Virus record (IMG/VR): IMGVR_UViG_3300032332_000523
Span: 1 to 57,746 of that record
From: a virus
Lineage: Duplodnaviria; Caudoviricetes
DNA: 57,746 bases
Strand: one strand, 5' to 3'
Under the pieces are notes generated by a model. It had not been told where the DNA came from. It was given only the letters and a program-made list of their open reading frames with translations, and made no database searches. The translations under genes were made by a program, and so were the position numbers. Within the stretch, counting starts at the first letter, position 1; every line of letters starts with the position of its first letter. This document shows, piece by piece, positions 1 through 57,746 of the stretch.

Positions 1-123
1 CTCATCGCACCAGACTCGATGGAACTGAGGACCACGTAGACGGGATGGTTCTTCTGCTGAGAAGCCCCGGATCGATGATCCGTTCTTCAGGGTGATCTCG
101 CCGATGGACCGGTTGTAGTTGTC
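1..123. repeat. Terminal direct repeat (circular assembly overlap), copy 1
   Basis: Identical to 57624-57746; the terL reading frame continues across the junction. Confidence 0.97.
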
Positions 124-453
124 AATCAGGTAGTGCGGGACCACGTTCATGACCCCCGAGTCCCCTTCGAAGCACACGCCCCTAATATCCCCTGACGTTG
201 GCGCGATAACCCCACAGCGGACCCCAGGATTGTCCGCAGCATAGTGCCCAATGTCTTCTGCCCCGGTCCTTGTCTTACCGAATCCACGACCAGCCAAGAT
301 CAGCCAGATGCCCCAATCTCCAGGCGGCGTCATCTGCTGCTGTCTGGCCGTTGCCTTCCACTTCAGCTTCCACGCTATGTGCGCCAAGTCCTCCAGTTCC
401 AGACTGGCCAGGCTCGACTGGATTGTGGTCAGCTCAGCCTTGGACAGGATCAT
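1..453 (-). CDS. terL: Terminase large subunit, N-terminal ATPase part (continues at 57623..56601)
   Basis: Manual translation from ATG at 453: MILSKAELTT...WLILAGRGFGKTRTGAE (Walker A)...LRGPQFHRVWCDE (Walker B). ATGA overlap with the terS stop. Missed by the ORF track because of the contig break. Confidence 0.95.
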   Translation of the reverse strand, partial: MILSKAELTTIQSSLASLELEDLAHIAWKLKWKATARQQQMTPPGDWGIWLILAGRGFGKTRTGAEDIGHYAADNPGVRCGVIAPTSGDIRGVCFEGDSGVMNVVPHYLIDNYNRSIGEITLKNGSSIRGFSAEEPSRLRGPQFHRVWCDE

Positions 454-776
454 TTGCCGCCAGCATTTAGCTTGCTAATCAGATCGCTAATCTGCCCGAC
501 AAGCTCGAGCCTTGCTTCAATGGGTCCGCCATCGGGTCCGGTGATCTCGATCGACTTCTTCTTGGCGTGACCGTACTGGACCACTTCCTTGAGACAGTCC
601 TTCCTGATGTCCAGTGGGTGGTTAGGGTCAAAGGCCATCTCAGCCAGTGCCTCGAGTGGATCTCCGTGTCTTTCGACGATGCGGTCGAAGATCTCTTGCC
701 GCACGACGTTGCGCTTGTTGGGGCTTCCGGGCTTGCGGCCAGAGCCAGGAGGCTTGACGCCTTTCTGAAATGCCAT
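450..776 (-). CDS. terS: Terminase small subunit
   Basis: Directly upstream of terL; N-terminal GRKPGSPNK and C-terminal EITGPDGGPIE typical of small terminases; GGAG RBS. Confidence 0.8.
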   Translation of the reverse strand: MAFQKGVKPPGSGRKPGSPNKRNVVRQEIFDRIVERHGDPLEALAEMAFDPNHPLDIRKDCLKEVVQYGHAKKKSIEITGPDGGPIEARLELVGQISDLISKLNAGGK

Positions 777-805
777 TGCAGTGCTCCAGTGTTCTACATT
801 TTTTC

Positions 806-836
806 TATTTTAGAGCGCGGTGCGTGATTCAGTAAA
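806..836 (-). promoter_or_regulatory. Putative sigma70-like promoter for the terS/late operon
   Basis: Minus strand TTTACT-N18-TAAAAT about 30 nt upstream of the terS ATG. Confidence 0.5.
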
Positions 837-841
837 CGATT

Positions 842-1000
842 CAAAAACGCTATAGAGCACTTTTTTTACCTTATACAGAGAGGATCAATACACCCTGTAA
901 TCTTTCGCATCCTCTTATGTTTTGACGAGCGAACGAGTCTATTTCTAGAATTAACTAAGTAAAACAAATCCTCTCTGTATAAGGAAGAAAAAACATATAT
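842..1000. repeat. Palindromic element A (perfect 17-bp inverted repeat, 82-bp spacer); homologous to 19458-19600
   Basis: CCTTATACAGAGAGGAT (869-885) and ATCCTCTCTGTATAAGG (968-984); core CGAGCGAACGAGTCTATT at 926-943; AT-rich. Confidence 0.9.
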
Positions 1001-1130
1001 AGCGAATTTGGCTCGTCAGGCCAAATCACGCGGTTTATTAAGCCTCTGCACGCGCTTTTTATAGATTAACTGGCACAACCTGCGCAAATCCATGATAAAA
1101 TTGCATTTTGCAACAACCAGGAGCGAGCAC

Positions 1131-1580
1131 ATGGGTCGTCCGATCGAGCCAACTTCACCACTAGACACTGACACCGTCAAGCTTTTGCTGTGGATCAGCG
1201 AGTACGGTACGGGGCAGCCAAACGTCAGTCGCCTGTACGACCGCGAGGTCCTTGAAGGTCTGGCCTTAGGCCGCGGTACCTTCTTCGGTGCCATCAAGGG
1301 CCGCAATGTCACTAAGGACACCATCGCCAAGATCGACGAGCTGATCGCCGTGAGAGGCTGGATGGCCAAGTGGACCGAGCACCTCCGTGAGGAGCACAAG
1401 AAGCGTGTCATCCAGGCCTTCAACAAGACCTGGACCAGCTGCTCCGTGTGCGGCCACGATTGCCCCAACTGCGGGGCTGCCAAGTCAGAGACCCGCCGCA
1501 AGGCCGTGTTCAGCTACCTGAAGACTGACCCTGTTGACCTGGGCTGCAAGCTAGACGATGGTGGTCCGACGGTTCTTTGA
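1131..1580 (+). CDS. Putative Zn-binding DNA-binding/regulatory protein
   Basis: AGGAG RBS before ATG 1131; extended -10 TGaTAAAAT at 1093-1101; CxxC-x3-CxxC motif (CSVCGHDCPNC); divergent from terS. Confidence 0.6.
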   Translation: MGRPIEPTSPLDTDTVKLLLWISEYGTGQPNVSRLYDREVLEGLALGRGTFFGAIKGRNVTKDTIAKIDELIAVRGWMAKWTEHLREEHKKRVIQAFNKTWTSCSVCGHDCPNCGAAKSETRRKAVFSYLKTDPVDLGCKLDDGGPTVL

Positions 1581-1772
1581 GTTTGGGAAAAACACCACTG
1601 AGAAGACGGGGAAGTCCATGGGCTCATCAGGCGTTACCGTCTCGCCGTTGATGAGCACAGCACCTTGAGCCATGTGCCTGCGCAACTCGCCGTTGCTCAT
1701 GGCCGTGCATGGTCGTTCAGCGCTCATTGGTATTGCTGGACGCAAGTTGTTGAGATACTGCAGCACGTTCAC
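1551..1772 (-). CDS. Small protein with S4-like RNA-binding motif
   Basis: SNGELRRHMAQGAVLINGETV resembles the S4 domain consensus (S.SEARRLI.QG.V.ING). Confidence 0.6.
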   Translation of the reverse strand: MNVLQYLNNLRPAIPMSAERPCTAMSNGELRRHMAQGAVLINGETVTPDEPMDFPVFSVVFFPNSKNRRTTIV

Positions 1773-1828
1773 GGCTGCGCTCCTAATACCCAGCCAATTA
1801 CAAAGACGACAATGGTGATGAGGGTCAT
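1769..1828 (-). CDS. 19-aa hydrophobic mini-protein (MTLITIVVFVIGWVLGAQP)
   Basis: AAGGAG RBS; ATGA overlap upstream and GTGA overlap downstream; fills the gap exactly. Confidence 0.5.
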   Translation of the reverse strand: MTLITIVVFVIGWVLGAQP

Positions 1829-2103
1829 GTGTTTTTCTCCTTCAGCTTGTCTGTCAATGGATGTTTCCACCACCCGCTGTTGTCATCAGGGTTTCGGTAT
1901 TTCACGCGGGCGTAAGTGTCTGTCACTTCGAACCGCTCTTGCTCCACTTTGTCTTCCATGTCGAGGACATCCTTGTATGTCCAGCCACCACGCATTTCCA
2001 AAGGCATGTTTTTTCCTCCCCATTGTTCACAGTTATGTACGCTTTTAAGCCCCAGTGCATTTGCCACTGCTCGGTCAAGGGCTGCTCCCGTTAACTTAGT
2101 CAT
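1825..2103 (-). CDS. Hypothetical protein
   Basis: Coupled by ATGA overlaps; ends KLKEKNT. Confidence 0.75.
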   Translation of the reverse strand: MTKLTGAALDRAVANALGLKSVHNCEQWGGKNMPLEMRGGWTYKDVLDMEDKVEQERFEVTDTYARVKYRNPDDNSGWWKHPLTDKLKEKNT

Positions 2104-2567
2104 GTGTTCTTCTCCTTGAGCTTGGCTTCAACTTTTTGCACAAGTTCAATCCAGCTTGGGCTTAGGTCATCAAGGTTATATGCCAATGAAGCATCGCCCG
2201 TCAGTACCACAGAAATCTCTTCATCCGTCAGCCCTACCCATTCGCGCTTTGGTGGGGTGGTGTAAGATTTCATTGCGGGAATAAATCCGCGCAAAATCCT
2301 CAGCGCAAAATATGCGTCCTTGTGAGTTGGGTCGTGAAATGGGTTTGTCTTTGAATGGTGCGCTTCAATCACCCTGTCAAAAGCTTCGCACATACCTTCA
2401 AGGTTGTAGCCAGCCCACGCCACAGGCTCCTGCGCTGGCTGTGCCCTTGTCTGCCAGTAATGCACATCGCACAGGTCACCTTGGTCGATGTCGTCCTTGT
2501 ACAGGTTGAACTGGTAGCTACCGCAGTTCCACTGTCCGCGCTTAAACGTGCAGCGTTTGTCAGTCAT
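2100..2567 (-). CDS. Hypothetical protein with AQEPVAW and WVGLTDEEI...LKEKNT modules
   Basis: ATGA overlaps; C-terminal module shared with 2835-3146. Confidence 0.8.
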   Translation of the reverse strand: MTDKRCTFKRGQWNCGSYQFNLYKDDIDQGDLCDVHYWQTRAQPAQEPVAWAGYNLEGMCEAFDRVIEAHHSKTNPFHDPTHKDAYFALRILRGFIPAMKSYTTPPKREWVGLTDEEISVVLTGDASLAYNLDDLSPSWIELVQKVEAKLKEKNT

Positions 2568-2752
2568 GTGTTCTTCTCCTTAATCACCCAACCCCAATCC
2601 ATCCGATTCCACGCATGCTCTTTGGCATACTCATCTTTTTCATCTTCTGACAGGGCATTCCAATCTGCTTCGTCAATTTCAAATTCAGTCTTGTATGCTG
2701 ATTGATGGTTTGCGCCACTATCCAACCAAGTTTTAATTGTGATGATACTCAT
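2564..2752 (-). CDS. Hypothetical acidic protein
   Basis: ATGA overlaps, AAGGAG RBS, ends IKEKNT. Confidence 0.7.
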   Translation of the reverse strand: MSIITIKTWLDSGANHQSAYKTEFEIDEADWNALSEDEKDEYAKEHAWNRMDWGWVIKEKNT

Positions 2753-2838
2753 GCGTTCTTCTCCTTTCGTTTGTCACGCACACGGTGCTCATAGTTAAAA
2801 AACCAAAAACCCATCCACGCTCCAAGAATCGTAATCAT
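2749..2838 (-). CDS. 29-aa mini-protein (MITILGAWMGFWFFNYEHRVRDKRKEKNA)
   Basis: Manual translation; ATGA overlaps at both ends; same KEKNA terminus as its neighbours. Confidence 0.55.
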   Translation of the reverse strand: MITILGAWMGFWFFNYEHRVRDKRKEKNA

Positions 2839-3146
2839 GCGTTCTTCTCCTTGAGTAGTTGCTCAACGGAGCGGGCAAAGTCTGCAAAAGATGCACCATC
2901 AGTGGCGTCCCATGCGACATAAGCCGTACCAATCTCCTCATCCGTCAGCCCTACCCAAGGCTTTTTGTAGACCTGCGTGTCGTCATCTTCCTCAACGCGA
3001 TACTTGGCCAGCGTTGGCTGGCTCTTCTGGTACTCCTCGTCAAAGTCCTCATTGATCCTGGCCATAGCCTGTATCCTTTTGATCTGGTGGCCATTGAGCT
3101 GCCGGCGTTGGATGTCGTCAAACGCCTCGTCTTCTGGTGTCTTCAT
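2835..3146 (-). CDS. Hypothetical protein with WVGLTDEEI...LKEKNA module
   Basis: Start reassigned to ATG 3146 (ATGA overlap). Confidence 0.75.
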   Translation of the reverse strand: MKTPEDEAFDDIQRRQLNGHQIKRIQAMARINEDFDEEYQKSQPTLAKYRVEEDDDTQVYKKPWVGLTDEEIGTAYVAWDATDGASFADFARSVEQLLKEKNA

Positions 3147-3259
3147 GATATGAGTGCCCAAACAATGCTGCCAATGGCAGCCACAAACAATAAAAATGTG
3201 AACACAGAGATCACGGTGATCACGATGTCCTCTAGGTAGTCGTCATCATCGCCGCTCAT
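3143..3259 (-). CDS. 38-aa single-pass membrane mini-protein
   Basis: MSGDDDDYLEDIVITVISVFTFLLFVAAIGSIVWALIS; ATGA overlaps on both sides. Confidence 0.6.
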   Translation of the reverse strand: MSGDDDDYLEDIVITVISVFTFLLFVAAIGSIVWALIS

Positions 3260-3441
3260 TCTGCATCCTTCCATGTCCAGCCCAGCAGCTTGCTCGTGAA
3301 CCAGCGTTGCAGCCATGATGGCTTGTGATAGATGGTAAAACTAATGTGTGGCGTTGCTTGCGCGTACAAAATCCAATGGCCCGCAGGCTTGGGTAGCTCC
3401 ACGAATTTGTATGAGACTATCTCATCGTCCTCACAGCTCAT
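3256..3441 (-). CDS. Hypothetical protein
   Basis: GAGGAG RBS and ATGA overlap at 3438-3441. Confidence 0.65.
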   Translation of the reverse strand: MSCEDDEIVSYKFVELPKPAGHWILYAQATPHISFTIYHKPSWLQRWFTSKLLGWTWKDAE

Positions 3442-3647
3442 AAAGTTGCTCCTCGTACGTTGATGCAAGTGCCCTCGAGCAAGGTAATCATGCTGTTGCC
3501 CTTGAGCGACATCTTGCGCAAGTTTTCCTTTTGAGAGTCAATGTTCCGCCGGCATTCCGCCTCGGTCCTAAAGATATTGGTGGCCTGCATGAATTCACAG
3601 TTCCCATTCATGCAGACAAACAAGACGGCCGCGTAAAGAGTGCTCAT
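3438..3647 (-). CDS. Small Cys-containing hypothetical protein
   Basis: MSTLYAAVLFVCMNGNC...C...C; ATGA overlap; GGAG RBS. Confidence 0.65.
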   Translation of the reverse strand: MSTLYAAVLFVCMNGNCEFMQATNIFRTEAECRRNIDSQKENLRKMSLKGNSMITLLEGTCINVRGATL

Positions 3648-3823
3648 TGCCGATCCCCTCCAATGAAGAAGCAGGTGTTCATGCGCCTGACACCCTTGGC
3701 ATCTACGTACGTCTCGCCGCAGCCAGACATCCACTCAACGAGCAAGAATAGCAGCATGCAGCCAAGCAAACCAGCCAGCAAGAACTCAGCTGCCCATTTC
3801 AATAGTTGTTTGAACAGTCTCAT
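3644..3823 (-). CDS. Small membrane protein
   Basis: Hydrophobic helix followed by SGCGETY; AAGGAG RBS; ATGA overlap. Confidence 0.65.
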   Translation of the reverse strand: MRLFKQLLKWAAEFLLAGLLGCMLLFLLVEWMSGCGETYVDAKGVRRMNTCFFIGGDRQ

Positions 3824-4026
3824 GTCGTCTCCTTTGTCAGTTGTTCGTTTATCCATTGATCCAGCTTGTTGTGCAGCCATGCGCGGCGGAGGGCAATATC
3901 ACCGCCTGTTTTGATAAAAGCCGGGCCAGCGGTGAATACAAGTTCCCCGTCTTTGTTGTTGGAGACAGTCACTACCTCTTCATGCTCGCTAGCTGCAAAA
4001 GGAGTCAAGATGCTTTCTTCTTTCAT
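3820..4026 (-). CDS. Hypothetical protein
   Basis: ATGA-coupled; GAGGAG RBS. Confidence 0.65.
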   Translation of the reverse strand: MKEESILTPFAASEHEEVVTVSNNKDGELVFTAGPAFIKTGGDIALRRAWLHNKLDQWINEQLTKETT

Positions 4027-4241
4027 GCTTGCTCCTCTTCAAGTGGTACATCACGCCATTCGCCCTCTGCTTTACGCAAAGGTATATCACCAGTCCAGCC
4101 AAGGTTTATGGTCATTGGCTTCTCCCACCATTGCTGGAGGATGCGGACTGTTTTTGTTTGCGTTATGTATTTGCCCAATTCAAATTCATAAGGGTTTGAT
4201 ATTTCGCGCTCAACAAAGCGCAGTCTGGATGTTGGCGTCAT
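4023..4241 (-). CDS. Hypothetical protein (LRFVER...ILQQWW...GEWRDVP)
   Basis: Start at ATG 4241 with GGGAG RBS and ATGA overlap. Confidence 0.7.
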   Translation of the reverse strand: MTPTSRLRFVEREISNPYEFELGKYITQTKTVRILQQWWEKPMTINLGWTGDIPLRKAEGEWRDVPLEEEQA

Positions 4242-4411
4242 GCTGGTCTCCCTACGTTTACACAACGATAGCGGTTTTTGAGGTTCAGTTGTTGCGCAGC
4301 ACTTACGCAAAGTGCTTCGCTGTTAAACACACCGAGTTGCCGCCAATCGGGGTAACACTCGTGCGGTTGGCAGGCCATTACTGACCAGACAAACAAAATT
4401 GAAGCTGTCAT
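4238..4411 (-). CDS. 57-aa Cys-containing hypothetical protein
   Basis: Manual translation MTASILFVWSVMACQPHECYPDWRQLG...; ATGA overlaps at both ends; AAGGAG RBS. Confidence 0.6.
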   Translation of the reverse strand: MTASILFVWSVMACQPHECYPDWRQLGVFNSEALCVSAAQQLNLKNRYRCVNVGRPA

Positions 4412-5190
4412 GTCATCTCCTTGCTAAAGATACCCTGCAGCAGCGTCTTGAGGTCGCCAACGCCGCCATTGCAGTAGTGCAGGTTAGGGTGCTTGCGGTA
4501 CTTGTTCTGCACCGAGTGGTTGATGAACTTGGTCATGAGGATCGTGTGGTCCTTGTGAACTGTATAGCGGCTGATCGCGTCATCCGAGTTGATAAACGTG
4601 TAGTCGAGGTCTGGCCTATATTGCCTGATCGTCTCCATCTGGCAGCCATTGAGGCCGATGATCAAGACGCTGCGCTTACGTATGCGGACGGCCTCGTCAA
4701 GACGCTTTAGCCATGACGTGCCAAACCCTTGCTGTCGTTGTATTTCAGGAGGCACTTGCTCATAGCGAGTGGTTTCTTCTTGAGACGCAACCTCCTTTGT
4801 GCCTAACGTCTGAGCATCAAGCTGCTGAAGCTTAAAAAGCTCTACCGCTATCTTATGGGCCATGGACCACATGAAGTCATCCATGGTCGTCAGACGCTCT
4901 ACGTTTGGAGCAGGCGGTGGCGGCTCAGGAGGAGGTGGCGGAGGTGCCTGCTTCGACGCGACTTCCATGGACCGCCTGTGCTTGGCTGCAAGGTCACGCG
5001 CCGATGCGATCAGAGCCTTGTAGCTGAAGACGCGCTGGTCGGTGATCACCAGCCGTCGGTCAGGAGCTATGCACTCCTCTTGCGCCATCCGCAACAGCTG
5101 CTTGCTGGGCAGGCCTGAGTTTGTGTAGCAGATGTCCACCATGCAGTCATGGAGGTTACTCTTCTCTTGGTTGTTCCAGACGATTCTCAT
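4408..5190 (-). CDS. Protein with poly-Pro linker and C-terminal DUF2325-like domain
   Basis: C-terminus SVLIIGL...ILMTKFINHS...YCNGG..DL matches the DUF2325 pattern. Confidence 0.6.
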   Translation of the reverse strand: MRIVWNNQEKSNLHDCMVDICYTNSGLPSKQLLRMAQEECIAPDRRLVITDQRVFSYKALIASARDLAAKHRRSMEVASKQAPPPPPPEPPPPAPNVERLTTMDDFMWSMAHKIAVELFKLQQLDAQTLGTKEVASQEETTRYEQVPPEIQRQQGFGTSWLKRLDEAVRIRKRSVLIIGLNGCQMETIRQYRPDLDYTFINSDDAISRYTVHKDHTILMTKFINHSVQNKYRKHPNLHYCNGGVGDLKTLLQGIFSKEMT

Positions 5191-5192
5191 GA

Positions 5193-5366
5193 TTAGATCG
5201 CCTCTTGCTGCACGTTGATCTTGTAGCCGAGGGCCTTGATCATGTTGATCGTGGTGGCCTTGAGCGTCTTGGTGCCGGCGATGTCAGCGAAGATCTGTGC
5301 AGTCTCGCAGACTGGGTAGATGGTCTTGGCGCCGTAGACTGAGGTGATGCGAACGGTGATTTCCAT
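5193..5366 (-). CDS. Hypothetical protein, first gene after early promoter B
   Basis: MEITVRITSVYGAKTIYPVCETAQIFA...; purine-rich RBS. Confidence 0.7.
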   Translation of the reverse strand: MEITVRITSVYGAKTIYPVCETAQIFADIAGTKTLKATTINMIKALGYKINVQQEAI

Positions 5367-5371
5367 GATGA

Positions 5372-5483
5372 CTCTTTCTTCTTTCTTAGCGCCGCGGGAT
5401 TGCTGCGCATGGTTAGATTGTACTGCGCGGTTGCGCACTGCGTGCATTCTTGCGCAAATAGTTGCTGGGACTTTTACTAGCTA
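5372..5483 (-). promoter_or_regulatory. Early promoter/leader B, homologous to 19337-19452
   Basis: Minus strand AAGTCCCAGCAA...GCACGCAGTGCGCAACCGCGCAG-TACAAT...CATGCGCAGCAATCC...AGAAAGAAGAAAG. Confidence 0.75.
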
Positions 5484-5539
5484 TTCTTTGCGCGCGCTAC
5501 CGCAGTACGTGATAAGATGCACGATGAAAGGAACCACAC

Positions 5540-5728
5540 ATGCGCGTAGCTATAGCAAAAAAGATCGCAGTCGAGAACGGCATGAGCCTTGAGTACGACA
5601 ACAACATGCGCTTGTACATCCTCAAGGACAATGAGCAGGGCTGGCCTGACCAGTTCTTCCCTGGCAATGCGCTGCGCACCATGTCGACTGACCTGTTTGT
5701 GCAGTTCTTCCTGCGGATCAAGGACTAA
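5540..5728 (+). CDS. Small hypothetical protein, divergently transcribed
   Basis: GAAAGGA RBS; extended -10 TGaTAAGAT at 5510-5518. Confidence 0.7.
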   Translation: MRVAIAKKIAVENGMSLEYDNNMRLYILKDNEQGWPDQFFPGNALRTMSTDLFVQFFLRIKD

Positions 5729-5733
5729 GTTTT

Positions 5734-5794
5734 GGGGGGTTGGCTTCGGCGTATTGCTGTGATAGACGGAGCCGCTTGTACAAGGCCAGCCCCC
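5734..5794 (+). other. GC-rich branched hairpin between convergent genes (terminator or structured RNA)
   Basis: GGGGGTTGGC...GCCAGCCCCC outer stem enclosing CGGC/GCCG and CTTGTACAAG. Confidence 0.5.
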
Positions 5795-5798
5795 ACCC

Positions 5799-7235
5799 TT
5801 AACTCAGCCAGTCCTTCCACTCGTCGCCCAGCACTTGCGCTGACAGCTGCTTCTTCTCACGCAGGGCCTTGACGATCTTCTCGTCTACGCTCTTGCGGCA
5901 GATCAAGTCCACGTAGGTCACCGCGTGCTTCTGACCGATCCGGTGAGCACGGTCCTCAGACTGCAGCCGATGCTCCAAGTTGTAGCTGTTGCTGTAGTAG
6001 ACCACGTTGGTTGCCGCAGTAAGCGTGATGCCAAAGCCGCCGGTCTGGGGGTTGCCCACAAAGTACATGCAGTCTGGGTCGGTCTGGAAGCGGCGCACTG
6101 CCTCCTGTCTTGCCTCATTAGACGTGTCCCCGTAGTACGACACCACTGACTTCCTGCCGTAGACCTCCTGCAGCTCTTCTTCAATTGCCTTGATGTCGTG
6201 CCTGTAGTTCGCCCAGATGATGACCTTGCCCGATGACTCATCCAGCACGTCCATCAGTGCTGCCATCCGGTTGTTGTTAACCGGGATCACCTTGCCATCA
6301 TCAGTCGTGAGGCTTCCGCAGACAAGTTGATGAAGACGAAGCAGCTTGGTAAGAATAATGGGCGCTGAAACAAGCTGTCCATCCAGTTCAGCCATGGCCC
6401 TCTCCTTGAGGCTCTTGTAGTGCTTCTTCTGCTCATCCGTAAGCTCCACCTCGTAGTATTGATAGATCTTCTCAGGGAGGTCGAGGCACTCCAGTTTCGT
6501 GCGGCGTGACGACCAGCGCTGAATCGACTTGGTAAGCTCGTCAAGGTGCTTGAAGCCTTTGACCTTAGTGAACGCGCGGTTACCCGCCGTGATCTTGACC
6601 ATCTCTGCATACTTTGCCCTGAACGTGTAGAAGCTGGTGAAGCCCAGCAGGTGTGGGTTAAGGAACCAGGCCTGACTGAACAGGTCTAGCGGATTATTGG
6701 TCACTGGAGACCCCGTCAGGATCCGTCGGTAGTTGGCCTTGCGGCCGATCTTCATTGCTGCCTTCGTGCGCTTGGCATCCCGGTTCTTGATGGTCGTAGA
6801 CTCGTCGATCACCATCAGCGTCTTGTGGCAGTTGACAAATGAATCTGCGATCTTGAAGCTGCGGTCAAAGGCCAGGGCCTCGATGTTCATCACAAAGATC
6901 TTCAGCGGCTCCATCGGCGTCAGCAGCAGGTCGTAGCTCTTCTTCAGCTCGGTGTTGGCAGAGCTGTCCCAGTACGTGCCAACCCAGTCAATGTAGTCAG
7001 GCATGTGCTCAGGCAGCTCCTTGGTCACCCAGTTGCGATACGAGCCCTTGTTGCCAAGGATGAAGACCGCGTCGATCTTGCCCGTCGCGTACAGCCATGC
7101 AGCAGTGTCAACCGTGGTCTTTGACTTGCCCAGTCCCATCTCCCAGAACAAGGCGTATTCGTCCATGTCCCGGCTGAGCTTGAAGTCGGCATCCTGATGC
7201 TCGAAAGGTTTGGTCTTGTATTTGTAGTCGATCAT
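5799..7235 (-). CDS. SNF2-family (SF2) helicase
   Basis: EMGLGKS, VIDES, LTGSP, GFGITLT, QSEDRAHRIGQ motifs. Confidence 0.95.
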   Translation of the reverse strand: MIDYKYKTKPFEHQDADFKLSRDMDEYALFWEMGLGKSKTTVDTAAWLYATGKIDAVFILGNKGSYRNWVTKELPEHMPDYIDWVGTYWDSSANTELKKSYDLLLTPMEPLKIFVMNIEALAFDRSFKIADSFVNCHKTLMVIDESTTIKNRDAKRTKAAMKIGRKANYRRILTGSPVTNNPLDLFSQAWFLNPHLLGFTSFYTFRAKYAEMVKITAGNRAFTKVKGFKHLDELTKSIQRWSSRRTKLECLDLPEKIYQYYEVELTDEQKKHYKSLKERAMAELDGQLVSAPIILTKLLRLHQLVCGSLTTDDGKVIPVNNNRMAALMDVLDESSGKVIIWANYRHDIKAIEEELQEVYGRKSVVSYYGDTSNEARQEAVRRFQTDPDCMYFVGNPQTGGFGITLTAATNVVYYSNSYNLEHRLQSEDRAHRIGQKHAVTYVDLICRKSVDEKIVKALREKKQLSAQVLGDEWKDWLS

Positions 7236-7426
7236 GATTGTTCCTTTGCAGGAGGATCAATGATGTCTCGCATGATGTGGGCCCTACCTGTTGGCGTTAT
7301 CACGATGCCGATGACAAGGATCTTTCCGTCATCAGTCCAATGGGCCCTCATCCCGTAAGTTGGAAACTCAAATGGGGGCTCTCCAACCTCATTGGCTTTA
7401 AGTTGAAGTGTGATCTCTTGTGTCAT
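7232..7426 (-). CDS. Hypothetical protein
   Basis: ATGA overlaps with both helicase genes. Confidence 0.65.
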   Translation of the reverse strand: MTQEITLQLKANEVGEPPFEFPTYGMRAHWTDDGKILVIGIVITPTGRAHIMRDIIDPPAKEQS

Positions 7427-8925
7427 AGGTCAAAGTACCTTTGGGTGCGGGGCGTGATGATGTGAAGGTTCTTCTTGGTACGAGTGGCCGCAACGTAGAA
7501 CACGCGCAGCTCATCGTCTTGGTTTTCCTGGTAGCCGTCGTAGGTCTTGGGGCTGATGTCTGTGATGAGCAGCACGTTGTCTGCCTCACCGCCCTTGCTG
7601 CCATGGATCGTGCTGATCGTGATCCTGGCGTCTCCGCTGGACAATGACTCGCCCTGTCTTAAGGCGGCCAGGAAGTATTCCTTTTCCTCGTCGCTGATGC
7701 GGTCCAAGGCGACGTGCCAGATGGCCATGGTCTGCAGCCCGTACTTCTCATGCAGCATGGTGATGTTGACCATGTCCTCGGTCAAAGTCTTGAGGCCCAA
7801 GTTGCCGTGGCCGACCATGGCCTTGCTCATGTGGGCGTAGACCAGCTTTACTTGGTTTGCGGAGATGAATTCACCTTTCCTAAGGCGTTCCCAGTACCTG
7901 ATGGCGAGCAATGCCTCTGACTTACGAGGTGAGAACCCTTGGCATTCGTATGCGTAGCCCTCACGATGGCATAGGTCAACCAATTCCTTGAGCATGTAGA
8001 CATTCCTAGCAAGAAGCAGCCATGCTCCTTGGCTCATGTCGACGTGTTCTATGTCATGGTGGTATGTGATAGATCCCCGATGCTCAGCAGGTCTAAAAAC
8101 CTTTTCTCGCCGCCTAGAGACTGATCTAATGATGTCAAAGCTGAGGTCGTGCACAACTGACGGGATTCGATAGGACTGGTCAAGTACGCGCACATTCCCA
8201 TCCAAGGCGATGAAATGATCGATGTCAGCTCCTGCCCAGCGAAAGATTGCTTGATCATCATCTCCAGCAATATATATCTCATCAGCCTTCTCCATCATCC
8301 GTTCAACGACAAGCCACTGTAGCTTTGAAAGGTCTTGAGCCTCGTCCACAAGCAAGGCCTTCAACCTTGGTACGTGGCCTTCTGACCGCATCAACTCAAG
8401 CATGTCGGTGTAATCGATCAGGCCTGAGTTGTCTTTATACTCCCGAAGTGCCTTGCTGAACTGCTCCAGCTCAAACCAGCCTAGCTCGTCGTCATTGAGC
8501 TCTTCCCACTGCTGCTTGAGTGGCACGCACCGGATCCTGGCCATGCCCTCGACGAATCGCAGCTTGTCGCCTTGGGCCATGCCAACCAGCGTACCATCCT
8601 CTCCGGTCTGGCGGCCCGTGATCTCTACGCCTAGCTCGTCGCACATCTCCTGGTAGTGGTTGTGCTGCATGACCTGCTGGCGGCTAAGTCCCAGCTGCCT
8701 AAATGCGAGGCTGTGGATCGTGCGGAAGAACGGCATGGCGTCGGCTTCAAAGCCGAAGCGGGCACGCGCCTTGTCGCGAGCCTCAGTTGTCGCCTTCTTG
8801 GTGAAGCTGATGAACCCGATCTCGTCGGGCTGCACGCCCTTCTCAATCAAGGCCTCGACGATGTTCATGAGCGTTGTGGTCTTACCTGTCCCTGGTGGCC
8901 CAAGGATGATGTTAGGCCGGCTCAT
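7423..8925 (-). CDS. UvrD/Rep-like SF1 helicase
   Basis: GPPGTGKTT, VDEAQD, GDDDQAIF, STIHGSKGGEA, YVAATR motifs. Confidence 0.95.
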   Translation of the reverse strand: MSRPNIILGPPGTGKTTTLMNIVEALIEKGVQPDEIGFISFTKKATTEARDKARARFGFEADAMPFFRTIHSLAFRQLGLSRQQVMQHNHYQEMCDELGVEITGRQTGEDGTLVGMAQGDKLRFVEGMARIRCVPLKQQWEELNDDELGWFELEQFSKALREYKDNSGLIDYTDMLELMRSEGHVPRLKALLVDEAQDLSKLQWLVVERMMEKADEIYIAGDDDQAIFRWAGADIDHFIALDGNVRVLDQSYRIPSVVHDLSFDIIRSVSRRREKVFRPAEHRGSITYHHDIEHVDMSQGAWLLLARNVYMLKELVDLCHREGYAYECQGFSPRKSEALLAIRYWERLRKGEFISANQVKLVYAHMSKAMVGHGNLGLKTLTEDMVNITMLHEKYGLQTMAIWHVALDRISDEEKEYFLAALRQGESLSSGDARITISTIHGSKGGEADNVLLITDISPKTYDGYQENQDDELRVFYVAATRTKKNLHIITPRTQRYFDL

Positions 8926-9187
8926 AGGTCATCTCAAAGATGTCAGGCTTGCAGGGGTACAACTCACCGTTGACGCCGCGAATAATCCAGTCGCCCGCAT
9001 TGCCTCGCATCACGCCTTCAAGGGTATGAATGAAAACGCTAGGCATATCACGGGTGAATTTGCCCATACCCTGAAGAGTCACCGCATTGGACTGGATGGC
9101 TTCTGCCCACCAGTCAGGCGACGCCAAGTCCATGCGTTTTTCTATTTGAATGGCTTCAATGACCACAGGCTTCTTGCGGTATTTCAT
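8912..9187 (-). CDS. Conserved small phage protein (YRKKPVVIEA...TLEG...GDWII.G..GE.YPCKPDIF..TY; PGDYG-like)
   Basis: Widely recurring phage family recognised from motifs; function uncertain. Confidence 0.8.
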   Translation of the reverse strand: MKYRKKPVVIEAIQIEKRMDLASPDWWAEAIQSNAVTLQGMGKFTRDMPSVFIHTLEGVMRGNAGDWIIRGVNGELYPCKPDIFEMTYEPA

Positions 9188-10707
9188 ATCAGGCTCCCAT
9201 TGTTAAAGTCCGGCGTCTGATGGCCCTTGTCTTGGAATGAGAAGGCCGGGATCGACCACACCGTGGCGCGCTTGCCGTTGAGCTTGTAAGTGTGGGTCTC
9301 GCCACCGTAGTCGCGGATGGCAGAGCTGATCTGGTTGAGCTTGAATTCCTTGAACTTCTGCTTGTCGAGAAAGTTGATGAAGTCTGCCAGTCTGAACAGG
9401 TGACGATTGTCATCGCGGTCGTGGAATGGTTTGCCCAGGAGGATCTCGTCAAGGTGCTTGGCCTGCGCCTTGCCGGTGCAGAAGCGTTCGAGTAGGTCGA
9501 TGAACTGGCCCTTGGGGCTGGCGTCCTCTGGTGCCTCGATGACCACCACGTCTTGCAGCAGGGCCTGTATCATCTGGTTCCACTGCGTCTGATTGACCTT
9601 TGGCGGCATGTAGTTCATGGCCTCCATGCAGCGCTTCTGGAAGCCTGCCTGATTCTGCAGGTCCTCAGTTGACAGTGACAAGCGCATCCCGTTGTCCATA
9701 TCAAGGAACCAGATCGGCGGCTCCGTGTTGTACTTGCTCAGTGATGATAGCCTGGGTGCCCCTGAAGACTGGCCCACTCCATACTTGCGCATGCGGCACA
9801 TGCCAGCATTGCAGTTTGGTCGTAACGGCGGCCGGCTGCACGTGTATTGGTAGTCGCTGTTCTGCATCGACTGGATGACCCCCATCGCCTCTGACTCTGG
9901 TAGCGGAGGGTCCATGATGTCGATGTTCATCTGCATGACTAGGGGCTGCCAGTCATCAGGTTTCATCTTCCTTGCTAGAACACACAGGTTGAACAATCCG
10001 TTGTTCCTGGTGCCCTCTGGGAACCCCGATTGAGCCAGTTTTTCAATGCATGGAGGTGCATCCTTGTAGGCGCGCTTCTTGCTTTTGGCTTCGGCAAACT
10101 TGAGCCGTATGAAGTTGGCCTTAGTTAGCTTCAGGCCTTCGGCGTAGGTCAGGAAATCGTCAATCGGCATGGGGCTGCCGTTCTCAGCCACCCCGTATCT
10201 CGACGTCCTGTCGCCCTCGAAGTAGGGCATGTTGATCCAGTTGCCGATGTCGCCGCGTTCTGTCAGCACTTGATCTTGTTTGGGGAAGATCTCGCAGTTA
10301 GGATGGCCTATGACGGTGGCCAGGTCTGCAAGCTTTCGTTTGACTTCTGCAGCCGGTATGGGCTCACTGAAGAACATGTAGATGTGCGCGCCGCCAGACT
10401 TGCTGCGGCACACGACGACAGGAGCCTTGGCCTTGGCACAAGCTTCAACTGCCTCTTTCAGGTCAAAATTCTTGTATTCATCAACATCAATCGCGCCAAA
10501 GAGACAGGTGTTGTCTTCTTTGATCGGCACAATACCAATCCCCTTTGTCCCAGCAAGATGACCGTCCCAAAGCTGCTCGGTGACAGGAGCCCGTTTCGTG
10601 ACAGCTGTCCCCTGTACCTTCAGGCCGGTATTCTTGCCGTCGATGTCATAGGTTCCGTAGGCCCCTGTGTGCCCGGAAAATAACTCCATGAATCTTTGTG
10701 CAAGCAT
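9184..10707 (-). CDS. AEP-superfamily primase (TOTE-like catalytic domain plus PriCT-type domain)
   Basis: GAIDVD (DxD), RSKSGGAHIY, EIFPKQ, GNWINMPY, PPC...EGTRNNGLF. Confidence 0.88.
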   Translation of the reverse strand: MLAQRFMELFSGHTGAYGTYDIDGKNTGLKVQGTAVTKRAPVTEQLWDGHLAGTKGIGIVPIKEDNTCLFGAIDVDEYKNFDLKEAVEACAKAKAPVVVCRSKSGGAHIYMFFSEPIPAAEVKRKLADLATVIGHPNCEIFPKQDQVLTERGDIGNWINMPYFEGDRTSRYGVAENGSPMPIDDFLTYAEGLKLTKANFIRLKFAEAKSKKRAYKDAPPCIEKLAQSGFPEGTRNNGLFNLCVLARKMKPDDWQPLVMQMNIDIMDPPLPESEAMGVIQSMQNSDYQYTCSRPPLRPNCNAGMCRMRKYGVGQSSGAPRLSSLSKYNTEPPIWFLDMDNGMRLSLSTEDLQNQAGFQKRCMEAMNYMPPKVNQTQWNQMIQALLQDVVVIEAPEDASPKGQFIDLLERFCTGKAQAKHLDEILLGKPFHDRDDNRHLFRLADFINFLDKQKFKEFKLNQISSAIRDYGGETHTYKLNGKRATVWSIPAFSFQDKGHQTPDFNNGSLI

Positions 10708-10729
10708 ATTTCTTTCTCGTTTGGTAGGT

Positions 10730-10794
10730 GGGGGTACTCGCTACGTCTGGCGCGATTGCCTTGCGTACACGATACCAGCATCCGCTTTCCCCCC
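10730..10794 (-). ncRNA. Candidate structured leader RNA with loop-E-like GAA/AGUA motif upstream of the primase
   Basis: GGGGG-GAA-AGCGGAUGCUGG...CCAGACGUAGCG-AGUA-CCCCC nested pairing. Confidence 0.5.
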
Positions 10795-10799
10795 GAAAC

Positions 10800-10979
10800 T
10801 CAACTGCCCCTTGTGGCTGCCTTCAACGGAGTGTTAGTCACGTTTGCGGTCTGTGGAGCCACTTTCACCTTAGTGGCAGCGCGTTTGAAGGTAGACTTGG
10901 TAGCCTCACCCTTTACGCCGCCTTGCTTGTGATAGCGACCAGGGCCTTTTTTAGTGGCTGACGGGTTCTTGTTGTTCAT
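10800..10979 (-). CDS. Small basic protein
   Basis: 59 aa, Lys-rich; GAAGGGGG RBS. Confidence 0.6.
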   Translation of the reverse strand: MNNKNPSATKKGPGRYHKQGGVKGEATKSTFKRAATKVKVAPQTANVTNTPLKAATRGS

Positions 10980-10989
10980 GACGCCCCCT

Positions 10990-11763
10990 TCAATAGGGGA
11001 TGTCATTTTCCTGAACCGCGCCCTCAGCTGGCGGCTCAGCAACCTTCACTAAGCCTGCAGTGACGTCCTGACCAAACTTCTTTGCAGCATCGTAGATGTT
11101 GCGGTCTTGCACCATTGACGCATCATTGATCAACCAGCCATACCAGCTGTTGGCATCCTTGGTCTCCATGCCAGTGCCCAAGTGATAACTGTGGCTGAAC
11201 GGGGGAGGTGTGAAAGACTTGTCGCCAACCTTGACCTGCAGTGCCATCATCTGACCGAGCCAGCGGCGGCTTTTCTTCAACTGCGTTGAGGACATGGCAA
11301 TCAGTGCCCGTTCAAAACCGCCGTCAGACAACACCAGCACATAGTGGTAGGCGGTCGTCACGATCAGGTTGCCGTTGGCCAGCACATCCTGATTGCGCTC
11401 GTTCTTCTTGGTCTTCTCCAAGATCTTCTCGTCGGTGTGCTCTTTTACCAAGCCACCGCCTGCTTCACGTGGGGTCCATTCCACGTAGCTCTTCTTAAAC
11501 GCGCAAGGGATCACGCGTACTTCCTTCATCAACTGACCAGTCACGGTGTTGATCATCAGGCCTTCTTCGGCACCAGCGATCTTGGTGACTCCACGAAGTT
11601 CAGGCGACAGGGCCTGCAGTACCTTGAGGTACGGGATAGCGACATCGTTTGCCGAGACGTTCTCGAATCCGAGACCGGCATCAGCCATCATGTCATCTGC
11701 AAAGCCCACTGGCAAGTTGTGTTGTGTAACTGCCACTTCAGTCTTGTCCGTCTTCTTAACCAT
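10990..11763 (-). CDS. Putative single-stranded DNA-binding protein
   Basis: DVAIPYLKVLQALSPE motif, acidic tail ending DIPY, position between polymerase and primase. Confidence 0.65.
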   Translation of the reverse strand: MVKKTDKTEVAVTQHNLPVGFADDMMADAGLGFENVSANDVAIPYLKVLQALSPELRGVTKIAGAEEGLMINTVTGQLMKEVRVIPCAFKKSYVEWTPREAGGGLVKEHTDEKILEKTKKNERNQDVLANGNLIVTTAYHYVLVLSDGGFERALIAMSSTQLKKSRRWLGQMMALQVKVGDKSFTPPPFSHSYHLGTGMETKDANSWYGWLINDASMVQDRNIYDAAKKFGQDVTAGLVKVAEPPAEGAVQENDIPY

Positions 11764-12311
11764 TACTTACTCCTTTTGATCTTAGCGATTTGGCCGATAT
11801 ACACGTTGAAAAGTTCAAGAGGAAAGTCGGCACCGCCTTCCACTTGCTCTTTGACGAAAGCTGTCAAAGTCTGTGGGTGAACACCCATCTTGCCGGAATA
11901 CTCCATGCCCTGCTCTTCCAGCGCGGCCTTGAATTCTTCGGCTTTCTCGTGTTCACCTCGATTAAATGTGAGGGTTACTTCGTCCTTGATCAGCGCCTCG
12001 TGGCCGTTGTCATGCAGCCAAGTAAAGCACTCCTCGCGTTTCTCCTCACTGATCTTGGCGCTGTAGTACGGTTTGACGGTGACTTCACTACCGTCTGTAA
12101 GCGTAAACTTTGCCACTCCTACCTCTGCCATCGCGTCAGGAAGTTGCAGCTCTGCAATGTTCCTAGCGCGTTCTTTCAAGGACTTCAGATATAACTCCGA
12201 CTCCTTTATCTCCTCATCAAGTTCTGTGTACTCTTCTGCAAGCGTACTGATCTTGCCCAGACCGGAAAGCGCTGAACCAGCACTATCGGCCATCATGTCT
12301 TCTTCAAGCAT
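11763..12311 (-). CDS. Conserved replication-module protein (N-terminal coiled coil)
   Basis: LPDAMAEVG...FTWLHDNGHEALIK...VHPQTL.AFVKE; start ATG 12311 with AGGAG RBS. Confidence 0.75.
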   Translation of the reverse strand: MLEEDMMADSAGSALSGLGKISTLAEEYTELDEEIKESELYLKSLKERARNIAELQLPDAMAEVGVAKFTLTDGSEVTVKPYYSAKISEEKREECFTWLHDNGHEALIKDEVTLTFNRGEHEKAEEFKAALEEQGMEYSGKMGVHPQTLTAFVKEQVEGGADFPLELFNVYIGQIAKIKRSK

Positions 12312-12621
12312 TTCTAGCTCCTGTAAGATCCGCCTCAAGGGCGTAGTAACGATGCTCTTGGCGATCCCACTTAAGCATCTTGATGACGCCGCGATTGAAC
12401 CCGGCGGCAATTGCAACGGACAATCCAATGGCTATGGGGTCACCAATGGCCAAAAGAAAATCGCTGTCCGAAAAACCCCTCAACTTATCCCGCAGCACGC
12501 GAATGGTTGGCGCAGTGGCCATCATCACTTGCCCCGGAGGCAGCAGAGTCTGTAGCTCGCCATATTCAGCTGCCGGCAGCAGGTTGAACTTTGGCGAATC
12601 CTGTACGACGTAGACGGTCAT
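12304..12621 (-). CDS. Conserved hypothetical protein
   Basis: MTVYVVQD...DFLLAIGDP...LKWDRQ; GGAGG RBS; ATGA overlap. Confidence 0.75.
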   Translation of the reverse strand: MTVYVVQDSPKFNLLPAAEYGELQTLLPPGQVMMATAPTIRVLRDKLRGFSDSDFLLAIGDPIAIGLSVAIAAGFNRGVIKMLKWDRQEHRYYALEADLTGARNA

Positions 12622-13025
12622 TGCACGCCTCCGACTTGTGCGTGACGCACCGCATATTCCGTGCAAAACGGAGGGACGTTAAACAATAGTTCTTTCATAC
12701 TTTCCCAATCAAACGGCTTCATGCAGCTCCACACTTCGAACAACTCCATGTCACGCTGGATCTGATAGACCTTGATGACATCCTCATTCCTAGCTAGTAC
12801 AAATACCCGTCCTCCGTTGTCCTGGCGTTTACGGTGCCATAGGACCTGTTCTGGTCGAAGCTGACAGCTACCCTTAGCATCCAAAATCTTGAGCTCCAGC
12901 CATAGCTCTGTTGAGTCGTAGCACATGTTTACGTCAGGAGTCCCCCTTGTAAGGGCGTTCTCCATGCGTTCCACGTGGCCTGGCAGCTTTCCCTTGACTA
13001 AAGCCCAGAATTCGCTCTCTTTCAT
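12618..13025 (-). CDS. PD-(D/E)XK nuclease (VRR-NUC / Holliday-junction resolvase-like)
   Basis: MKESEFW...RMEN...GTPDV...WLELK...LRPEQ..W; ATGA overlap with the polymerase stop. Confidence 0.85.
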   Translation of the reverse strand: MKESEFWALVKGKLPGHVERMENALTRGTPDVNMCYDSTELWLELKILDAKGSCQLRPEQVLWHRKRQDNGGRVFVLARNEDVIKVYQIQRDMELFEVWSCMKPFDWESMKELLFNVPPFCTEYAVRHAQVGGVQ

Positions 13026-14884
13026 AGCTGCACCTCGACTGCTTCTCCCCAGCTGGGTCCAAGCTCGCAATCGACTTTCAAGGGCACTACCAAGTCCACG
13101 CATGTCAACATCTCCTGACGAATCATCCTGGCATGGTCCAGGTCCCGTACGCTGAAGTCCAGCTCGTCATGGATGGTCAAATGAGGCACTTCGCCCTTCT
13201 TAAACAAGTTGATCATGGCCATCTTGATCATGTCTGCAGACGACCCCTGGATGACTGCATTCATGGCCTTATGCGCAAAGTACCGCTTCAAGGGCAGCCC
13301 GTACTTTTCTTCAGCCAGGTCTTTCTTCAGCGGTATCAGGCCGGGTGAATACTTAGGCGGCCCAAACAACTGGAACCGTCTACGGCGTCCGGAGAACGTC
13401 TTGACGTAGCCGCGGTTCGTGGCGATCAGCGTGCATTCCTCGCCAAGGGCCTTGATGAACGGCACGTTCTCGTGGTACTGCTGATAGACGCGTTTCGCCT
13501 CTGCTGGAGGCAGGCCAAGTTGCGTGGCTGCCTTTGCAGCCCCCATGCCGTAGGCCAGTCCAAGGTTCAATACCTTTGCGCTTTTCCGACTAATTCCAGC
13601 CATGTCAGCAACCAGCTGATGGTAGTCAGTGTTCGGATCATCAAGGTACCGGTTACGCGCAACATCAGCACCAGGAAAGCCACGCAAGAAGCTGTAATGA
13701 ACTGTGACACGCGGCTCTTGCTGAGAATAGTCAAATACGCCCCACTGACATCCCTTCTCAGGTACAAAGATGCCTCGGATAAGAGGAGCCAGCACTGGAT
13801 CTCGAGCTGGTACTTGCTGCATGTTCGGGTTAGCCGATGCAAAGCGCCCAGACTTTGTGCCACCACGGTCATCTCGGACTTGCCTAAAGGTTGGGTAGAT
13901 TTTTCCATCTTTTTCCATCTGAATGATCTTGCTGTCGATAAATACTCCGCCGGCCCGGTCGAGCTTCCGGACCTTCGAAATCAAGGAGAAAAATTCATGT
14001 TCACTAGCTTCAAGAAACTCACTGGGAAAACTAGCATTCCCCTTTTCAGTCTTTGGGTAATCCAGCTTCAATGCATCACAGGCTGCCTGTATATCGTCAC
14101 CAGACCAGATGTCTACATCCCGCTCTGCAACCTTCTTGAGTTGCTCCGTCAGCTTGCCTTGCTCTTCAAGTAGCAGGGCCTTCACCTTGTGCGCCTTGTC
14201 CAAGTCAATGGGCACGCCCTTTTGGCGCATGGCCACAATGACGTCAACCAGCTGCGTCTCCATCTGGAATACGTCCCACAGCTTCTCGTCGTGCAGCAGC
14301 ACCTCCTGTTGCGCAAAGATGCGGATGGGCAGGTCAGCGTCCTTTCGTCCATAAGGTGCCACCTCGCCAGCGTGAAACTGCCAGAGGTTTTCCTTAACCT
14401 TGCTTGGATGGATCCCACGGCGCACTGCTGCTGCAATCAGCTCTGTCTCATCCTTGCGTTCGCCAAGGTAAGACTCGGCCAGCGCATCCAGCCTATACGT
14501 GATGCGGTCCTCGTCCAACAGCGGTTCGGCAATCTGCACGTCGTACTTTGGCCCGTTGACCTTGACGCCTTCTGTCAGCAGCCACTCCAAGTCGTATGGG
14601 ATGTTGGCCCCAATCTTTGGAATGTCTGTCTTCATCATGTCCCGCAGCCATGCAAACGCGTTGTCAGGATTAAGGTTACCGCCGGCCGCATGACGCACTG
14701 GGTAGTACTCAGCAAAGCCGTCGTCAGTGGCAACCGAGAATCCGACGATGTAGCCATCTCCTCGTACTCCGCCAGGACCCTTAGTCATTAGGTTGGGATC
14801 TCTCGTCTCGCAGTCGATCGCGAGCCGCTTTGCCACCAGAAGATTTGGAAAGTGCTTCGGCGGCTGATATGATGTGTCGTCCAT
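13022..14884 (-). CDS. polA: DNA polymerase family A with 3'-5' exonuclease
   Basis: AIDCET (Exo I), SGRFASANPNMQQVP, DYSQQEPR (motif A), KVLNLGLAYG (motif B), TIHDEL (motif C). Confidence 0.96.
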   Translation of the reverse strand: MDDTSYQPPKHFPNLLVAKRLAIDCETRDPNLMTKGPGGVRGDGYIVGFSVATDDGFAEYYPVRHAAGGNLNPDNAFAWLRDMMKTDIPKIGANIPYDLEWLLTEGVKVNGPKYDVQIAEPLLDEDRITYRLDALAESYLGERKDETELIAAAVRRGIHPSKVKENLWQFHAGEVAPYGRKDADLPIRIFAQQEVLLHDEKLWDVFQMETQLVDVIVAMRQKGVPIDLDKAHKVKALLLEEQGKLTEQLKKVAERDVDIWSGDDIQAACDALKLDYPKTEKGNASFPSEFLEASEHEFFSLISKVRKLDRAGGVFIDSKIIQMEKDGKIYPTFRQVRDDRGGTKSGRFASANPNMQQVPARDPVLAPLIRGIFVPEKGCQWGVFDYSQQEPRVTVHYSFLRGFPGADVARNRYLDDPNTDYHQLVADMAGISRKSAKVLNLGLAYGMGAAKAATQLGLPPAEAKRVYQQYHENVPFIKALGEECTLIATNRGYVKTFSGRRRRFQLFGPPKYSPGLIPLKKDLAEEKYGLPLKRYFAHKAMNAVIQGSSADMIKMAMINLFKKGEVPHLTIHDELDFSVRDLDHARMIRQEMLTCVDLVVPLKVDCELGPSWGEAVEVQL

Positions 14885-15278
14885 TTTTAATCCAGAGTTG
14901 GCCGGCTTCGGCATGTGCGTAAGGTTCGATATACACGATTCGTTGGCAGCTTGTGTTCAGCAACAGCTTCATGCAAGTCATGCAAGGCATCGCTGTGACG
15001 TAGGCTGTCTCGATCTCGTTTACGTCTCGGCATTGGAGGAGGGCGTTTTGTTCTGCGTGAATAGCTTCGCACTTATCCAGGCCAGTGCCCGAAGGAAGAC
15101 CAACACCGGGACAGTGAAAGTCAATGCAATGAGTATGGTTACGAGGAACCCCGTTGTAACCAGTAGCAAGAACGTGGCCACGACTGGATACAAGCACACA
15201 GCCAACAAGCCGCCTTGCGCATGTACCGCGTCTGCTGACCAAAACAGCCAGTTCCGAAAAGTATTCATCTTTGGTCAT
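14781..15278 (-). CDS. dCMP deaminase
   Basis: CARRLVGCV, ATGYNG, HAEQNA and PCMTC Zn motifs; ATGA overlap at 15275-15278. Confidence 0.92.
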   Translation of the reverse strand: MTKDEYFSELAVLVSRRGTCARRLVGCVLVSSRGHVLATGYNGVPRNHTHCIDFHCPGVGLPSGTGLDKCEAIHAEQNALLQCRDVNEIETAYVTAMPCMTCMKLLLNTSCQRIVYIEPYAHAEAGQLWIKNGRHIISAAEALSKSSGGKAARDRLRDERSQPND

Positions 15279-16069
15279 CCTTTCCATGATTTCAGCTCAC
15301 TCAAAAAGCCTTTGTCAACACCAAAAAGCGCAACATCCCACAGATGACTTACCAGGTCGTCGTAGTCCTTGAACTCATCTAAGTTAATCGGAGCGTAGTC
15401 CCCAAGAATCTCACCAGACAAGCACTCTTCAATGCCGGCCCAATCATCTTCGTAAATGTGCTGGCTGGCTGCGTAGAAGTGCAGACAGTTCAGCTTAACG
15501 TGCACGCCTTTCTCGCGAAGCAGTAAAGCCACGCCAGCAGACAACATGCTGAAGTTGAACCAGTCGTAGGGCACACCAAGCCAAGCGTCAGAAGAGCGCA
15601 TGTTCATAAAGCAATCCAGCATACCGTCGCGAACGATAAACTGGCAGCTGATCGTGCAGGGGATGTCTTTTGATTCCCGTGGATTTGGACGCCAGATGCT
15701 TATGACTGCTTGGCGTGAGTCAATGTCATCACACAGACTTTTGACTACATGACCCAACTGGTCGCGTACCGGAGGTCCGTATGCGCCAAAGAATAGGATG
15801 CCGTCATCTGAAAACCTGCTGATGACCTTGCTAAATGGGGCAATTGTGCTGACGCGATTATCGCCAGACATGATCCAAGCAGCCTCTGCGGCCATGAACT
15901 TATAGCCAAGCTTGCGCTCCTTGATCGTGATGACCGGCTGATTCATGTTGATCATGGACTTCATGCCTAAAAGCTCCTTGGTCTTCTTGCCACGAGGGCA
16001 AGCAAGCCGGCCACTGTTCATGACCATGTACAGCAGGTTTTGCCAATGAATGTTGACTGTGTTAGCCAT
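15275..16069 (-). CDS. Thymidylate-synthase-family enzyme, dCMP hydroxymethylase-like
   Basis: SRQAVISIW, DIPCT (catalytic Cys then Thr), MRSSD..LGVPYD (Asp at the specificity site), SQHIYE. Confidence 0.85.
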   Translation of the reverse strand: MANTVNIHWQNLLYMVMNSGRLACPRGKKTKELLGMKSMINMNQPVITIKERKLGYKFMAAEAAWIMSGDNRVSTIAPFSKVISRFSDDGILFFGAYGPPVRDQLGHVVKSLCDDIDSRQAVISIWRPNPRESKDIPCTISCQFIVRDGMLDCFMNMRSSDAWLGVPYDWFNFSMLSAGVALLLREKGVHVKLNCLHFYAASQHIYEDDWAGIEECLSGEILGDYAPINLDEFKDYDDLVSHLWDVALFGVDKGFLSELKSWKG

Positions 16070-17054
16070 AGAGGACCTCTTTCAATTCGGCTGTAAATTC
16101 TTCGCGCTTGTTGAAGCGCTTGGCGTAAGAAGGATGCATGACCTTGGTCACGCGACGACTGAACTCGGTGATCGTGTCGTAGCTTGAATTTCCAAAGCAG
16201 ATGACCTTGATGTAAGGCTTAGCGCGAATGCAATCATTCACAAACAGCGGCCCGTTGTAGTCGTGGGCGTTCACGTAGACCGCACGTGTCTCATCAAATG
16301 ACAGGTCATGCAGCACTGATGCAAAGAACTCACTGCAGTTGCCAAAGTCATAGAACGGCCAACTGACTGCACGCAACTTGCTGTTGGCCTTGTCACCGAC
16401 AAAGATGACGTTGGCCTCATGCAAGTGGCCAGCAAAGTTTTGCGCGTCGAGATTCAGGGCTGGCTCGTATTGCTTAGCCTTACGAGATTCCAAGACATGC
16501 ATGACCATGTCGATGTAGACATCAAGGTTGCTACCTTCAACGTCATAGCGATATGGCAGGACGTCATCACGTACACGCATGCCAAACACAGACAGCTGCT
16601 GCACGTAGTCGGTATCATGAGCCTCAATGCCGCCGGCAAATAGCATGTCAAAGCGGCGGCGTACTTCTTCAACGTCGTCGTACATCTCGCTACGCTCAGC
16701 CTTCAGCTGCTGAAACTTCTCAAAGTGATTTGAAGGCGACTGCGCAAGGATGTAGACACCGGCATGCTTGCGAATGATGCGATCCATCATGCGACCCATG
16801 TGAGGCCAAGGACTGCCTCCGCGATATGCTGCAGCATAGATAGCCTCACTCATCCACAGACGATCAATGACTACCAGTCGCGTACGAGCCAGCTTCAATG
16901 CGCGATGCAAAGCAGCAGTGTGGTACAGCGGCATCTTGGTAGGCCAGCGATACGTGTTGTGAATGTAGACGCCATCATGCTTGTCGCAAATAGCCTTAGC
17001 AAGCGTAGTCTTGCCTGTTCCATCACATCCATCAATGACGATGATGCCTTTCAT
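16062..17054 (-). CDS. dNMP kinase (P-loop) fused to a C-terminal uracil-DNA-glycosylase-like domain
   Basis: IDGCDGTGKTT and VIDRLWMSEAIY (thymidylate-kinase-like); C-terminus VIFVGD...WPF...VNA...VICFG...VMHPSY (UDG-superfamily pattern). Confidence 0.75.
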   Translation of the reverse strand: MKGIIVIDGCDGTGKTTLAKAICDKHDGVYIHNTYRWPTKMPLYHTAALHRALKLARTRLVVIDRLWMSEAIYAAAYRGGSPWPHMGRMMDRIIRKHAGVYILAQSPSNHFEKFQQLKAERSEMYDDVEEVRRRFDMLFAGGIEAHDTDYVQQLSVFGMRVRDDVLPYRYDVEGSNLDVYIDMVMHVLESRKAKQYEPALNLDAQNFAGHLHEANVIFVGDKANSKLRAVSWPFYDFGNCSEFFASVLHDLSFDETRAVYVNAHDYNGPLFVNDCIRAKPYIKVICFGNSSYDTITEFSRRVTKVMHPSYAKRFNKREEFTAELKEVLYG

Positions 17055-17446
17055 TCTTTCTCCTTTCTGATGAGGTCCGTAAGCGTTGGAGCCACGAATC
17101 CTGCAGGTTTCACTATATCATAGGTAGACCCACGCTTGCTATCGCTTGACCTCAAAGCCCTGACTTTTGTCATGTTGGCTTGGTGCACCCGGAGGAACCC
17201 TTGTTCAAAGGGGAGGCCAGCCAAGTATGCTGCTCCAAGTGCTACATAGACTAAGTCAATCAAGCCGTCAAAGTACTCCTCAAGGTCGCCGTTGATGGCA
17301 GCTGCGCGTAGCTCGTCAAGCTCTTCCTGCATGTGAACATTCTTCAGCTTCCAGATCTGCTCAACCGGAAAGTCAGGCTGGCTGGTGGGCTCGAGTCCGA
17401 ACTTCTTGTGGAAGTCTGCGACCATTTGGAACATGTCCATGCTCAC
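17051..17446 (-). CDS. All-alpha NTP pyrophosphohydrolase (MazG / PRA-PH-like; candidate dCTPase/dUTPase)
   Basis: EELDEL...DGLIDLVYVALG...VHQANMTK...KPAGF.AP. Confidence 0.88.
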   Translation of the reverse strand: MSMDMFQMVADFHKKFGLEPTSQPDFPVEQIWKLKNVHMQEELDELRAAAINGDLEEYFDGLIDLVYVALGAAYLAGLPFEQGFLRVHQANMTKVRALRSSDSKRGSTYDIVKPAGFVAPTLTDLIRKEKE

Positions 17447-18297
17447 TCTCCCAGGTAATCAAAGAGGGGTTGCCAGGAGCTGCTGCTTGACAAGGGCTGA
17501 TTGAGCTGACTAAATTTTTCAGCGCTGAACATCTCTTGTGTAGTGGGCAGCTTGACACGCCACAACACGTTGCGAGACCGGTGAGGATAGAGCGGGGCAA
17601 AGATAGTTGCCAGGTAATTGCTGTCGTAGTAATCACGCAGGCGATTGAAGATTCCATCGAGATCATCTTTGGCGACCATGTCCTTGTAGTCTTTGATTGA
17701 GGCAAAAGTGCCGTAATGCGCGTCAACTTCTAAGCCGACCTTGTGGAGCATGTTCTGCATCACTTGGTAGGTCATCTCGTTAACGTGGTTGTCCGCTGCC
17801 CCAACTTCAGGGTCGTAGACAGGCGTGCTGATGAACGCCATGCCATAGGTTTCAAGACGATCGCGGATGCCTTCCAGCATCTTGTAGGCATGTAGTGGCT
17901 CAACGTGTTCCAGTACCTCAAAGCAGGTGATGACGTTGAACTTCTCATGGGGTAGTGTGCAATCAGGGAATGCCACGTTGCCAATCAGCGTGGGCTTGAA
18001 CTTCGTGTTCTCAAATGCCTTAGGCATCTCAAGCTTGTTGTAGTCAATGCCAACGTAGTCCAAGCCATCAGAAGCCATGCGGCTGGTCATCAGCATCTTG
18101 GCCAATGGCACGTCTTTGCCGCAGCCAATGTCAAGCAGCTTGCAGTCTTTGCGGTTGGCAGGCTTGCCCATGTACTTGGCCACATGCGTCCAACGAAGAC
18201 AGTGCGCGATGTAGTCGCGATGGATGAAGCCGCGCTCTTCAGCCTGATCAATGCTCAGGTGGGTATTGTCGATAGTCTTTCCTCTGGCGTTAGCCAT
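17443..18297 (-). CDS. Class I SAM-dependent methyltransferase (small-molecule type)
   Basis: LLDIGCG, YVGID, FNVITCFEVLEHV, FISTP; no DNA-methyltransferase PCQ or (D/N)PPY motif. Confidence 0.9.
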   Translation of the reverse strand: MANARGKTIDNTHLSIDQAEERGFIHRDYIAHCLRWTHVAKYMGKPANRKDCKLLDIGCGKDVPLAKMLMTSRMASDGLDYVGIDYNKLEMPKAFENTKFKPTLIGNVAFPDCTLPHEKFNVITCFEVLEHVEPLHAYKMLEGIRDRLETYGMAFISTPVYDPEVGAADNHVNEMTYQVMQNMLHKVGLEVDAHYGTFASIKDYKDMVAKDDLDGIFNRLRDYYDSNYLATIFAPLYPHRSRNVLWRVKLPTTQEMFSAEKFSQLNQPLSSSSSWQPLFDYLGE

Positions 18298-18322
18298 ACA
18301 GTTCTCCTAGGGTGGGAAGATA

Positions 18323-18336
18323 GGGGCCGAAGCCCC
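18323..18336 (-). terminator. Hairpin with cUUCGg tetraloop after DUF932 (weak terminator or stabiliser)
   Basis: GGGGC-TTCG-GCCCC on the minus strand; poor U tract. Confidence 0.55.
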
Positions 18337-18341
18337 AGGGT

Positions 18342-19328
18342 TTAAGCTGCTTCGGCAAACTCGACAGCGAGGTCGAGAGCTTGGCGCTTGCGGGTAGCTG
18401 CAGAGCCAAACCAAGCACTTGTGAGGCGCTTGTCTTGGTCTGTGCCAGCGACGTGGTCGTAGTAGTACGTCACGGCGTTGAATGCGCCCCACCACGTACC
18501 GGCCGATGTCTTCAGATCAGCGCCGGGCTGGGTGTGCACGATGTCAAGCAAGCGATTGACTGTGCGGCCAAGCTCTGCACGACTGACTTCACCTTCTTCA
18601 GAGGCAACCAAGGCTGCTTGATATTGGTCAGGGCTTACAAGGTCAGCGAAGAACTTCATGACTTGCTGGTCAGAGGCACGCTTCTTGGACAAGAACTCGG
18701 CTTGCTTCTTGAAGATGTCAAGCGACTTCATAGCAAGGCCGACCTTCTCGGCAGCCGTCTGCTTGATCTCGTCGTCGAACGCGCGATCGTGCGACATGCG
18801 AAACGTGTTGTCTTTGTTTGACTTATCACGAAGGGCAGCCGTCAGCGTGTTGTTGCAGACTACGCGAATTGGCGTGAACAAGATCTGCAGGCTGCGGCCC
18901 CAGATGTGGGGGTTGTCAAGGAGGATGTAGCCTTGGACTTCGTCTTTGCCGCCAAGCATGAAGCCGCCGTTGATCTTGGCAAGGCCCCATACGCGTTTGC
19001 CGCCGTGCAAGGAACCAGCTGTCTCCATCTTCATGTCGCCTGCCTTGCAGAACTTGTCGAAGAATTCGAAGACGTCTTTGTTTTGGGTGGGGTTGTAGTC
19101 GCTGCCGCAGATGCCGAGGATCTTGCTGTCGGTATCGCGCACGAGCGCGTAGTGGCTGGTCAGGGTGTGATCCAGCTCGTCGACCACAAGGGCCTTCTTC
19201 TTGACTTGCCAGTCTAGGCCGGCGGCAGTCAACATTTGCTCAGGGTTCAGGTTGTCTGCGACGGGGGTGCCAAGGCCGTGCCAAGGGGTCTCATTGGCGT
19301 AGGCCATCGTTTCAACTTCGTGGGACAT
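18342..19328 (-). CDS. DUF932 / TIGR03299-like protein, first early gene
   Basis: MSHEVETMAY...PWHGLG...AGLDWQV...TPIRVVCNNTL...GT.WGAFNAVT. Confidence 0.9.
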   Translation of the reverse strand: MSHEVETMAYANETPWHGLGTPVADNLNPEQMLTAAGLDWQVKKKALVVDELDHTLTSHYALVRDTDSKILGICGSDYNPTQNKDVFEFFDKFCKAGDMKMETAGSLHGGKRVWGLAKINGGFMLGGKDEVQGYILLDNPHIWGRSLQILFTPIRVVCNNTLTAALRDKSNKDNTFRMSHDRAFDDEIKQTAAEKVGLAMKSLDIFKKQAEFLSKKRASDQQVMKFFADLVSPDQYQAALVASEEGEVSRAELGRTVNRLLDIVHTQPGADLKTSAGTWWGAFNAVTYYYDHVAGTDQDKRLTSAWFGSAATRKRQALDLAVEFAEAA

Positions 19329-19336
19329 GGTATTCT

Positions 19337-19452
19337 CGCTTTCTTCTTTCTGTTTATGCCAGCAGGATTGCTGTGCATGAGATTGATTCTACTGCGTAAA
19401 ACCACGCACTACGTGCTTTTGCAAAAATAATTGCTGGGACTTCTACCAGCTA
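19337..19452 (-). promoter_or_regulatory. Early promoter/leader A, homologous to 5372-5483
   Basis: Minus strand AAGTCCCAGCAA...GCACGTAGTGCGTGGTTTTACGCAG-TAGAAT...CATGCACAGCAATCC...AGAAAGAAGAAAG. Confidence 0.75.
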
Positions 19453-19457
19453 GCGAC

Positions 19458-19600
19458 CAAAAACTCTATAGAGCACTTTTTCTTCCTTATACAGAGAGAA
19501 TCTATTCTTTTTGTTTTCAAGAATAGACTCGTTCGCTCGCTCCCTAGTCCACGCAAGACCAAAACAGGAAGTTCTGATCCTCTCTGTATAGGGTAAAAAA
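19458..19600. repeat. Palindromic element B; interior inverted relative to element A
   Basis: Arms CCTTATACAGAGAGAAT (19485-19501) and ATCCTCTCTGTATAGGG (19577-19593); core AATAGACTCGTTCGCTCG (19522-19539) is the reverse complement of 926-943. Confidence 0.9.
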
Positions 19601-19602
19601 TA

Positions 19603-22600
19603 TCATCTATAGGGATTTTGAAGATGCATCAGGCCGCCGCGAGCTTTGCGGGTCAGGGCGTTTTGATCGGAGACGCGGAACCAGTTGCCGATGTTGCCAG
19701 ATCCGCTGGCAGGACGCTCATAGCCGGCAAAGCCGCCAGCTTTCGCGATGCCGTCCAGTACGTAGTCCTTGCCTTCTGCCGCGTCGTAGATCTCAGAACC
19801 TGTCATCGCCTGACCTTCTGGCAGCTTGCTGTAGAAGCGCTTCATCCTGGCCACGTCTTCAGGGCTGTACTGTTCCTCGAATCGCAGCAGCTTCTTGGCT
19901 GGGATGTCGAACTTGTTCAGCATGGGAGGACCTTCACTTCCGATGATGTCCATCTTGTCGCGGGCCCGCTTCATCGCGTAGTTTGGCTCAGTCGTGACAT
20001 CCATGCTCTTGCCCTGTTCCAAACGGACCTTGGTAGGACTTCCATGGAGGACCCGTAGGAGTGAATCGGCAGCCTTTGCCATGCTACCCACCTTCCCGCC
20101 CTCCTGGAAGGCCTCAGGAGCCTCTGGTGAGGCCTGGGGTGGCTCCTCTTGGGCAGGCTCTGGGGCAACTTCTGGCTGGGCGGCTTGTTGCTGCGGTAAC
20201 TGCGTGGCTCCTAGGCCAACTGCAGGTGCGGTTGCATACAGCTTTTGCCCTTGGGTCGTGATCTTCTCCTTCATCTCTGGCGTGACGTCAATGGAGAACA
20301 GGCGTTGCTTTTCTGTCTTGTTGCTCGCTGCTTTCAGATTGCGCTCGGCCAGTTGACGAACGGCCCATCTGTACGCGTCGCCTTGGTGATTGTCCATCTC
20401 GTCTGCGAGCATATCCGACCAATCTTCAGCCGACATGCTGTCTTCGTTAATTCCGCGGCGGGTCAAGGCTTGACTGGCCCTTTCTTCAGTCAGTTCGTTA
20501 GTCATCTCCATGAGCTCCATGGGATCATCATCTTGAAGCCTTGCTTCTTCTGCTATAAGGTCCTGATGAGTAAAGTGCTGCGGGGCAGTCTTTCCTTCGA
20601 TCTCCATGTAGCCAGTTGGGGCCTTGAACTCCTTGCGTCCGTATTCCTTGACGTAGTCAGGCAGGCGCTTGTCGTAGAACGACTTCATGCCCTCGCCACC
20701 AATGGTCAAGTCATCGCCTTTGATCACGCCTTTTGGCACCTGCTCAGGATTAGCCCTCAGCGCTTCCTGCAAACCAGGGGCCCCTTCTTCAATTTGATTG
20801 GCGATGTTAGATCCAAACACATCGGACAGGGTCTTGCCGTTTGCAGTTCCGCCAACAAATGAGCCGTCAAAGACTTTTCCTTCAAAGACGGCCCCATCTC
20901 CCTTGAAAGCAGTGACTATCATGCCGCCGTCTTCGGAGGGCAAATAGTGAATCCGATCAACGGTCTTACGAAGATCGTTTGAATACCGCTTGACTTGCTC
21001 AATGCCAGGAGAAAATGCCACCTTGTCGTAGCCTTCTTTGGCCGCCAGATCTAAGATGTCCTTGACGGCAAGCTCATGCCAGTTCTTCTTAAAAGGTGCA
21101 TCTGGAACCTTAGCCTCAATGGCCTCGGCTTCTTTTCTAATTTGCTCAACGATATAGGGTTCTGGGCTGGTAGAGTGATTGCGAGGCTGCTCACCCTTAA
21201 GCGGCTGACCTGTATTTTTATCAACAGCAATGACGGTTACAGACCATTGGCCTTTTGTTTTTTCAAGGGCGTTTTTGCGAGCATTTCTGGCAGCAACTTC
21301 TTCCCCAACGCCAATATCCATATTGCGCGCGTAGTATTGGTCGTAGAATTTCTTGTATTCAGGGCTGTCTTCACCAGAGTTAAAAGACAAAACCTTGTCG
21401 TAGTTTCCAGAAGTACGAACAATTTTGCCAGGTTGAAAGTATTCTTTAAGCTCGTCTTGGGTTGCGCCAGAGTTGCGAAGACGCTCCATCTTTGAATTCA
21501 GCTGATAGAGCTTTTCGTCGTCTTCCTGGCCCTTGTAACCAAAATTCTCGTCAACTTCTTTTTCAAGTTGAGCCTTGCGCTCCCTAGTCAAGCCATTCTC
21601 AATCTTCTTGAGAAGGGTCATGTTCTTTTGCGTCATGTCCGTATTGCCAACCTCTTGCTTAAGCTGCTCAACGGCTTGTGCATTGATGCTCTCGCGCTCA
21701 TTTGCCAATAAGTTCTTGACTTGTTTTTTGCGAGCGTCTCTAGCACCTTGATGCCAGTCGGACTGGATCTCGTCAACGTACAACACCTTTTCGCCGTTAG
21801 GTCCGGTCATGTCTGAGACGCGATAGTGCGCCAAGACGTCGGGCTGATTCCAATGGCTTGAGTTGTAGCGTTCACGATTAGTGCCCAGCTTTTCAAGCAG
21901 ATCGTCAATCTCACGATAGACGTCCCCTCCTCCGCCTGGGGAGGTTAGCAATTCTTGAAGACGTGACCTCATAGCAGAAGCGCCAGGGGGATCTTTATCC
22001 TGATGCTGCAAAAGGACTTCTCGATAGTTGTCAGCCCCCTTGCTCTTGCTGTACCTGCCAAACTTTGTGTCGCCCTTTTCAAGCGTGATTCGCTCTGGGA
22101 TTGCCGGCTTGTTAGCCTTTGCCACCTGTTGAAGTTCTTCTTGAGTGATCTTTGGAGACGCCGTCAGCTTTTGCTTGATGCCGCGGGATTCAAGTTCTTC
22201 GCGCTTCACCCCTGGCGTGGTCTCCAGTTGCTTCAAGATTTGCTCGCCCGTACCCTTCTTCTGTTTCAGGGTGTCAATGGCCTTGTCAACTGCAGAGAAA
22301 AACGTCTTGACCTTGCTTACCTTGCCGCCGTTCTCGTACTTTTGGATAAGGCCACCCAAGGCTTTCTTCACTGGCTCTTCACTCAAGGCTTCTCCAGCGG
22401 TCCCAATGGTCCCGCCAAACGTGGTGCCAATGCCATAGTTGATGGCCCTTGGATCAATCGTGGGAGACAGGTACTCGATGGGAGCGGCTGCAATCTTTCC
22501 AGCCATTCCTAGCTTCTTTGCACCGCCAACGACTTTGTTCATCACGGCTCCGGGAACTGGCAGTTGTCCAAGCATCTCGCCGCCAGCATACGCAAAGTGC

Positions 22601-22956
22601 TCAAGGGCTCCTTTAGGCTCGTCAATGCCCATGTCCTTGCGAACGGCTTCCTTGATCTTGCCAGCCTTCTTGTCGGCAGCCACGGCAAAGTCCGGCGCGT
22701 ATTTTTCATCAACAATGCCAGCCATTGCAGGAATGGCCACGGTGTTGTAGTAGATGCCAGGAGTCCCCTTGCCCATCCCAACTTCGCCCTTGTCGTTGAT
22801 GCCGGACCACTGGCTCTTGAAGCCAGCCACGGCCTGCTTTGCGGCCTTGGTGACGGGCGACTCTTGCAGGGCCTTGGTCAGGTCTTTGAGGTCCCTTATC
22901 CGGGAACCTTTTTGTTCGTACTTCTTGCTGAGATCAAACTTGTCAAGATCACTCAT
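19603..22956 (-). CDS. Large multidomain internal virion/ejection (polyvalent-type) protein
   Basis: Last late gene; contains an NYREVLL...SHW...LAHYR...VDEIQSDWHQ domain and a C-terminal VLHGS domain resembling degenerate ADP-ribosyltransferase domains. Confidence 0.75.
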   Translation of the reverse strand: MSDLDKFDLSKKYEQKGSRIRDLKDLTKALQESPVTKAAKQAVAGFKSQWSGINDKGEVGMGKGTPGIYYNTVAIPAMAGIVDEKYAPDFAVAADKKAGKIKEAVRKDMGIDEPKGALEHFAYAGGEMLGQLPVPGAVMNKVVGGAKKLGMAGKIAAAPIEYLSPTIDPRAINYGIGTTFGGTIGTAGEALSEEPVKKALGGLIQKYENGGKVSKVKTFFSAVDKAIDTLKQKKGTGEQILKQLETTPGVKREELESRGIKQKLTASPKITQEELQQVAKANKPAIPERITLEKGDTKFGRYSKSKGADNYREVLLQHQDKDPPGASAMRSRLQELLTSPGGGGDVYREIDDLLEKLGTNRERYNSSHWNQPDVLAHYRVSDMTGPNGEKVLYVDEIQSDWHQGARDARKKQVKNLLANERESINAQAVEQLKQEVGNTDMTQKNMTLLKKIENGLTRERKAQLEKEVDENFGYKGQEDDEKLYQLNSKMERLRNSGATQDELKEYFQPGKIVRTSGNYDKVLSFNSGEDSPEYKKFYDQYYARNMDIGVGEEVAARNARKNALEKTKGQWSVTVIAVDKNTGQPLKGEQPRNHSTSPEPYIVEQIRKEAEAIEAKVPDAPFKKNWHELAVKDILDLAAKEGYDKVAFSPGIEQVKRYSNDLRKTVDRIHYLPSEDGGMIVTAFKGDGAVFEGKVFDGSFVGGTANGKTLSDVFGSNIANQIEEGAPGLQEALRANPEQVPKGVIKGDDLTIGGEGMKSFYDKRLPDYVKEYGRKEFKAPTGYMEIEGKTAPQHFTHQDLIAEEARLQDDDPMELMEMTNELTEERASQALTRRGINEDSMSAEDWSDMLADEMDNHQGDAYRWAVRQLAERNLKAASNKTEKQRLFSIDVTPEMKEKITTQGQKLYATAPAVGLGATQLPQQQAAQPEVAPEPAQEEPPQASPEAPEAFQEGGKVGSMAKAADSLLRVLHGSPTKVRLEQGKSMDVTTEPNYAMKRARDKMDIIGSEGPPMLNKFDIPAKKLLRFEEQYSPEDVARMKRFYSKLPEGQAMTGSEIYDAAEGKDYVLDGIAKAGGFAGYERPASGSGNIGNWFRVSDQNALTRKARGGLMHLQNPYR

Positions 22957-25900
22957 TGTTGATGCTCCGGATGATGCGTTGGACTTTGGCTTCGTCGTCC
23001 TCACCCTCTGGAGCTTCTTCTGGTACGGGGACCGGCCGCGGCGTCGTCGGCAGTGTGGCCCCAACGGCACCCGACACTGTCTTCATTCTACGTGAAGACT
23101 TGTTCTCGTCTTCAATGATCTTTTTGCTGCCGGCTTCCAGGCGATTCAAGACGTCATCAACCTCTTGGGTGCTGCCGGACTTCAGCATCTTGGCTACCTC
23201 GCCAGCGGTCTTCTCGTCAAGCGTCGTGCGAGCCTGCAGGTACTTCAGGACGCGTCCCACAACTGAGCCAGGCGAACCAGTTGCCACGTCCATGGCTTCT
23301 CCTGCAATGTCGAAGATGCCGTTGCCAGCCTTCAGGTCTTTCAAGGCCTCTGTCTTGTTGGCCGTACGGCTGCCGCGGACTACGTCCTGGGCATTCCTGA
23401 AGAGCTCAGACTCGCGCTGCATGGCTGCCTCAAACAGCTTGTACTCGTTGGGGTCCTGGAACAATGCCTCAAGACGCTTGCGGGTAGCCGGGGCTCCAAT
23501 GATGCGCTGGGCGGCGTTGACTTGCTGGGGAGCGTCAAGGACCTTGGTCAAGAGAGACTGGGCCACACCTGCGCGCAAGGCATCGCGCTCTGCATCTGAC
23601 ATGGCGTCCACAGTCTTCTTGGCTTCCGCTGGCAGCATCTTGGGGCTCAGGTAGTCTGTGCGGCCCATGCGGAGCGCGTCCAAGACTTCCATGTCGCCAG
23701 CATACTTTTTGCGGGCAGCTGCATACTCTGGTACGTTCTCGTCGATGACTTGGACGTAGGCCTTCTTGAGGTCCTTAAGGGCGTTTGCTTCTGCCTTGCC
23801 CATGCCTTCGCCGCGATAGCCCTTGTCAATGAGCGCATCGATGCCACGCTTGATGTAGTCAAGGGTGCGGACGTCAGGGATCTTGCCAACGCTGATCAGG
23901 TTGCCGGCATCGTCTGTGTCGTAGATGTCGTTCAGTTTGAAGCGGCTTGCGTCCTCTCCGCGAAGTTCGGCTGCCCGTGCTTCCTTACCTGCGATGGCTT
24001 GAGCTTCCTTGAACGCCTTCTTGAAGGTGTCATCTTCCAAGACCTTCTGGAGGCGCGTGTCATCAACCGAGCCGTATGCGTAAGCCTTATCGTAGAGGTT
24101 ATTGGCATTGGCGCGAAGCTTGCCCATCAGGGTGTCTTCTTGCGCCGTGTAATCTACGCCCTTGCCTACGTCTTTGAGCGCACGTCCCGCTGCGGACTCG
24201 CGTCCGCTTTCAAGGCGGTCATTCAGCTCCTGTCCAAGGATCTTGCGACCCTGTCCAGGACGTGTCACTACTGCCTCGCCCAGGGTTGACAGGGATGGGG
24301 TGGCGTCCATGATGGTGGACTTCACGCCAAGCTTCTTGTCAGCCATCATCCTGTCGCGAAGTGCTTGGGTATCCATCTCGTCGCGGCCCATGGCCTGAAG
24401 CACTTTCTCATTCGCGCGACGCTGAACGGCACCCACGGAAGGGGAGACTGCATTCTTGATGGCTTTGGCACCAGATCCAACCAGTTGAAGTCCTTTGGCT
24501 ACAGTTGGGCCAAGGACCATTCCTGTCGCACCTCCTTCAAGGGCTCCTTCAGCACGGTTTCCTTCTGTCGCCGAACCTGCCCCTGAGATGGCTCCAGTTG
24601 CTGCTCCAGTGCCAGCCGCCCTACCCATGGAGCCGGTCATGAATTTTGGAAGGGCAGCCATAAACTTCTGGGCCGTTGCGGCCATGCGCGGGGCATTTGC
24701 AATAGCCCCAGCTGTACCGGCACCTGGGACCATTGACATAGCCACAGTTGGAATAAGCCCGGAGACAAGCTCGGTTCCAAGTGCGGCATAGGGATGTTTT
24801 TCTTGAAACTGCTGATATGCCTCGCGTTCTTCGGCAACGACCTGGTCGTATGGACGTCCCTCCATCTTGGCGCGGACGCGGGCGATTGCCTCGTCTCCAA
24901 AACCAAGACCAAGGCCTTGGCCCATGGCGCGGCCAAAGTTTGCCATCGAGTAGTCGCCACCGTCAGCCATGTGGACCATACCGCCATCGGCATAGTGGCC
25001 AACCGGGCCGCCATCTGCCTTTTCTTCAGGCTCCATGCGGCTGTAAGCTCCTGATTTGAGCTTCTTCATCTTGTCTTCATTGAGCTGCACTCGGCGGGCC
25101 GCTGCTGCAATGGCCCGATCCCAAACTGCAGCGCGTTCTTTTGGTCCCATGTTGATGGAACCTTGGAGATCGAGCAAGATCTTGCGTTCGCCCTCTGTTG
25201 GGGCTCCACCAAAGATGCCTTTGAGTTGATCAAGGGCATTTTGACCAACCAAGCTTTCCAGTTCTGTTGTAGCTGTCACGCCTTCAGAGTCGCCAACGCC
25301 AGGGATGTTTCGTCCAATGGTGCGACGAAGACCAGCCCCCATGCCTGAGTAAGCCTTGTCGTTTAGGCTTTTGGCCTTTGTCAAGTTTAAGATGACAGTC
25401 TTGCCAGACTTGACAATGTCGTCGGCCTCAAACATCTCCTTTTGCTCGGTGGCGCTCAAGGTCATGCCCTTGCCCTCACCCGTGAGCTGTTTGACACGCG
25501 CGATGTATTCAGGTGTTCCTGGAGTCAGGCCCTCGTCTTTGGCAATCTTGCCTGCACCAGACAGGGGCTTACCAGCATCTGTCTTTGCCTTTTCTTCTGG
25601 CGCAATGTAGTTCAGCTTTTTCAGACGTTCGCGATAGACTTGCTTGTCAGCCTTGGAGACGTTGGGATCATTGATCTTGGAAAGCAGCTGGTCAATCTCG
25701 TTGGTTTGGCCGCTGGCATGCGTAGTCAGATAGGCGATACGCGCCTTGTAGACTTTCTTGTCGTCTTCAGATGCGTTGGGGTCATTGAGCCTAGCAACTA
25801 GATCGTCAATCTCCGTGACCTTGGCCTGGCCACCTGCATGAGTTGTCAAGTACTTGATGCGATCCCTGTAGATGGTCTTATCAGCATCAGAGACTTCAGG

Positions 25901-27004
25901 ATCATTGAGCCTAGCGACTAGATCATCAAGCTCAAGCGTCTTTTTGGCAGCGGCCGGCTTTGTAGGGTGGACTGTGAGATATTGAATCCGAGCCTTGTAG
26001 GTCTTCTTGTCATCTTCAGATGTGGTGGGATCATTGATCTTGGCTAGTAATTGGTCGATCTCGCTTCCTGTTCCTCCATGAGACGTCAAATAAGCAACAC
26101 GTGCCTTGTAGACTTTCTTGTCGTCATCGGACAAGTTGGGGTCGTTCAACTTGGCAACCAAGTCGTCCAACTCATTGCCTTTGCCACCATGAGACGTCAA
26201 GTAGGCAACACGAGCCTTATAGACTTTCTTGTCGTCATCGGACAATTTGGGATCGTTCAACTTTGCCACAAGCTGATCAATCTCGCTGGTCTTGTCGGCT
26301 CCTGCGCGGGTGGTCAAATAGTTGATTCGCGCCTTGTAGACTTTCTTGTCGTCATCAGACAAGTTGGGGTCGTTCAACTTGGAGACAAGCTGATCAATTT
26401 CATTGGTCTTGCCAGGACGAGTGGTCAAGTAAGTGATGCGAGCTTGCGCGTTCTCCTTGGCTTTCTTATTGGACGCAGGGTCGTCAATGACTTCCTGCAG
26501 CTTTTCTACTTCGGTCAGGCGGTCCCTTGGCACGGAACGGGCCAGCGCTGACAAGGCACCCACTTGGGTCTTGTACTTTTCACCTTGGACGTCAGAGGCT
26601 GCCAGCTTATACTTGAGGTTGAGGTCCTCAAGTTCTTGATTGGCCTTACGACGTTCTGCTAGACCGGTCGTTGTGGCTTCAGCCACGTTAGCCAGCGTCT
26701 CGCCAAAGCCACCGGTACGCGTAGGCTTGCCAAGAGCTGCTGCCAGACGAAACGCCATCTCTGCTGAATCCGGACCAATGGAACGATCCATGAGGCGCTG
26801 ACGCGCCTCGTCCAGCAAGGCCTGCTTGTCCGTCGCAGACTTTTCGCTTTGCTGCATGTACTTGGTGAGCAAAGTCTGAAGCTGCCCCGTGTAAGGATTT
26901 GCCGCACCCCTGGATGAAGTGTAGCCAGCCGACGAAGCAACCTGCGTGCCACCTTGTCCTTCGTCATTTGTGTCTTCGCCTTCAACATCGTCTTCGAATG
27001 CCAT
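22949..27004 (-). CDS. Large ejection/DNA-transfer protein with helical repeats
   Basis: 1351 aa, helical, Gly/Ala-rich GQGLGLGFGDE segment, downstream of the tail stabilisation gene. Confidence 0.8.
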   Translation of the reverse strand: MAFEDDVEGEDTNDEGQGGTQVASSAGYTSSRGAANPYTGQLQTLLTKYMQQSEKSATDKQALLDEARQRLMDRSIGPDSAEMAFRLAAALGKPTRTGGFGETLANVAEATTTGLAERRKANQELEDLNLKYKLAASDVQGEKYKTQVGALSALARSVPRDRLTEVEKLQEVIDDPASNKKAKENAQARITYLTTRPGKTNEIDQLVSKLNDPNLSDDDKKVYKARINYLTTRAGADKTSEIDQLVAKLNDPKLSDDDKKVYKARVAYLTSHGGKGNELDDLVAKLNDPNLSDDDKKVYKARVAYLTSHGGTGSEIDQLLAKINDPTTSEDDKKTYKARIQYLTVHPTKPAAAKKTLELDDLVARLNDPEVSDADKTIYRDRIKYLTTHAGGQAKVTEIDDLVARLNDPNASEDDKKVYKARIAYLTTHASGQTNEIDQLLSKINDPNVSKADKQVYRERLKKLNYIAPEEKAKTDAGKPLSGAGKIAKDEGLTPGTPEYIARVKQLTGEGKGMTLSATEQKEMFEADDIVKSGKTVILNLTKAKSLNDKAYSGMGAGLRRTIGRNIPGVGDSEGVTATTELESLVGQNALDQLKGIFGGAPTEGERKILLDLQGSINMGPKERAAVWDRAIAAAARRVQLNEDKMKKLKSGAYSRMEPEEKADGGPVGHYADGGMVHMADGGDYSMANFGRAMGQGLGLGFGDEAIARVRAKMEGRPYDQVVAEEREAYQQFQEKHPYAALGTELVSGLIPTVAMSMVPGAGTAGAIANAPRMAATAQKFMAALPKFMTGSMGRAAGTGAATGAISGAGSATEGNRAEGALEGGATGMVLGPTVAKGLQLVGSGAKAIKNAVSPSVGAVQRRANEKVLQAMGRDEMDTQALRDRMMADKKLGVKSTIMDATPSLSTLGEAVVTRPGQGRKILGQELNDRLESGRESAAGRALKDVGKGVDYTAQEDTLMGKLRANANNLYDKAYAYGSVDDTRLQKVLEDDTFKKAFKEAQAIAGKEARAAELRGEDASRFKLNDIYDTDDAGNLISVGKIPDVRTLDYIKRGIDALIDKGYRGEGMGKAEANALKDLKKAYVQVIDENVPEYAAARKKYAGDMEVLDALRMGRTDYLSPKMLPAEAKKTVDAMSDAERDALRAGVAQSLLTKVLDAPQQVNAAQRIIGAPATRKRLEALFQDPNEYKLFEAAMQRESELFRNAQDVVRGSRTANKTEALKDLKAGNGIFDIAGEAMDVATGSPGSVVGRVLKYLQARTTLDEKTAGEVAKMLKSGSTQEVDDVLNRLEAGSKKIIEDENKSSRRMKTVSGAVGATLPTTPRPVPVPEEAPEGEDDEAKVQRIIRSINNE
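25595..26516 (-). repeat. Eight intragenic 36-43 aa tandem repeats (EIDQLVAKLNDPNLSDDDKKVYKARIAYLTTH)
   Basis: Visible in protein and DNA, e.g. gccttgtagactttcttgtcgtc recurring. Confidence 0.92.
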
Positions 27005-27013
27005 GTTGTGTCC

Positions 27014-28432
27014 TTATTTTCCGCTGAACAGTTTGCTGAGTCCGTAGCCAGAGGCCAGCGTAGAACCGAGCTGCGCCAAAGGCGATGCCTGATAGACACT
27101 TGCCGGACCGTTCGATTGGGTGTCCGTTGAAGTTGGCACGGTCAGTCCGCGCACAGCCGCGTTCAGGTAGGCCGTGTTGCTGCGTCCGTAGTCGCGCTGG
27201 TTCAAGAAGTCCTGGTAGGCTTGATCCAAAGAACGCTGAGCCTGTTGCTGTTGCGTTGCTCCAGCCGCCTCCAATGCACTGACGTTCTGCATGCCCATCT
27301 GCTGGGCTTGTTGGCCCAAGGCTCCAGTAGCTTGGCCTGACTGCAGCATGCGAGCAAAGTCCTGATTGGACAGCGTGCCAAGCTGCTGAGCGGCCTGCAA
27401 GTTCTGAGCTCCAGCTTGACCAGCCAATTGACCTTGCATCTGACCAAGGGCACCCATTTGGGATCCGGCTTGTCCGTAGCGCGTCAAGTCCGCGCCTTCA
27501 AGACCGGCGGTGGCTTGTCCAAGGGCCGCTTGCTGTTGGCCAGCAGCCAAGAGTCGCTGCTGATCCGCCGCAGAGAGGCCGGCAGCCTGCTGACCAAAGC
27601 CGGCTTGCTGTTGAGCTGCTTGCAATTGGCGGGCACGGTCTGCTTGAAGCTGAGAACCAGCTTGCGTATAGCCTTGCTGCAAAGCCGCGCTTTGCTGGGC
27701 CAGGGTTGATTCTTGGGTGTCGCGCAAGGCACGGCCAATGGCCTCGCCGCTGCGGCTGCCGCCAAAAGTACCGGATTGAATGGCCCGGTCTTGGATGTTT
27801 GGCAGCAGATTTTCGCGAAGGTTGCGGGCTCCCAGTTCGCCAATACGGCTGACCACTTGGTCAGTGTACGGGTTCATGTAGTCTTGGATGTTGCCCAAAC
27901 CAGTTTGAGCTCCTTGGCTAGCAAGCTGGGAAGCTTGCTGCATGTAGGGATCGGCAAGATCGGCAGTGCCGGCAGCCGCTTGAGTGGCGTAATTGCTGGC
28001 CTGATTAAAGTACGGCTGTGCCAGCGCGCTGGTGTCACCATAGCTTTGGCCGATCAAGCTGCCAGCTTGGCCAATGCTGCCAGAGGCTGCCGTATATGGG
28101 TTGTACTGCAGGGCCTGATTGATGTAGGGCTGAGCAACATTTTGAGTGCTTCCCGCGGCTGCTTGAATTTGCTTGCCAGCCTGATCAATGTACGGCTGGT
28201 ACTGACCCTGCATGTCCAAGACGTTGCTGTACGCCTGCTGCTGAGCAGGGTCCAGATCTGCAATCCGCTGCTGTCCATAGGGCTGGTATGGCTCAGCGGC
28301 AATTGCATTTGCCCGACTGATCAAGCCTTGCGTGTAGTCGCTGTACCAAGCTGGAACATTGGTGGTGGTCTCGCCATAAGTCGTAACCGACGGCGGAGGA
28401 CTGCCTTGGAATAGGAAGTCGGTGAACGCCAT
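27014..28432 (-). CDS. Gln/Ala/Gly-rich ejection (DNA-transfer) protein
   Basis: YMNPYTDQVV...GTFGGSR motif, coiled-coil composition, gene position. Confidence 0.75.
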   Translation of the reverse strand: MAFTDFLFQGSPPPSVTTYGETTTNVPAWYSDYTQGLISRANAIAAEPYQPYGQQRIADLDPAQQQAYSNVLDMQGQYQPYIDQAGKQIQAAAGSTQNVAQPYINQALQYNPYTAASGSIGQAGSLIGQSYGDTSALAQPYFNQASNYATQAAAGTADLADPYMQQASQLASQGAQTGLGNIQDYMNPYTDQVVSRIGELGARNLRENLLPNIQDRAIQSGTFGGSRSGEAIGRALRDTQESTLAQQSAALQQGYTQAGSQLQADRARQLQAAQQQAGFGQQAAGLSAADQQRLLAAGQQQAALGQATAGLEGADLTRYGQAGSQMGALGQMQGQLAGQAGAQNLQAAQQLGTLSNQDFARMLQSGQATGALGQQAQQMGMQNVSALEAAGATQQQQAQRSLDQAYQDFLNQRDYGRSNTAYLNAAVRGLTVPTSTDTQSNGPASVYQASPLAQLGSTLASGYGLSKLFSGK

Positions 28433-28433
28433 G

Positions 28434-30476
28434 TTAGGCTCCCTTCAAGTAAGACAATGGGCTTCTTGCGTCAGGGCTAATTTGACCCCGTGAAAGAGCC
28501 TGACCTTTTTGCTTCCGCAAGTTGGCGCGCATCTGATCAAGCTGGGCGGCTCCTGCCTTAGAGGATCCATTGCCCAGCATTGCAACAGTCTCGGCGTCCA
28601 TCACATATTCACCGTCTGACAAGACCGCGTTGACATCGTCTGAACGACCGTCTGCGCCCCCGCCAATCTTCATGCTGTGAACTTGGCTGAGGCCCCCCAT
28701 TGCCATTCCTCTTGCAGGAGGGTTGCCGTACTGGTAGTAGGCCATCTTGGGGTCACGAGGACGCTGAGGCATTTGGGGACGAGGTCCTTGCTGCATGCCT
28801 TGCTGCAGTCCGCCCTGAGGAGGCATAGGACGAGGCATCTGCTGGCCTCCCATACCTGCAGGATGTTGTTGTGCCATAGCCTGCATCATCTGGGCCCGAC
28901 GGGGATCCATCTGGGGACCACCTTGCATGCCAGAGTCTTGCATCTGACCACCTTGCGCAAAATGCCGCATCTGCATAAGTCCGCCATTCTTTGCCGCAGT
29001 TGGAGCTGGGACTGTGGGTATTGGAATCGGCTCAAACCGCTCATTCTTAAAGAACTGCTGCTCGCCGCCTTGACCCTTTTGGCCGTATTTGGTCAGGTCG
29101 CCTTGGTAGTTAGCGCGGTCGCGGACGTAGTTGTAGAGATCTAGGGACTTGGTGAAACGGGAGTCTTTCGTGCTGCCAGTTGTTTTTCCAGGGGCTGCAG
29201 GTGGTTTTGGCGGATTGAGTGCGTAGTCTGCGCCAATGGCCAATGCTGCTCCGGTGTACCAGGGATGCTCTGTTGCCACGCTTTTTGCGTAGTTCCATGC
29301 GTCAGTCCCGGCGCCTTTTGCAGCACCTCCAAGATCACCTCGGGTAAGCTTTTCCCATGTGCTAAGTTCTCCTACGTTTTCAGTAGGGGTGTACACGTTT
29401 GGAGTAACATCCGGAGTAAACCCGCGGGCTCCAACGGTGCCATCTGGAGAAGGTTGGCCGTATACCTTGTTGTAGTCATTCGTCCACGTGTCAGGCTGAC
29501 CGACATAATCAGATCCTGCACCAGGTCCGTACGTGAACTGCTCCATACCTTGCACAGGAGCCGTGACGCCAGTACCTCCGCCCATGCTTGGAAGGCTGGG
29601 AGAGCTTTGCGGCTGCAAGCCAGGATTGTTGCCGTAGTCAATGTTGTAATTTGGCTCGCCGTACATGTTGTACGAGTCAGACGGCTTGAATGGCGTATAG
29701 CTAAAATTTTCGTAGCCAGCAGGGGCCTGTACATTGCGCAATCCAGCAGACAAGTCCGTTGACGGAATTGAAAGATCTGATATTTCCAGTGAAGGAATAT
29801 TGGGGATAGTCGGCGCTTGAAGCGGAGATGGCTGAACGTTCAGGTTAGGAGAGGACGGATATTGGGAAAGAGGAGAAGAAGGAGGAGCGGCTTCTGGAGT
29901 TGCAGGCGGCTCAGCTTGCGTGATCGGTGATGGTTGCGCTGGAACTTCTGTGGGAGTAATCTCAGGCTGCACGTCGCCTGCTCCACCTTGGTTTGGCTCA
30001 GGCCTGAAGTTGCTATCTCCGCCCCCTGTTAAGTCAGGCTCAACCTCAGGCTTGCCACTAACGTCAACAGCTGGAGTGGTGAAATAGTCAATTGCCCCGT
30101 GAATTGCGCCGGATGTCAAACCTGCAACTGTACCTTCCTTGACTGCCTGATCAAAGCTTTCACCTTGACTTAGGCCGTAGGCTGTCTTGGCTCCGCCCAC
30201 TGCAATACCCGTACCAACAGCTGCAGATGTTCCAAATGCCGTAGCGGCCATTGGGCCTAAGTAGGCGGCAGCAGCCGCCATTGCAATGGCTTGGACTGGG
30301 TCTTTTTCAATCGGCTTGATGACGTACGTGTCAACAGCCGTTGCAACTTCGTCAGCGGCCTTAAAGACTTCTGATACGCCATTTCCAACGGCTTCGAGAA
30401 TTCCACCAAAAAAGCCGCGATCGCTGCCGCTGCCGATACCAGAGCCGGGGGCAATTGCTTCTACTACTGCGCTCAT
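28434..30476 (-). CDS. Internal virion/ejection protein with hydrophobic Gly/Ala segment and low-complexity linkers
   Basis: N-terminal AMAAAAAYLGPMAA...; C-terminal GGADGRSDDVNAVLSDGEYVMDAETV. Confidence 0.75.
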   Translation of the reverse strand: MSAVVEAIAPGSGIGSGSDRGFFGGILEAVGNGVSEVFKAADEVATAVDTYVIKPIEKDPVQAIAMAAAAAYLGPMAATAFGTSAAVGTGIAVGGAKTAYGLSQGESFDQAVKEGTVAGLTSGAIHGAIDYFTTPAVDVSGKPEVEPDLTGGGDSNFRPEPNQGGAGDVQPEITPTEVPAQPSPITQAEPPATPEAAPPSSPLSQYPSSPNLNVQPSPLQAPTIPNIPSLEISDLSIPSTDLSAGLRNVQAPAGYENFSYTPFKPSDSYNMYGEPNYNIDYGNNPGLQPQSSPSLPSMGGGTGVTAPVQGMEQFTYGPGAGSDYVGQPDTWTNDYNKVYGQPSPDGTVGARGFTPDVTPNVYTPTENVGELSTWEKLTRGDLGGAAKGAGTDAWNYAKSVATEHPWYTGAALAIGADYALNPPKPPAAPGKTTGSTKDSRFTKSLDLYNYVRDRANYQGDLTKYGQKGQGGEQQFFKNERFEPIPIPTVPAPTAAKNGGLMQMRHFAQGGQMQDSGMQGGPQMDPRRAQMMQAMAQQHPAGMGGQQMPRPMPPQGGLQQGMQQGPRPQMPQRPRDPKMAYYQYGNPPARGMAMGGLSQVHSMKIGGGADGRSDDVNAVLSDGEYVMDAETVAMLGNGSSKAGAAQLDQMRANLRKQKGQALSRGQISPDARSPLSYLKGA

Positions 30477-30931
30477 TGCATTGTTCCTTCACGGTCATTT
30501 CCTAGTTGCAAAGAGACCAGGTATTCGCCATTACCTGCCATCTGGACTTGATAGCCCATGCCAGGATTTGGCGGGCTTTTTGCAACGGTTCGGAAGATAT
30601 TCAATAGGCTTTGATCACTGAATTGGGTGACCAAGGTGTCATAGCCGTTTTTGTAGGCGTCAACGACAAAAGCAAAGCCAGAGGCCAAGAAGTTTTGGGC
30701 AGTGTCAGCGTTTAGAGCCCTGAACGTGCCCTTGCTTGGCTGGCTTTCAGACCCATGCACAACGTAGATCGTGTTGCCGTAGCGGTAGAACTTGCTATTC
30801 GGCATCTGCACTTCTTTGACAAAGGCAGCATAGACAAACTCAATTGGATATTGAGACTTTGTGTTTTCGGCAGCTACTTTCAGCAGCTCGCCTACGTCTA
30901 GCATTTTTTGTCGGCTGTCTACGACTGGCAT
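30473..30931 (-). CDS. Hypothetical protein, possibly GNAT-like acyltransferase
   Basis: 152 aa alpha/beta pattern; occupies the slot between tail and ejection genes where T7 gp13 and P22 gp14 lie. The fold is inferred only. Confidence 0.5.
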   Translation of the reverse strand: MPVVDSRQKMLDVGELLKVAAENTKSQYPIEFVYAAFVKEVQMPNSKFYRYGNTIYVVHGSESQPSKGTFRALNADTAQNFLASGFAFVVDAYKNGYDTLVTQFSDQSLLNIFRTVAKSPPNPGMGYQVQMAGNGEYLVSLQLGNDREGTMQ

Positions 30932-30933
30932 GG

Positions 30934-32055
30934 TTAGATCCTCATGTTGAAAAGCGCGGCGCTGAACACGTTGCCCATGCCAGCGCTTAAGCTTAACACC
31001 GCCCCATCTGGAGCTTCAACCGTCTCGGAAAGAAACACATGGTCCCTCTCAGTCCGATTCAAGATCCCAGGGACAGTTCCCTTTTCTAAATCATTGAACA
31101 GCAAGAGGGTCTCTAACAGTCCGCTCGCTCCCATCGTATGGCCGATTCGCTGCTTGTACGATGTCGCTACAAAACCACTCAAGCACTTTTCCAACGCTGC
31201 TTTTTCGGCCGCGTTGTTAGACTTTGTCCCCGTACCGTGAGTTTTGACAATTTTAATTTGTTCTGGGGTAACTTGGCCAAGTTTTAAGGCCCCCTCAATG
31301 GCTCTTTTGAAACCTTGACCATCTTCGCGTTGGCCAATTGCATTTGTTGCCACCTCGGTGGCTGTCCAGGCGGACAGAAGCTCGGCTTTTGGCTTCAATC
31401 CGGAGCTTTTCATGGCTTCTTCAGATTCAAATACGGCAAACACGGCACCCTGGCCTATATGAAACCCAAAGTTTGTTGAATCGAATGCACTGGGGACCAC
31501 CTGGTGAGTCTCGGCCATGCTTTCGGTGAGCGTTGCCTTTGCTTCTCCAAAGAACTGGAGGGTCATGTTGTTGACTTGATCCTCAACAGACAAGACGATG
31601 ACCCGGTCGAAGCCGTAAAACTTGATCAGGGTCTGCACGTCCATGAGCACCTTGAGGCTCGAGGTGCAGGCGGTGGCGTCTGTAGCCGTGTGGTCAATCT
31701 CGCCGCACTGGGCCGCAACCCTGCCTGCGTAGATCTGGGTCAAGGACAACGGCAGGATCTTGTAGTTGTAGGTCCACTCATTTTCCCTGTTCAGCTTTGC
31801 GCCTTCGTTGGCAAAATTGCTGTTTCCAGCGGCCAAGATGAATGCAGTCTTGCCACTCTGGGTCTCGCGAAGCAGCTTCAGGAGAGCTGGATCCAGGACC
31901 TTCTCAGCCACCAGGTGCGCCGGATTGATCAGCCCTGTCTTGACGCGGGCGTAGGTCTCAGGAAACAGGTGGACTTTTTGGGGATAGGTGTGGTCTGAAA
32001 AGAGAGTGGCTTCTTCGGTGCAAGTGATGCGACTTTCAGTGAGAAAGATTCTCAT
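30934..32055 (-). CDS. Beta-ketoacyl-ACP synthase (FabB/FabF-like ketosynthase)
   Basis: Cys-His-His triad: ATACTSS, THGTGT, SYKQRIGHTMGASG; also AFD...GF.IGQGA; ATGA overlap with the ACP stop. Confidence 0.93.
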   Translation of the reverse strand: MRIFLTESRITCTEEATLFSDHTYPQKVHLFPETYARVKTGLINPAHLVAEKVLDPALLKLLRETQSGKTAFILAAGNSNFANEGAKLNRENEWTYNYKILPLSLTQIYAGRVAAQCGEIDHTATDATACTSSLKVLMDVQTLIKFYGFDRVIVLSVEDQVNNMTLQFFGEAKATLTESMAETHQVVPSAFDSTNFGFHIGQGAVFAVFESEEAMKSSGLKPKAELLSAWTATEVATNAIGQREDGQGFKRAIEGALKLGQVTPEQIKIVKTHGTGTKSNNAAEKAALEKCLSGFVATSYKQRIGHTMGASGLLETLLLFNDLEKGTVPGILNRTERDHVFLSETVEAPDGAVLSLSAGMGNVFSAALFNMRI

Positions 32056-32342
32056 ACTAGCCAACCTCGACCTTCTTTAAGGTCAACAGGCTGCCGACGG
32101 CCCCATTCTTTGAGAAAGTTCAGAAGGTCCTGGGGCGTATCCCCTTGCATCTCTTTGCTTTTTTCGTCCTCAACGTCGTAGATCTCGCAGAGATAGACCA
32201 CGCACATCAGCATGTCTAGGCTGTCAAGCCCGGTGTCCCTTAAGACCATCTCCATGGAGTCGATCTTTCGAACCTCACTGTTGAAAGGCCTGGCTTTTTT
32301 AGCTACGTCGTTCAGTAGCTCGATGAATTCTTGATCTGTCAT
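32052..32342 (-). CDS. Acyl carrier protein
   Basis: Acidic 96 aa; LRDTGLDSLDML phosphopantetheine motif; TAATG overlap with the upstream stop. Confidence 0.85.
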   Translation of the reverse strand: MTDQEFIELLNDVAKKARPFNSEVRKIDSMEMVLRDTGLDSLDMLMCVVYLCEIYDVEDEKSKEMQGDTPQDLLNFLKEWGRRQPVDLKEGRGWLV

Positions 32343-32569
32343 TAACTTACCACTCCAACAAAGCGTTGTGCCCAACTACGCCAGTCGGTGTAAGCAAATG
32401 GATTGGGAACGTTTTTTTGGCTCAGTCCGGATATAACGCAAAACTGGAGACCCCATTCTTGCCACTTGTCTTCATCGTCCAGCCTCGAGAGTACGCCATA
32501 GATTGACAGGTCCATCACGACCTGATCGGCCCAATCGCGCAAGCCCATTATAGCTGGCTGCGTGATCAC
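32342..32569 (-). CDS. Small Trp-rich virion-module protein
   Basis: WQEWG...VPNPFAYTDWRSWA; GTGA overlap with the upstream gene. Confidence 0.75.
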   Translation of the reverse strand: MITQPAIMGLRDWADQVVMDLSIYGVLSRLDDEDKWQEWGLQFCVISGLSQKNVPNPFAYTDWRSWAQRFVGVVS

Positions 32570-34212
32570 GTGGAACTTTCTACGACGCCACCCAGCATGT
32601 CTCCATCGGCCTCGCCAACGTGGGCGATGATTTGTCCCATCTGGTAATTGCCGTTGATGGTGTTGGAGGTAAACTTGAACCTTAGCTCACGGCGAGCTTC
32701 TTTGAAAGATACCACTTGTTCGTAAGGAGTGCCTGGAACTGCAAATATTGTCCTCTCAGGCCCTAGGACCTCAATGGCCTTTGCATTGGCCCGCCCAGTC
32801 ATCTGGACCGTCATGTCCTCTGATTGAACAAAGTCGGGTTCAATTGACTCGACACGGATCCATTTATTTTTGGAGCCTCCGGAAGGGACCAGCATGCTCA
32901 TGTCGGCAGTCTCGAAATAAGAGGGGACTGCTGTGATGTATTGGCCGTCAATCTCGTTGACGTCGTGCTCATGCTGCCAGACCATAAAACCTTCGACTGG
33001 GGTCACAATTCGCTGGCTGCCATCCTCTGTAATCCTAAGTCCTGACGTCTCAGTGATCCTGTTGTTGGCAATATAAGAAGACTCCTGAAGGCCGCACAGC
33101 AAGGGGGCCGCGTAGACAGGGGACCATTCGCCAGCTGTCCTGCCACCATTAGGCATCTCGGTGTCGTACCAGGTGTTTTCACGTACGTTGTAGATGATGG
33201 CATGGGTGCACTCCGTCGCGCTGCCTTTTGGATAGCACCACCAGATCTCGCCAAATCGAGGCACCTTAAAGGCCCAGACGCGTTGAGCGGCAGCCCTGTT
33301 TAGGCCGTCGTAGAAGTAATTGATGTTAAGCGTATTGGGGATCTCTCGAACCACACCATTGAACATCAGCATGCGGTCAGTGCCAAGCCAGTAGTAGATG
33401 CCGTCGTACTCGATGACAGAGGCTGCTGACAAGATGCTGGATTCAGGGCTGATGGTGTCAAACTGAAAGACCTCGGTGCCTCCAACAAATGAGCCACGAA
33501 TGACAGCATCAGCGCTCCAAAAAAGGCCTGCTGGTGCGTTTCCAGGACCACCCCTAAGAGCAATGCCTCGGACTATCTTTTGGCCAGCAACTCTGGCACT
33601 ACCTGAGCCTACGCCCGTCAAGTCAGTAGGGGCTCCGGCCACAGACCACCCAATGACGCCATCGTCTCCAAAATACATCAGATAGGGGTGCAGTGAGACG
33701 ACGCCTCCGGTGACGCTTACGCCAGCCGGAAACGTAGTGATCTCAGTGAGCGGATCTGTGCCTGTCATGCTGCCAATGAACAGCTGGCCTCCGGCGTTGT
33801 TGCAGATGCAGGATGCATTTGGAGCAACTTGAGCCACAATCGAGTTGGCAGCTGGAATTGACTGACTGTCATAGATCACGTCAAACTGCCAAAGATTGTT
33901 GTCGTCTACGACCAAAGTTGCTGGGGTTCGATTAGATCCAAGGCTACTGTTTCCACTGGCGTCTAGCGTGAAACGCTCAATAAAGCCTGCACTTCCAGAA
34001 TGAAAGTAAGTCAGGCCGTTTTGCGTAAATGTTTTGACCCCACGGCTGACTTCCGGCAGGTAACGATTGACTACGGTATACCCGCCGACCTTACGCGGAA
34101 GCCCACGTTGCCAACGAACCCATTGGCCGTCAACGTAATAGTCACCCTCGTAACGGGTGCCATCACGCTTGATCCCTGGCAGGGACTTCAGGACTATGGG
34201 CGTTGTTGCCAT
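32566..34212 (-). CDS. Tail/DNA stabilisation protein (P22 gp10 / tail tubular B-like)
   Basis: PGIKRDGT...WVR...P.KVGG N-terminus; FGEIWWCYP...C...IIYN..ENTWY beta-propeller pattern. Confidence 0.78.
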   Translation of the reverse strand: MATTPIVLKSLPGIKRDGTRYEGDYYVDGQWVRWQRGLPRKVGGYTVVNRYLPEVSRGVKTFTQNGLTYFHSGSAGFIERFTLDASGNSSLGSNRTPATLVVDDNNLWQFDVIYDSQSIPAANSIVAQVAPNASCICNNAGGQLFIGSMTGTDPLTEITTFPAGVSVTGGVVSLHPYLMYFGDDGVIGWSVAGAPTDLTGVGSGSARVAGQKIVRGIALRGGPGNAPAGLFWSADAVIRGSFVGGTEVFQFDTISPESSILSAASVIEYDGIYYWLGTDRMLMFNGVVREIPNTLNINYFYDGLNRAAAQRVWAFKVPRFGEIWWCYPKGSATECTHAIIYNVRENTWYDTEMPNGGRTAGEWSPVYAAPLLCGLQESSYIANNRITETSGLRITEDGSQRIVTPVEGFMVWQHEHDVNEIDGQYITAVPSYFETADMSMLVPSGGSKNKWIRVESIEPDFVQSEDMTVQMTGRANAKAIEVLGPERTIFAVPGTPYEQVVSFKEARRELRFKFTSNTINGNYQMGQIIAHVGEADGDMLGGVVESST

Positions 34213-35402
34213 CAGTAAGTTCCACCTGAAATCGGATCAAGGCCAATGGCTACTTGGGCAGCTGCCTGGGAAGCAGCAGTAAAGATTGCAATGCCGGTGG
34301 CAGTTCCGCCCAGATTGATCAAGGCATTGCCAGCAGTCGTAGCTCCGGTGCCGCCATCTGAGATTGCAATTGGTGTTGATATGCCGCCCGTATCTGCAGC
34401 CACCACGTTGGTGCCATCGCAATACAAGATTGAGCGAGCACCTTGAGCCACAGTTACGCCAGCCGCTATAGATGTCTTGACGGTCAGTGTATATGGCCCC
34501 GTTGTGCTATTGGTCACCCAGTATTGCTGGACGGTCTGCGGCACGATGATTGTGCGATTACCCGTCAATACGCCTGTGAAGTTGTAGGCGATCCTGTTAA
34601 GCTCACTGCCTGAAAGGGTATAGGTCCCGGTTCCCGCCACGCTGATGGACGTGTAGTCAAATGCAAAGACGGGTGCTTGCCCGTAGCCAATGGTATAGAA
34701 GTTGTTTCCATCGGTAAAGATGACTGCCGAGTCCCCAGGCTGAAAGCTTAAGGTTGCCAGGCCGTTGATGGTCTGCGACCCTGGAGGATCAACAACAAGA
34801 GCCCCAGTACCTTCATTGCGAAGCTGAAAGAACCAGTTGTTGCCAAGGGTACCAGCCGCCGTCATGCTAAGAGTTCCTGCCCCGCCACTCCAGATCAAGA
34901 CCTTGGCGCGATCGGCAACACCCGCAGTGTATGAAGTGCTGAAAAATGTGACCGGAGCCGCCAGAGAAAGCAAGGAACCAATTGCAACCAAGCCCGTACC
35001 AGCAAGTGAGGCAGCGTCAACTGATGAGGCCGCTGCTCCAAACTGAACAGCGATCCAGCTGCCACCGGCAGTAGTGTTGCTTGTGAGATAGATCTGCCAG
35101 ATTTGTCCTGGAGTGGGGGCCAAGATCTGAACGCCACTGTTGCTCTTGACGATGAACTGATAGCTGCCAACGTTGTTGAATAGGATGGTCTGGCCGGTTG
35201 ATGCCTCAAGCGCACTTGGCAGAGTGAGCGTCCACGGACCAGAAGTGGCCGTCACGTCCATGATGCCAGCGATCAGGTTTGAAGATGGCGCAGTCTCAAG
35301 GGCCCAGTCATACGACGTATCGGCTGTCAGTGAGACTGCCGCGTAGCTGATCTCGGCAGGGGAGATGTTGCTTCCCCCAAAGATGTTGGTGTAGACGGTC
35401 AT
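34212..35402 (-). CDS. Tail structural protein
   Basis: Thr/Gly/Ser-rich beta protein with FTGVLTGNRTIIVP and DGGTGATT; ends ISGGTY. Confidence 0.7.
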   Translation of the reverse strand: MTVYTNIFGGSNISPAEISYAAVSLTADTSYDWALETAPSSNLIAGIMDVTATSGPWTLTLPSALEASTGQTILFNNVGSYQFIVKSNSGVQILAPTPGQIWQIYLTSNTTAGGSWIAVQFGAAASSVDAASLAGTGLVAIGSLLSLAAPVTFFSTSYTAGVADRAKVLIWSGGAGTLSMTAAGTLGNNWFFQLRNEGTGALVVDPPGSQTINGLATLSFQPGDSAVIFTDGNNFYTIGYGQAPVFAFDYTSISVAGTGTYTLSGSELNRIAYNFTGVLTGNRTIIVPQTVQQYWVTNSTTGPYTLTVKTSIAAGVTVAQGARSILYCDGTNVVAADTGGISTPIAISDGGTGATTAGNALINLGGTATGIAIFTAASQAAAQVAIGLDPISGGTY

Positions 35403-35403
35403 G

Positions 35404-36057
35404 TTAGGCCTCGTTTCTTACGGCACCGCGATCAAGGACCTTGCTCATGTCTTCACCTTGCAGCGCTTGGGCTGCAGATGCGTACATGCTTTGCCAGACA
35501 GGGATGCGTTCGTCGTTTTTCAGGAATGGAGTTGCTTCCAACAATGTAGCGTACAGCAGCAAGTTGGGAGCGTATTGGGTAAGCCATTTGGTCTGGGTGT
35601 TTTCGTCCAGCAAGACAGGCAGCTCGTAGTAAAGAATCTCAATTGGATAAGCGGCGTCAGGCGTTGGAACAATCAGCCAATTGGTGTAGTTGTAGTCTGC
35701 GTAAAACACCGGTTCATCTACTTGCGTCTCATCGGGCCAATAGCTCCTGGCGTACTCATATCCGCGGGTAAAAAGCTGCTGCCTGGTGTTGTTATTGGTG
35801 CCTGTCCCAATGTTCATCGAGATGGTGTCGCGCCAACGGTCTGGCTTGGCCAGCACAGCCACGTTGGCTTGCAAGGTAGTGACCACTGCAACTTGAAATC
35901 CTTGGATCTTGAGGTCGCGACTGATGCGACGCTCGGCAAAGTTGATCAGGCTTGGAATTTGAGCATAGACCAGCGGGTCCGTGACGGCAGATGCCCCACG
36001 TTCCAAGTAGCTGCGGACGTCGTTTTGCAGCGACGCAAAGGTCATTGCTTGGGGCAT
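35404..36057 (-). CDS. Head-tail adaptor-like protein
   Basis: MTFASLQNDVRSYL...INFAERRI...PTPD..Y...LLYATLLEA. Confidence 0.72.
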   Translation of the reverse strand: MPQAMTFASLQNDVRSYLERGASAVTDPLVYAQIPSLINFAERRISRDLKIQGFQVAVVTTLQANVAVLAKPDRWRDTISMNIGTGTNNNTRQQLFTRGYEYARSYWPDETQVDEPVFYADYNYTNWLIVPTPDAAYPIEILYYELPVLLDENTQTKWLTQYAPNLLLYATLLEATPFLKNDERIPVWQSMYASAAQALQGEDMSKVLDRGAVRNEA

Positions 36058-36395
36058 TACACGTTCCTCTCAAAGTGCGGGCAGTCTACCAAGCTCTTAA
36101 AGTTGCCGCCCCAGCGGTTTTTGGGATTTAACATTTCCCAGTAAGCCCCGAGTGGAGCCAGCACAGCTTTGTCCCAGATAATCTTCCCATCTAGGAAGAA
36201 GTTGAAGTCGATGGCGCATCGCTTCAGGTGGATGCTGTTCATGGTCTTGGACCGGCCAGTCTTGAAATAGATGGCCTGCTGCTCAGGCGTACGAGCAAGC
36301 TCACCACCGGTGACTACAAAGCCTCGATTGGTCGCGTATTCAACCAGCTTGCACACATCCAACAAGAATGCGGCTTGTTCAGCTACCAGGCTCAT
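36057..36395 (-). CDS. Endolysin, M15 family peptidase
   Basis: RTPEQQ, SIH...AID, WGGNF, DCPHFE Zn-peptidase motifs. Confidence 0.9.
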   Translation of the reverse strand: MSLVAEQAAFLLDVCKLVEYATNRGFVVTGGELARTPEQQAIYFKTGRSKTMNSIHLKRCAIDFNFFLDGKIIWDKAVLAPLGAYWEMLNPKNRWGGNFKSLVDCPHFERNV

Positions 36396-36904
36396 TTTTT
36401 GCTCCTCATCTCAGCGAGTTTCTCGATTGTGCGGCCACCAAAATAAGCCCCCATGATAAGCTGTCCCCAGTTGCCAAGCAGAGTCACGTACGACTCATTT
36501 GCGTTCAAGCCGTAGGCTGACATCATGGCAAACATAAAGAATCCAAGGAATAGTGCCACCAAGGACAGCGGGCGGATGTTCTTAGACAGCCACGAATCAG
36601 ACGACATGTCCGCTTTCCAGCGGTCACTGATGTTGTTGTCTTCGTTTTTTGAAGCATCGGCAAACAGCTGAAGCTCAGCCAACTCCATCTTGGCTTTCTC
36701 GATGCCCAACTCAATCAGTCGTTCTTCATGTTCGTATTGCAGCTGCCGCAACTTAGCAACATCTTCTGGCGTGGGGTTGTCAGGGATCTTCACGCCCAGC
36801 GTATTCTCAACTACTTCTTTGCCTTTGGCTTGAATGGCGCTGGACAGCAGCCCCAGCCCGTTTTCTGCTAGTGTGCCAAGCAAGGCACCGAGGATTGGAA
36901 TCAT
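36392..36904 (-). CDS. Holin-like membrane protein (3TM holin type)
   Basis: DMSSDSWLSKNIRP, two C-terminal TM helices, YFGGRT.EK; adjacent to the endolysin. Confidence 0.72.
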   Translation of the reverse strand: MIPILGALLGTLAENGLGLLSSAIQAKGKEVVENTLGVKIPDNPTPEDVAKLRQLQYEHEERLIELGIEKAKMELAELQLFADASKNEDNNISDRWKADMSSDSWLSKNIRPLSLVALFLGFFMFAMMSAYGLNANESYVTLLGNWGQLIMGAYFGGRTIEKLAEMRSKK

Positions 36905-37149
36905 GCTGTCTCTCCTACTTTAACTTCATCCATGTGGGAACCAACCTTCAGGCCAGACAACCACCCAATCAAGCCACCGACAATGGTTTGGAACGCGGGG
37001 CCGATGATTTCAAAAATCTTGGTGTTGTCCACTTCCTTGACGAACAAACCATGGATGAGCGCCCAGATGAGCGATACAACGACAAGGCACAGCGTGGTGG
37101 TCACCATCATAGTGACCCAATAAATCAGCTTGTCTTTTGCGTCCATCAC
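36901..37149 (-). CDS. Two-TM membrane protein (lysis module)
   Basis: Two hydrophobic helices; PAFQTIVGG. Confidence 0.65.
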   Translation of the reverse strand: MMDAKDKLIYWVTMMVTTTLCLVVVSLIWALIHGLFVKEVDNTKIFEIIGPAFQTIVGGLIGWLSGLKVGSHMDEVKVGETA

Positions 37150-37421
37150 TTTGCCTTTCCCCAGAGTTGTTCGATCTTTGCCCGTAAGCGCATGTTATCA
37201 GAGGTGCCTAGGGCTTGCGCCAGATTGCTGTAAACCGTGACCAGCTGCTCTTTAGTGCAATAAGGACCCGAGTCATCCAGCCAGATAAGAATTCTTTCAT
37301 ATCGCTCCCTTGGATCGTGAATTGAGTAAGCTATTTCCGCAAACTCTGAGACATGGCACTCGCGTTTTGCTGTTGCCCCATGCACCAAGGACAGGACAAG
37401 TGCAAGTACAAGCCAGCGCAT
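37146..37421 (-). CDS. Signal-peptide-bearing protein (lysis module)
   Basis: MRWLVLALVLSLVHGATA signal-like N-terminus; two Cys. Confidence 0.6.
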   Translation of the reverse strand: MRWLVLALVLSLVHGATAKRECHVSEFAEIAYSIHDPRERYERILIWLDDSGPYCTKEQLVTVYSNLAQALGTSDNMRLRAKIEQLWGKAK

Positions 37422-37643
37422 TCATTTGTCAGCCTTGTTGTCCAACTTGTCAAAAATCTGCTGGAGAATCTTTTTGACCTCGGCAATGTCTGCCTTGTAG
37501 TCATCCTTGATGACGTAAGTGGTCGGCAGCTCATTGACTTTGTCTTCAAGCCTCTGAATCTGGCGGGTCATGTTGTTGAAGACATAAGCCGCCAGAAACC
37601 CAGCAATCACCACAACAACATTGAATAATTGCTGGTTTTCCAC
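37422..37643 (-). CDS. Single-TM coiled-coil protein (lysis-associated)
   Basis: N-terminal TM, LPTTYV..DD, ends KLDNKADK. Confidence 0.7.
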   Translation of the reverse strand: MENQQLFNVVVVIAGFLAAYVFNNMTRQIQRLEDKVNELPTTYVIKDDYKADIAEVKKILQQIFDKLDNKADK

Positions 37644-37645
37644 GA

Positions 37646-37873
37646 TTACTCCGCTGCAACAGGGGCCACTTCAGGCTGAGCCAAGGAATTCTTGAGCATA
37701 CCGAAGAAGGCATCACGACCGACTTGCATCTGGTCCACGTTAAATCTTGCCGAGCCAAGTTTGCGATCAAGATCACCGACATGATTGACCAAGATTTGCT
37801 GCTCTGGGGTCATGTCTTCAAGTTGGTACTCAACACCGTCAATGTAGATGGGGGTTTTAGTATTTGCCATCAT
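37646..37873 (-). CDS. Small tail-fibre-associated protein
   Basis: IYIDGVEYQLEDM followed by a coiled coil; GAAAGGA RBS. Confidence 0.7.
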   Translation of the reverse strand: MMANTKTPIYIDGVEYQLEDMTPEQQILVNHVGDLDRKLGSARFNVDQMQVGRDAFFGMLKNSLAQPEVAPVAAE

Positions 37874-37887
37874 CGTCCTTTCAATGC

Positions 37888-37915
37888 GCCACCAAGGTCG
37901 GGTGGTGGCTTCCCG
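37888..37915 (-). other. Predicted H-type RNA pseudoknot directly after a stop codon
   Basis: CGGG-AA-GCCACCA-CCCG-ACCT-TGGTGGC. Confidence 0.55.
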
Positions 37916-38236
37916 TTATACGGCCCAAGGCAGTGCTTGCGATGTCGGTGACACCGGAGGGGTAATCATGCTGTCAATCTGGCCCTGCACGCACGCTTCC
38001 ATGTTGGAGATGGTCTGCGGGTCAACCCAGCCCACCACTTGGGCTTCGGTCAGTTGAGCGTAGGGCGTGAACGCCTCGCCCTGCTGGATGGTGTACTGCT
38101 GGTTGAAGCCAATGTCGGCGGTGTATGTGCCGTCTACCCCAGTGACGAGGTAGTTGACGTTCACGACAACATCGGTCTGCCCTGCCTCTTGAGGCAGCGT
38201 GTACATGGTTTGTACGGTGGTGGTAAAGGTAGTCAT
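37916..38236 (-). CDS. Tail-fibre-associated protein
   Basis: Follows the fibre gene; FTPYAQLTEAQVVGWV...LPW. Confidence 0.75.
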   Translation of the reverse strand: MTTFTTTVQTMYTLPQEAGQTDVVVNVNYLVTGVDGTYTADIGFNQQYTIQQGEAFTPYAQLTEAQVVGWVDPQTISNMEACVQGQIDSMITPPVSPTSQALPWAV

Positions 38237-38245
38237 GGTAAGTCC

Positions 38246-41200
38246 TTACTTAGTTTCAAGTGCCGCAATGCGGGCGGTTAGGGAAATGATGAGAGCCTGC
38301 TGCTCTTGGATTGCTTTGATGAGCGGAGAGATGAACATTTCACGGCTGATGGCTTGGATGCCATCTGGGCCTTCATCCCAACCCGCAAAAGTGTCCACAC
38401 CCTCGGCATCCAAAGCAGCTTTGACCTCTTGGGCAATCAGGCCGTGGATGACGGTGGTGGTATCGCGCTTGTTGTCGTCAGCGTAGTACGGGTTGGTGGT
38501 CTCCAGTTCATTGCTGGCTTTCCAGTTGAACTTGACAGGGCGCAGGCGGCTGATGAATGACAGGCCCAGCGTATCGTCTTGGACGTTGGTTTTCAACCGA
38601 CCATCAGAGGTTTGCGTCCATGTAGCATTTGATGTGAATGCGTTGTAAATCTTGCCTGTGTCTGCACCAATCGTGACGTACGATGACCCTTGCCCCAACA
38701 AGTTGTATCCGAGAATAATTTCACGGTTTGTTCCAGCCGCACTGGGTTTTGCAAGCCTACCGATTGCTGTAATTTGGCTACCGGTAGTGATGTTTGTACC
38801 AGCATTGCTACCAACAATCGTATTGTCTACACCAGTGGTCACCCCATTACCAGCGTCCGAACCCATACCTGTGTTGTGGGTTCCTGTGGTTACAGTTCTT
38901 AACGCATTCGCCCCAACAATCGTGCAGTTATCTGCTGTGGTAATTGCAGTGCCAGCCAAATAACCAACTGCGGTATTCACGGAGGCAGTGGTATTGGAAT
39001 AGAGGGCTTGGTAGCCCATTGCCGTATTGCTTCCTCCGGTGGTATTGCTAAATAGAGATTGGTTGCCAACAGCCACGTTTGTGCCGCCGGTGGTGTTGCT
39101 GTAAAGAGCTTGGTAACCAAATGCCACGACATTACTGACCGTTGTAGAACTGTAGCCAGCTTGATACCCCACTGCCGTACTATTTGAGCCAGTAGTGTTT
39201 GAATAAAGAGCATAGCTTCCTATAACGGTATTTTGCGCTCCAGTGGTGTTTGCTCTTAACGTGTACAAACCCATTGCAACATTATTGCTGCCGCTGGTGT
39301 TGGTAAACAAGGATTGATAGCCAAAAGCATAATTGTCCGCGCCAGTATTGCTGTACAAGGCTTGGTAACCAATAGCATAGATGTTAGTACCGGAGTTGTT
39401 GTACAGGGCTTGATAGCCTATTGCAAGATTACCAGCCCCGGAACTGTTATATCCCGCTTGTGAACCAAGTCCTATTTGATTGCTACCAGTGCTGGCGTAA
39501 AAAGACTGATACCCAACAGCGGTATTGTTGCTGGTAGTAGTATTGGCTTGCAGGGCTTCTCTGCCAACAGCAGTATTGCCGCCGCCAGTGGTATTTGACC
39601 TAAGTGCTAAGTAACCTATACCAACAAACGAATCGCCGGTGGTGTTTGCATACCCAGCTTGATACCCCACAGCCGTGTTGCTTGGGCCAGTAGTATTGCT
39701 GTAAGCAGCCTGATAACCAACTGCGGTGTTGTTGCTGGCGGTGGTGTTGGAAGCAAGGGCTTGCATTCCAAGTGCTACGTTATTCCCGCCGGTAGTAATG
39801 TTACGCAAAGCGGTTGAACCAACACCAACATTTGAACTGTTTGCGGTGGCTGTTCCAGAACCATAGCCTGCGGTGAAACCAACATAGACGTTATCAGTAC
39901 CAGTGTTGTTGCTAAACCCTGCTCCTGCGCCTATACCCACGTTTTGTGAACCAGTAGTATTGAGTTGCAGTACACCACCATGAAAACCACCACGCGCAGC
40001 GCCAAGGGCTGTATTGGAGTTTCCAGTGGTGTTGCTGCTCAATGCCCCATTACCAACGCCTGTATTTGCAGCGCCAGTTGTATTTGCCGTCAAAGCAGTA
40101 GCTCCAACAGCAGTGTGTTCGCCACCAGTAGTATTTGCATATAGCGCCGCTTGCCCAATAGCAACTATGGATGTTCCCGTTGTGTTTGTGTACGCAGCCT
40201 GATAACCTACAGCGGTGTTGTTGCTGGCGGTGGTGTTAGAGACAAGTGCGTAAACGCCTATTGCTGTGTTAAAGCTGCCAGTTGAGTTTGATTCTAGAGT
40301 TTGCTGACCAAATGCTGCATTATTACCGCCACTAGTATTATTTACCATTGACCTGTGGCCAAACGCATTATTAGCACTACCAGTATTTGATAATAGTGCA
40401 CTTCGACCAACTGCCGTGTTTTGCACTCCAGTTACGTTGTTTTGAAGTGCTTGAACACCAAGAGCCGTATTGTTATCACCAGTGGTATTGGAAAAAAGGG
40501 CTTGGTATCCAAACGCAGTAATTGAACCCGTAGTGTTCGCATACCCAGCCTGATACCCCACGGCGGTGTTGCTGTTGGCGGTGGTGTTGGAGAATAAAGC
40601 AGTGTAACCAAGCCCAACATTGTTTTGGCCTGTGGTGTTGTTGTACATCGCTTGCAAGCCAACTGCCGTATTGTTGCTGCCTGTAGTGTTCAGTCTAAGG
40701 GCTTCATAACCCACAGCGACGTGACTGCTGCCCGTGGTGTTGGCGTAAAGAGCTATTGCACCAACAGCTACGTTGGTTTGACCTGTAGTAGTCGAGCCAA
40801 GAGCCAAACTTCCAACAGCGGTGTTGTAAATTGCTGTGGTGGCAGCGGCAAGTGCTTGTTTACCAACTGCTACACTTTCATAACCAGTAGTGTTGGCTGC
40901 AAGGGACTGATACCCCACAGCGGTGTTGTTGCTGGCGGTTGTGTTGGCATCAAGGGCTTGTTGCCCAATGGCTACATTGTTGCTGCCGGTTGTGTTTTGC
41001 CGCAAGGCATAATACCCCATAGCGACGTTTGTACCGCCAGTAGTGTTGAGTGAAAGTGCTTGCTGACCAACAGCAGTATTGGTTGCACCAGTAGTATTGG
41101 CGTTAAGAGCACTCGCGCCCACTGCAATGTTATATGCGCCTGATGTTACATACCTAAGTGCACCGTCACCAACCCCCACATTACCACTTGCGGTAGTTGC

Positions 41201-42529
41201 CGAGGCTCCCGAAGAGGCCGTGTTTCTACCAACATAAGTATTGCTATCGCCAGTTGTTTGGTTAGCGCCAGCGTTAGTACCGACAAAGGTGCTGTATCCG
41301 CCAGTCGCTGTATATCCTGCTCTGTAACCAATTGCAGTTACATCAGGATTGCTAAGATTAGAATACGCAGCTTGATAACCTAGCGCAGTAATGGATGTTG
41401 CCGTTGTGCCTGTGTAAGCAGCCTGATACCCCACGGCGGTGTTGCTGTTGGCGGTGGTGTTGGCTTGGAGTGCGTAACGTCCAATGGCGGTGTTTTGTGA
41501 GCCAGTGGTATTGGCGTAAAGGGCGGCCCTTCCAAAAGCAGAATTGTCACCGCCGCCAATATTGGTATATCCAGCCGTTGTACCAACAAACGTATTGTCT
41601 GCTCCAGTATTATTGTAGCCAGCTTGATAGCCAATGACAACACTATAGCCACTAGCGTTTGTTGCGCCTTGTCCCGCACTATGACCGATTACTACGTTGC
41701 CATTACCAGTGTTGGCATAACCAGCATTAGTACCAAAAAATGCATTAGTTGCACCAGTCAAATTACTGTACCCAGCCTGATAACCCACAGCAGTATTATT
41801 GCTGGCGGTGGTGTTAAACCTAAGAGCATTCCATCCTATAGCGGTATTAGATGTACCAGAACTTGTAACTTGAGCAGCACCAACGCCTACGGCAGTATTC
41901 CAAGAGCCATTTGATGTGTAAAGAGCCTGAACGCCAACAGCGGTGTTATCACTAGCAGTTGATAGAGTGGATAGTGCTTCTTCACCAATGCCTGTATTTG
42001 ATGCCCCCGAAGTAAGGGCTGTTAATGCAAGCCTGCCAAAAGCGGAATTAAATGCGCCCGTTGCAGTAGCAGCCATTGCACCAGAACCAACCGCCGTGTT
42101 AGAGGTTACAGCGCCCCCACCTCGGCCCACTGTGAGTCCGTAGACAGTCAGGTCAGTGCCTGAGTACAGCAAGTTAGCGGAGCTTGTCTCAAGCCCGCCG
42201 GTAGTTGTGTACACCACACGGCCCGTGGTCAGGCCAGAGTTGGTGATCGCCGGCGTGACTAAAGAGGTTCCCAAGTACAAGGTACGAGCGCGAGTTGCGC
42301 CAGATGCCCCAATGTCGTAGGTGTTGTCTGGGCTAAACAGCAAGTTGCCAGACATGGTGGTGCCTGATGGATTTGTGCCCAGCTCAACGACGTTGCCGCC
42401 GCTGTCCTTGGTGTAGATGCGCTTGGTTGCCGTATTGACGGCAATCTCTGCACCTCCGGCAGAATTGGTGAGGTCACCGGCAACAGGGGCTCCTGCCGTG
42501 TCCTTTTTCTTGATGAGTATTGTGGTCAT
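38246..42529 (-). CDS. Long tail fibre with 14-aa NTAVG repeats and C-terminal peptidase S74 intramolecular chaperone
   Basis: Mtd-N-like anchor (EIAVNTATKRIYTKD); dozens of NTTG.NNTAVG..AL repeats; TSDGRLKTNV...LRPVKFNWK...GLIAQEV...LIKAIQE. Confidence 0.92.
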   Translation of the reverse strand: MTTILIKKKDTAGAPVAGDLTNSAGGAEIAVNTATKRIYTKDSGGNVVELGTNPSGTTMSGNLLFSPDNTYDIGASGATRARTLYLGTSLVTPAITNSGLTTGRVVYTTTGGLETSSANLLYSGTDLTVYGLTVGRGGGAVTSNTAVGSGAMAATATGAFNSAFGRLALTALTSGASNTGIGEEALSTLSTASDNTAVGVQALYTSNGSWNTAVGVGAAQVTSSGTSNTAIGWNALRFNTTASNNTAVGYQAGYSNLTGATNAFFGTNAGYANTGNGNVVIGHSAGQGATNASGYSVVIGYQAGYNNTGADNTFVGTTAGYTNIGGGDNSAFGRAALYANTTGSQNTAIGRYALQANTTANSNTAVGYQAAYTGTTATSITALGYQAAYSNLSNPDVTAIGYRAGYTATGGYSTFVGTNAGANQTTGDSNTYVGRNTASSGASATTASGNVGVGDGALRYVTSGAYNIAVGASALNANTTGATNTAVGQQALSLNTTGGTNVAMGYYALRQNTTGSNNVAIGQQALDANTTASNNTAVGYQSLAANTTGYESVAVGKQALAAATTAIYNTAVGSLALGSTTTGQTNVAVGAIALYANTTGSSHVAVGYEALRLNTTGSNNTAVGLQAMYNNTTGQNNVGLGYTALFSNTTANSNTAVGYQAGYANTTGSITAFGYQALFSNTTGDNNTALGVQALQNNVTGVQNTAVGRSALLSNTGSANNAFGHRSMVNNTSGGNNAAFGQQTLESNSTGSFNTAIGVYALVSNTTASNNTAVGYQAAYTNTTGTSIVAIGQAALYANTTGGEHTAVGATALTANTTGAANTGVGNGALSSNTTGNSNTALGAARGGFHGGVLQLNTTGSQNVGIGAGAGFSNNTGTDNVYVGFTAGYGSGTATANSSNVGVGSTALRNITTGGNNVALGMQALASNTTASNNTAVGYQAAYSNTTGPSNTAVGYQAGYANTTGDSFVGIGYLALRSNTTGGGNTAVGREALQANTTTSNNTAVGYQSFYASTGSNQIGLGSQAGYNSSGAGNLAIGYQALYNNSGTNIYAIGYQALYSNTGADNYAFGYQSLFTNTSGSNNVAMGLYTLRANTTGAQNTVIGSYALYSNTTGSNSTAVGYQAGYSSTTVSNVVAFGYQALYSNTTGGTNVAVGNQSLFSNTTGGSNTAMGYQALYSNTTASVNTAVGYLAGTAITTADNCTIVGANALRTVTTGTHNTGMGSDAGNGVTTGVDNTIVGSNAGTNITTGSQITAIGRLAKPSAAGTNREIILGYNLLGQGSSYVTIGADTGKIYNAFTSNATWTQTSDGRLKTNVQDDTLGLSFISRLRPVKFNWKASNELETTNPYYADDNKRDTTTVIHGLIAQEVKAALDAEGVDTFAGWDEGPDGIQAISREMFISPLIKAIQEQQALIISLTARIAALETK

Positions 42530-45126
42530 GCGTAAGTTCCTCCAGGAATTGTATCCGTCCAGGTGGGTGAACCAGTTCCACCCGAGATTAAAAATTGACC
42601 AGAAGTGCCTGCAGCGCTGAAACCGTATGCCGTTCCGGTGCCGTAAGCCACTGCACCAGAAGTTGGCGTATCAGTGCTGTTAGTGCCGCCATTTGCAATT
42701 GGCAGGGTGCCGCTCACATGCGTCGTCAAACCGATCTTGCCGTAAGAAGGAGCCGCGCCAACGCCGCCTGAGATCAAGGCATTGCCAGTAGCTACGTCTG
42801 CCAGCTTACTTAGGGCCGTGGCTCCTGAAGCATAAAGTAGGTCGCCGACTGCGTAGGTGGTCTGCCCAGTGCCTCCGTATGCGGCTGCAATGGCCGTGGC
42901 ATTCCAAGTGCCGGCGGCCAACGTACCTACCCCGGTGATGCCTGTATAGGAGCCGCTGATGTATGCAGAACCTACGGTGCCTGACGTGATCTGATTGCCG
43001 TTGATTGCAATAGAGGAATTGGCAGCCAAGGTGAGCTGGCCTTGGGCATTGACAGTAAACGTAGGTACAGACGATGCCGAGCCGTATGCTGCGGCGGTCA
43101 CCGCCGTGTTGGTGATGCTGAACTGGCTACCAGTCAGCGTCAAGCCAGTGCCTGCGGTGTAGGTGCCTGCACCAGAGAATTGAGTCCAGGATATTGGGCT
43201 GGTGCCCACCGTGGTTATGGGAAGGGTCTGTACCCAGCCTGTGTTGGCGTACAAGGTCCCGCTGGTGACAAATGTGAAGTCGCCGCTGGCAATCTCAATG
43301 TTAGTGTCAAAGTCGGTTGCACGGGTCAGGACCGTGCCGCCCGTGGCCCACGTGTAGATGCCGTTGTTGGCCGAGGTGACTTCGTTCTTGATCAGCAAAC
43401 GGTTGCCATTGAGAATCGTGTAGCCGTCCAGCGTGGTCAGGGCTACGGACAAGGTTAAAGTCGCTCCGACTCCAGATGAGCCGTTGTTGTAGGTTACAGT
43501 GCCGCCGGTAATTGACGCAAGAGTCCCGGTAGTGGCCGCATTACAAGATGCATGGACGTTCAGGCTTTGCGCTACCGCATCCACATACTGCTTGGTCGCA
43601 AGCTGCAAGGCTGATGTTGGGTCTTGCGTGACGGCCACTGATGTCAATCCGCCCAGCGTTAGGCTTGTTGCGCCAAGGCTGATGGCTGTGGTTCCCACCG
43701 TCAGTGAACTGTTGGTCAGGCTGGCGTTGGCGATATTGCTGAGGGTATTGCTGCTGCCGCTGATCGTCTTATTAGTCAGCGTCTGCGTACCGGTCAAGGT
43801 TGCCACGGTGGAGTCAATTGCCACGGTGACGGCTGATCCGCCATTGAAGCTTGTGCCGCTAAGACCCGTGCCAATTGTCAGGGCATTTGTAGTTGATGCC
43901 GTGATTGTCCCAGACGCTCCAAGCGCTACAGCCACACCGTTGTACGTCACCGAGCTATTGGTCAATGACGCATTGGCGATGCTGCTCAAGGTATTTGACG
44001 CGCCGCTGATGGTCTTGTTGGTCAGCGTTTGCGTGCCTGTCAGCGTGGCCACGGTCGAGTCAATTGCAATGGTCACGGCGGTTGAGCCGTTGTAGCTTGC
44101 TCCAGACAAGCCTGTCCCAATCGTCAAAGCGTTGGTTGCCGTAGAGGTAATTGTGCCGGAACCCCCCAGAGCCACAGTCTGACCGTTGAAAGTGACCGAT
44201 GAGTTGCTTAGGGCAACGTTGGGGATGTTGCTGAACGTGTTTGCAGACCCGCTCATCGACTTGCCGGTCAACGTGCCTGGGATGTCGGCGTCTACAAGTA
44301 AGCGGAAAGACGTAGTTGCCGCGGCCCCGGATACTGGTCCTGCGTACACGTAGTTGGCCGGTTGGTTAGACACCACCAAGGCCGAACCCCACGTTGGCGC
44401 AGATGCTCCTCCAGAGACCAGGACTTGCCCAGATGCTCCTTGAACCGTCTGCAAGAAACCATTGCTGCCGTCGCTATACCAAAGAGATCCTGCCGTTAGG
44501 CTATTGATCTGCATCCCGGTACCACCGCTTGTCAGTGGTAGACGACCGGTATACTGACTTGAGACCGCAAAGTCTAAGGCCGGATGGACATGGTCGCCCT
44601 TGGCGGCATTGTTTTCTGACCCCGCCGAGGCCGTACCCAAGGCAGCCGGCGTCGTGGACGAAAAGACCATTGACAAGGTTCGATCGGCTTGTAAGTTACC
44701 TCCTCCGGCCAATCCGGTGCCTGCAATGATCTGGCGAGTATCAGGAACGTATCCCGAGATGACCAGAGGGGTCGTAGAGGCATTTGTAATCAGTCCCTTG
44801 GCATCTACTGTGACCACGGGAATCGATGAGCCAGAGCCATACGTTCCGGCAGTCACGCCGTTGTTGGCTAGCTTGGCATTGGTGACGCCGCCATCGGCTA
44901 TGCTCAGCGTGCGGTTTTGAGATAAGTCGCCCCCACCTTGGAGGCCGCCGCCCGTGTTGATCTCACGAGACGCGGGGACCGAGATGGTTGACTGCAGGTC
45001 AATGAACGCGACCTGGTACGTGACCCCTTGGATCACGCAAACCATGGTCGCGTTTGGCGTGGGGTTTGGCGCTACTGGAAGATCTGTGATCTTTGTAGGG
45101 ACCAGGTTTGATGGTACGGTGGTCAC
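42526..45126 (-). CDS. Tail fibre/spike-like structural protein with internal repeats
   Basis: Thr/Gly/Ser-rich; duplicated NALTIGTGLSG...DSTVATLTGTQTLTNKTISG..NTLS.IANASLTNSS block; ATKQYVD; ends IPGGTYA. Confidence 0.82.
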   Translation of the reverse strand: MTTVPSNLVPTKITDLPVAPNPTPNATMVCVIQGVTYQVAFIDLQSTISVPASREINTGGGLQGGGDLSQNRTLSIADGGVTNAKLANNGVTAGTYGSGSSIPVVTVDAKGLITNASTTPLVISGYVPDTRQIIAGTGLAGGGNLQADRTLSMVFSSTTPAALGTASAGSENNAAKGDHVHPALDFAVSSQYTGRLPLTSGGTGMQINSLTAGSLWYSDGSNGFLQTVQGASGQVLVSGGASAPTWGSALVVSNQPANYVYAGPVSGAAATTSFRLLVDADIPGTLTGKSMSGSANTFSNIPNVALSNSSVTFNGQTVALGGSGTITSTATNALTIGTGLSGASYNGSTAVTIAIDSTVATLTGTQTLTNKTISGASNTLSSIANASLTNSSVTYNGVAVALGASGTITASTTNALTIGTGLSGTSFNGGSAVTVAIDSTVATLTGTQTLTNKTISGSSNTLSNIANASLTNSSLTVGTTAISLGATSLTLGGLTSVAVTQDPTSALQLATKQYVDAVAQSLNVHASCNAATTGTLASITGGTVTYNNGSSGVGATLTLSVALTTLDGYTILNGNRLLIKNEVTSANNGIYTWATGGTVLTRATDFDTNIEIASGDFTFVTSGTLYANTGWVQTLPITTVGTSPISWTQFSGAGTYTAGTGLTLTGSQFSITNTAVTAAAYGSASSVPTFTVNAQGQLTLAANSSIAINGNQITSGTVGSAYISGSYTGITGVGTLAAGTWNATAIAAAYGGTGQTTYAVGDLLYASGATALSKLADVATGNALISGGVGAAPSYGKIGLTTHVSGTLPIANGGTNSTDTPTSGAVAYGTGTAYGFSAAGTSGQFLISGGTGSPTWTDTIPGGTYA

Positions 45127-45434
45127 TGCTGTGGATCCGGAAAGAGGTAGCCGTTGTTGGAGCTGATCAGGAAGTTGTTGTCATCTTCAGTGACAAGGCC
45201 GTCAGGATTGCTGTACAACGGGGTGTCTGGCCGCACAAATGGCAGCGTGATGGTGTCGGGTTGACGCGGCGGCAGGCGGTATGGATCCAGCTGATCCAAG
45301 TCCTCGCGGCAAACTCTCAAGCCAGGCGAATTTGGGTCTGACATGAGCTGAGTCAACGACATCTTTCGGCTGCACCTGTCGCATAGACCAATGCCTAGCG
45401 TACTGAGTCCGCGGGTATCAAGCCAGATGCTCAT
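45123..45434 (-). CDS. Small Cys-motif virion-module protein
   Basis: GLCDRC...GLRVC..D.DQLDP...RPD. Confidence 0.75.
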   Translation of the reverse strand: MSIWLDTRGLSTLGIGLCDRCSRKMSLTQLMSDPNSPGLRVCREDLDQLDPYRLPPRQPDTITLPFVRPDTPLYSNPDGLVTEDDNNFLISSNNGYLFPDPQQ

Positions 45435-46417
45435 CGCGTGTACACCGCAATGTTGGGGGTCAAGAAGATTGGCGAGTCATCGCGTTCTTCATTCTCGGCT
45501 TCGAGCAGGGCCCGTTGCGCTTTTTGATCCAGGATGGCGATCATCTGCGGATCCACAATGGGGGTCTCTTCCGCAATTCTTGACGCCAAGACGTAGACCA
45601 CGGCGTCGTACCAGCGTTGGGGGATCTCAATCTCTTCCGTCATGGTGCCCACGTCCATGATGTACCGCTTGATCCACACGATCACTTGGGCCGTGACAAA
45701 CTGAGCAGATGGCACGGGCCAAAGGTACAGGATGGGGTTGTTGAGTTGCCGGTTTACCCAAAACTGCAGCGGACGGCCTTCAAACGCCTTATTGGGCAGG
45801 TTGACGTAGTCATCGCGATTCAATCGCGCCATGGGGATCTCGGTTGGCGTATTGGCCAGGAAGACCTGCGATTGGTTGAGTGTCCCAGACGTAGCTCGTA
45901 CCCTGAAATAGAAGGTCGCTAGGGACCCTTGGATGTCAGTCCATGTCACCTGATTGGCTGACGCACTTGGATTGGCCACGGTGGCCACGGTGGTCCATGT
46001 GGTACCATTGTCAGACGTCTCAAAGACATAGCTGGTAGAAGAGCCGCTCCAGTAGACGCCAACGTTAGTGACTTGGGTCTGGGTCGTGAAGACGGTCTGG
46101 TAAGTCGTGGACGATGAAGTTGCCGTGCCGCTGACTTGCTGCAGTGTCCTCAGGTTTGTGTTTAAGATGTCCACGATGCCGTTGGGCATCTCAATCAGGC
46201 CTTGCGCCTGATAAAGTGGCATGATGTATTTTTCAATGCACCACAGCTGCAAACCTCGATTGGCCAGCGCGCTTAAGACTAGGTAGAGCGAGTCAAGAGC
46301 AAATGAAATCTGTTCTGACGAGATGCCCTCAGGAGGAACGCGGCAGCGACGATACGCGTGGTCTATGACCTTGCGCGTATTGAAGACCGTCGTGCTTACT
46401 GTGCCTGAAACTGCCAC
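45431..46417 (-). CDS. Head-tail adaptor (P22 gp4 / tubular A-like) with inserted beta domain
   Basis: IDHAYRRC...LANRGLQLW...RLNRDDY.NLPNK...GRP.Q...LWPVP; AGGAG RBS, GTG start. Confidence 0.72.
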   Translation of the reverse strand: MAVSGTVSTTVFNTRKVIDHAYRRCRVPPEGISSEQISFALDSLYLVLSALANRGLQLWCIEKYIMPLYQAQGLIEMPNGIVDILNTNLRTLQQVSGTATSSSTTYQTVFTTQTQVTNVGVYWSGSSTSYVFETSDNGTTWTTVATVANPSASANQVTWTDIQGSLATFYFRVRATSGTLNQSQVFLANTPTEIPMARLNRDDYVNLPNKAFEGRPLQFWVNRQLNNPILYLWPVPSAQFVTAQVIVWIKRYIMDVGTMTEEIEIPQRWYDAVVYVLASRIAEETPIVDPQMIAILDQKAQRALLEAENEERDDSPIFLTPNIAVYTR

Positions 46418-46494
46418 TGGACCTGCTCCTAGTTGTTGAGTTGCGGCATGCCGTCAATGGCAGGCCCAGTGTGTTGCGTTTAATTTTACTTCAT

Positions 46495-47163
46495 CTAGCA
46501 GATTTTTGGCATCTTTGAAAACGTGGGGACACCACCTTTGGCCAATCTGTTACCGGCACCTGGACCATGTGCTTTGGCTGCAGGCATATTGGCGTGTTTT
46601 TCAAGTTTGGCCTCAACGGCCCCGCCGTTTGCGTATCCCTGGGCTTTTCGGCCTTCGGACAGGCCAATTGCAATAGCTTGCTTGCGGTTTTTGACCACGG
46701 GGCCTGACTTTGAGCCGGAATGGAGGTCTCCGGACTTGAATTCGCCCATGACTTTGCCGACTTTTGCGCCCATCTTGGTCATTCCGCCCTTTTTCATGCC
46801 CGTAGGCTCCATCATCTCCTCTTTGATCATGGAAAGGGGAGCTTTTGCCTTTTTCATGGCACCAACTTCGGCCTTTATGGTTGCCGGGGTGTCCATCTCG
46901 CCCTTGATCTCACGTTTTTCATGCGAGATCAATGCTTTTGGGGCCCCGGCCTTGCTTAAAAGCGCCACTTCTTTACGGACTTCTGATTCCGGCTCACGTT
47001 TTGCACCGCCTTTGGCATAGCCGCCACTCTTCATTGGCTTTGGCGTGTCGTACATGGCTTTGGGGATGCCTTTTGTTGAACGAGCGGTAGATACAGACGT
47101 TGCCGTTGGTCGTGGAGGTGAAGGGGCAAATGTAAACTCGCCGTACTTGATATTTTTTCCCAT
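46495..47163 (-). CDS. Basic Lys-rich virion-module protein with repeated xxGG motifs
   Basis: KVMGEFKSGDLHSGSKSGPVVKNRKQAIAIGLSE module plus five xxGG motifs. Confidence 0.75.
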   Translation of the reverse strand: MGKNIKYGEFTFAPSPPRPTATSVSTARSTKGIPKAMYDTPKPMKSGGYAKGGAKREPESEVRKEVALLSKAGAPKALISHEKREIKGEMDTPATIKAEVGAMKKAKAPLSMIKEEMMEPTGMKKGGMTKMGAKVGKVMGEFKSGDLHSGSKSGPVVKNRKQAIAIGLSEGRKAQGYANGGAVEAKLEKHANMPAAKAHGPGAGNRLAKGGVPTFSKMPKIC

Positions 47164-47164
47164 A

Positions 47165-47347
47165 TTATTTCCTTTTCGCGGCTGCCCGCATGTTGTCTAC
47201 AAGGTTAGGATAGGGGCGTCCAGCTGCCTCTGCCGCGGCTTTTGCACCAGCTTTTGCAGCTGACGACAGTTTTTTGGGTTTTGGCAGGTCCTTTGGCCTT
47301 GGTTTATCCCAAGGTGCTTTCACTTTGCCCCCTTTTGAGAAGGCCAT
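47165..47347 (-). CDS. Small basic protein
   Basis: MAFSKGGKV...AGRPYPNLVDNMRAA. Confidence 0.7.
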   Translation of the reverse strand: MAFSKGGKVKAPWDKPRPKDLPKPKKLSSAAKAGAKAAAEAAGRPYPNLVDNMRAAAKRK

Positions 47348-47363
47348 CTTGTTTCCGATCATG

Positions 47364-47675
47364 TCAGCAGTCCCATTTGTTGAGGGCGAGGGCTTTCCTA
47401 GTGGGTCGGCCCTTGTCGTCTTTCATTGGACCAGGCATACCGGACATCCGAGCGCAAAAACTGTCACGTCGTCCTGCAGCCGTGGGGCTTTTTGCAGCTT
47501 GCTTGGCAGATACTGGGGGCTTAAGATTGCCGCCGGTCTTGCTGTTGTAGGCGTCACGACCCTTTTGGTTCAAACCGCCTTTGGGATTTTGTCCCTCTTT
47601 GCGCGCCCAGACAGCTCCGCCCTTTGCTACAAACAAAGTGCCTCCGCCTTTTCCAAACTTGTGGTCGTTTACCAT
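47364..47675 (-). CDS. Small basic conserved phage protein
   Basis: W.RKEGQNPKGGLN.KGR...SFCARM.G...L.KWDC. Confidence 0.75.
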   Translation of the reverse strand: MVNDHKFGKGGGTLFVAKGGAVWARKEGQNPKGGLNQKGRDAYNSKTGGNLKPPVSAKQAAKSPTAAGRRDSFCARMSGMPGPMKDDKGRPTRKALALNKWDC

Positions 47676-48229
47676 GTTGACACCGCCGTTCTTTTCCACG
47701 TGTTGGCTGCCACGCAAACGTAGATGTAGCTGGCATCCCAGCAGATGTCACCGGCTGTACCAGTAGCCGAAGCCGAAGCTGGAGTCCTAGTTGTGGGGAC
47801 GTTGATGGTGTTGCCCGCGATGCCAAAATTCCCAGCGCTTGTGAACTTTGCCGCCAAAGCTGCAGCAGCCCCGCCAGCCATCAATAAGACTTGAAGATCA
47901 AAGGCCTCCGTGCCAGATCCCACGTTAGTGGTGACAGCCGAAAGCAATGCGCCGATTTTGTTATTGCTAGTTGACGTCTCACACTGGAAAGCAAGCCTTG
48001 TGCCAATTCCTGCAGAAGCCGTGGCCGAAGTCTCGTGACTAAGGGTAGCGGCCGTTGCAGGAGTATTAGTGTTAGCAGTCTCAACCAGAAGAGTCGGGAC
48101 AGAACTAGCAAAAGTCTTGATCTGGCTTGCAGTCAGTTTGACTGACGCGCCGGTCTGTACAGCCTCAAACAGCTCCGTCCCAATAAGGGCTGAGCCTGAG
48201 GTAAGGTCAGTGATCTTGACGTTTGCCAT
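47669..48229 (-). CDS. Structural (head fibre/decoration-like) protein
   Basis: MANVKITDL; C-terminal PASASATGTAGDICWDASYIYVCVAANTWKR. Confidence 0.7.
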   Translation of the reverse strand: MANVKITDLTSGSALIGTELFEAVQTGASVKLTASQIKTFASSVPTLLVETANTNTPATAATLSHETSATASAGIGTRLAFQCETSTSNNKIGALLSAVTTNVGSGTEAFDLQVLLMAGGAAAALAAKFTSAGNFGIAGNTINVPTTRTPASASATGTAGDICWDASYIYVCVAANTWKRTAVSTW

Positions 48230-48232
48230 GGC

Positions 48233-49006
48233 TTAGTCCGTATTCTTGATGAGAACTAACTCAAAGAAACCAGCGGCTTCATTGTTTATTGCACCGCCAA
48301 TTGCTTCGCCTTGAATACGAGTCTTTTCAGCGATTGCAACAGGATAAGGAAAGTCAATTGTTGAGATGCCGTTATTGGTCACAATGATTGGGCCAGTCAC
48401 AGGAATGTTGTTAGTGCCAACAAAACGTGTCCTTGCAGTAATCAAAGTGGTTCCGGCGTCTTGAGCCAAACCAATTCGAGCAACAACCAAATAGCCTGTA
48501 TAGCCAGCTGGAACTGTATATTGGCTTGAGGTAGCACTGTTGTATCCAATGGCAATTACGTTGTAGATGGTTGCTGGCACGCCAGAGGTCACAGTGCCTG
48601 TGCCAATGTAAATAATACCAGCATTTGCCAATCCGGTGCCTGCTGTTGTTATCAACATGCCGTTGACACGCAAAAATGAATTTGTGGTCGTAACGGCCGT
48701 CTGACCATTCAGCACTACTGACTCACTGATGACTGCGTAATTGGCGTCCAAGCCCGTAATTAACACAGTTCGCGCACCAGTACCTGCGGCCGTGTCGTTT
48801 GCATCAGAGGAACTTACTGTCATCTGCAAAGCGGCGGCAGGATAAGACAAGTCACCAACTGGGGTAATCATCTCCCACGATGTATCAACATCCGAGTTGT
48901 AGCCGGAAATCGTTACAACAGAATGCGCTTGAATTTGACCCCGCGCCACTTGCAACTCAAACGGCTCGTATTGACCTTGACGCGTTACTGAGGAATAAAC
49001 TCCCAT
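48233..49006 (-). CDS. Structural protein
   Basis: FELQVARGQI...SSSDANDTAAGTGARTV.ITGLDANY; AGGAG RBS. Confidence 0.75.
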   Translation of the reverse strand: MGVYSSVTRQGQYEPFELQVARGQIQAHSVVTISGYNSDVDTSWEMITPVGDLSYPAAALQMTVSSSDANDTAAGTGARTVLITGLDANYAVISESVVLNGQTAVTTTNSFLRVNGMLITTAGTGLANAGIIYIGTGTVTSGVPATIYNVIAIGYNSATSSQYTVPAGYTGYLVVARIGLAQDAGTTLITARTRFVGTNNIPVTGPIIVTNNGISTIDFPYPVAIAEKTRIQGEAIGGAINNEAAGFFELVLIKNTD

Positions 49007-49025
49007 GATTCAGTCTCCTAAAGAC

Positions 49026-49041
49026 GGGGGCCGAAGCCCCC
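49026..49041 (-). terminator. Intrinsic terminator-like hairpin (UUCG loop)
   Basis: GGGGGC-TTCG-GCCCCC followed by GTCTTT. Confidence 0.65.
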
Positions 49042-49048
49042 TGGTTAA

Positions 49049-50026
49049 TTAGGCCTGAGTTACGCCAAGAGCGCCGACACGGGTTGCGTTAGGTCCAACA
49101 GCAATGCCAGGCAGCAAGATGCCCATCACGGTGCGGACGATGCCGTCAGATGCCGTGGCAGGAGCGTAAGTGCCGCGAACATCGCCAGTGGTAGTGGTTG
49201 CGGTTGCAGTGTCGGCAGCCACAAACGTACCTGCGTCTTGTGCAAGCGTGTCGTTACTCTTGACGCTTGCAACATAGGCCACGTTAGCCACTCGAACAGG
49301 CAGGCCTAACTTGTCACTGGTGCCAACCAAGCAAGCGGTTGCGGAACCTGCAATCGTCACGCCACTGACCTGATAGAAGGCCTTTTTGCCAGTCACGGCA
49401 GTGCCTGCAACAGCAACGGTGATGAGCTCAGACATGGCCTGACCGTAGTAGTCGTAGCCAGACACGGTGAATGCGCGGGCAGTGGTCGAGCAGTTGACCT
49501 TGATGGCACGAGGCAAGTCGAGCTGAATCACTGAGACACCGCCAGCAGTCGTAGTTGACTTGGCAGAAGTCCCAGCAGTCAAAGTCAATGCTTGATTAGC
49601 AGTTGTAGCGGTCTGAGATGCTGCCACATTGTTGGTCACTGCTGCTTGGGGAGTGACGTCCCAAACGTAGATGCGGCCAAGTGGGCCAACACCAAGATCC
49701 ATAGGGGAAGGATTGCCGTAAGGCGTATTGGCGTGCAGGGTCAGGGCAGTCGTGTTGGCGATGTTGATCGCTTGGTTCAGGGTGTAAGTACCTGCTCCGC
49801 CGTTGCCAGTGCCAAAGGCCGTGATGTACGTGCCGTCAGTCACGCTGGATCCGTCAACGTACATGCCAACTACGATTGGGGCACCAAAGCCCACTGCCGT
49901 GACGGTCAGGGTTGAGGAAGATGTGCTGCCTGTACCGCCAGTTGCGGTAGTGCTGTAGGCGCGAAGGCCGGTGCCCATGTATGTTTGAGCCGGGCCGAGG
50001 AATAGGTCGTCTGAATATTGAGGCAT
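49049..50026 (-). CDS. Capsid-associated structural protein
   Basis: Directly after the major capsid gene; Thr/Ala/Gly-rich; AAGGAG RBS before ATG 50026. Confidence 0.75.
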   Translation of the reverse strand: MPQYSDDLFLGPAQTYMGTGLRAYSTTATGGTGSTSSSTLTVTAVGFGAPIVVGMYVDGSSVTDGTYITAFGTGNGGAGTYTLNQAINIANTTALTLHANTPYGNPSPMDLGVGPLGRIYVWDVTPQAAVTNNVAASQTATTANQALTLTAGTSAKSTTTAGGVSVIQLDLPRAIKVNCSTTARAFTVSGYDYYGQAMSELITVAVAGTAVTGKKAFYQVSGVTIAGSATACLVGTSDKLGLPVRVANVAYVASVKSNDTLAQDAGTFVAADTATATTTTGDVRGTYAPATASDGIVRTVMGILLPGIAVGPNATRVGALGVTQA

Positions 50027-50067
50027 GCTGTCTTCTCCTTGAAAAGCTTGACAAATTAAAAATGAGG

Positions 50068-50091
50068 GGAAGGGGACCAAAGCCCCCTTCC
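50068..50091 (-). terminator. Hairpin/terminator after the major capsid gene
   Basis: GGAAGGGG...CCCCTTCC followed by CCTCATTTTT. Confidence 0.6.
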
Positions 50092-50101
50092 GTTTTGGTC
50101 T

Positions 50102-51016
50102 TTACAGACCTGCGGTACCGTACACAGTACGGGGATCGGTCCAACCTGGGATGTAACGCTCGGTTGCCTTGTAGCGCATGGAGTCGGTTTCAAAGTCACC
50201 TTCCATGCTCTTCTCCAGCTTACGACGCATCATCATCTGCAGACCAACCTTAGCGTCGGTCTGAACCCACCAAGCAGTGGTGGAAGTCAAACGAGACAGG
50301 TTAGCTTGGCCGCCGTCAATCATGCCCATCGAGTTGATCGGGTTGATGTCGTTGTTGCCAGTTCCTGCGCGCAGGACGGATTTCAACAGCACTTCACCTT
50401 GGAACACGTTGCTAGGGCTCAACACCAACTTGGTAGGAGTCAAACGGATACGCTTACCATTGTTGTCAATGGCGTTGCGGATCTGGATGAGCATCTGCTC
50501 AAGCGAGGTCTGCGACAAGTTGGCTGCAGTAGTCAACACGTTGCTGAATGTGCCAGAAGCGATGGGGTGAGCCGAGTTGACCAGAGATACGCCGTCACCG
50601 CCTGTGTACGAGCTATTGAAAGCACGATTCAGGATGTTAGCACACAAGGTCTCTTTGGTCTCAATCAGGGACTGTGCCAAGTGCTTGGCGTAAGTCTGAC
50701 CGATCGAGATGTGGTCGCCATCTTCTACCAGGACCTTAGTCAAGGCAAAAGCCAGACCGTAGACTTTGTAGACGTAACGAGCATTGAACAGCACACCACC
50801 GGATTGGTAAGTGACTGGCATGCCGTCTGGCAACTCAGGAGCCGCTCCGAAACCGTACAGGACGGGCTCTTCGTGGTAGTTGCGTGGGATACCTTGACGC
50901 TCAGTGAAGACTTGCTTCCACTCATCAGCGCGTTGGTTATATAAGCCATCAAACTCTTCGTTCAGGATGGGCTCGACGATGGACCGGAAGTCCGTACTTC
51001 TCATTGGAACAGCCAT
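50102..51016 (-). CDS. Major capsid protein
   Basis: 304 aa after scaffold and decoration genes; GGDGVSL.NSAHP, EGDFETDSMRYKATERY..GW.DPR; strong RBS AAGGAGG. Confidence 0.9.
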   Translation of the reverse strand: MAVPMRSTDFRSIVEPILNEEFDGLYNQRADEWKQVFTERQGIPRNYHEEPVLYGFGAAPELPDGMPVTYQSGGVLFNARYVYKVYGLAFALTKVLVEDGDHISIGQTYAKHLAQSLIETKETLCANILNRAFNSSYTGGDGVSLVNSAHPIASGTFSNVLTTAANLSQTSLEQMLIQIRNAIDNNGKRIRLTPTKLVLSPSNVFQGEVLLKSVLRAGTGNNDINPINSMGMIDGGQANLSRLTSTTAWWVQTDAKVGLQMMMRRKLEKSMEGDFETDSMRYKATERYIPGWTDPRTVYGTAGL

Positions 51017-51030
51017 TTTTTAGCCTCCTT

Positions 51031-51597
51031 TTAGTAAGCGTTAATGACCGCGACGTCCTGATGCTCAGAGATCTGAACTTGGACAATCGTATAAGCATCG
51101 CCCCATGCATTGTCGGGACCGGGGGTAATTCCGATCACGCGCATGGAGGCAGTGCCGCCTGAGGCAACCACAGAGGCAGTATCCAATGTGCAAGTGCTGA
51201 GACCAACCGTGGTAGAACCGGAGGTGATCGACGCAAAGTCAAATTGGTTGCCAATGTTGCTGATGTTCACAGAGCCATTGGCTTGGATCTGATAAACAAT
51301 TGCCGGATCGCGCGTGATGTACGCGGTCACGTCAGTTGCAGGGGTGTTCGCAATGAACTTGTTGGATACACGACGGCGTCCATCGCTGTCGGTGTACTCA
51401 ACACCCATGAAAGTGCCGACGAACGCATCGCCAACAGCAGCCGGAGTAACAACACCAGTGGAAGTATTGATCTTCACAGGTTGGTATTGCAACAGGGTCA
51501 CTGCAGCATTGTTCGCCAGCGTAAAGGCTGCCGGGCGCACGAAACCACTTGCGTGGTAAACGGGCTGGAAGCCAAACGGTGTGCTAGAAGTAGACAT
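51031..51597 (-). CDS. Capsid decoration/cement protein
   Basis: PFGFQPV...GTFMGVEY.D...DP.IVY.IQ; immediately upstream of the capsid gene. Confidence 0.72.
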   Translation of the reverse strand: MSTSSTPFGFQPVYHASGFVRPAAFTLANNAAVTLLQYQPVKINTSTGVVTPAAVGDAFVGTFMGVEYTDSDGRRRVSNKFIANTPATDVTAYITRDPAIVYQIQANGSVNISNIGNQFDFASITSGSTTVGLSTCTLDTASVVASGGTASMRVIGITPGPDNAWGDAYTIVQVQISEHQDVAVINAY

Positions 51598-51629
51598 GTT
51601 TGCTTTTTCCTAAAGGGAGAATGGATAGG

Positions 51630-52166
51630 TCAGTCGACCTCTTCAAAACTGGATCGACTGGGGTTGTTCCGCAGAGCAGTAATACCATCACCTTCAATCA
51701 CACGGCCTCCTGCAGCTGCTGCAGCTTCTTTAATGCCGTCCAAGACCGCGGTGAGCTTCTCATCTTCACGCGCAGGTGCGTCGTGGTGCGCTTCGTGCAT
51801 GAAACGCTTATAGAGGCTCAACGGCAACTTGAATGCGAGCATCTCGTTGACACCAATGAACCCTTGCCATTCACCAGACTTGATGGAAACATATTCCCAG
51901 CCCGGTACGTCTTCGGCTTTAATAGGTTGATAGCCCAACCGGATCCGTTGTTGAATGGAATCGCGGGGGTTAGTGGTGGTCAACCAGCATGTGTGAAAGC
52001 CAGGGATCGATGGGAGATCTGGCAATGCGGATTGGAAAAATTGAGATCTAAACATCTCAACACGATCTTCGTCGCTAATAGCACGGTCTTCAGTCACATT
52101 GCGGTCTGTGGCTCCACGTGATTGGCGGGCGAGATCAGGGGATTTTTTCAGGCGTTCGTCGGTCAT
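51630..52166 (-). CDS. Conserved head-module protein
   Basis: LPSIPGFHTCW...RLGYQP...IGVNEMLAFKLP; GAAAGGAG RBS. Confidence 0.75.
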   Translation of the reverse strand: MTDERLKKSPDLARQSRGATDRNVTEDRAISDEDRVEMFRSQFFQSALPDLPSIPGFHTCWLTTTNPRDSIQQRIRLGYQPIKAEDVPGWEYVSIKSGEWQGFIGVNEMLAFKLPLSLYKRFMHEAHHDAPAREDEKLTAVLDGIKEAAAAAGGRVIEGDGITALRNNPSRSSFEEVD

Positions 52167-52179
52167 TTGCTCACTCCTT

Positions 52180-53169
52180 TCAGCGAGATGAATTTGAATG
52201 TTCACGGTCCCATTTCGCATACTGTTTTAAGTAGCGCTGGCGTAAAACTGGATCTTCCCAAACACCGGCATCCGTCATGGCTTGCTTTCGTTCGGGTGAG
52301 ATGTAGACTTCGCGGCGAGAAGACTGTGGCGCCTGGTCCCGGCTGGAGCCAACTGGCGGGCCTCTACGCTGCCCGCGGCGATCATCGTCTTGACTGGAAT
52401 CATTTCCGCCGCCACCTTTCATGTCGGGCAATCGCTTGGCCACTCGCTTATCCAGCTCGCGCCAATATGCCTCTGTTTTTGGATTGTAGCCCGCATCAAC
52501 CAGGGATTGGTCAATTGCCAGCACAATTCTTGAGGCCTCGTCCTTGCCGTTCGGGTCGTACCAGGTGTTTTTGGACACCCAGTCCTTGGCGAAGTTGGCG
52601 ATGTCCGGGTCTGGACCAGGTGCTTGCTCTGATTGATTGTGGAGCTTTTGCGCGGTCTCGTTGTGTTGGTGCTTATGAAACTGGAGCTGCTGCACCTTTT
52701 TCATGGCCTCATCACGGATGCGAAGGGCCTTGGCTGCGTCTTCACCGTTGCCCGCCTCTATGGCCTGAGCCATGATGCGTTCAGCGGCCCGGACTTCTGC
52801 CACTGTGTCAGAGATCTGGGCATCGATGCCCGAGATCGTATTGGCCACAGTCGTCTTCTCGACTTGTGACATGCGCTTCTCCAGCGCCTCATTGCGTTGC
52901 CTCAGGAAATTGAGCTCGGTCTTGTCCCGGTCAATAGCCTGTTTTCTACGAGCAGCTCGCTCGGCCTTTTCCTCACGGCGCTTGCGTCGTATCTCCTCGC
53001 GGTCCTCATTGTCTTCTGAGAGTCGCGAGTCTTCTGGGTCATCGTCTTCCGGATCGTCGTTGTCTTGACCTTTGGGTTCCTTGGTCTCAACGGGAATGAA
53101 CTCGATGTCCTGAGACTTACCGTCCTTTTGTTCCTCATCATCTTCGATGAGCATAGTTTCTCCAGCCAT
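52180..53169 (-). CDS. Capsid scaffolding protein (putative)
   Basis: Acidic N-terminus, long coiled coil, WVSKNTWY, position upstream of the capsid gene. Confidence 0.72.
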   Translation of the reverse strand: MAGETMLIEDDEEQKDGKSQDIEFIPVETKEPKGQDNDDPEDDDPEDSRLSEDNEDREEIRRKRREEKAERAARRKQAIDRDKTELNFLRQRNEALEKRMSQVEKTTVANTISGIDAQISDTVAEVRAAERIMAQAIEAGNGEDAAKALRIRDEAMKKVQQLQFHKHQHNETAQKLHNQSEQAPGPDPDIANFAKDWVSKNTWYDPNGKDEASRIVLAIDQSLVDAGYNPKTEAYWRELDKRVAKRLPDMKGGGGNDSSQDDDRRGQRRGPPVGSSRDQAPQSSRREVYISPERKQAMTDAGVWEDPVLRQRYLKQYAKWDREHSNSSR

Positions 53170-53188
53170 TGCCTGCTCCTTTCAGCAG

Positions 53189-53608
53189 TTAGATGAAAGC
53201 TCTGATCGCTGTCGGATCTCCAACAACCTTGGCAAGAATGTCAAGGTCATTGAACATCGCAAATTCGATCTCCTCGTCGCCAGACTTCACAGTCCAACGA
53301 TCGCCGCCGTATTTAGGTGCACGGACGTAGGCACCAACTTCACACCAAGCTCCTTCGGGCCAAGGCTCCATGGTGTTTCGATTCCTGTATGCCAAGCAGC
53401 CAATCGCCACAACCTTGGCGATCTGTGTATTGCTGGCCTCAATCTTCCTTGCTTCCTCAGGGATGTAGATGCCGCCAGCAGTTTGATTCTTGGCCTTGCG
53501 GATCTGAATGATCACGCGTGAACCAAGCGGCTCGTGGCCGCAATCGATTGCTGGAAAGGCCTCGTCCAATGAGGCGTAGTTGAAGGACATGGGGGTTTCA
53601 AGTAGCAT
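53189..53608 (-). CDS. groES: GroES/Cpn10-like co-chaperonin
   Basis: PLGSRVII...TAGGIYIPE...KVVAIG...WCEVG..V...YGG...ND.DILAKV. Confidence 0.88.
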   Translation of the reverse strand: MLLETPMSFNYASLDEAFPAIDCGHEPLGSRVIIQIRKAKNQTAGGIYIPEEARKIEASNTQIAKVVAIGCLAYRNRNTMEPWPEGAWCEVGAYVRAPKYGGDRWTVKSGDEEIEFAMFNDLDILAKVVGDPTAIRAFI

Positions 53609-53629
53609 TCGCTTCTCCGTATGCTGGGG

Positions 53630-53830
53630 TTAAAGATCTCGGGTTTGTGTTTCTACATCGCGGACGACATTGTTGATCAGCTGGATGGCTCTATCAAGGC
53701 CAGCGTAGACGCCTTGACGGTGACCATATTCGAAGCTGATGTCCTTGCCTTCACCTGGACGAACTCTGATGGCTTCGGAAGCCACCTTGTCCTTCTCGGC
53801 CTTAATGGCCGCGATGAATTCAGCTAACAT
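53630..53830 (-). CDS. Hypothetical protein
   Basis: FEYG.RQG.YAGL..A pattern upstream of the GroES gene. Confidence 0.7.
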   Translation of the reverse strand: MLAEFIAAIKAEKDKVASEAIRVRPGEGKDISFEYGHRQGVYAGLDRAIQLINNVVRDVETQTRDL

Positions 53831-53833
53831 CTA

Positions 53834-54058
53834 TCAGCGACCACCCATGACGGTGGAGATCTGATTGGGACCACGGCCGCGTTGGCTGTTGGTACCGCCA
53901 TTGCCTTCGCCTTGCATAGCTTCGTATGTGGCTTTGGCCTTGGTCTTGTAGTCCGCGCTTGGCAGACCTGGGGTTGGCGAAGGATCGCTAGACACCTTCT
54001 TGGCTGTTGGGTAGCCTTTACCCATGGCCATCTGTTTGTGTAGGCTGATTGCCGGCAT
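53834..54058 (-). CDS. Hypothetical protein
   Basis: AAGGAG RBS; follows the portal gene. Confidence 0.65.
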   Translation of the reverse strand: MPAISLHKQMAMGKGYPTAKKVSSDPSPTPGLPSADYKTKAKATYEAMQGEGNGGTNSQRGRGPNQISTVMGGR

Positions 54059-54068
54059 GATTTACTCC

Positions 54069-56588
54069 TTATGGGTTGGGGTTTATCCCGGTCCCGGTTG
54101 AGACCGCGATTCGTTCGCCACTGGCCACCTCTAAGGCGGCAAGCTGCTTGGCTGTTTGGTTGTCTGATTCGTTCATCTCCAGGCGAGCTTGGATCTGGGC
54201 ACGTACGCGCTCGTCTTCGGCCTGCTGGCGAATCTGCTCGCGTTGGAGTTCGCCTTGCAGCTGTTCGATGCGGGCTTGGATCTCCATCTGCTTTTCTTGG
54301 CCGCGAGCCTGGATGTCGGCTTGCTTGAGCTGCGCGTCTTGCTGCAGTTTGGCCTGAGCTGTTTGCGCCGTAGCCTGATCCTTGGCAGCCTGGTTCTGCA
54401 GCTGCTGTTGCGCGATCTGGATGCTCGGGTCCTGACGGGGTGGCGGCTGCATTTGCTGCAGCAACTGGATTGTCTGCTCGAGGATCTGGGGGATTTGAGC
54501 GAAGGCCTCTTGGCTCTGCTTGGTGACGATCTGGCTGGTCGTGGCCAGCAGCTTGTCAAGCGAACGCTTCTCTTCTTCGGTTGCATCCTTTTGGATCTCG
54601 CCAATATCAACCCGAGCCGCATCCGATGCCTCATGGAAGATCTGCGAACCGTACCAGAGGATCATGTGCTCCTTGATGTGGTCCAAGAGCATTGGGATGC
54701 AAGCAGGGCCCACGACCTTGTTGCCGCCAAACATGGGGTTGGTGATGAAGTCAAGATGCACTTGCAAGTGAGCCAGGTGATCTTGCTCGGGGAACGCCAC
54801 GATGGGACGACGCATGCAGGCAGCGATGTTCTCGTTGACGGCATTGAGCTCCAACGGCTTAGGTGCCGGCAGCAGCAGATCTTTGCCTTGCGGTATCTTG
54901 AGCCGCTGCAGGAACATCTCCTCTACCTTGCGGAGGTCGTACAGCTGCGGCATCTCCTTGGACCGCTGCATGACGGCCTGCACTTGAGCAAACCGCTGGG
55001 CCTCGCTGAAGATGTTGGGGTCGCTGACTGGCACGACATTCATCGGGCCTTCAAAGTCCTTGCGGCGGACCATCAGCTCACCAGTCTCGTCAAAGACCTC
55101 GTCCTCTTCAAGGTAGGTCTTGTTGAGGCGGAACAGGACCTGCAGCACACGTCCCATGGCATCATGCAGGCGAGCATGGATGGCCGAGAAGACGGTCATG
55201 CCCTGCTCAAGACGAGCCAGGGTTGTACCGACTGGGGTGTTGGCGTTGCTGTCAGCCAGATCTTCAAACGTGGTCCGAACTACGTTCTGGCCAGCATCAA
55301 CCAAGAAGCCAAGCAGCTCAAACAAGACCTGCGATGGAGGGTTGTAAGGCATGGGCATCAGCATCTTGCGGATGTCGTCCTGGCCAAATGAGCCTTCGAT
55401 CTCCTTGACCTCGGTTGGGTCAACACGGTCTGTCTGACCGCCAGTGCCGGACTTCAGCTTCAAAAGACCAGGGAAGTTGTTGATGTGGGCTGAGTCAAGC
55501 AGTGCCCGCAAGGCTCCAGTAGCCCCGGCTGAGAGACCGCCGATCATGTGAGTCAAACCGATGGGGTAAGCGCCACGCCATGGCACAAAGGGGAACTCAA
55601 CCATCCAAGTCATCTCTTGCTTGGTCTCGTCCTCTTCTTCCCAGTTGCGATAGATGGCCAGCACGTTCTGAGTGGCCTTGTCAATGCTGATGATGTATGG
55701 AGCCAAGCCCTCATCAAACTCATGGATGATATAGACCTCAAACACGGTCCGCAGACCATCGACGTTGTAGCTGTCGGACTGGCGGCCTTCGATCTTGTTG
55801 TTGGCCTTCTCAGACTTAGATTCATCTGGCGGCAGTGGACTGACCATGAGGTCCACGTCCATGTACATGCCTGACTCAACACGCTTTTGGTACTCGATGC
55901 GAGTGATGTATTGAACATGAGTCTTGCGCTCTGCTGAGTAGAAGTTGGTGGCTGCAAACGGCAGGTAGACGTCGTCAATCGCCACAAACTGCGACATGGG
56001 TCGCTTCTTGTTGGTGTCCCAGTTCAGCTTCAAGTATTGACCGCCGCCTAATGGCAGCTGAGTAGACAGCTGCTCAAGCTCTGACCGAAACTCGGACATC
56101 TGTTTGGTCATCTGATAGTTCATGTACTTGCAGATGCGCCCGGCCTTTTCCTGCTTGTCAAGCGTGGGCTCGCCGATGATCTTCTCTTTGGCTGGACCGT
56201 CTGGCGGGAACAATTCCTTCATGGCTCGTGCAGAGAAGTCCACGCATGCTTGAGTCAGCATCGGGTGAACGACCTTGCTGGCCCCAGTGAACGATGCGCC
56301 GCCAGGGGCATCATCACCAAGGCCCGTGCGCCGCAGACCCTCTTCATACTGCTCGTCGCGCTTCTTGCGAGCCTCTTTGTCTTTTTCTAGGATGTCGCAC
56401 AACTCAGAGCCAAGATTCGAGAGCTCGGAGACCGACATCGTCTCGGCCAGGTTTGCATAGAACTCTGACTCGGCCGGTGTTGGCGATTCGTCCATGGTGA
56501 CCATCGCGCCACCGTCCTCGGTATCGCGGACACCGGAGTCGTCCTCAACCTCGTACATCTCGCCGTATTCTTGCTCGTTTTCAGCCAT
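54069..56588 (-). CDS. Portal protein
   Basis: 839 aa directly after terL; FYANLAE, GASKVVHPML, PVGTTLA.LE, PVSDPNIFS, Gln-rich barrel-like C-terminus. Confidence 0.9.
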   Translation of the reverse strand: MAENEQEYGEMYEVEDDSGVRDTEDGGAMVTMDESPTPAESEFYANLAETMSVSELSNLGSELCDILEKDKEARKKRDEQYEEGLRRTGLGDDAPGGASFTGASKVVHPMLTQACVDFSARAMKELFPPDGPAKEKIIGEPTLDKQEKAGRICKYMNYQMTKQMSEFRSELEQLSTQLPLGGGQYLKLNWDTNKKRPMSQFVAIDDVYLPFAATNFYSAERKTHVQYITRIEYQKRVESGMYMDVDLMVSPLPPDESKSEKANNKIEGRQSDSYNVDGLRTVFEVYIIHEFDEGLAPYIISIDKATQNVLAIYRNWEEEDETKQEMTWMVEFPFVPWRGAYPIGLTHMIGGLSAGATGALRALLDSAHINNFPGLLKLKSGTGGQTDRVDPTEVKEIEGSFGQDDIRKMLMPMPYNPPSQVLFELLGFLVDAGQNVVRTTFEDLADSNANTPVGTTLARLEQGMTVFSAIHARLHDAMGRVLQVLFRLNKTYLEEDEVFDETGELMVRRKDFEGPMNVVPVSDPNIFSEAQRFAQVQAVMQRSKEMPQLYDLRKVEEMFLQRLKIPQGKDLLLPAPKPLELNAVNENIAACMRRPIVAFPEQDHLAHLQVHLDFITNPMFGGNKVVGPACIPMLLDHIKEHMILWYGSQIFHEASDAARVDIGEIQKDATEEEKRSLDKLLATTSQIVTKQSQEAFAQIPQILEQTIQLLQQMQPPPRQDPSIQIAQQQLQNQAAKDQATAQTAQAKLQQDAQLKQADIQARGQEKQMEIQARIEQLQGELQREQIRQQAEDERVRAQIQARLEMNESDNQTAKQLAALEVASGERIAVSTGTGINPNP

Positions 56589-56600
56589 TCAATGCTCCGG

Positions 56601-57746
56601 TTAGATCGCGTATGGGTTCACTGGCCGCGACTTGATGTCGCGTTCGACCTTGTCTTCAGCCTTGCGGGTGACAGACAGATTGTTGCGGTCGGCAAGCAGC
56701 CTGAGCGCTTGGGTCGTTGAGTCCACAAAGTCATCATGCTTGATTGAGCCCTCACCATGAAAGCTGCACAGTTGCGAGATTAAAGGATCGGCCCAGGAGC
56801 GCGGGGTTCCAGGTCGTTTGTCCGATTCTACAACCCACACAAAGCCGTGAGCAAATAAATGTGAGACCGCGTGCAGTCGTTGGAGCTTGTCAGCACGGCC
56901 AGGGTTGTATGGATAGGCCAGGATGTCCTCACGGGCCAGCATCTGACGCAGGCTGATGCCTGATCCTTTGTCCTCGATGATCATGAGGTCTGGTGCCTTG
57001 CCGCCGAACATGGACTGCTTTGGCCCGATCAAGGGCTTGATCACTGGCCTGAAGTCCTCGTCGCCATACCTGACCTGCCATTCCTTCTTGACCCGCTCGA
57101 TCAGATTCGGCAGCCCAAGGTGATCTTGCCAGCAGTCAAGCAACAGGAACGCTGGCTTCTTCTCGTGACGGAATACGCCCCACACCGAGCAGGCCGTGGG
57201 GTCAGGGTCATGGCTCTTACGATCGATCGACTTCTCAGTGAACGCCGTGTCCAGGCTCATGACGATGTAGTCGAGGGGCGGGAGGGGCTTGTCTGCTGCC
57301 CATAGCTTGAACCAGCTTCGCTTGATGATGCCGGTCTCTTCGGGGTCAATAACCTCGGCATGGATCTCTTGACGGCCAAGCTGCGTGCCTTCGTACTGTG
57401 TGATCTCAGCAAGGAAGGACTTGGCAAGGTTTGCGGCGTTGTCATACGTGGATCCTCTGGTGACGTGAATGCGGCTGTTCTTCTTTGCCGCATCTTTGAG
57501 CAGCTTGCGCACCAGCTCGATGGGCTTTGGAGTCGTGGTGATGACTACGCGCGGATCGTCACCCAGACGGAGTCCGAACCGCATCATGTCCCAGGTCTCT
57601 TCGACATATTGCCAAGCAGCCAGCTCATCGCACCAGACTCGATGGAACTGAGGACCACGTAGACGGGATGGTTCTTCTGCTGAGAAGCCCCGGATCGATG
57701 ATCCGTTCTTCAGGGTGATCTCGCCGATGGACCGGTTGTAGTTGTC
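56601..57746 (-). CDS. terL: Terminase large subunit, C-terminal part (starts at 453 across the junction)
   Basis: VITTTPKP (motif III), MSLDTAF, IEDKGSG, HDDFVDS nuclease motifs. Confidence 0.95.
   Translation of the reverse strand, partial: DNYNRSIGEITLKNGSSIRGFSAEEPSRLRGPQFHRVWCDELAAWQYVEETWDMMRFGLRLGDDPRVVITTTPKPIELVRKLLKDAAKKNSRIHVTRGSTYDNAANLAKSFLAEITQYEGTQLGRQEIHAEVIDPEETGIIKRSWFKLWAADKPLPPLDYIVMSLDTAFTEKSIDRKSHDPDPTACSVWGVFRHEKKPAFLLLDCWQDHLGLPNLIERVKKEWQVRYGDEDFRPVIKPLIGPKQSMFGGKAPDLMIIEDKGSGISLRQMLAREDILAYPYNPGRADKLQRLHAVSHLFAHGFVWVVESDKRPGTPRSWADPLISQLCSFHGEGSIKHDDFVDSTTQALRLLADRNNLSVTRKAEDKVERDIKSRPVNPYAI
57624..57746. repeat. Terminal direct repeat (circular assembly overlap), copy 2
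   Basis: Identical to 1-123. Confidence 0.97.

Follow-up and report, generated by a model that had tools for sequence, protein, structure and literature searches.

The window studied herein, 57,746 nucleotides in full, is a complete 57.7-kb phage genome in which a five-gene cassette occupies positions 14781-18297 of the minus strand, ahead of polA. A reading made from the sequence alone (the sequence-only reading) had described five coupled genes directly upstream of polA, and all five open reading frames (ORFs) are indeed present on that strand over the same span (Table 1). Adjacent genes share overlaps of 4, 4, 8, and 13 nucleotides in order from the methyltransferase, the stop of which is overlapped by the MazG-like gene. 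PHROGs assignments agree with the Pfam calls for the cassette genes, and the zinc motifs of the deaminase, HAE and PCxxC, lie at residues 77 and 101. The true start of polA is probably Met43 (14788), an ATG that overlaps the deaminase stop. No glycosyltransferase family was found by Pfam scans of 48 ORFs of the complete genome, as the sequence-only reading had held.

Table 1. Features of the cassette and of the adjoining polymerase gene
Feature	Size or extent	Positions	Strand	Evidence
UbiG-like SAM methyltransferase of class I and small-molecule type (opens the cassette)	284 aa	17443..18297	-	Pfam Methyltransf_23 4.9e-13
MazG-like all-alpha NTP pyrophosphatase	131 aa	17051..17446	-	Pfam PRA-PH 1.1e-12; phrog_671 nucleotide pyrophosphohydrolase 2.6e-24
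Kinase-UDG fusion ORF	330 aa	16062-17054	-	Pfam Thymidylate_kin 3.3e-06, N-terminal part only
Thymidylate-kinase-fold dNMP kinase domain	fusion residues ~1-196	16467..17054	-	P-loop, conserved motif, Pfam 3.3e-06
Divergent UDG-superfamily domain	fusion residues ~197-330	16065..16466	-	Foldseek, conserved motifs
ThyA-family enzyme, predicted dCMP 5-hydroxymethylase	264 aa	15275..16069	-	Pfam Thymidylat_synt 9.8e-22
dCMP deaminase	168 aa	14781..15287	-	Pfam dCMP_cyt_deam_1 2.7e-20; phrog_174 9.6e-35
DNA polymerase of family A, including a 3'-5' exonuclease (immediately downstream of the cassette)		13022..14914	-	Pfam DNA_pol_A 1.9e-55, exo 1e-07

Alignment of the ThyA homologue confirmed the positions claimed earlier for PCT in place of PCH and for an Asp at the site of ThyA Asn177: the GVPYD Asp, at residue 169 (GAC codon, 15563-15565), aligns with E. 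coli N177, while the Cys of PCT is Cys138 (codon 15656-15658), this Cys and the following Thr aligning with E. coli C146 and H147. Asp135 (15665-15667) occupies the position of E. coli L143. In the numbering of the published signature, the enzyme has D143, T147, D169, and D177, all identical to T4 gp42, and its clade is ~20% identical to gp42 in a quick tree. The enzyme has deoxy-type residues in R126 and S167 (PMC5175136). Among solved proteins, MilA, a CMP hydroxymethylase, is its closest relative (3.1e-23), with thymidylate synthases scoring 2.3e-15 or weaker. According to PMC13326640, N177D makes dCMP the substrate, L143D/E accompanies a hydroxymethyl product, and D169N marks the 5-hydroxy-dCMP synthases; positions 147 and 177 discriminate modified from unmodified contigs (PMC8670742). 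Because all four gp42 signature residues are present, the homologue is predicted to be a dCMP hydroxymethylase rather than a dTMP, 5-methyl-dCMP, or 5-hydroxy-dCMP synthase, in support of the dCMP-type synthase proposed earlier; these residues are correlates, and the sets used to validate them were limited.

An ordinary thymidylate supply, running from dCMP through dUMP and dTMP to dTDP, is how the papers on phages AXL3 (PMC7504290) and PW916 annotate the cassette, but it is scarcely credible here: Asp177, Asp143, and Thr147 are not found in dTMP synthases, and AXL3 has a separate ThyX together with restriction-resistant DNA. Very improbable, too, is a route in which the synthase makes 5-hydroxy-dCMP like RB69 gp48, with 5-methoxycytosine then formed through O-methylation of the ring hydroxyl by the UbiG-like enzyme. 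In favor of such a route, ring hydroxyls are methylated by enzymes of the UbiG type. ThyA homologues can also hydroxylate dCMP, but all of the tested 5-hydroxy-dCMP synthases carry D169N (PMC13326640), whereas D169 is kept in the window enzyme and in all 94 methyltransferase-linked synthases described below; the 5-methoxy-dC alternative of the sequence-only reading is less likely for that reason. The 5-hydroxycytosine arabinosylation of RB69 and DLP3, described in the same paper, likewise uses a ThyA homologue on dCMP and a dNMP kinase before a group is transferred to the C5 oxygen, but its synthases are D169N and flavin-binding, and the group transferred is arabinose.

If the synthase were instead a dCMP methylase, as in Xanthomonas phage Xp12, the DNA would carry 5-methylcytosine (5mC), and the deaminase would make dTMP from 5m-dCMP. 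Asp177 alone fails to distinguish methylases from hydroxymethylases, and the genome lacks both ThyX and a second ThyA. In a metavirome study (bioRxiv 10.1101/2024.12.05.627091), deaminases beside such synthases can prefer 5mC, and five of seven tested neighboring synthases gave 5m-dCMP. The cassette resembles that of Xp12 in Asp177, in a deaminase adjoining the synthase, and in complete replacement of cytosine (predicted here). On the contrary, N143 and P147 occur in the Xp12 dCMP methylase and in 18/18 of its IMG/VR relatives, as opposed to D143 and T147 here; a DHFR gene adjoins the Xp12 synthase, whereas no DHFR-like family was found by Pfam among the 48 ORFs scanned here; and Xp12 has no such methyltransferase.

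The cultured phage AXL3 bears the same cassette, and its restriction phenotype also bears on 5mC; Eam1105I and AhdI, both used below, are isoschizomers. Only two of 37 enzymes, TasI and Tru1I, with sites made up of A/T only, cut AXL3 DNA, and all 35 tested enzymes with G/C in the site failed to do so, KpnI and Eam1105I among them (PMC7504290). Xp12 5mC DNA is cut completely by KpnI and AhdI (PMC7653180), and AXL1, a relative of Xp12, shows partial cutting by KpnI and Eam1105I. Resistance of AXL3 DNA to enzymes that cut 5mC DNA argues against a methylase, which we regard as quite unlikely. The resistance is compatible with modification of either C or G, which the digests do not separate.

As for the remaining enzymes, the nearest solved protein to the MazG-like NTPase is D. 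radiodurans DR2231 (3.8e-07), and no BLAST similarity to T4 gp56 was seen (E 0.36); the enzyme would clear dCTP and dUTP as an analogue of gp56. The kinase domain has a P-loop and a DR(L/W)W..SE motif kept in 19/19 relatives, and is matched structurally, via Z scores of 14-15, to YorR and many thymidylate kinases; we infer that it is the 5hm-dCMP kinase. Its fusion to a UDG, as read earlier from the sequence, is backed by fold and by relatives, although Pfam did not detect the UDG half in the window protein (E 0.2). An AlphaFold2 model (pLDDT 92) retrieved T. maritima family-4 UDG (1l9g; E 1.9e-4, TM 0.51 on target) and UdgX (3.5e-4) in Foldseek, and Pfam UDG matched weakly in 7/19 relatives of the domain (best 2.6e-4). 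The domain alignment conserves VG[DE], WPF, N, and HPS, and contains no conserved Cys. Kinase and UDG-fold domain are fused in 45 of the 49 loci with the kinase; removal of uracil or 5hmU and pyrimidine binding are candidate roles for the latter.

We favor the view that the cassette encodes a T4-type pre-replicative cytosine-replacement pathway with a dedicated tailoring methyltransferase, and it is highly probable that cytosine in the DNA is replaced by a base derived from 5-hydroxymethylcytosine (5hmC). The MazG-like NTPase would remove dCTP and dUTP and give back dCMP, which the ThyA homologue would convert to 5hm-dCMP. The thymidylate-kinase-fold domain would phosphorylate this product, host NDP kinase would complete the triphosphate, and the phage PolA would incorporate 5hmC instead of C, with the dCMP deaminase supplying dUMP for the host thymidylate synthase. 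Finally, the UbiG-like enzyme would act on hydroxymethyl-cytosine, either as nucleotide or in DNA, most likely by O-methylating the 5-CH2OH group to yield 5-methoxymethylcytosine, and would thereby occupy the role of the glucosyl- or carbamoyl-transferases of other phages.

In T4, the gp42 dCMP hydroxymethylase, the gp56 dCTPase/dUTPase, the gp1 dNMP kinase, and the Cd dCMP deaminase precede alpha/beta-glucosyltransferases. The parallel drawn earlier stands, since hydroxymethylase, dNMP kinase, dCTPase-like NTPase, and dCMP deaminase all found a match; the four roles are predicted here, and the tailoring enzyme on top of 5hmC is a candidate. Unlike T4, the phage has a thymidylate-kinase-fold kinase fused to a UDG-fold domain, a family A polymerase, and, in place of a glycosyltransferase, a SAM methyltransferase. 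A module of ThyA(Asp177), PRA-PH, a dCMP-family deaminase, and PolA was found on cytosine-modified metavirome contigs (MetaGPA, PMC8670742; bioRxiv 10.1101/2024.12.05.627091), with the same Pfam domains and neighborhood as the window cassette. A 5-carbamoyloxymethylcytosine pathway from metaviromes has a carbamoyltransferase tailoring the 5-CH2OH group, parallel to our proposal, whereas the tailoring candidate here belongs to Methyltransf_23; "methyltransf" as a word stem is absent from the main text of PMC8670742. Thus, of the new pathway claimed by the sequence-only reading, the core is of a kind already described, and it is the methyltransferase add-on that is undescribed in the literature searched.

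The methyltransferase family profile matched Rickettsia PKMT2 (3.2e-08) and UbiG (1.3e-04) in the PDB, in the SAM core only. The best structural neighbor of its AlphaFold2 model (pLDDT 84) is 4htf, which we take to be E. coli CmoM (Z 18.1, 210 residues at 4.2 A), with Trm9 at Z 15.8; both are only 14-15% identical to it, and other small-molecule methyltransferases score no more than ~2 Z units from these two. CmoM and Trm9 both methylate an oxygen on the C5 side chain of uridine, but the group that they methylate is an RNA carboxylate, and the likeness is a lead, not membership. The protein has a pI of 6.0 and is matched by phrog_4752, "tRNA methyltransferase" (3.5e-09). Its core motifs read as UbiG-like in the alignment, and none of the Pfam DNA-methyltransferase families matched it, in keeping with the small-molecule type named earlier. 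Since nothing characterized resembles its substrate-binding parts (residues 1-50 and 160-284), O-, N-, and C-methylation are indistinguishable. SAM enzymes O-methylate primary alcohols less commonly than they do phenols or carboxylates.

The five genes stand in an identical order in AXL3, PW916, and two Manatee Spring phages. We examined 107 metavirome methyltransferase loci of ~380 known. Among the best 80 of 352 IMG/VR relatives, a MazG gene lies beside the methyltransferase in 73 and a ThyA homologue within the locus in 65; three more synthases were found elsewhere in the record, from five records looked up. In the divergent AXL3-type clade, 26/27 loci have a ThyA homologue. The 94 synthases found for the 107 loci all bear the gp42 signature (D143/T147/D169/D177 in 93; S at 147 in one), so that the suggested co-occurrence of the methyltransferase with Asp-type synthases holds wherever a ThyA homologue was found. 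Three deep ThyA lineages are represented among these synthases, one of them 46-49% identical to T4 gp42 (quick tree); as the loci come from related phages, the counts are not independent events. With a profile that recovers the methyltransferase in 80/80 and 27/27 positive loci, none was found within 7 kb in 57 control loci fetched with the Xp12 synthase and drawn from few lineages, 18 of them Xp12-type (N143/P147/D169/D177) and 39 dUMP-hydroxymethylase-type (D143/N147/D169/N177). Co-occurrence shows that the methyltransferase depends on the pathway, and does not show its substrate.

The pathway might stop at plain 5hmC, with the methyltransferase serving another role useful alongside it, on a metabolite, protein, or RNA, or in SAM consumption. 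Fold and sequence give no substrate, the best PDB sequence match is a protein-lysine methyltransferase core, and plain 5hmC DNA (T4gt) by itself resists 186 of 227 enzymes. Moreover, the synthase of Pelagiphage HTVC200P bears the same D143/T147/D169/D177 signature, and this phage is not among the five phage records matching the methyltransferase; the latter is therefore optional for the pathway. Nonetheless, we consider such a side role unlikely, given that the methyltransferase is paired only with gp42-signature synthases, in three lineages and several gene orders, is absent at the 57 other-synthase loci sharing MazG, deaminase, and polymerase neighbors, and is translationally coupled to the NTPase. 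Its family is also almost entirely viral: among the Atlas clusters listed, nine of ten are 95-100% viral, and one is 90% bacterial.

Action on the modified base, but at a different atom, for example N4, would give N4-methyl-5-hydroxymethylcytosine, which is isobaric with 5-methoxymethylcytosine. Phosphoethanolamine, pavine, and toxoflavin N-methyltransferases are among the structural neighbors, and the enzyme is found in 0/39 dUMP-hydroxymethylase loci; the cytosine part therefore matters besides the hydroxymethyl. However, our reading of the alignment shows a UbiG-like core in which strand 4 is not followed by the (D/N/S)PP(Y/F) motif of amino-methyltransferases. Moreover, Xp12-type 5mC cassettes should be no less suited to an N4-methylase, yet 0/18 of these have the methyltransferase. 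We therefore hold a different target atom to be improbable.

In the bacimethrin cluster, too, a CMP hydroxymethylase is accompanied by a kinase and a SAM methyltransferase. MilA and BcmA are the CMP hydroxymethylases of mildiomycin and bacimethrin biosynthesis; MilA has Asp at positions 143 and 177, but both have Lys/Ala where the window enzyme has its deoxy-type Arg126/Ser167 (PMC5175136), and the context here is phage replication. That the methyltransferase acts on a 5hmC-derived base seems to us slightly better than an even proposition, and 5-methoxymethylcytosine is our leading, still tentative, guess at the product. If this is true, the methyltransferase may yield a DNA base not yet described.

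The window record, 57,746 bases long and bounded by direct terminal repeats, is a complete virus genome in which the minus strand holds all long ORFs. A sequence-only reading had placed a five-gene cassette directly upstream of polA, and the ORFs, together with Pfam and the concurring PHROGs assignments of all five, bear this out; the Asp codon to which that reading drew attention in the ThyA homologue is likewise as claimed (residue 169, GAC). It had also claimed that a glycosyltransferase is missing, and neither a glycosyltransferase nor a carbamoyltransferase was detected among the 48 window ORFs scanned. Comparison of the cassette with GenBank phages by megablast gave no match. Between the stem-loop ahead of the methyltransferase and the methyltransferase ATG lies an AGGAG ribosome-binding site, 6 nt from the ATG; a promoter and terminator scan, which found sites no commoner than in shuffles, left this stem-loop unflagged. 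In the window and at many related loci, the next gene upstream of the methyltransferase is the DUF932 gene. Since it is missing from other related loci, it is probably outside the pathway.

Several features lie elsewhere in the window. The 376-aa ORF within the structural/ejection-protein block matched both halves of a beta-ketoacyl synthase, an enzyme fold not expected in a virion module, and PHROGs assigned it to an unknown-function family only. In translation, the 1351-aa protein contains a run of repeats of about 37 residues (...LNDP.(L/V)SDDDKKVYKARI.YLT...) and matched no Pfam family above cut-off; it and the neighbouring 1155-aa ORF are probably internal or ejection proteins.

Features of the window and of three related loci (positions are those of the window unless a locus is named)
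Feature	Position	Strand	Length	Match or remark
AEP-TOTE-type primase	9184-10707			
Pam3 gp34-, gp33- and gp32-like trio	10990-12666	minus		8.7e-63, 5.9e-32 and 1e-27; downstream of polA and a VRR-NUC-like ORF
Family A polymerase (polA), likely start Met43	14788			follows the cassette; start overlaps the deaminase stop
Five cassette ORFs	14781-18297	minus		successive overlaps of 4, 4, 8 and 13 nt
Predicted class I SAM methyltransferase		minus	284 aa	Pfam Methyltransf_23, 4.9e-13
MazG-like NTP pyrophosphatase		minus	131 aa	PRA-PH, 1.1e-12
P-loop protein		minus	330 aa	Thymidylate_kin, 3.3e-06, N-terminal part only
ThyA homologue		minus	264 aa	Pfam, 9.8e-22
Asp codon of ThyA homologue	15563-15565			
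dCMP deaminase		minus	168 aa	Pfam, 2.7e-20
GGGGC-TTCG-GCCCC stem-loop	18323-18336	minus		between DUF932 gene and methyltransferase
DUF932 / TIGR03299-type gene	18342-19328	minus		
Repeat protein	22949-27004	minus	1351 aa	
ORF in structural/ejection-protein block	30934-32064	minus	376 aa	Ketoacyl-synt_C, 3.3e-17; ketoacyl-synt, 2.2e-07
GroES-like co-chaperonin homologue	53189-53608	minus		Cpn10, 1.1e-10; adjoins head genes
'Thymidylate synthase' of Pelagibacter phage HTVC200P	L010, 4965-5783			
Short P-loop + UDG-like fusion	L085, 8229-9116		294-295 aa	
Short P-loop + UDG-like fusion	L087, 3549-4433		294-295 aa	

The ThyA homologue (PF00303, 77.8 bits against a cut-off of 24.3) was aligned with E. 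coli ThyA, T4 gp42, the Xp12 synthase, an SPO1-like enzyme and the nearest phage homologues (alignment A1). The catalytic Cys146 and E58, Y94, R166, D169, H207 and Y209 are invariant across this alignment, the window synthase included. At positions 143, 147, 169 and 177 (E. coli ThyA numbering), the window synthase reads D/T/D/D and matches T4 gp42 exactly, where E. coli has L143/H147/D169/N177 and the SPO1-like enzyme has D/N/D/N. A published study (PMC13326640) reported that N177D makes dCMP the substrate, that an acidic residue at 143 accompanies hydroxymethyl, not methyl, products, and that such a residue admits water to the methylene intermediate. In the window synthase position 177 is the Asp at residue 169 of the protein (codon 15563-15565), and position 143 is D135; at 143 Asp is also found in T4 gp42, MilA and the SPO1-like enzyme, as opposed to Asn in Xp12 and Leu in E. 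coli. Positions 147 and 177 are, in a metavirome study, the two that set apart the synthases of modified and unmodified contigs (PMC8670742). Of the proteins with solved structures, MilA, a CMP hydroxymethylase, is closest in sequence (3.1e-23), true thymidylate synthases scoring 2.3e-15 or weaker. Unlike MilA, the window synthase has the deoxynucleotide-specific pair Arg126/Ser167; this deoxyribose-type pair and the Lys/Ala of CMP hydroxymethylases are described as determinants in PMC5175136. No ThyX or second ThyA was found in the window genome. Because of the gp42-matching signature, the published meanings of these residues, the relation to MilA, the Arg126/Ser167 pair and the lack of a ThyX or second ThyA, we infer that the ThyA homologue is a dCMP 5-hydroxymethylase.

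Two other cytosine products were weighed. D169N is the mark of 5-hydroxy-dCMP synthases, and 5-hydroxy-dC was made by all nine of the natural variants with this change that were tried (PMC13326640); in place of this Asn (the RB69 gp48 type), Asp occupies position 169 of the window enzyme and of all 94 synthases linked to the methyltransferase. The second candidate product is 5-methyl-dCMP, which is made by the Xp12 synthase. N143/P147/D169/D177, found in Xp12 and 18/18 of its IMG/VR relatives, can be taken as the signature of this type, although it is our own sequence reading and no published rule; with D143/T147, the window enzyme departs from it. Hydroxymethylation of dCMP thus appears to be the reading that the signature residues favor.

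The methyltransferase was matched in only five GenBank records, representing four phages (AXL3, PW916 and two Manatee Spring genomes), and in all four the gene order is methyltransferase, NTPase, kinase, synthase and deaminase. The record of HTVC200P, a cultured phage whose synthase is 50% identical to that of the window and has the same gp42 signature, is not one of the five. Given this synthase and no methyltransferase match found in its record, HTVC200P DNA may contain plain 5hmC. IMG/VR yielded 352 relatives of the methyltransferase. Among the best 80 of the 352, the NTPase gene adjoins the methyltransferase in 73 and a ThyA homologue lies within the locus in 65. Whole records were checked for five of the 15 loci lacking ThyA: in the three complete ones the contig is permuted and a synthase lies at its opposite end, and the two without a synthase are fragments (60% and 77% complete); the remaining ten loci stop within or beside the cassette. 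The AXL3 protein, about 33% identical to the window methyltransferase, retrieved a further, divergent clade, where a synthase was found in 26 of 27 loci; the single exception ends 430 nt past the methyltransferase.

All 94 of the synthases so linked carry D143, T147 (S in one), D169 and D177, a count over related phages and not over independent events; the co-occurrence with Asp-type synthases that had been called for as a check of the pathway is thereby seen at every locus for which a synthase was found. In a quick maximum-likelihood tree, these 94 synthases are not one lineage and fall into three groups, namely a clade of the window, AXL3 and pelagiphage enzymes (about 20% identity to gp42), one that includes gp42 itself (four loci, L041, L048, L049 and L077, 46-49% identical to T4 gp42, and L052, 37%), and a third clade (L080 and L085). 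The order of the genes is not constant: the synthase precedes the methyltransferase in some loci and follows it in others. As a control, 57 loci were fetched with the Xp12 synthase (18 Xp12-type and 39 dUMP-hydroxymethylase-type). Spanning few lineages, this set had the methyltransferase within 7 kb in 0/57 loci, while the same profile detects 80/80 and 27/27 positive loci. Because of the signature in 94/94 and the absence from the control loci, the methyltransferase can be said to accompany predicted makers of 5-hydroxymethyl-dCMP, and not those of 5-methyl-dCMP or 5-hydroxymethyl-dUMP.

The methyltransferase family (METHYLTRANSFERASE) has 1614 database relatives at E <= 0.001 and is nearly all viral; atlas clusters consist of 95-100% viruses in nine of the ten rows listed, with one 90% bacterial. 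Motif I (DIGCG) and, for the acidic residue after strand 2, GID are conserved (alignment A2), and a Methyltransf_23 score of 49.6 bits against a cut-off of 27, together with Z scores of 15-18 to many class I enzymes, identifies the predicted protein and its model, with its Rossmann-like fold, as class I SAM-dependent. No Pfam family of DNA methyltransferases (N6/N4 amino or C5) was matched at E <= 0.01, nor was any present among the fold matches listed. In its SAM core the enzyme (pI 6.0) is similar to UbiG and to protein-lysine methyltransferases of Rickettsia, and this core was the only part matched when the family profile was compared with PDB sequences. The N- and C-terminal parts are conserved, with many invariant His, Asp and Arg residues, and resemble nothing characterised. 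Foldseek and VIA returned generic class I small-molecule methyltransferases only for the model, with no substrate indicated. Among the matches listed, the top structural score was that of PDB 4htf (Z 18.1, 210 residues, 4.2 A), which we take to be E. coli CmoM; Trm9 was also present (Z 15.8), and the best PHROG was 'tRNA methyltransferase'. CmoM and Trm9 each methylate an oxygen on the C5 side chain of uridine. This likeness of the model offers a lead toward O-methylation of a side chain.

Eam1105I and AhdI, whose action on phage DNA bears on the base involved, are isoschizomers. Among 37 enzymes, only TasI and Tru1I cut the DNA of AXL3, and the sites of both consist of A/T only; the authors gave no identity for the modification and took the cassette as thymidylate synthesis (PMC7504290). 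The panel included KpnI and Eam1105I (PMC7504290). Xp12 DNA, which contains 5mC, is cut completely by KpnI and AhdI (PMC7653180), and that of AXL1, an Xp12 relative, is partially cut by KpnI and Eam1105I (PMC9206674). Since both enzymes fail on AXL3 while 5mC DNA is cut, the AXL3 base is probably not plain 5mC. Plain 5hmC may be considered as well: T4gt DNA, which contains it, withstands 186 of 227 enzymes, against 35/35 G/C enzymes for AXL3, and this hints at something more blocking than 5hmC, in cutting data that do not separate C from G modification. In the window itself, no depletion is seen for 4-mer palindromes containing G/C (mean O/E 0.96, CTAG alone at z -3.2), and 6-mer palindromes show a mild one (O/E 0.83), a pattern that fits protected DNA but is too weak to serve as evidence. 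A base methylated beyond 5hmC is our tentative candidate. It is possible, though we would place it below an even chance, that the methyltransferase O-methylates the hydroxymethyl group and that 5-methoxymethylcytosine fully replaces cytosine in the DNA of the window phage. No paper naming methoxymethylcytosine or related bases was found in the literature searched.

The other cassette enzymes can be read along the lines of T4. The MazG-like protein (PRA-PH, 48.6 bits against a cut-off of 21.3) has DR2231 as its nearest solved relative (3.8e-07) and gave a BLASTP E of 0.36 with T4 gp56, in a comparison by BLAST alone; by analogy it would play the role of gp56, homology not being implied. The deaminase (PF00383, 72.6 bits against a cut-off of 25) has the zinc motifs HAE at residue 77 and PCxxC at 101. 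A published screen of 90 deaminases linked to synthases found seven that converted 5hm-dC to 5hm-dU, and all seven adjoined synthases predicted to make 5m-dCMP, five of them confirmed (bioRxiv 10.1101/2024.12.05.627091). The window deaminase may prefer a modified substrate; the simplest reading by analogy, however, is that it would convert plain dCMP to dUMP, as T4 Cd does.

The 'kinase-UDG fusion' of the sequence-only reading is right as a fold only. In the AlphaFold2 model of the fusion (pLDDT 92), residues 1-196 resemble thymidylate kinases (Z 14-15), and the P-loop GxDGxGKT and a DRxW motif are invariant among relatives; Thymidylate_kin scored 27.4, at the cut-off of 27. The C-terminal part matched the family-4 UDG of T. 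maritima (1l9g, E 1.9e-4) and also UdgX by Foldseek, yet the Pfam UDG value was 0.2 for the window protein, with a weak match in 7 of 19 relatives (best 2.6e-4). Family-4 UDGs are marked by motif A GE(A/G)PG, motif B HPS and four Cys for an Fe-S cluster. The window domain keeps HPS, reads VG[DE]x.N at the position of motif A and has no conserved Cys, and a search of PDB sequences with its profile recovered no UDG, the sole hits being trypsin-like and due to chance (E 0.08 or worse). The modelled domain is thus a divergent member of the UDG superfamily at the level of fold. Both halves form a single ORF at 45 of 49 kinase-bearing loci, and of the four exceptions, three are truncated where the locus ends. 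At L071 and in GenBank MW202510 the kinase has no UDG-like domain attached. A clade of methyltransferase loci (L085 and L087) has, between NTPase and synthase, a shorter and very divergent fusion, 25% identical to that of the window. A reading of the fusion as aGPT-Pplase/5-HMUDK, which would imply phosphorylation at the DNA level as in thymidine hypermodification, was dropped because the glycosylase-like proteins of that pathway have a helix-hairpin-helix fold (PMC8989533), while the motifs and fold here are those of thymidylate kinase and no such Pfam family was matched.

The core of the cassette, ThyA with Asp177, PRA-PH, deaminase and PolA, is a metavirome module already described, and works like the T4 pathway. 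Its undescribed part, in the literature searched, is the dedicated methyltransferase, which neither the main text of the MetaGPA paper (PMC8670742) nor the paper on 5-hydroxycytosine (PMC13326640) mentions. It represents a practically virus-only family (1614 relatives, 352 IMG/VR contigs) found only beside hydroxymethylase-type synthases. Modified bases decide phage survival against restriction, CRISPR and modification-dependent nucleases, and are also a source of epigenome-sequencing tools. If methyl-capping of 5hmC is true, the natural DNA bases would be extended by one, as would the enzyme activities that act on 5hmC; this would be the first simple alkyl capping as against glycosylation or carbamoylation, and the enzyme could serve to mark or protect 5hmC. 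In that case, 5-methoxymethylcytosine would also occur in the several hundred freshwater, marine and soil phages that have the cassette, AXL3 and PW916 included.
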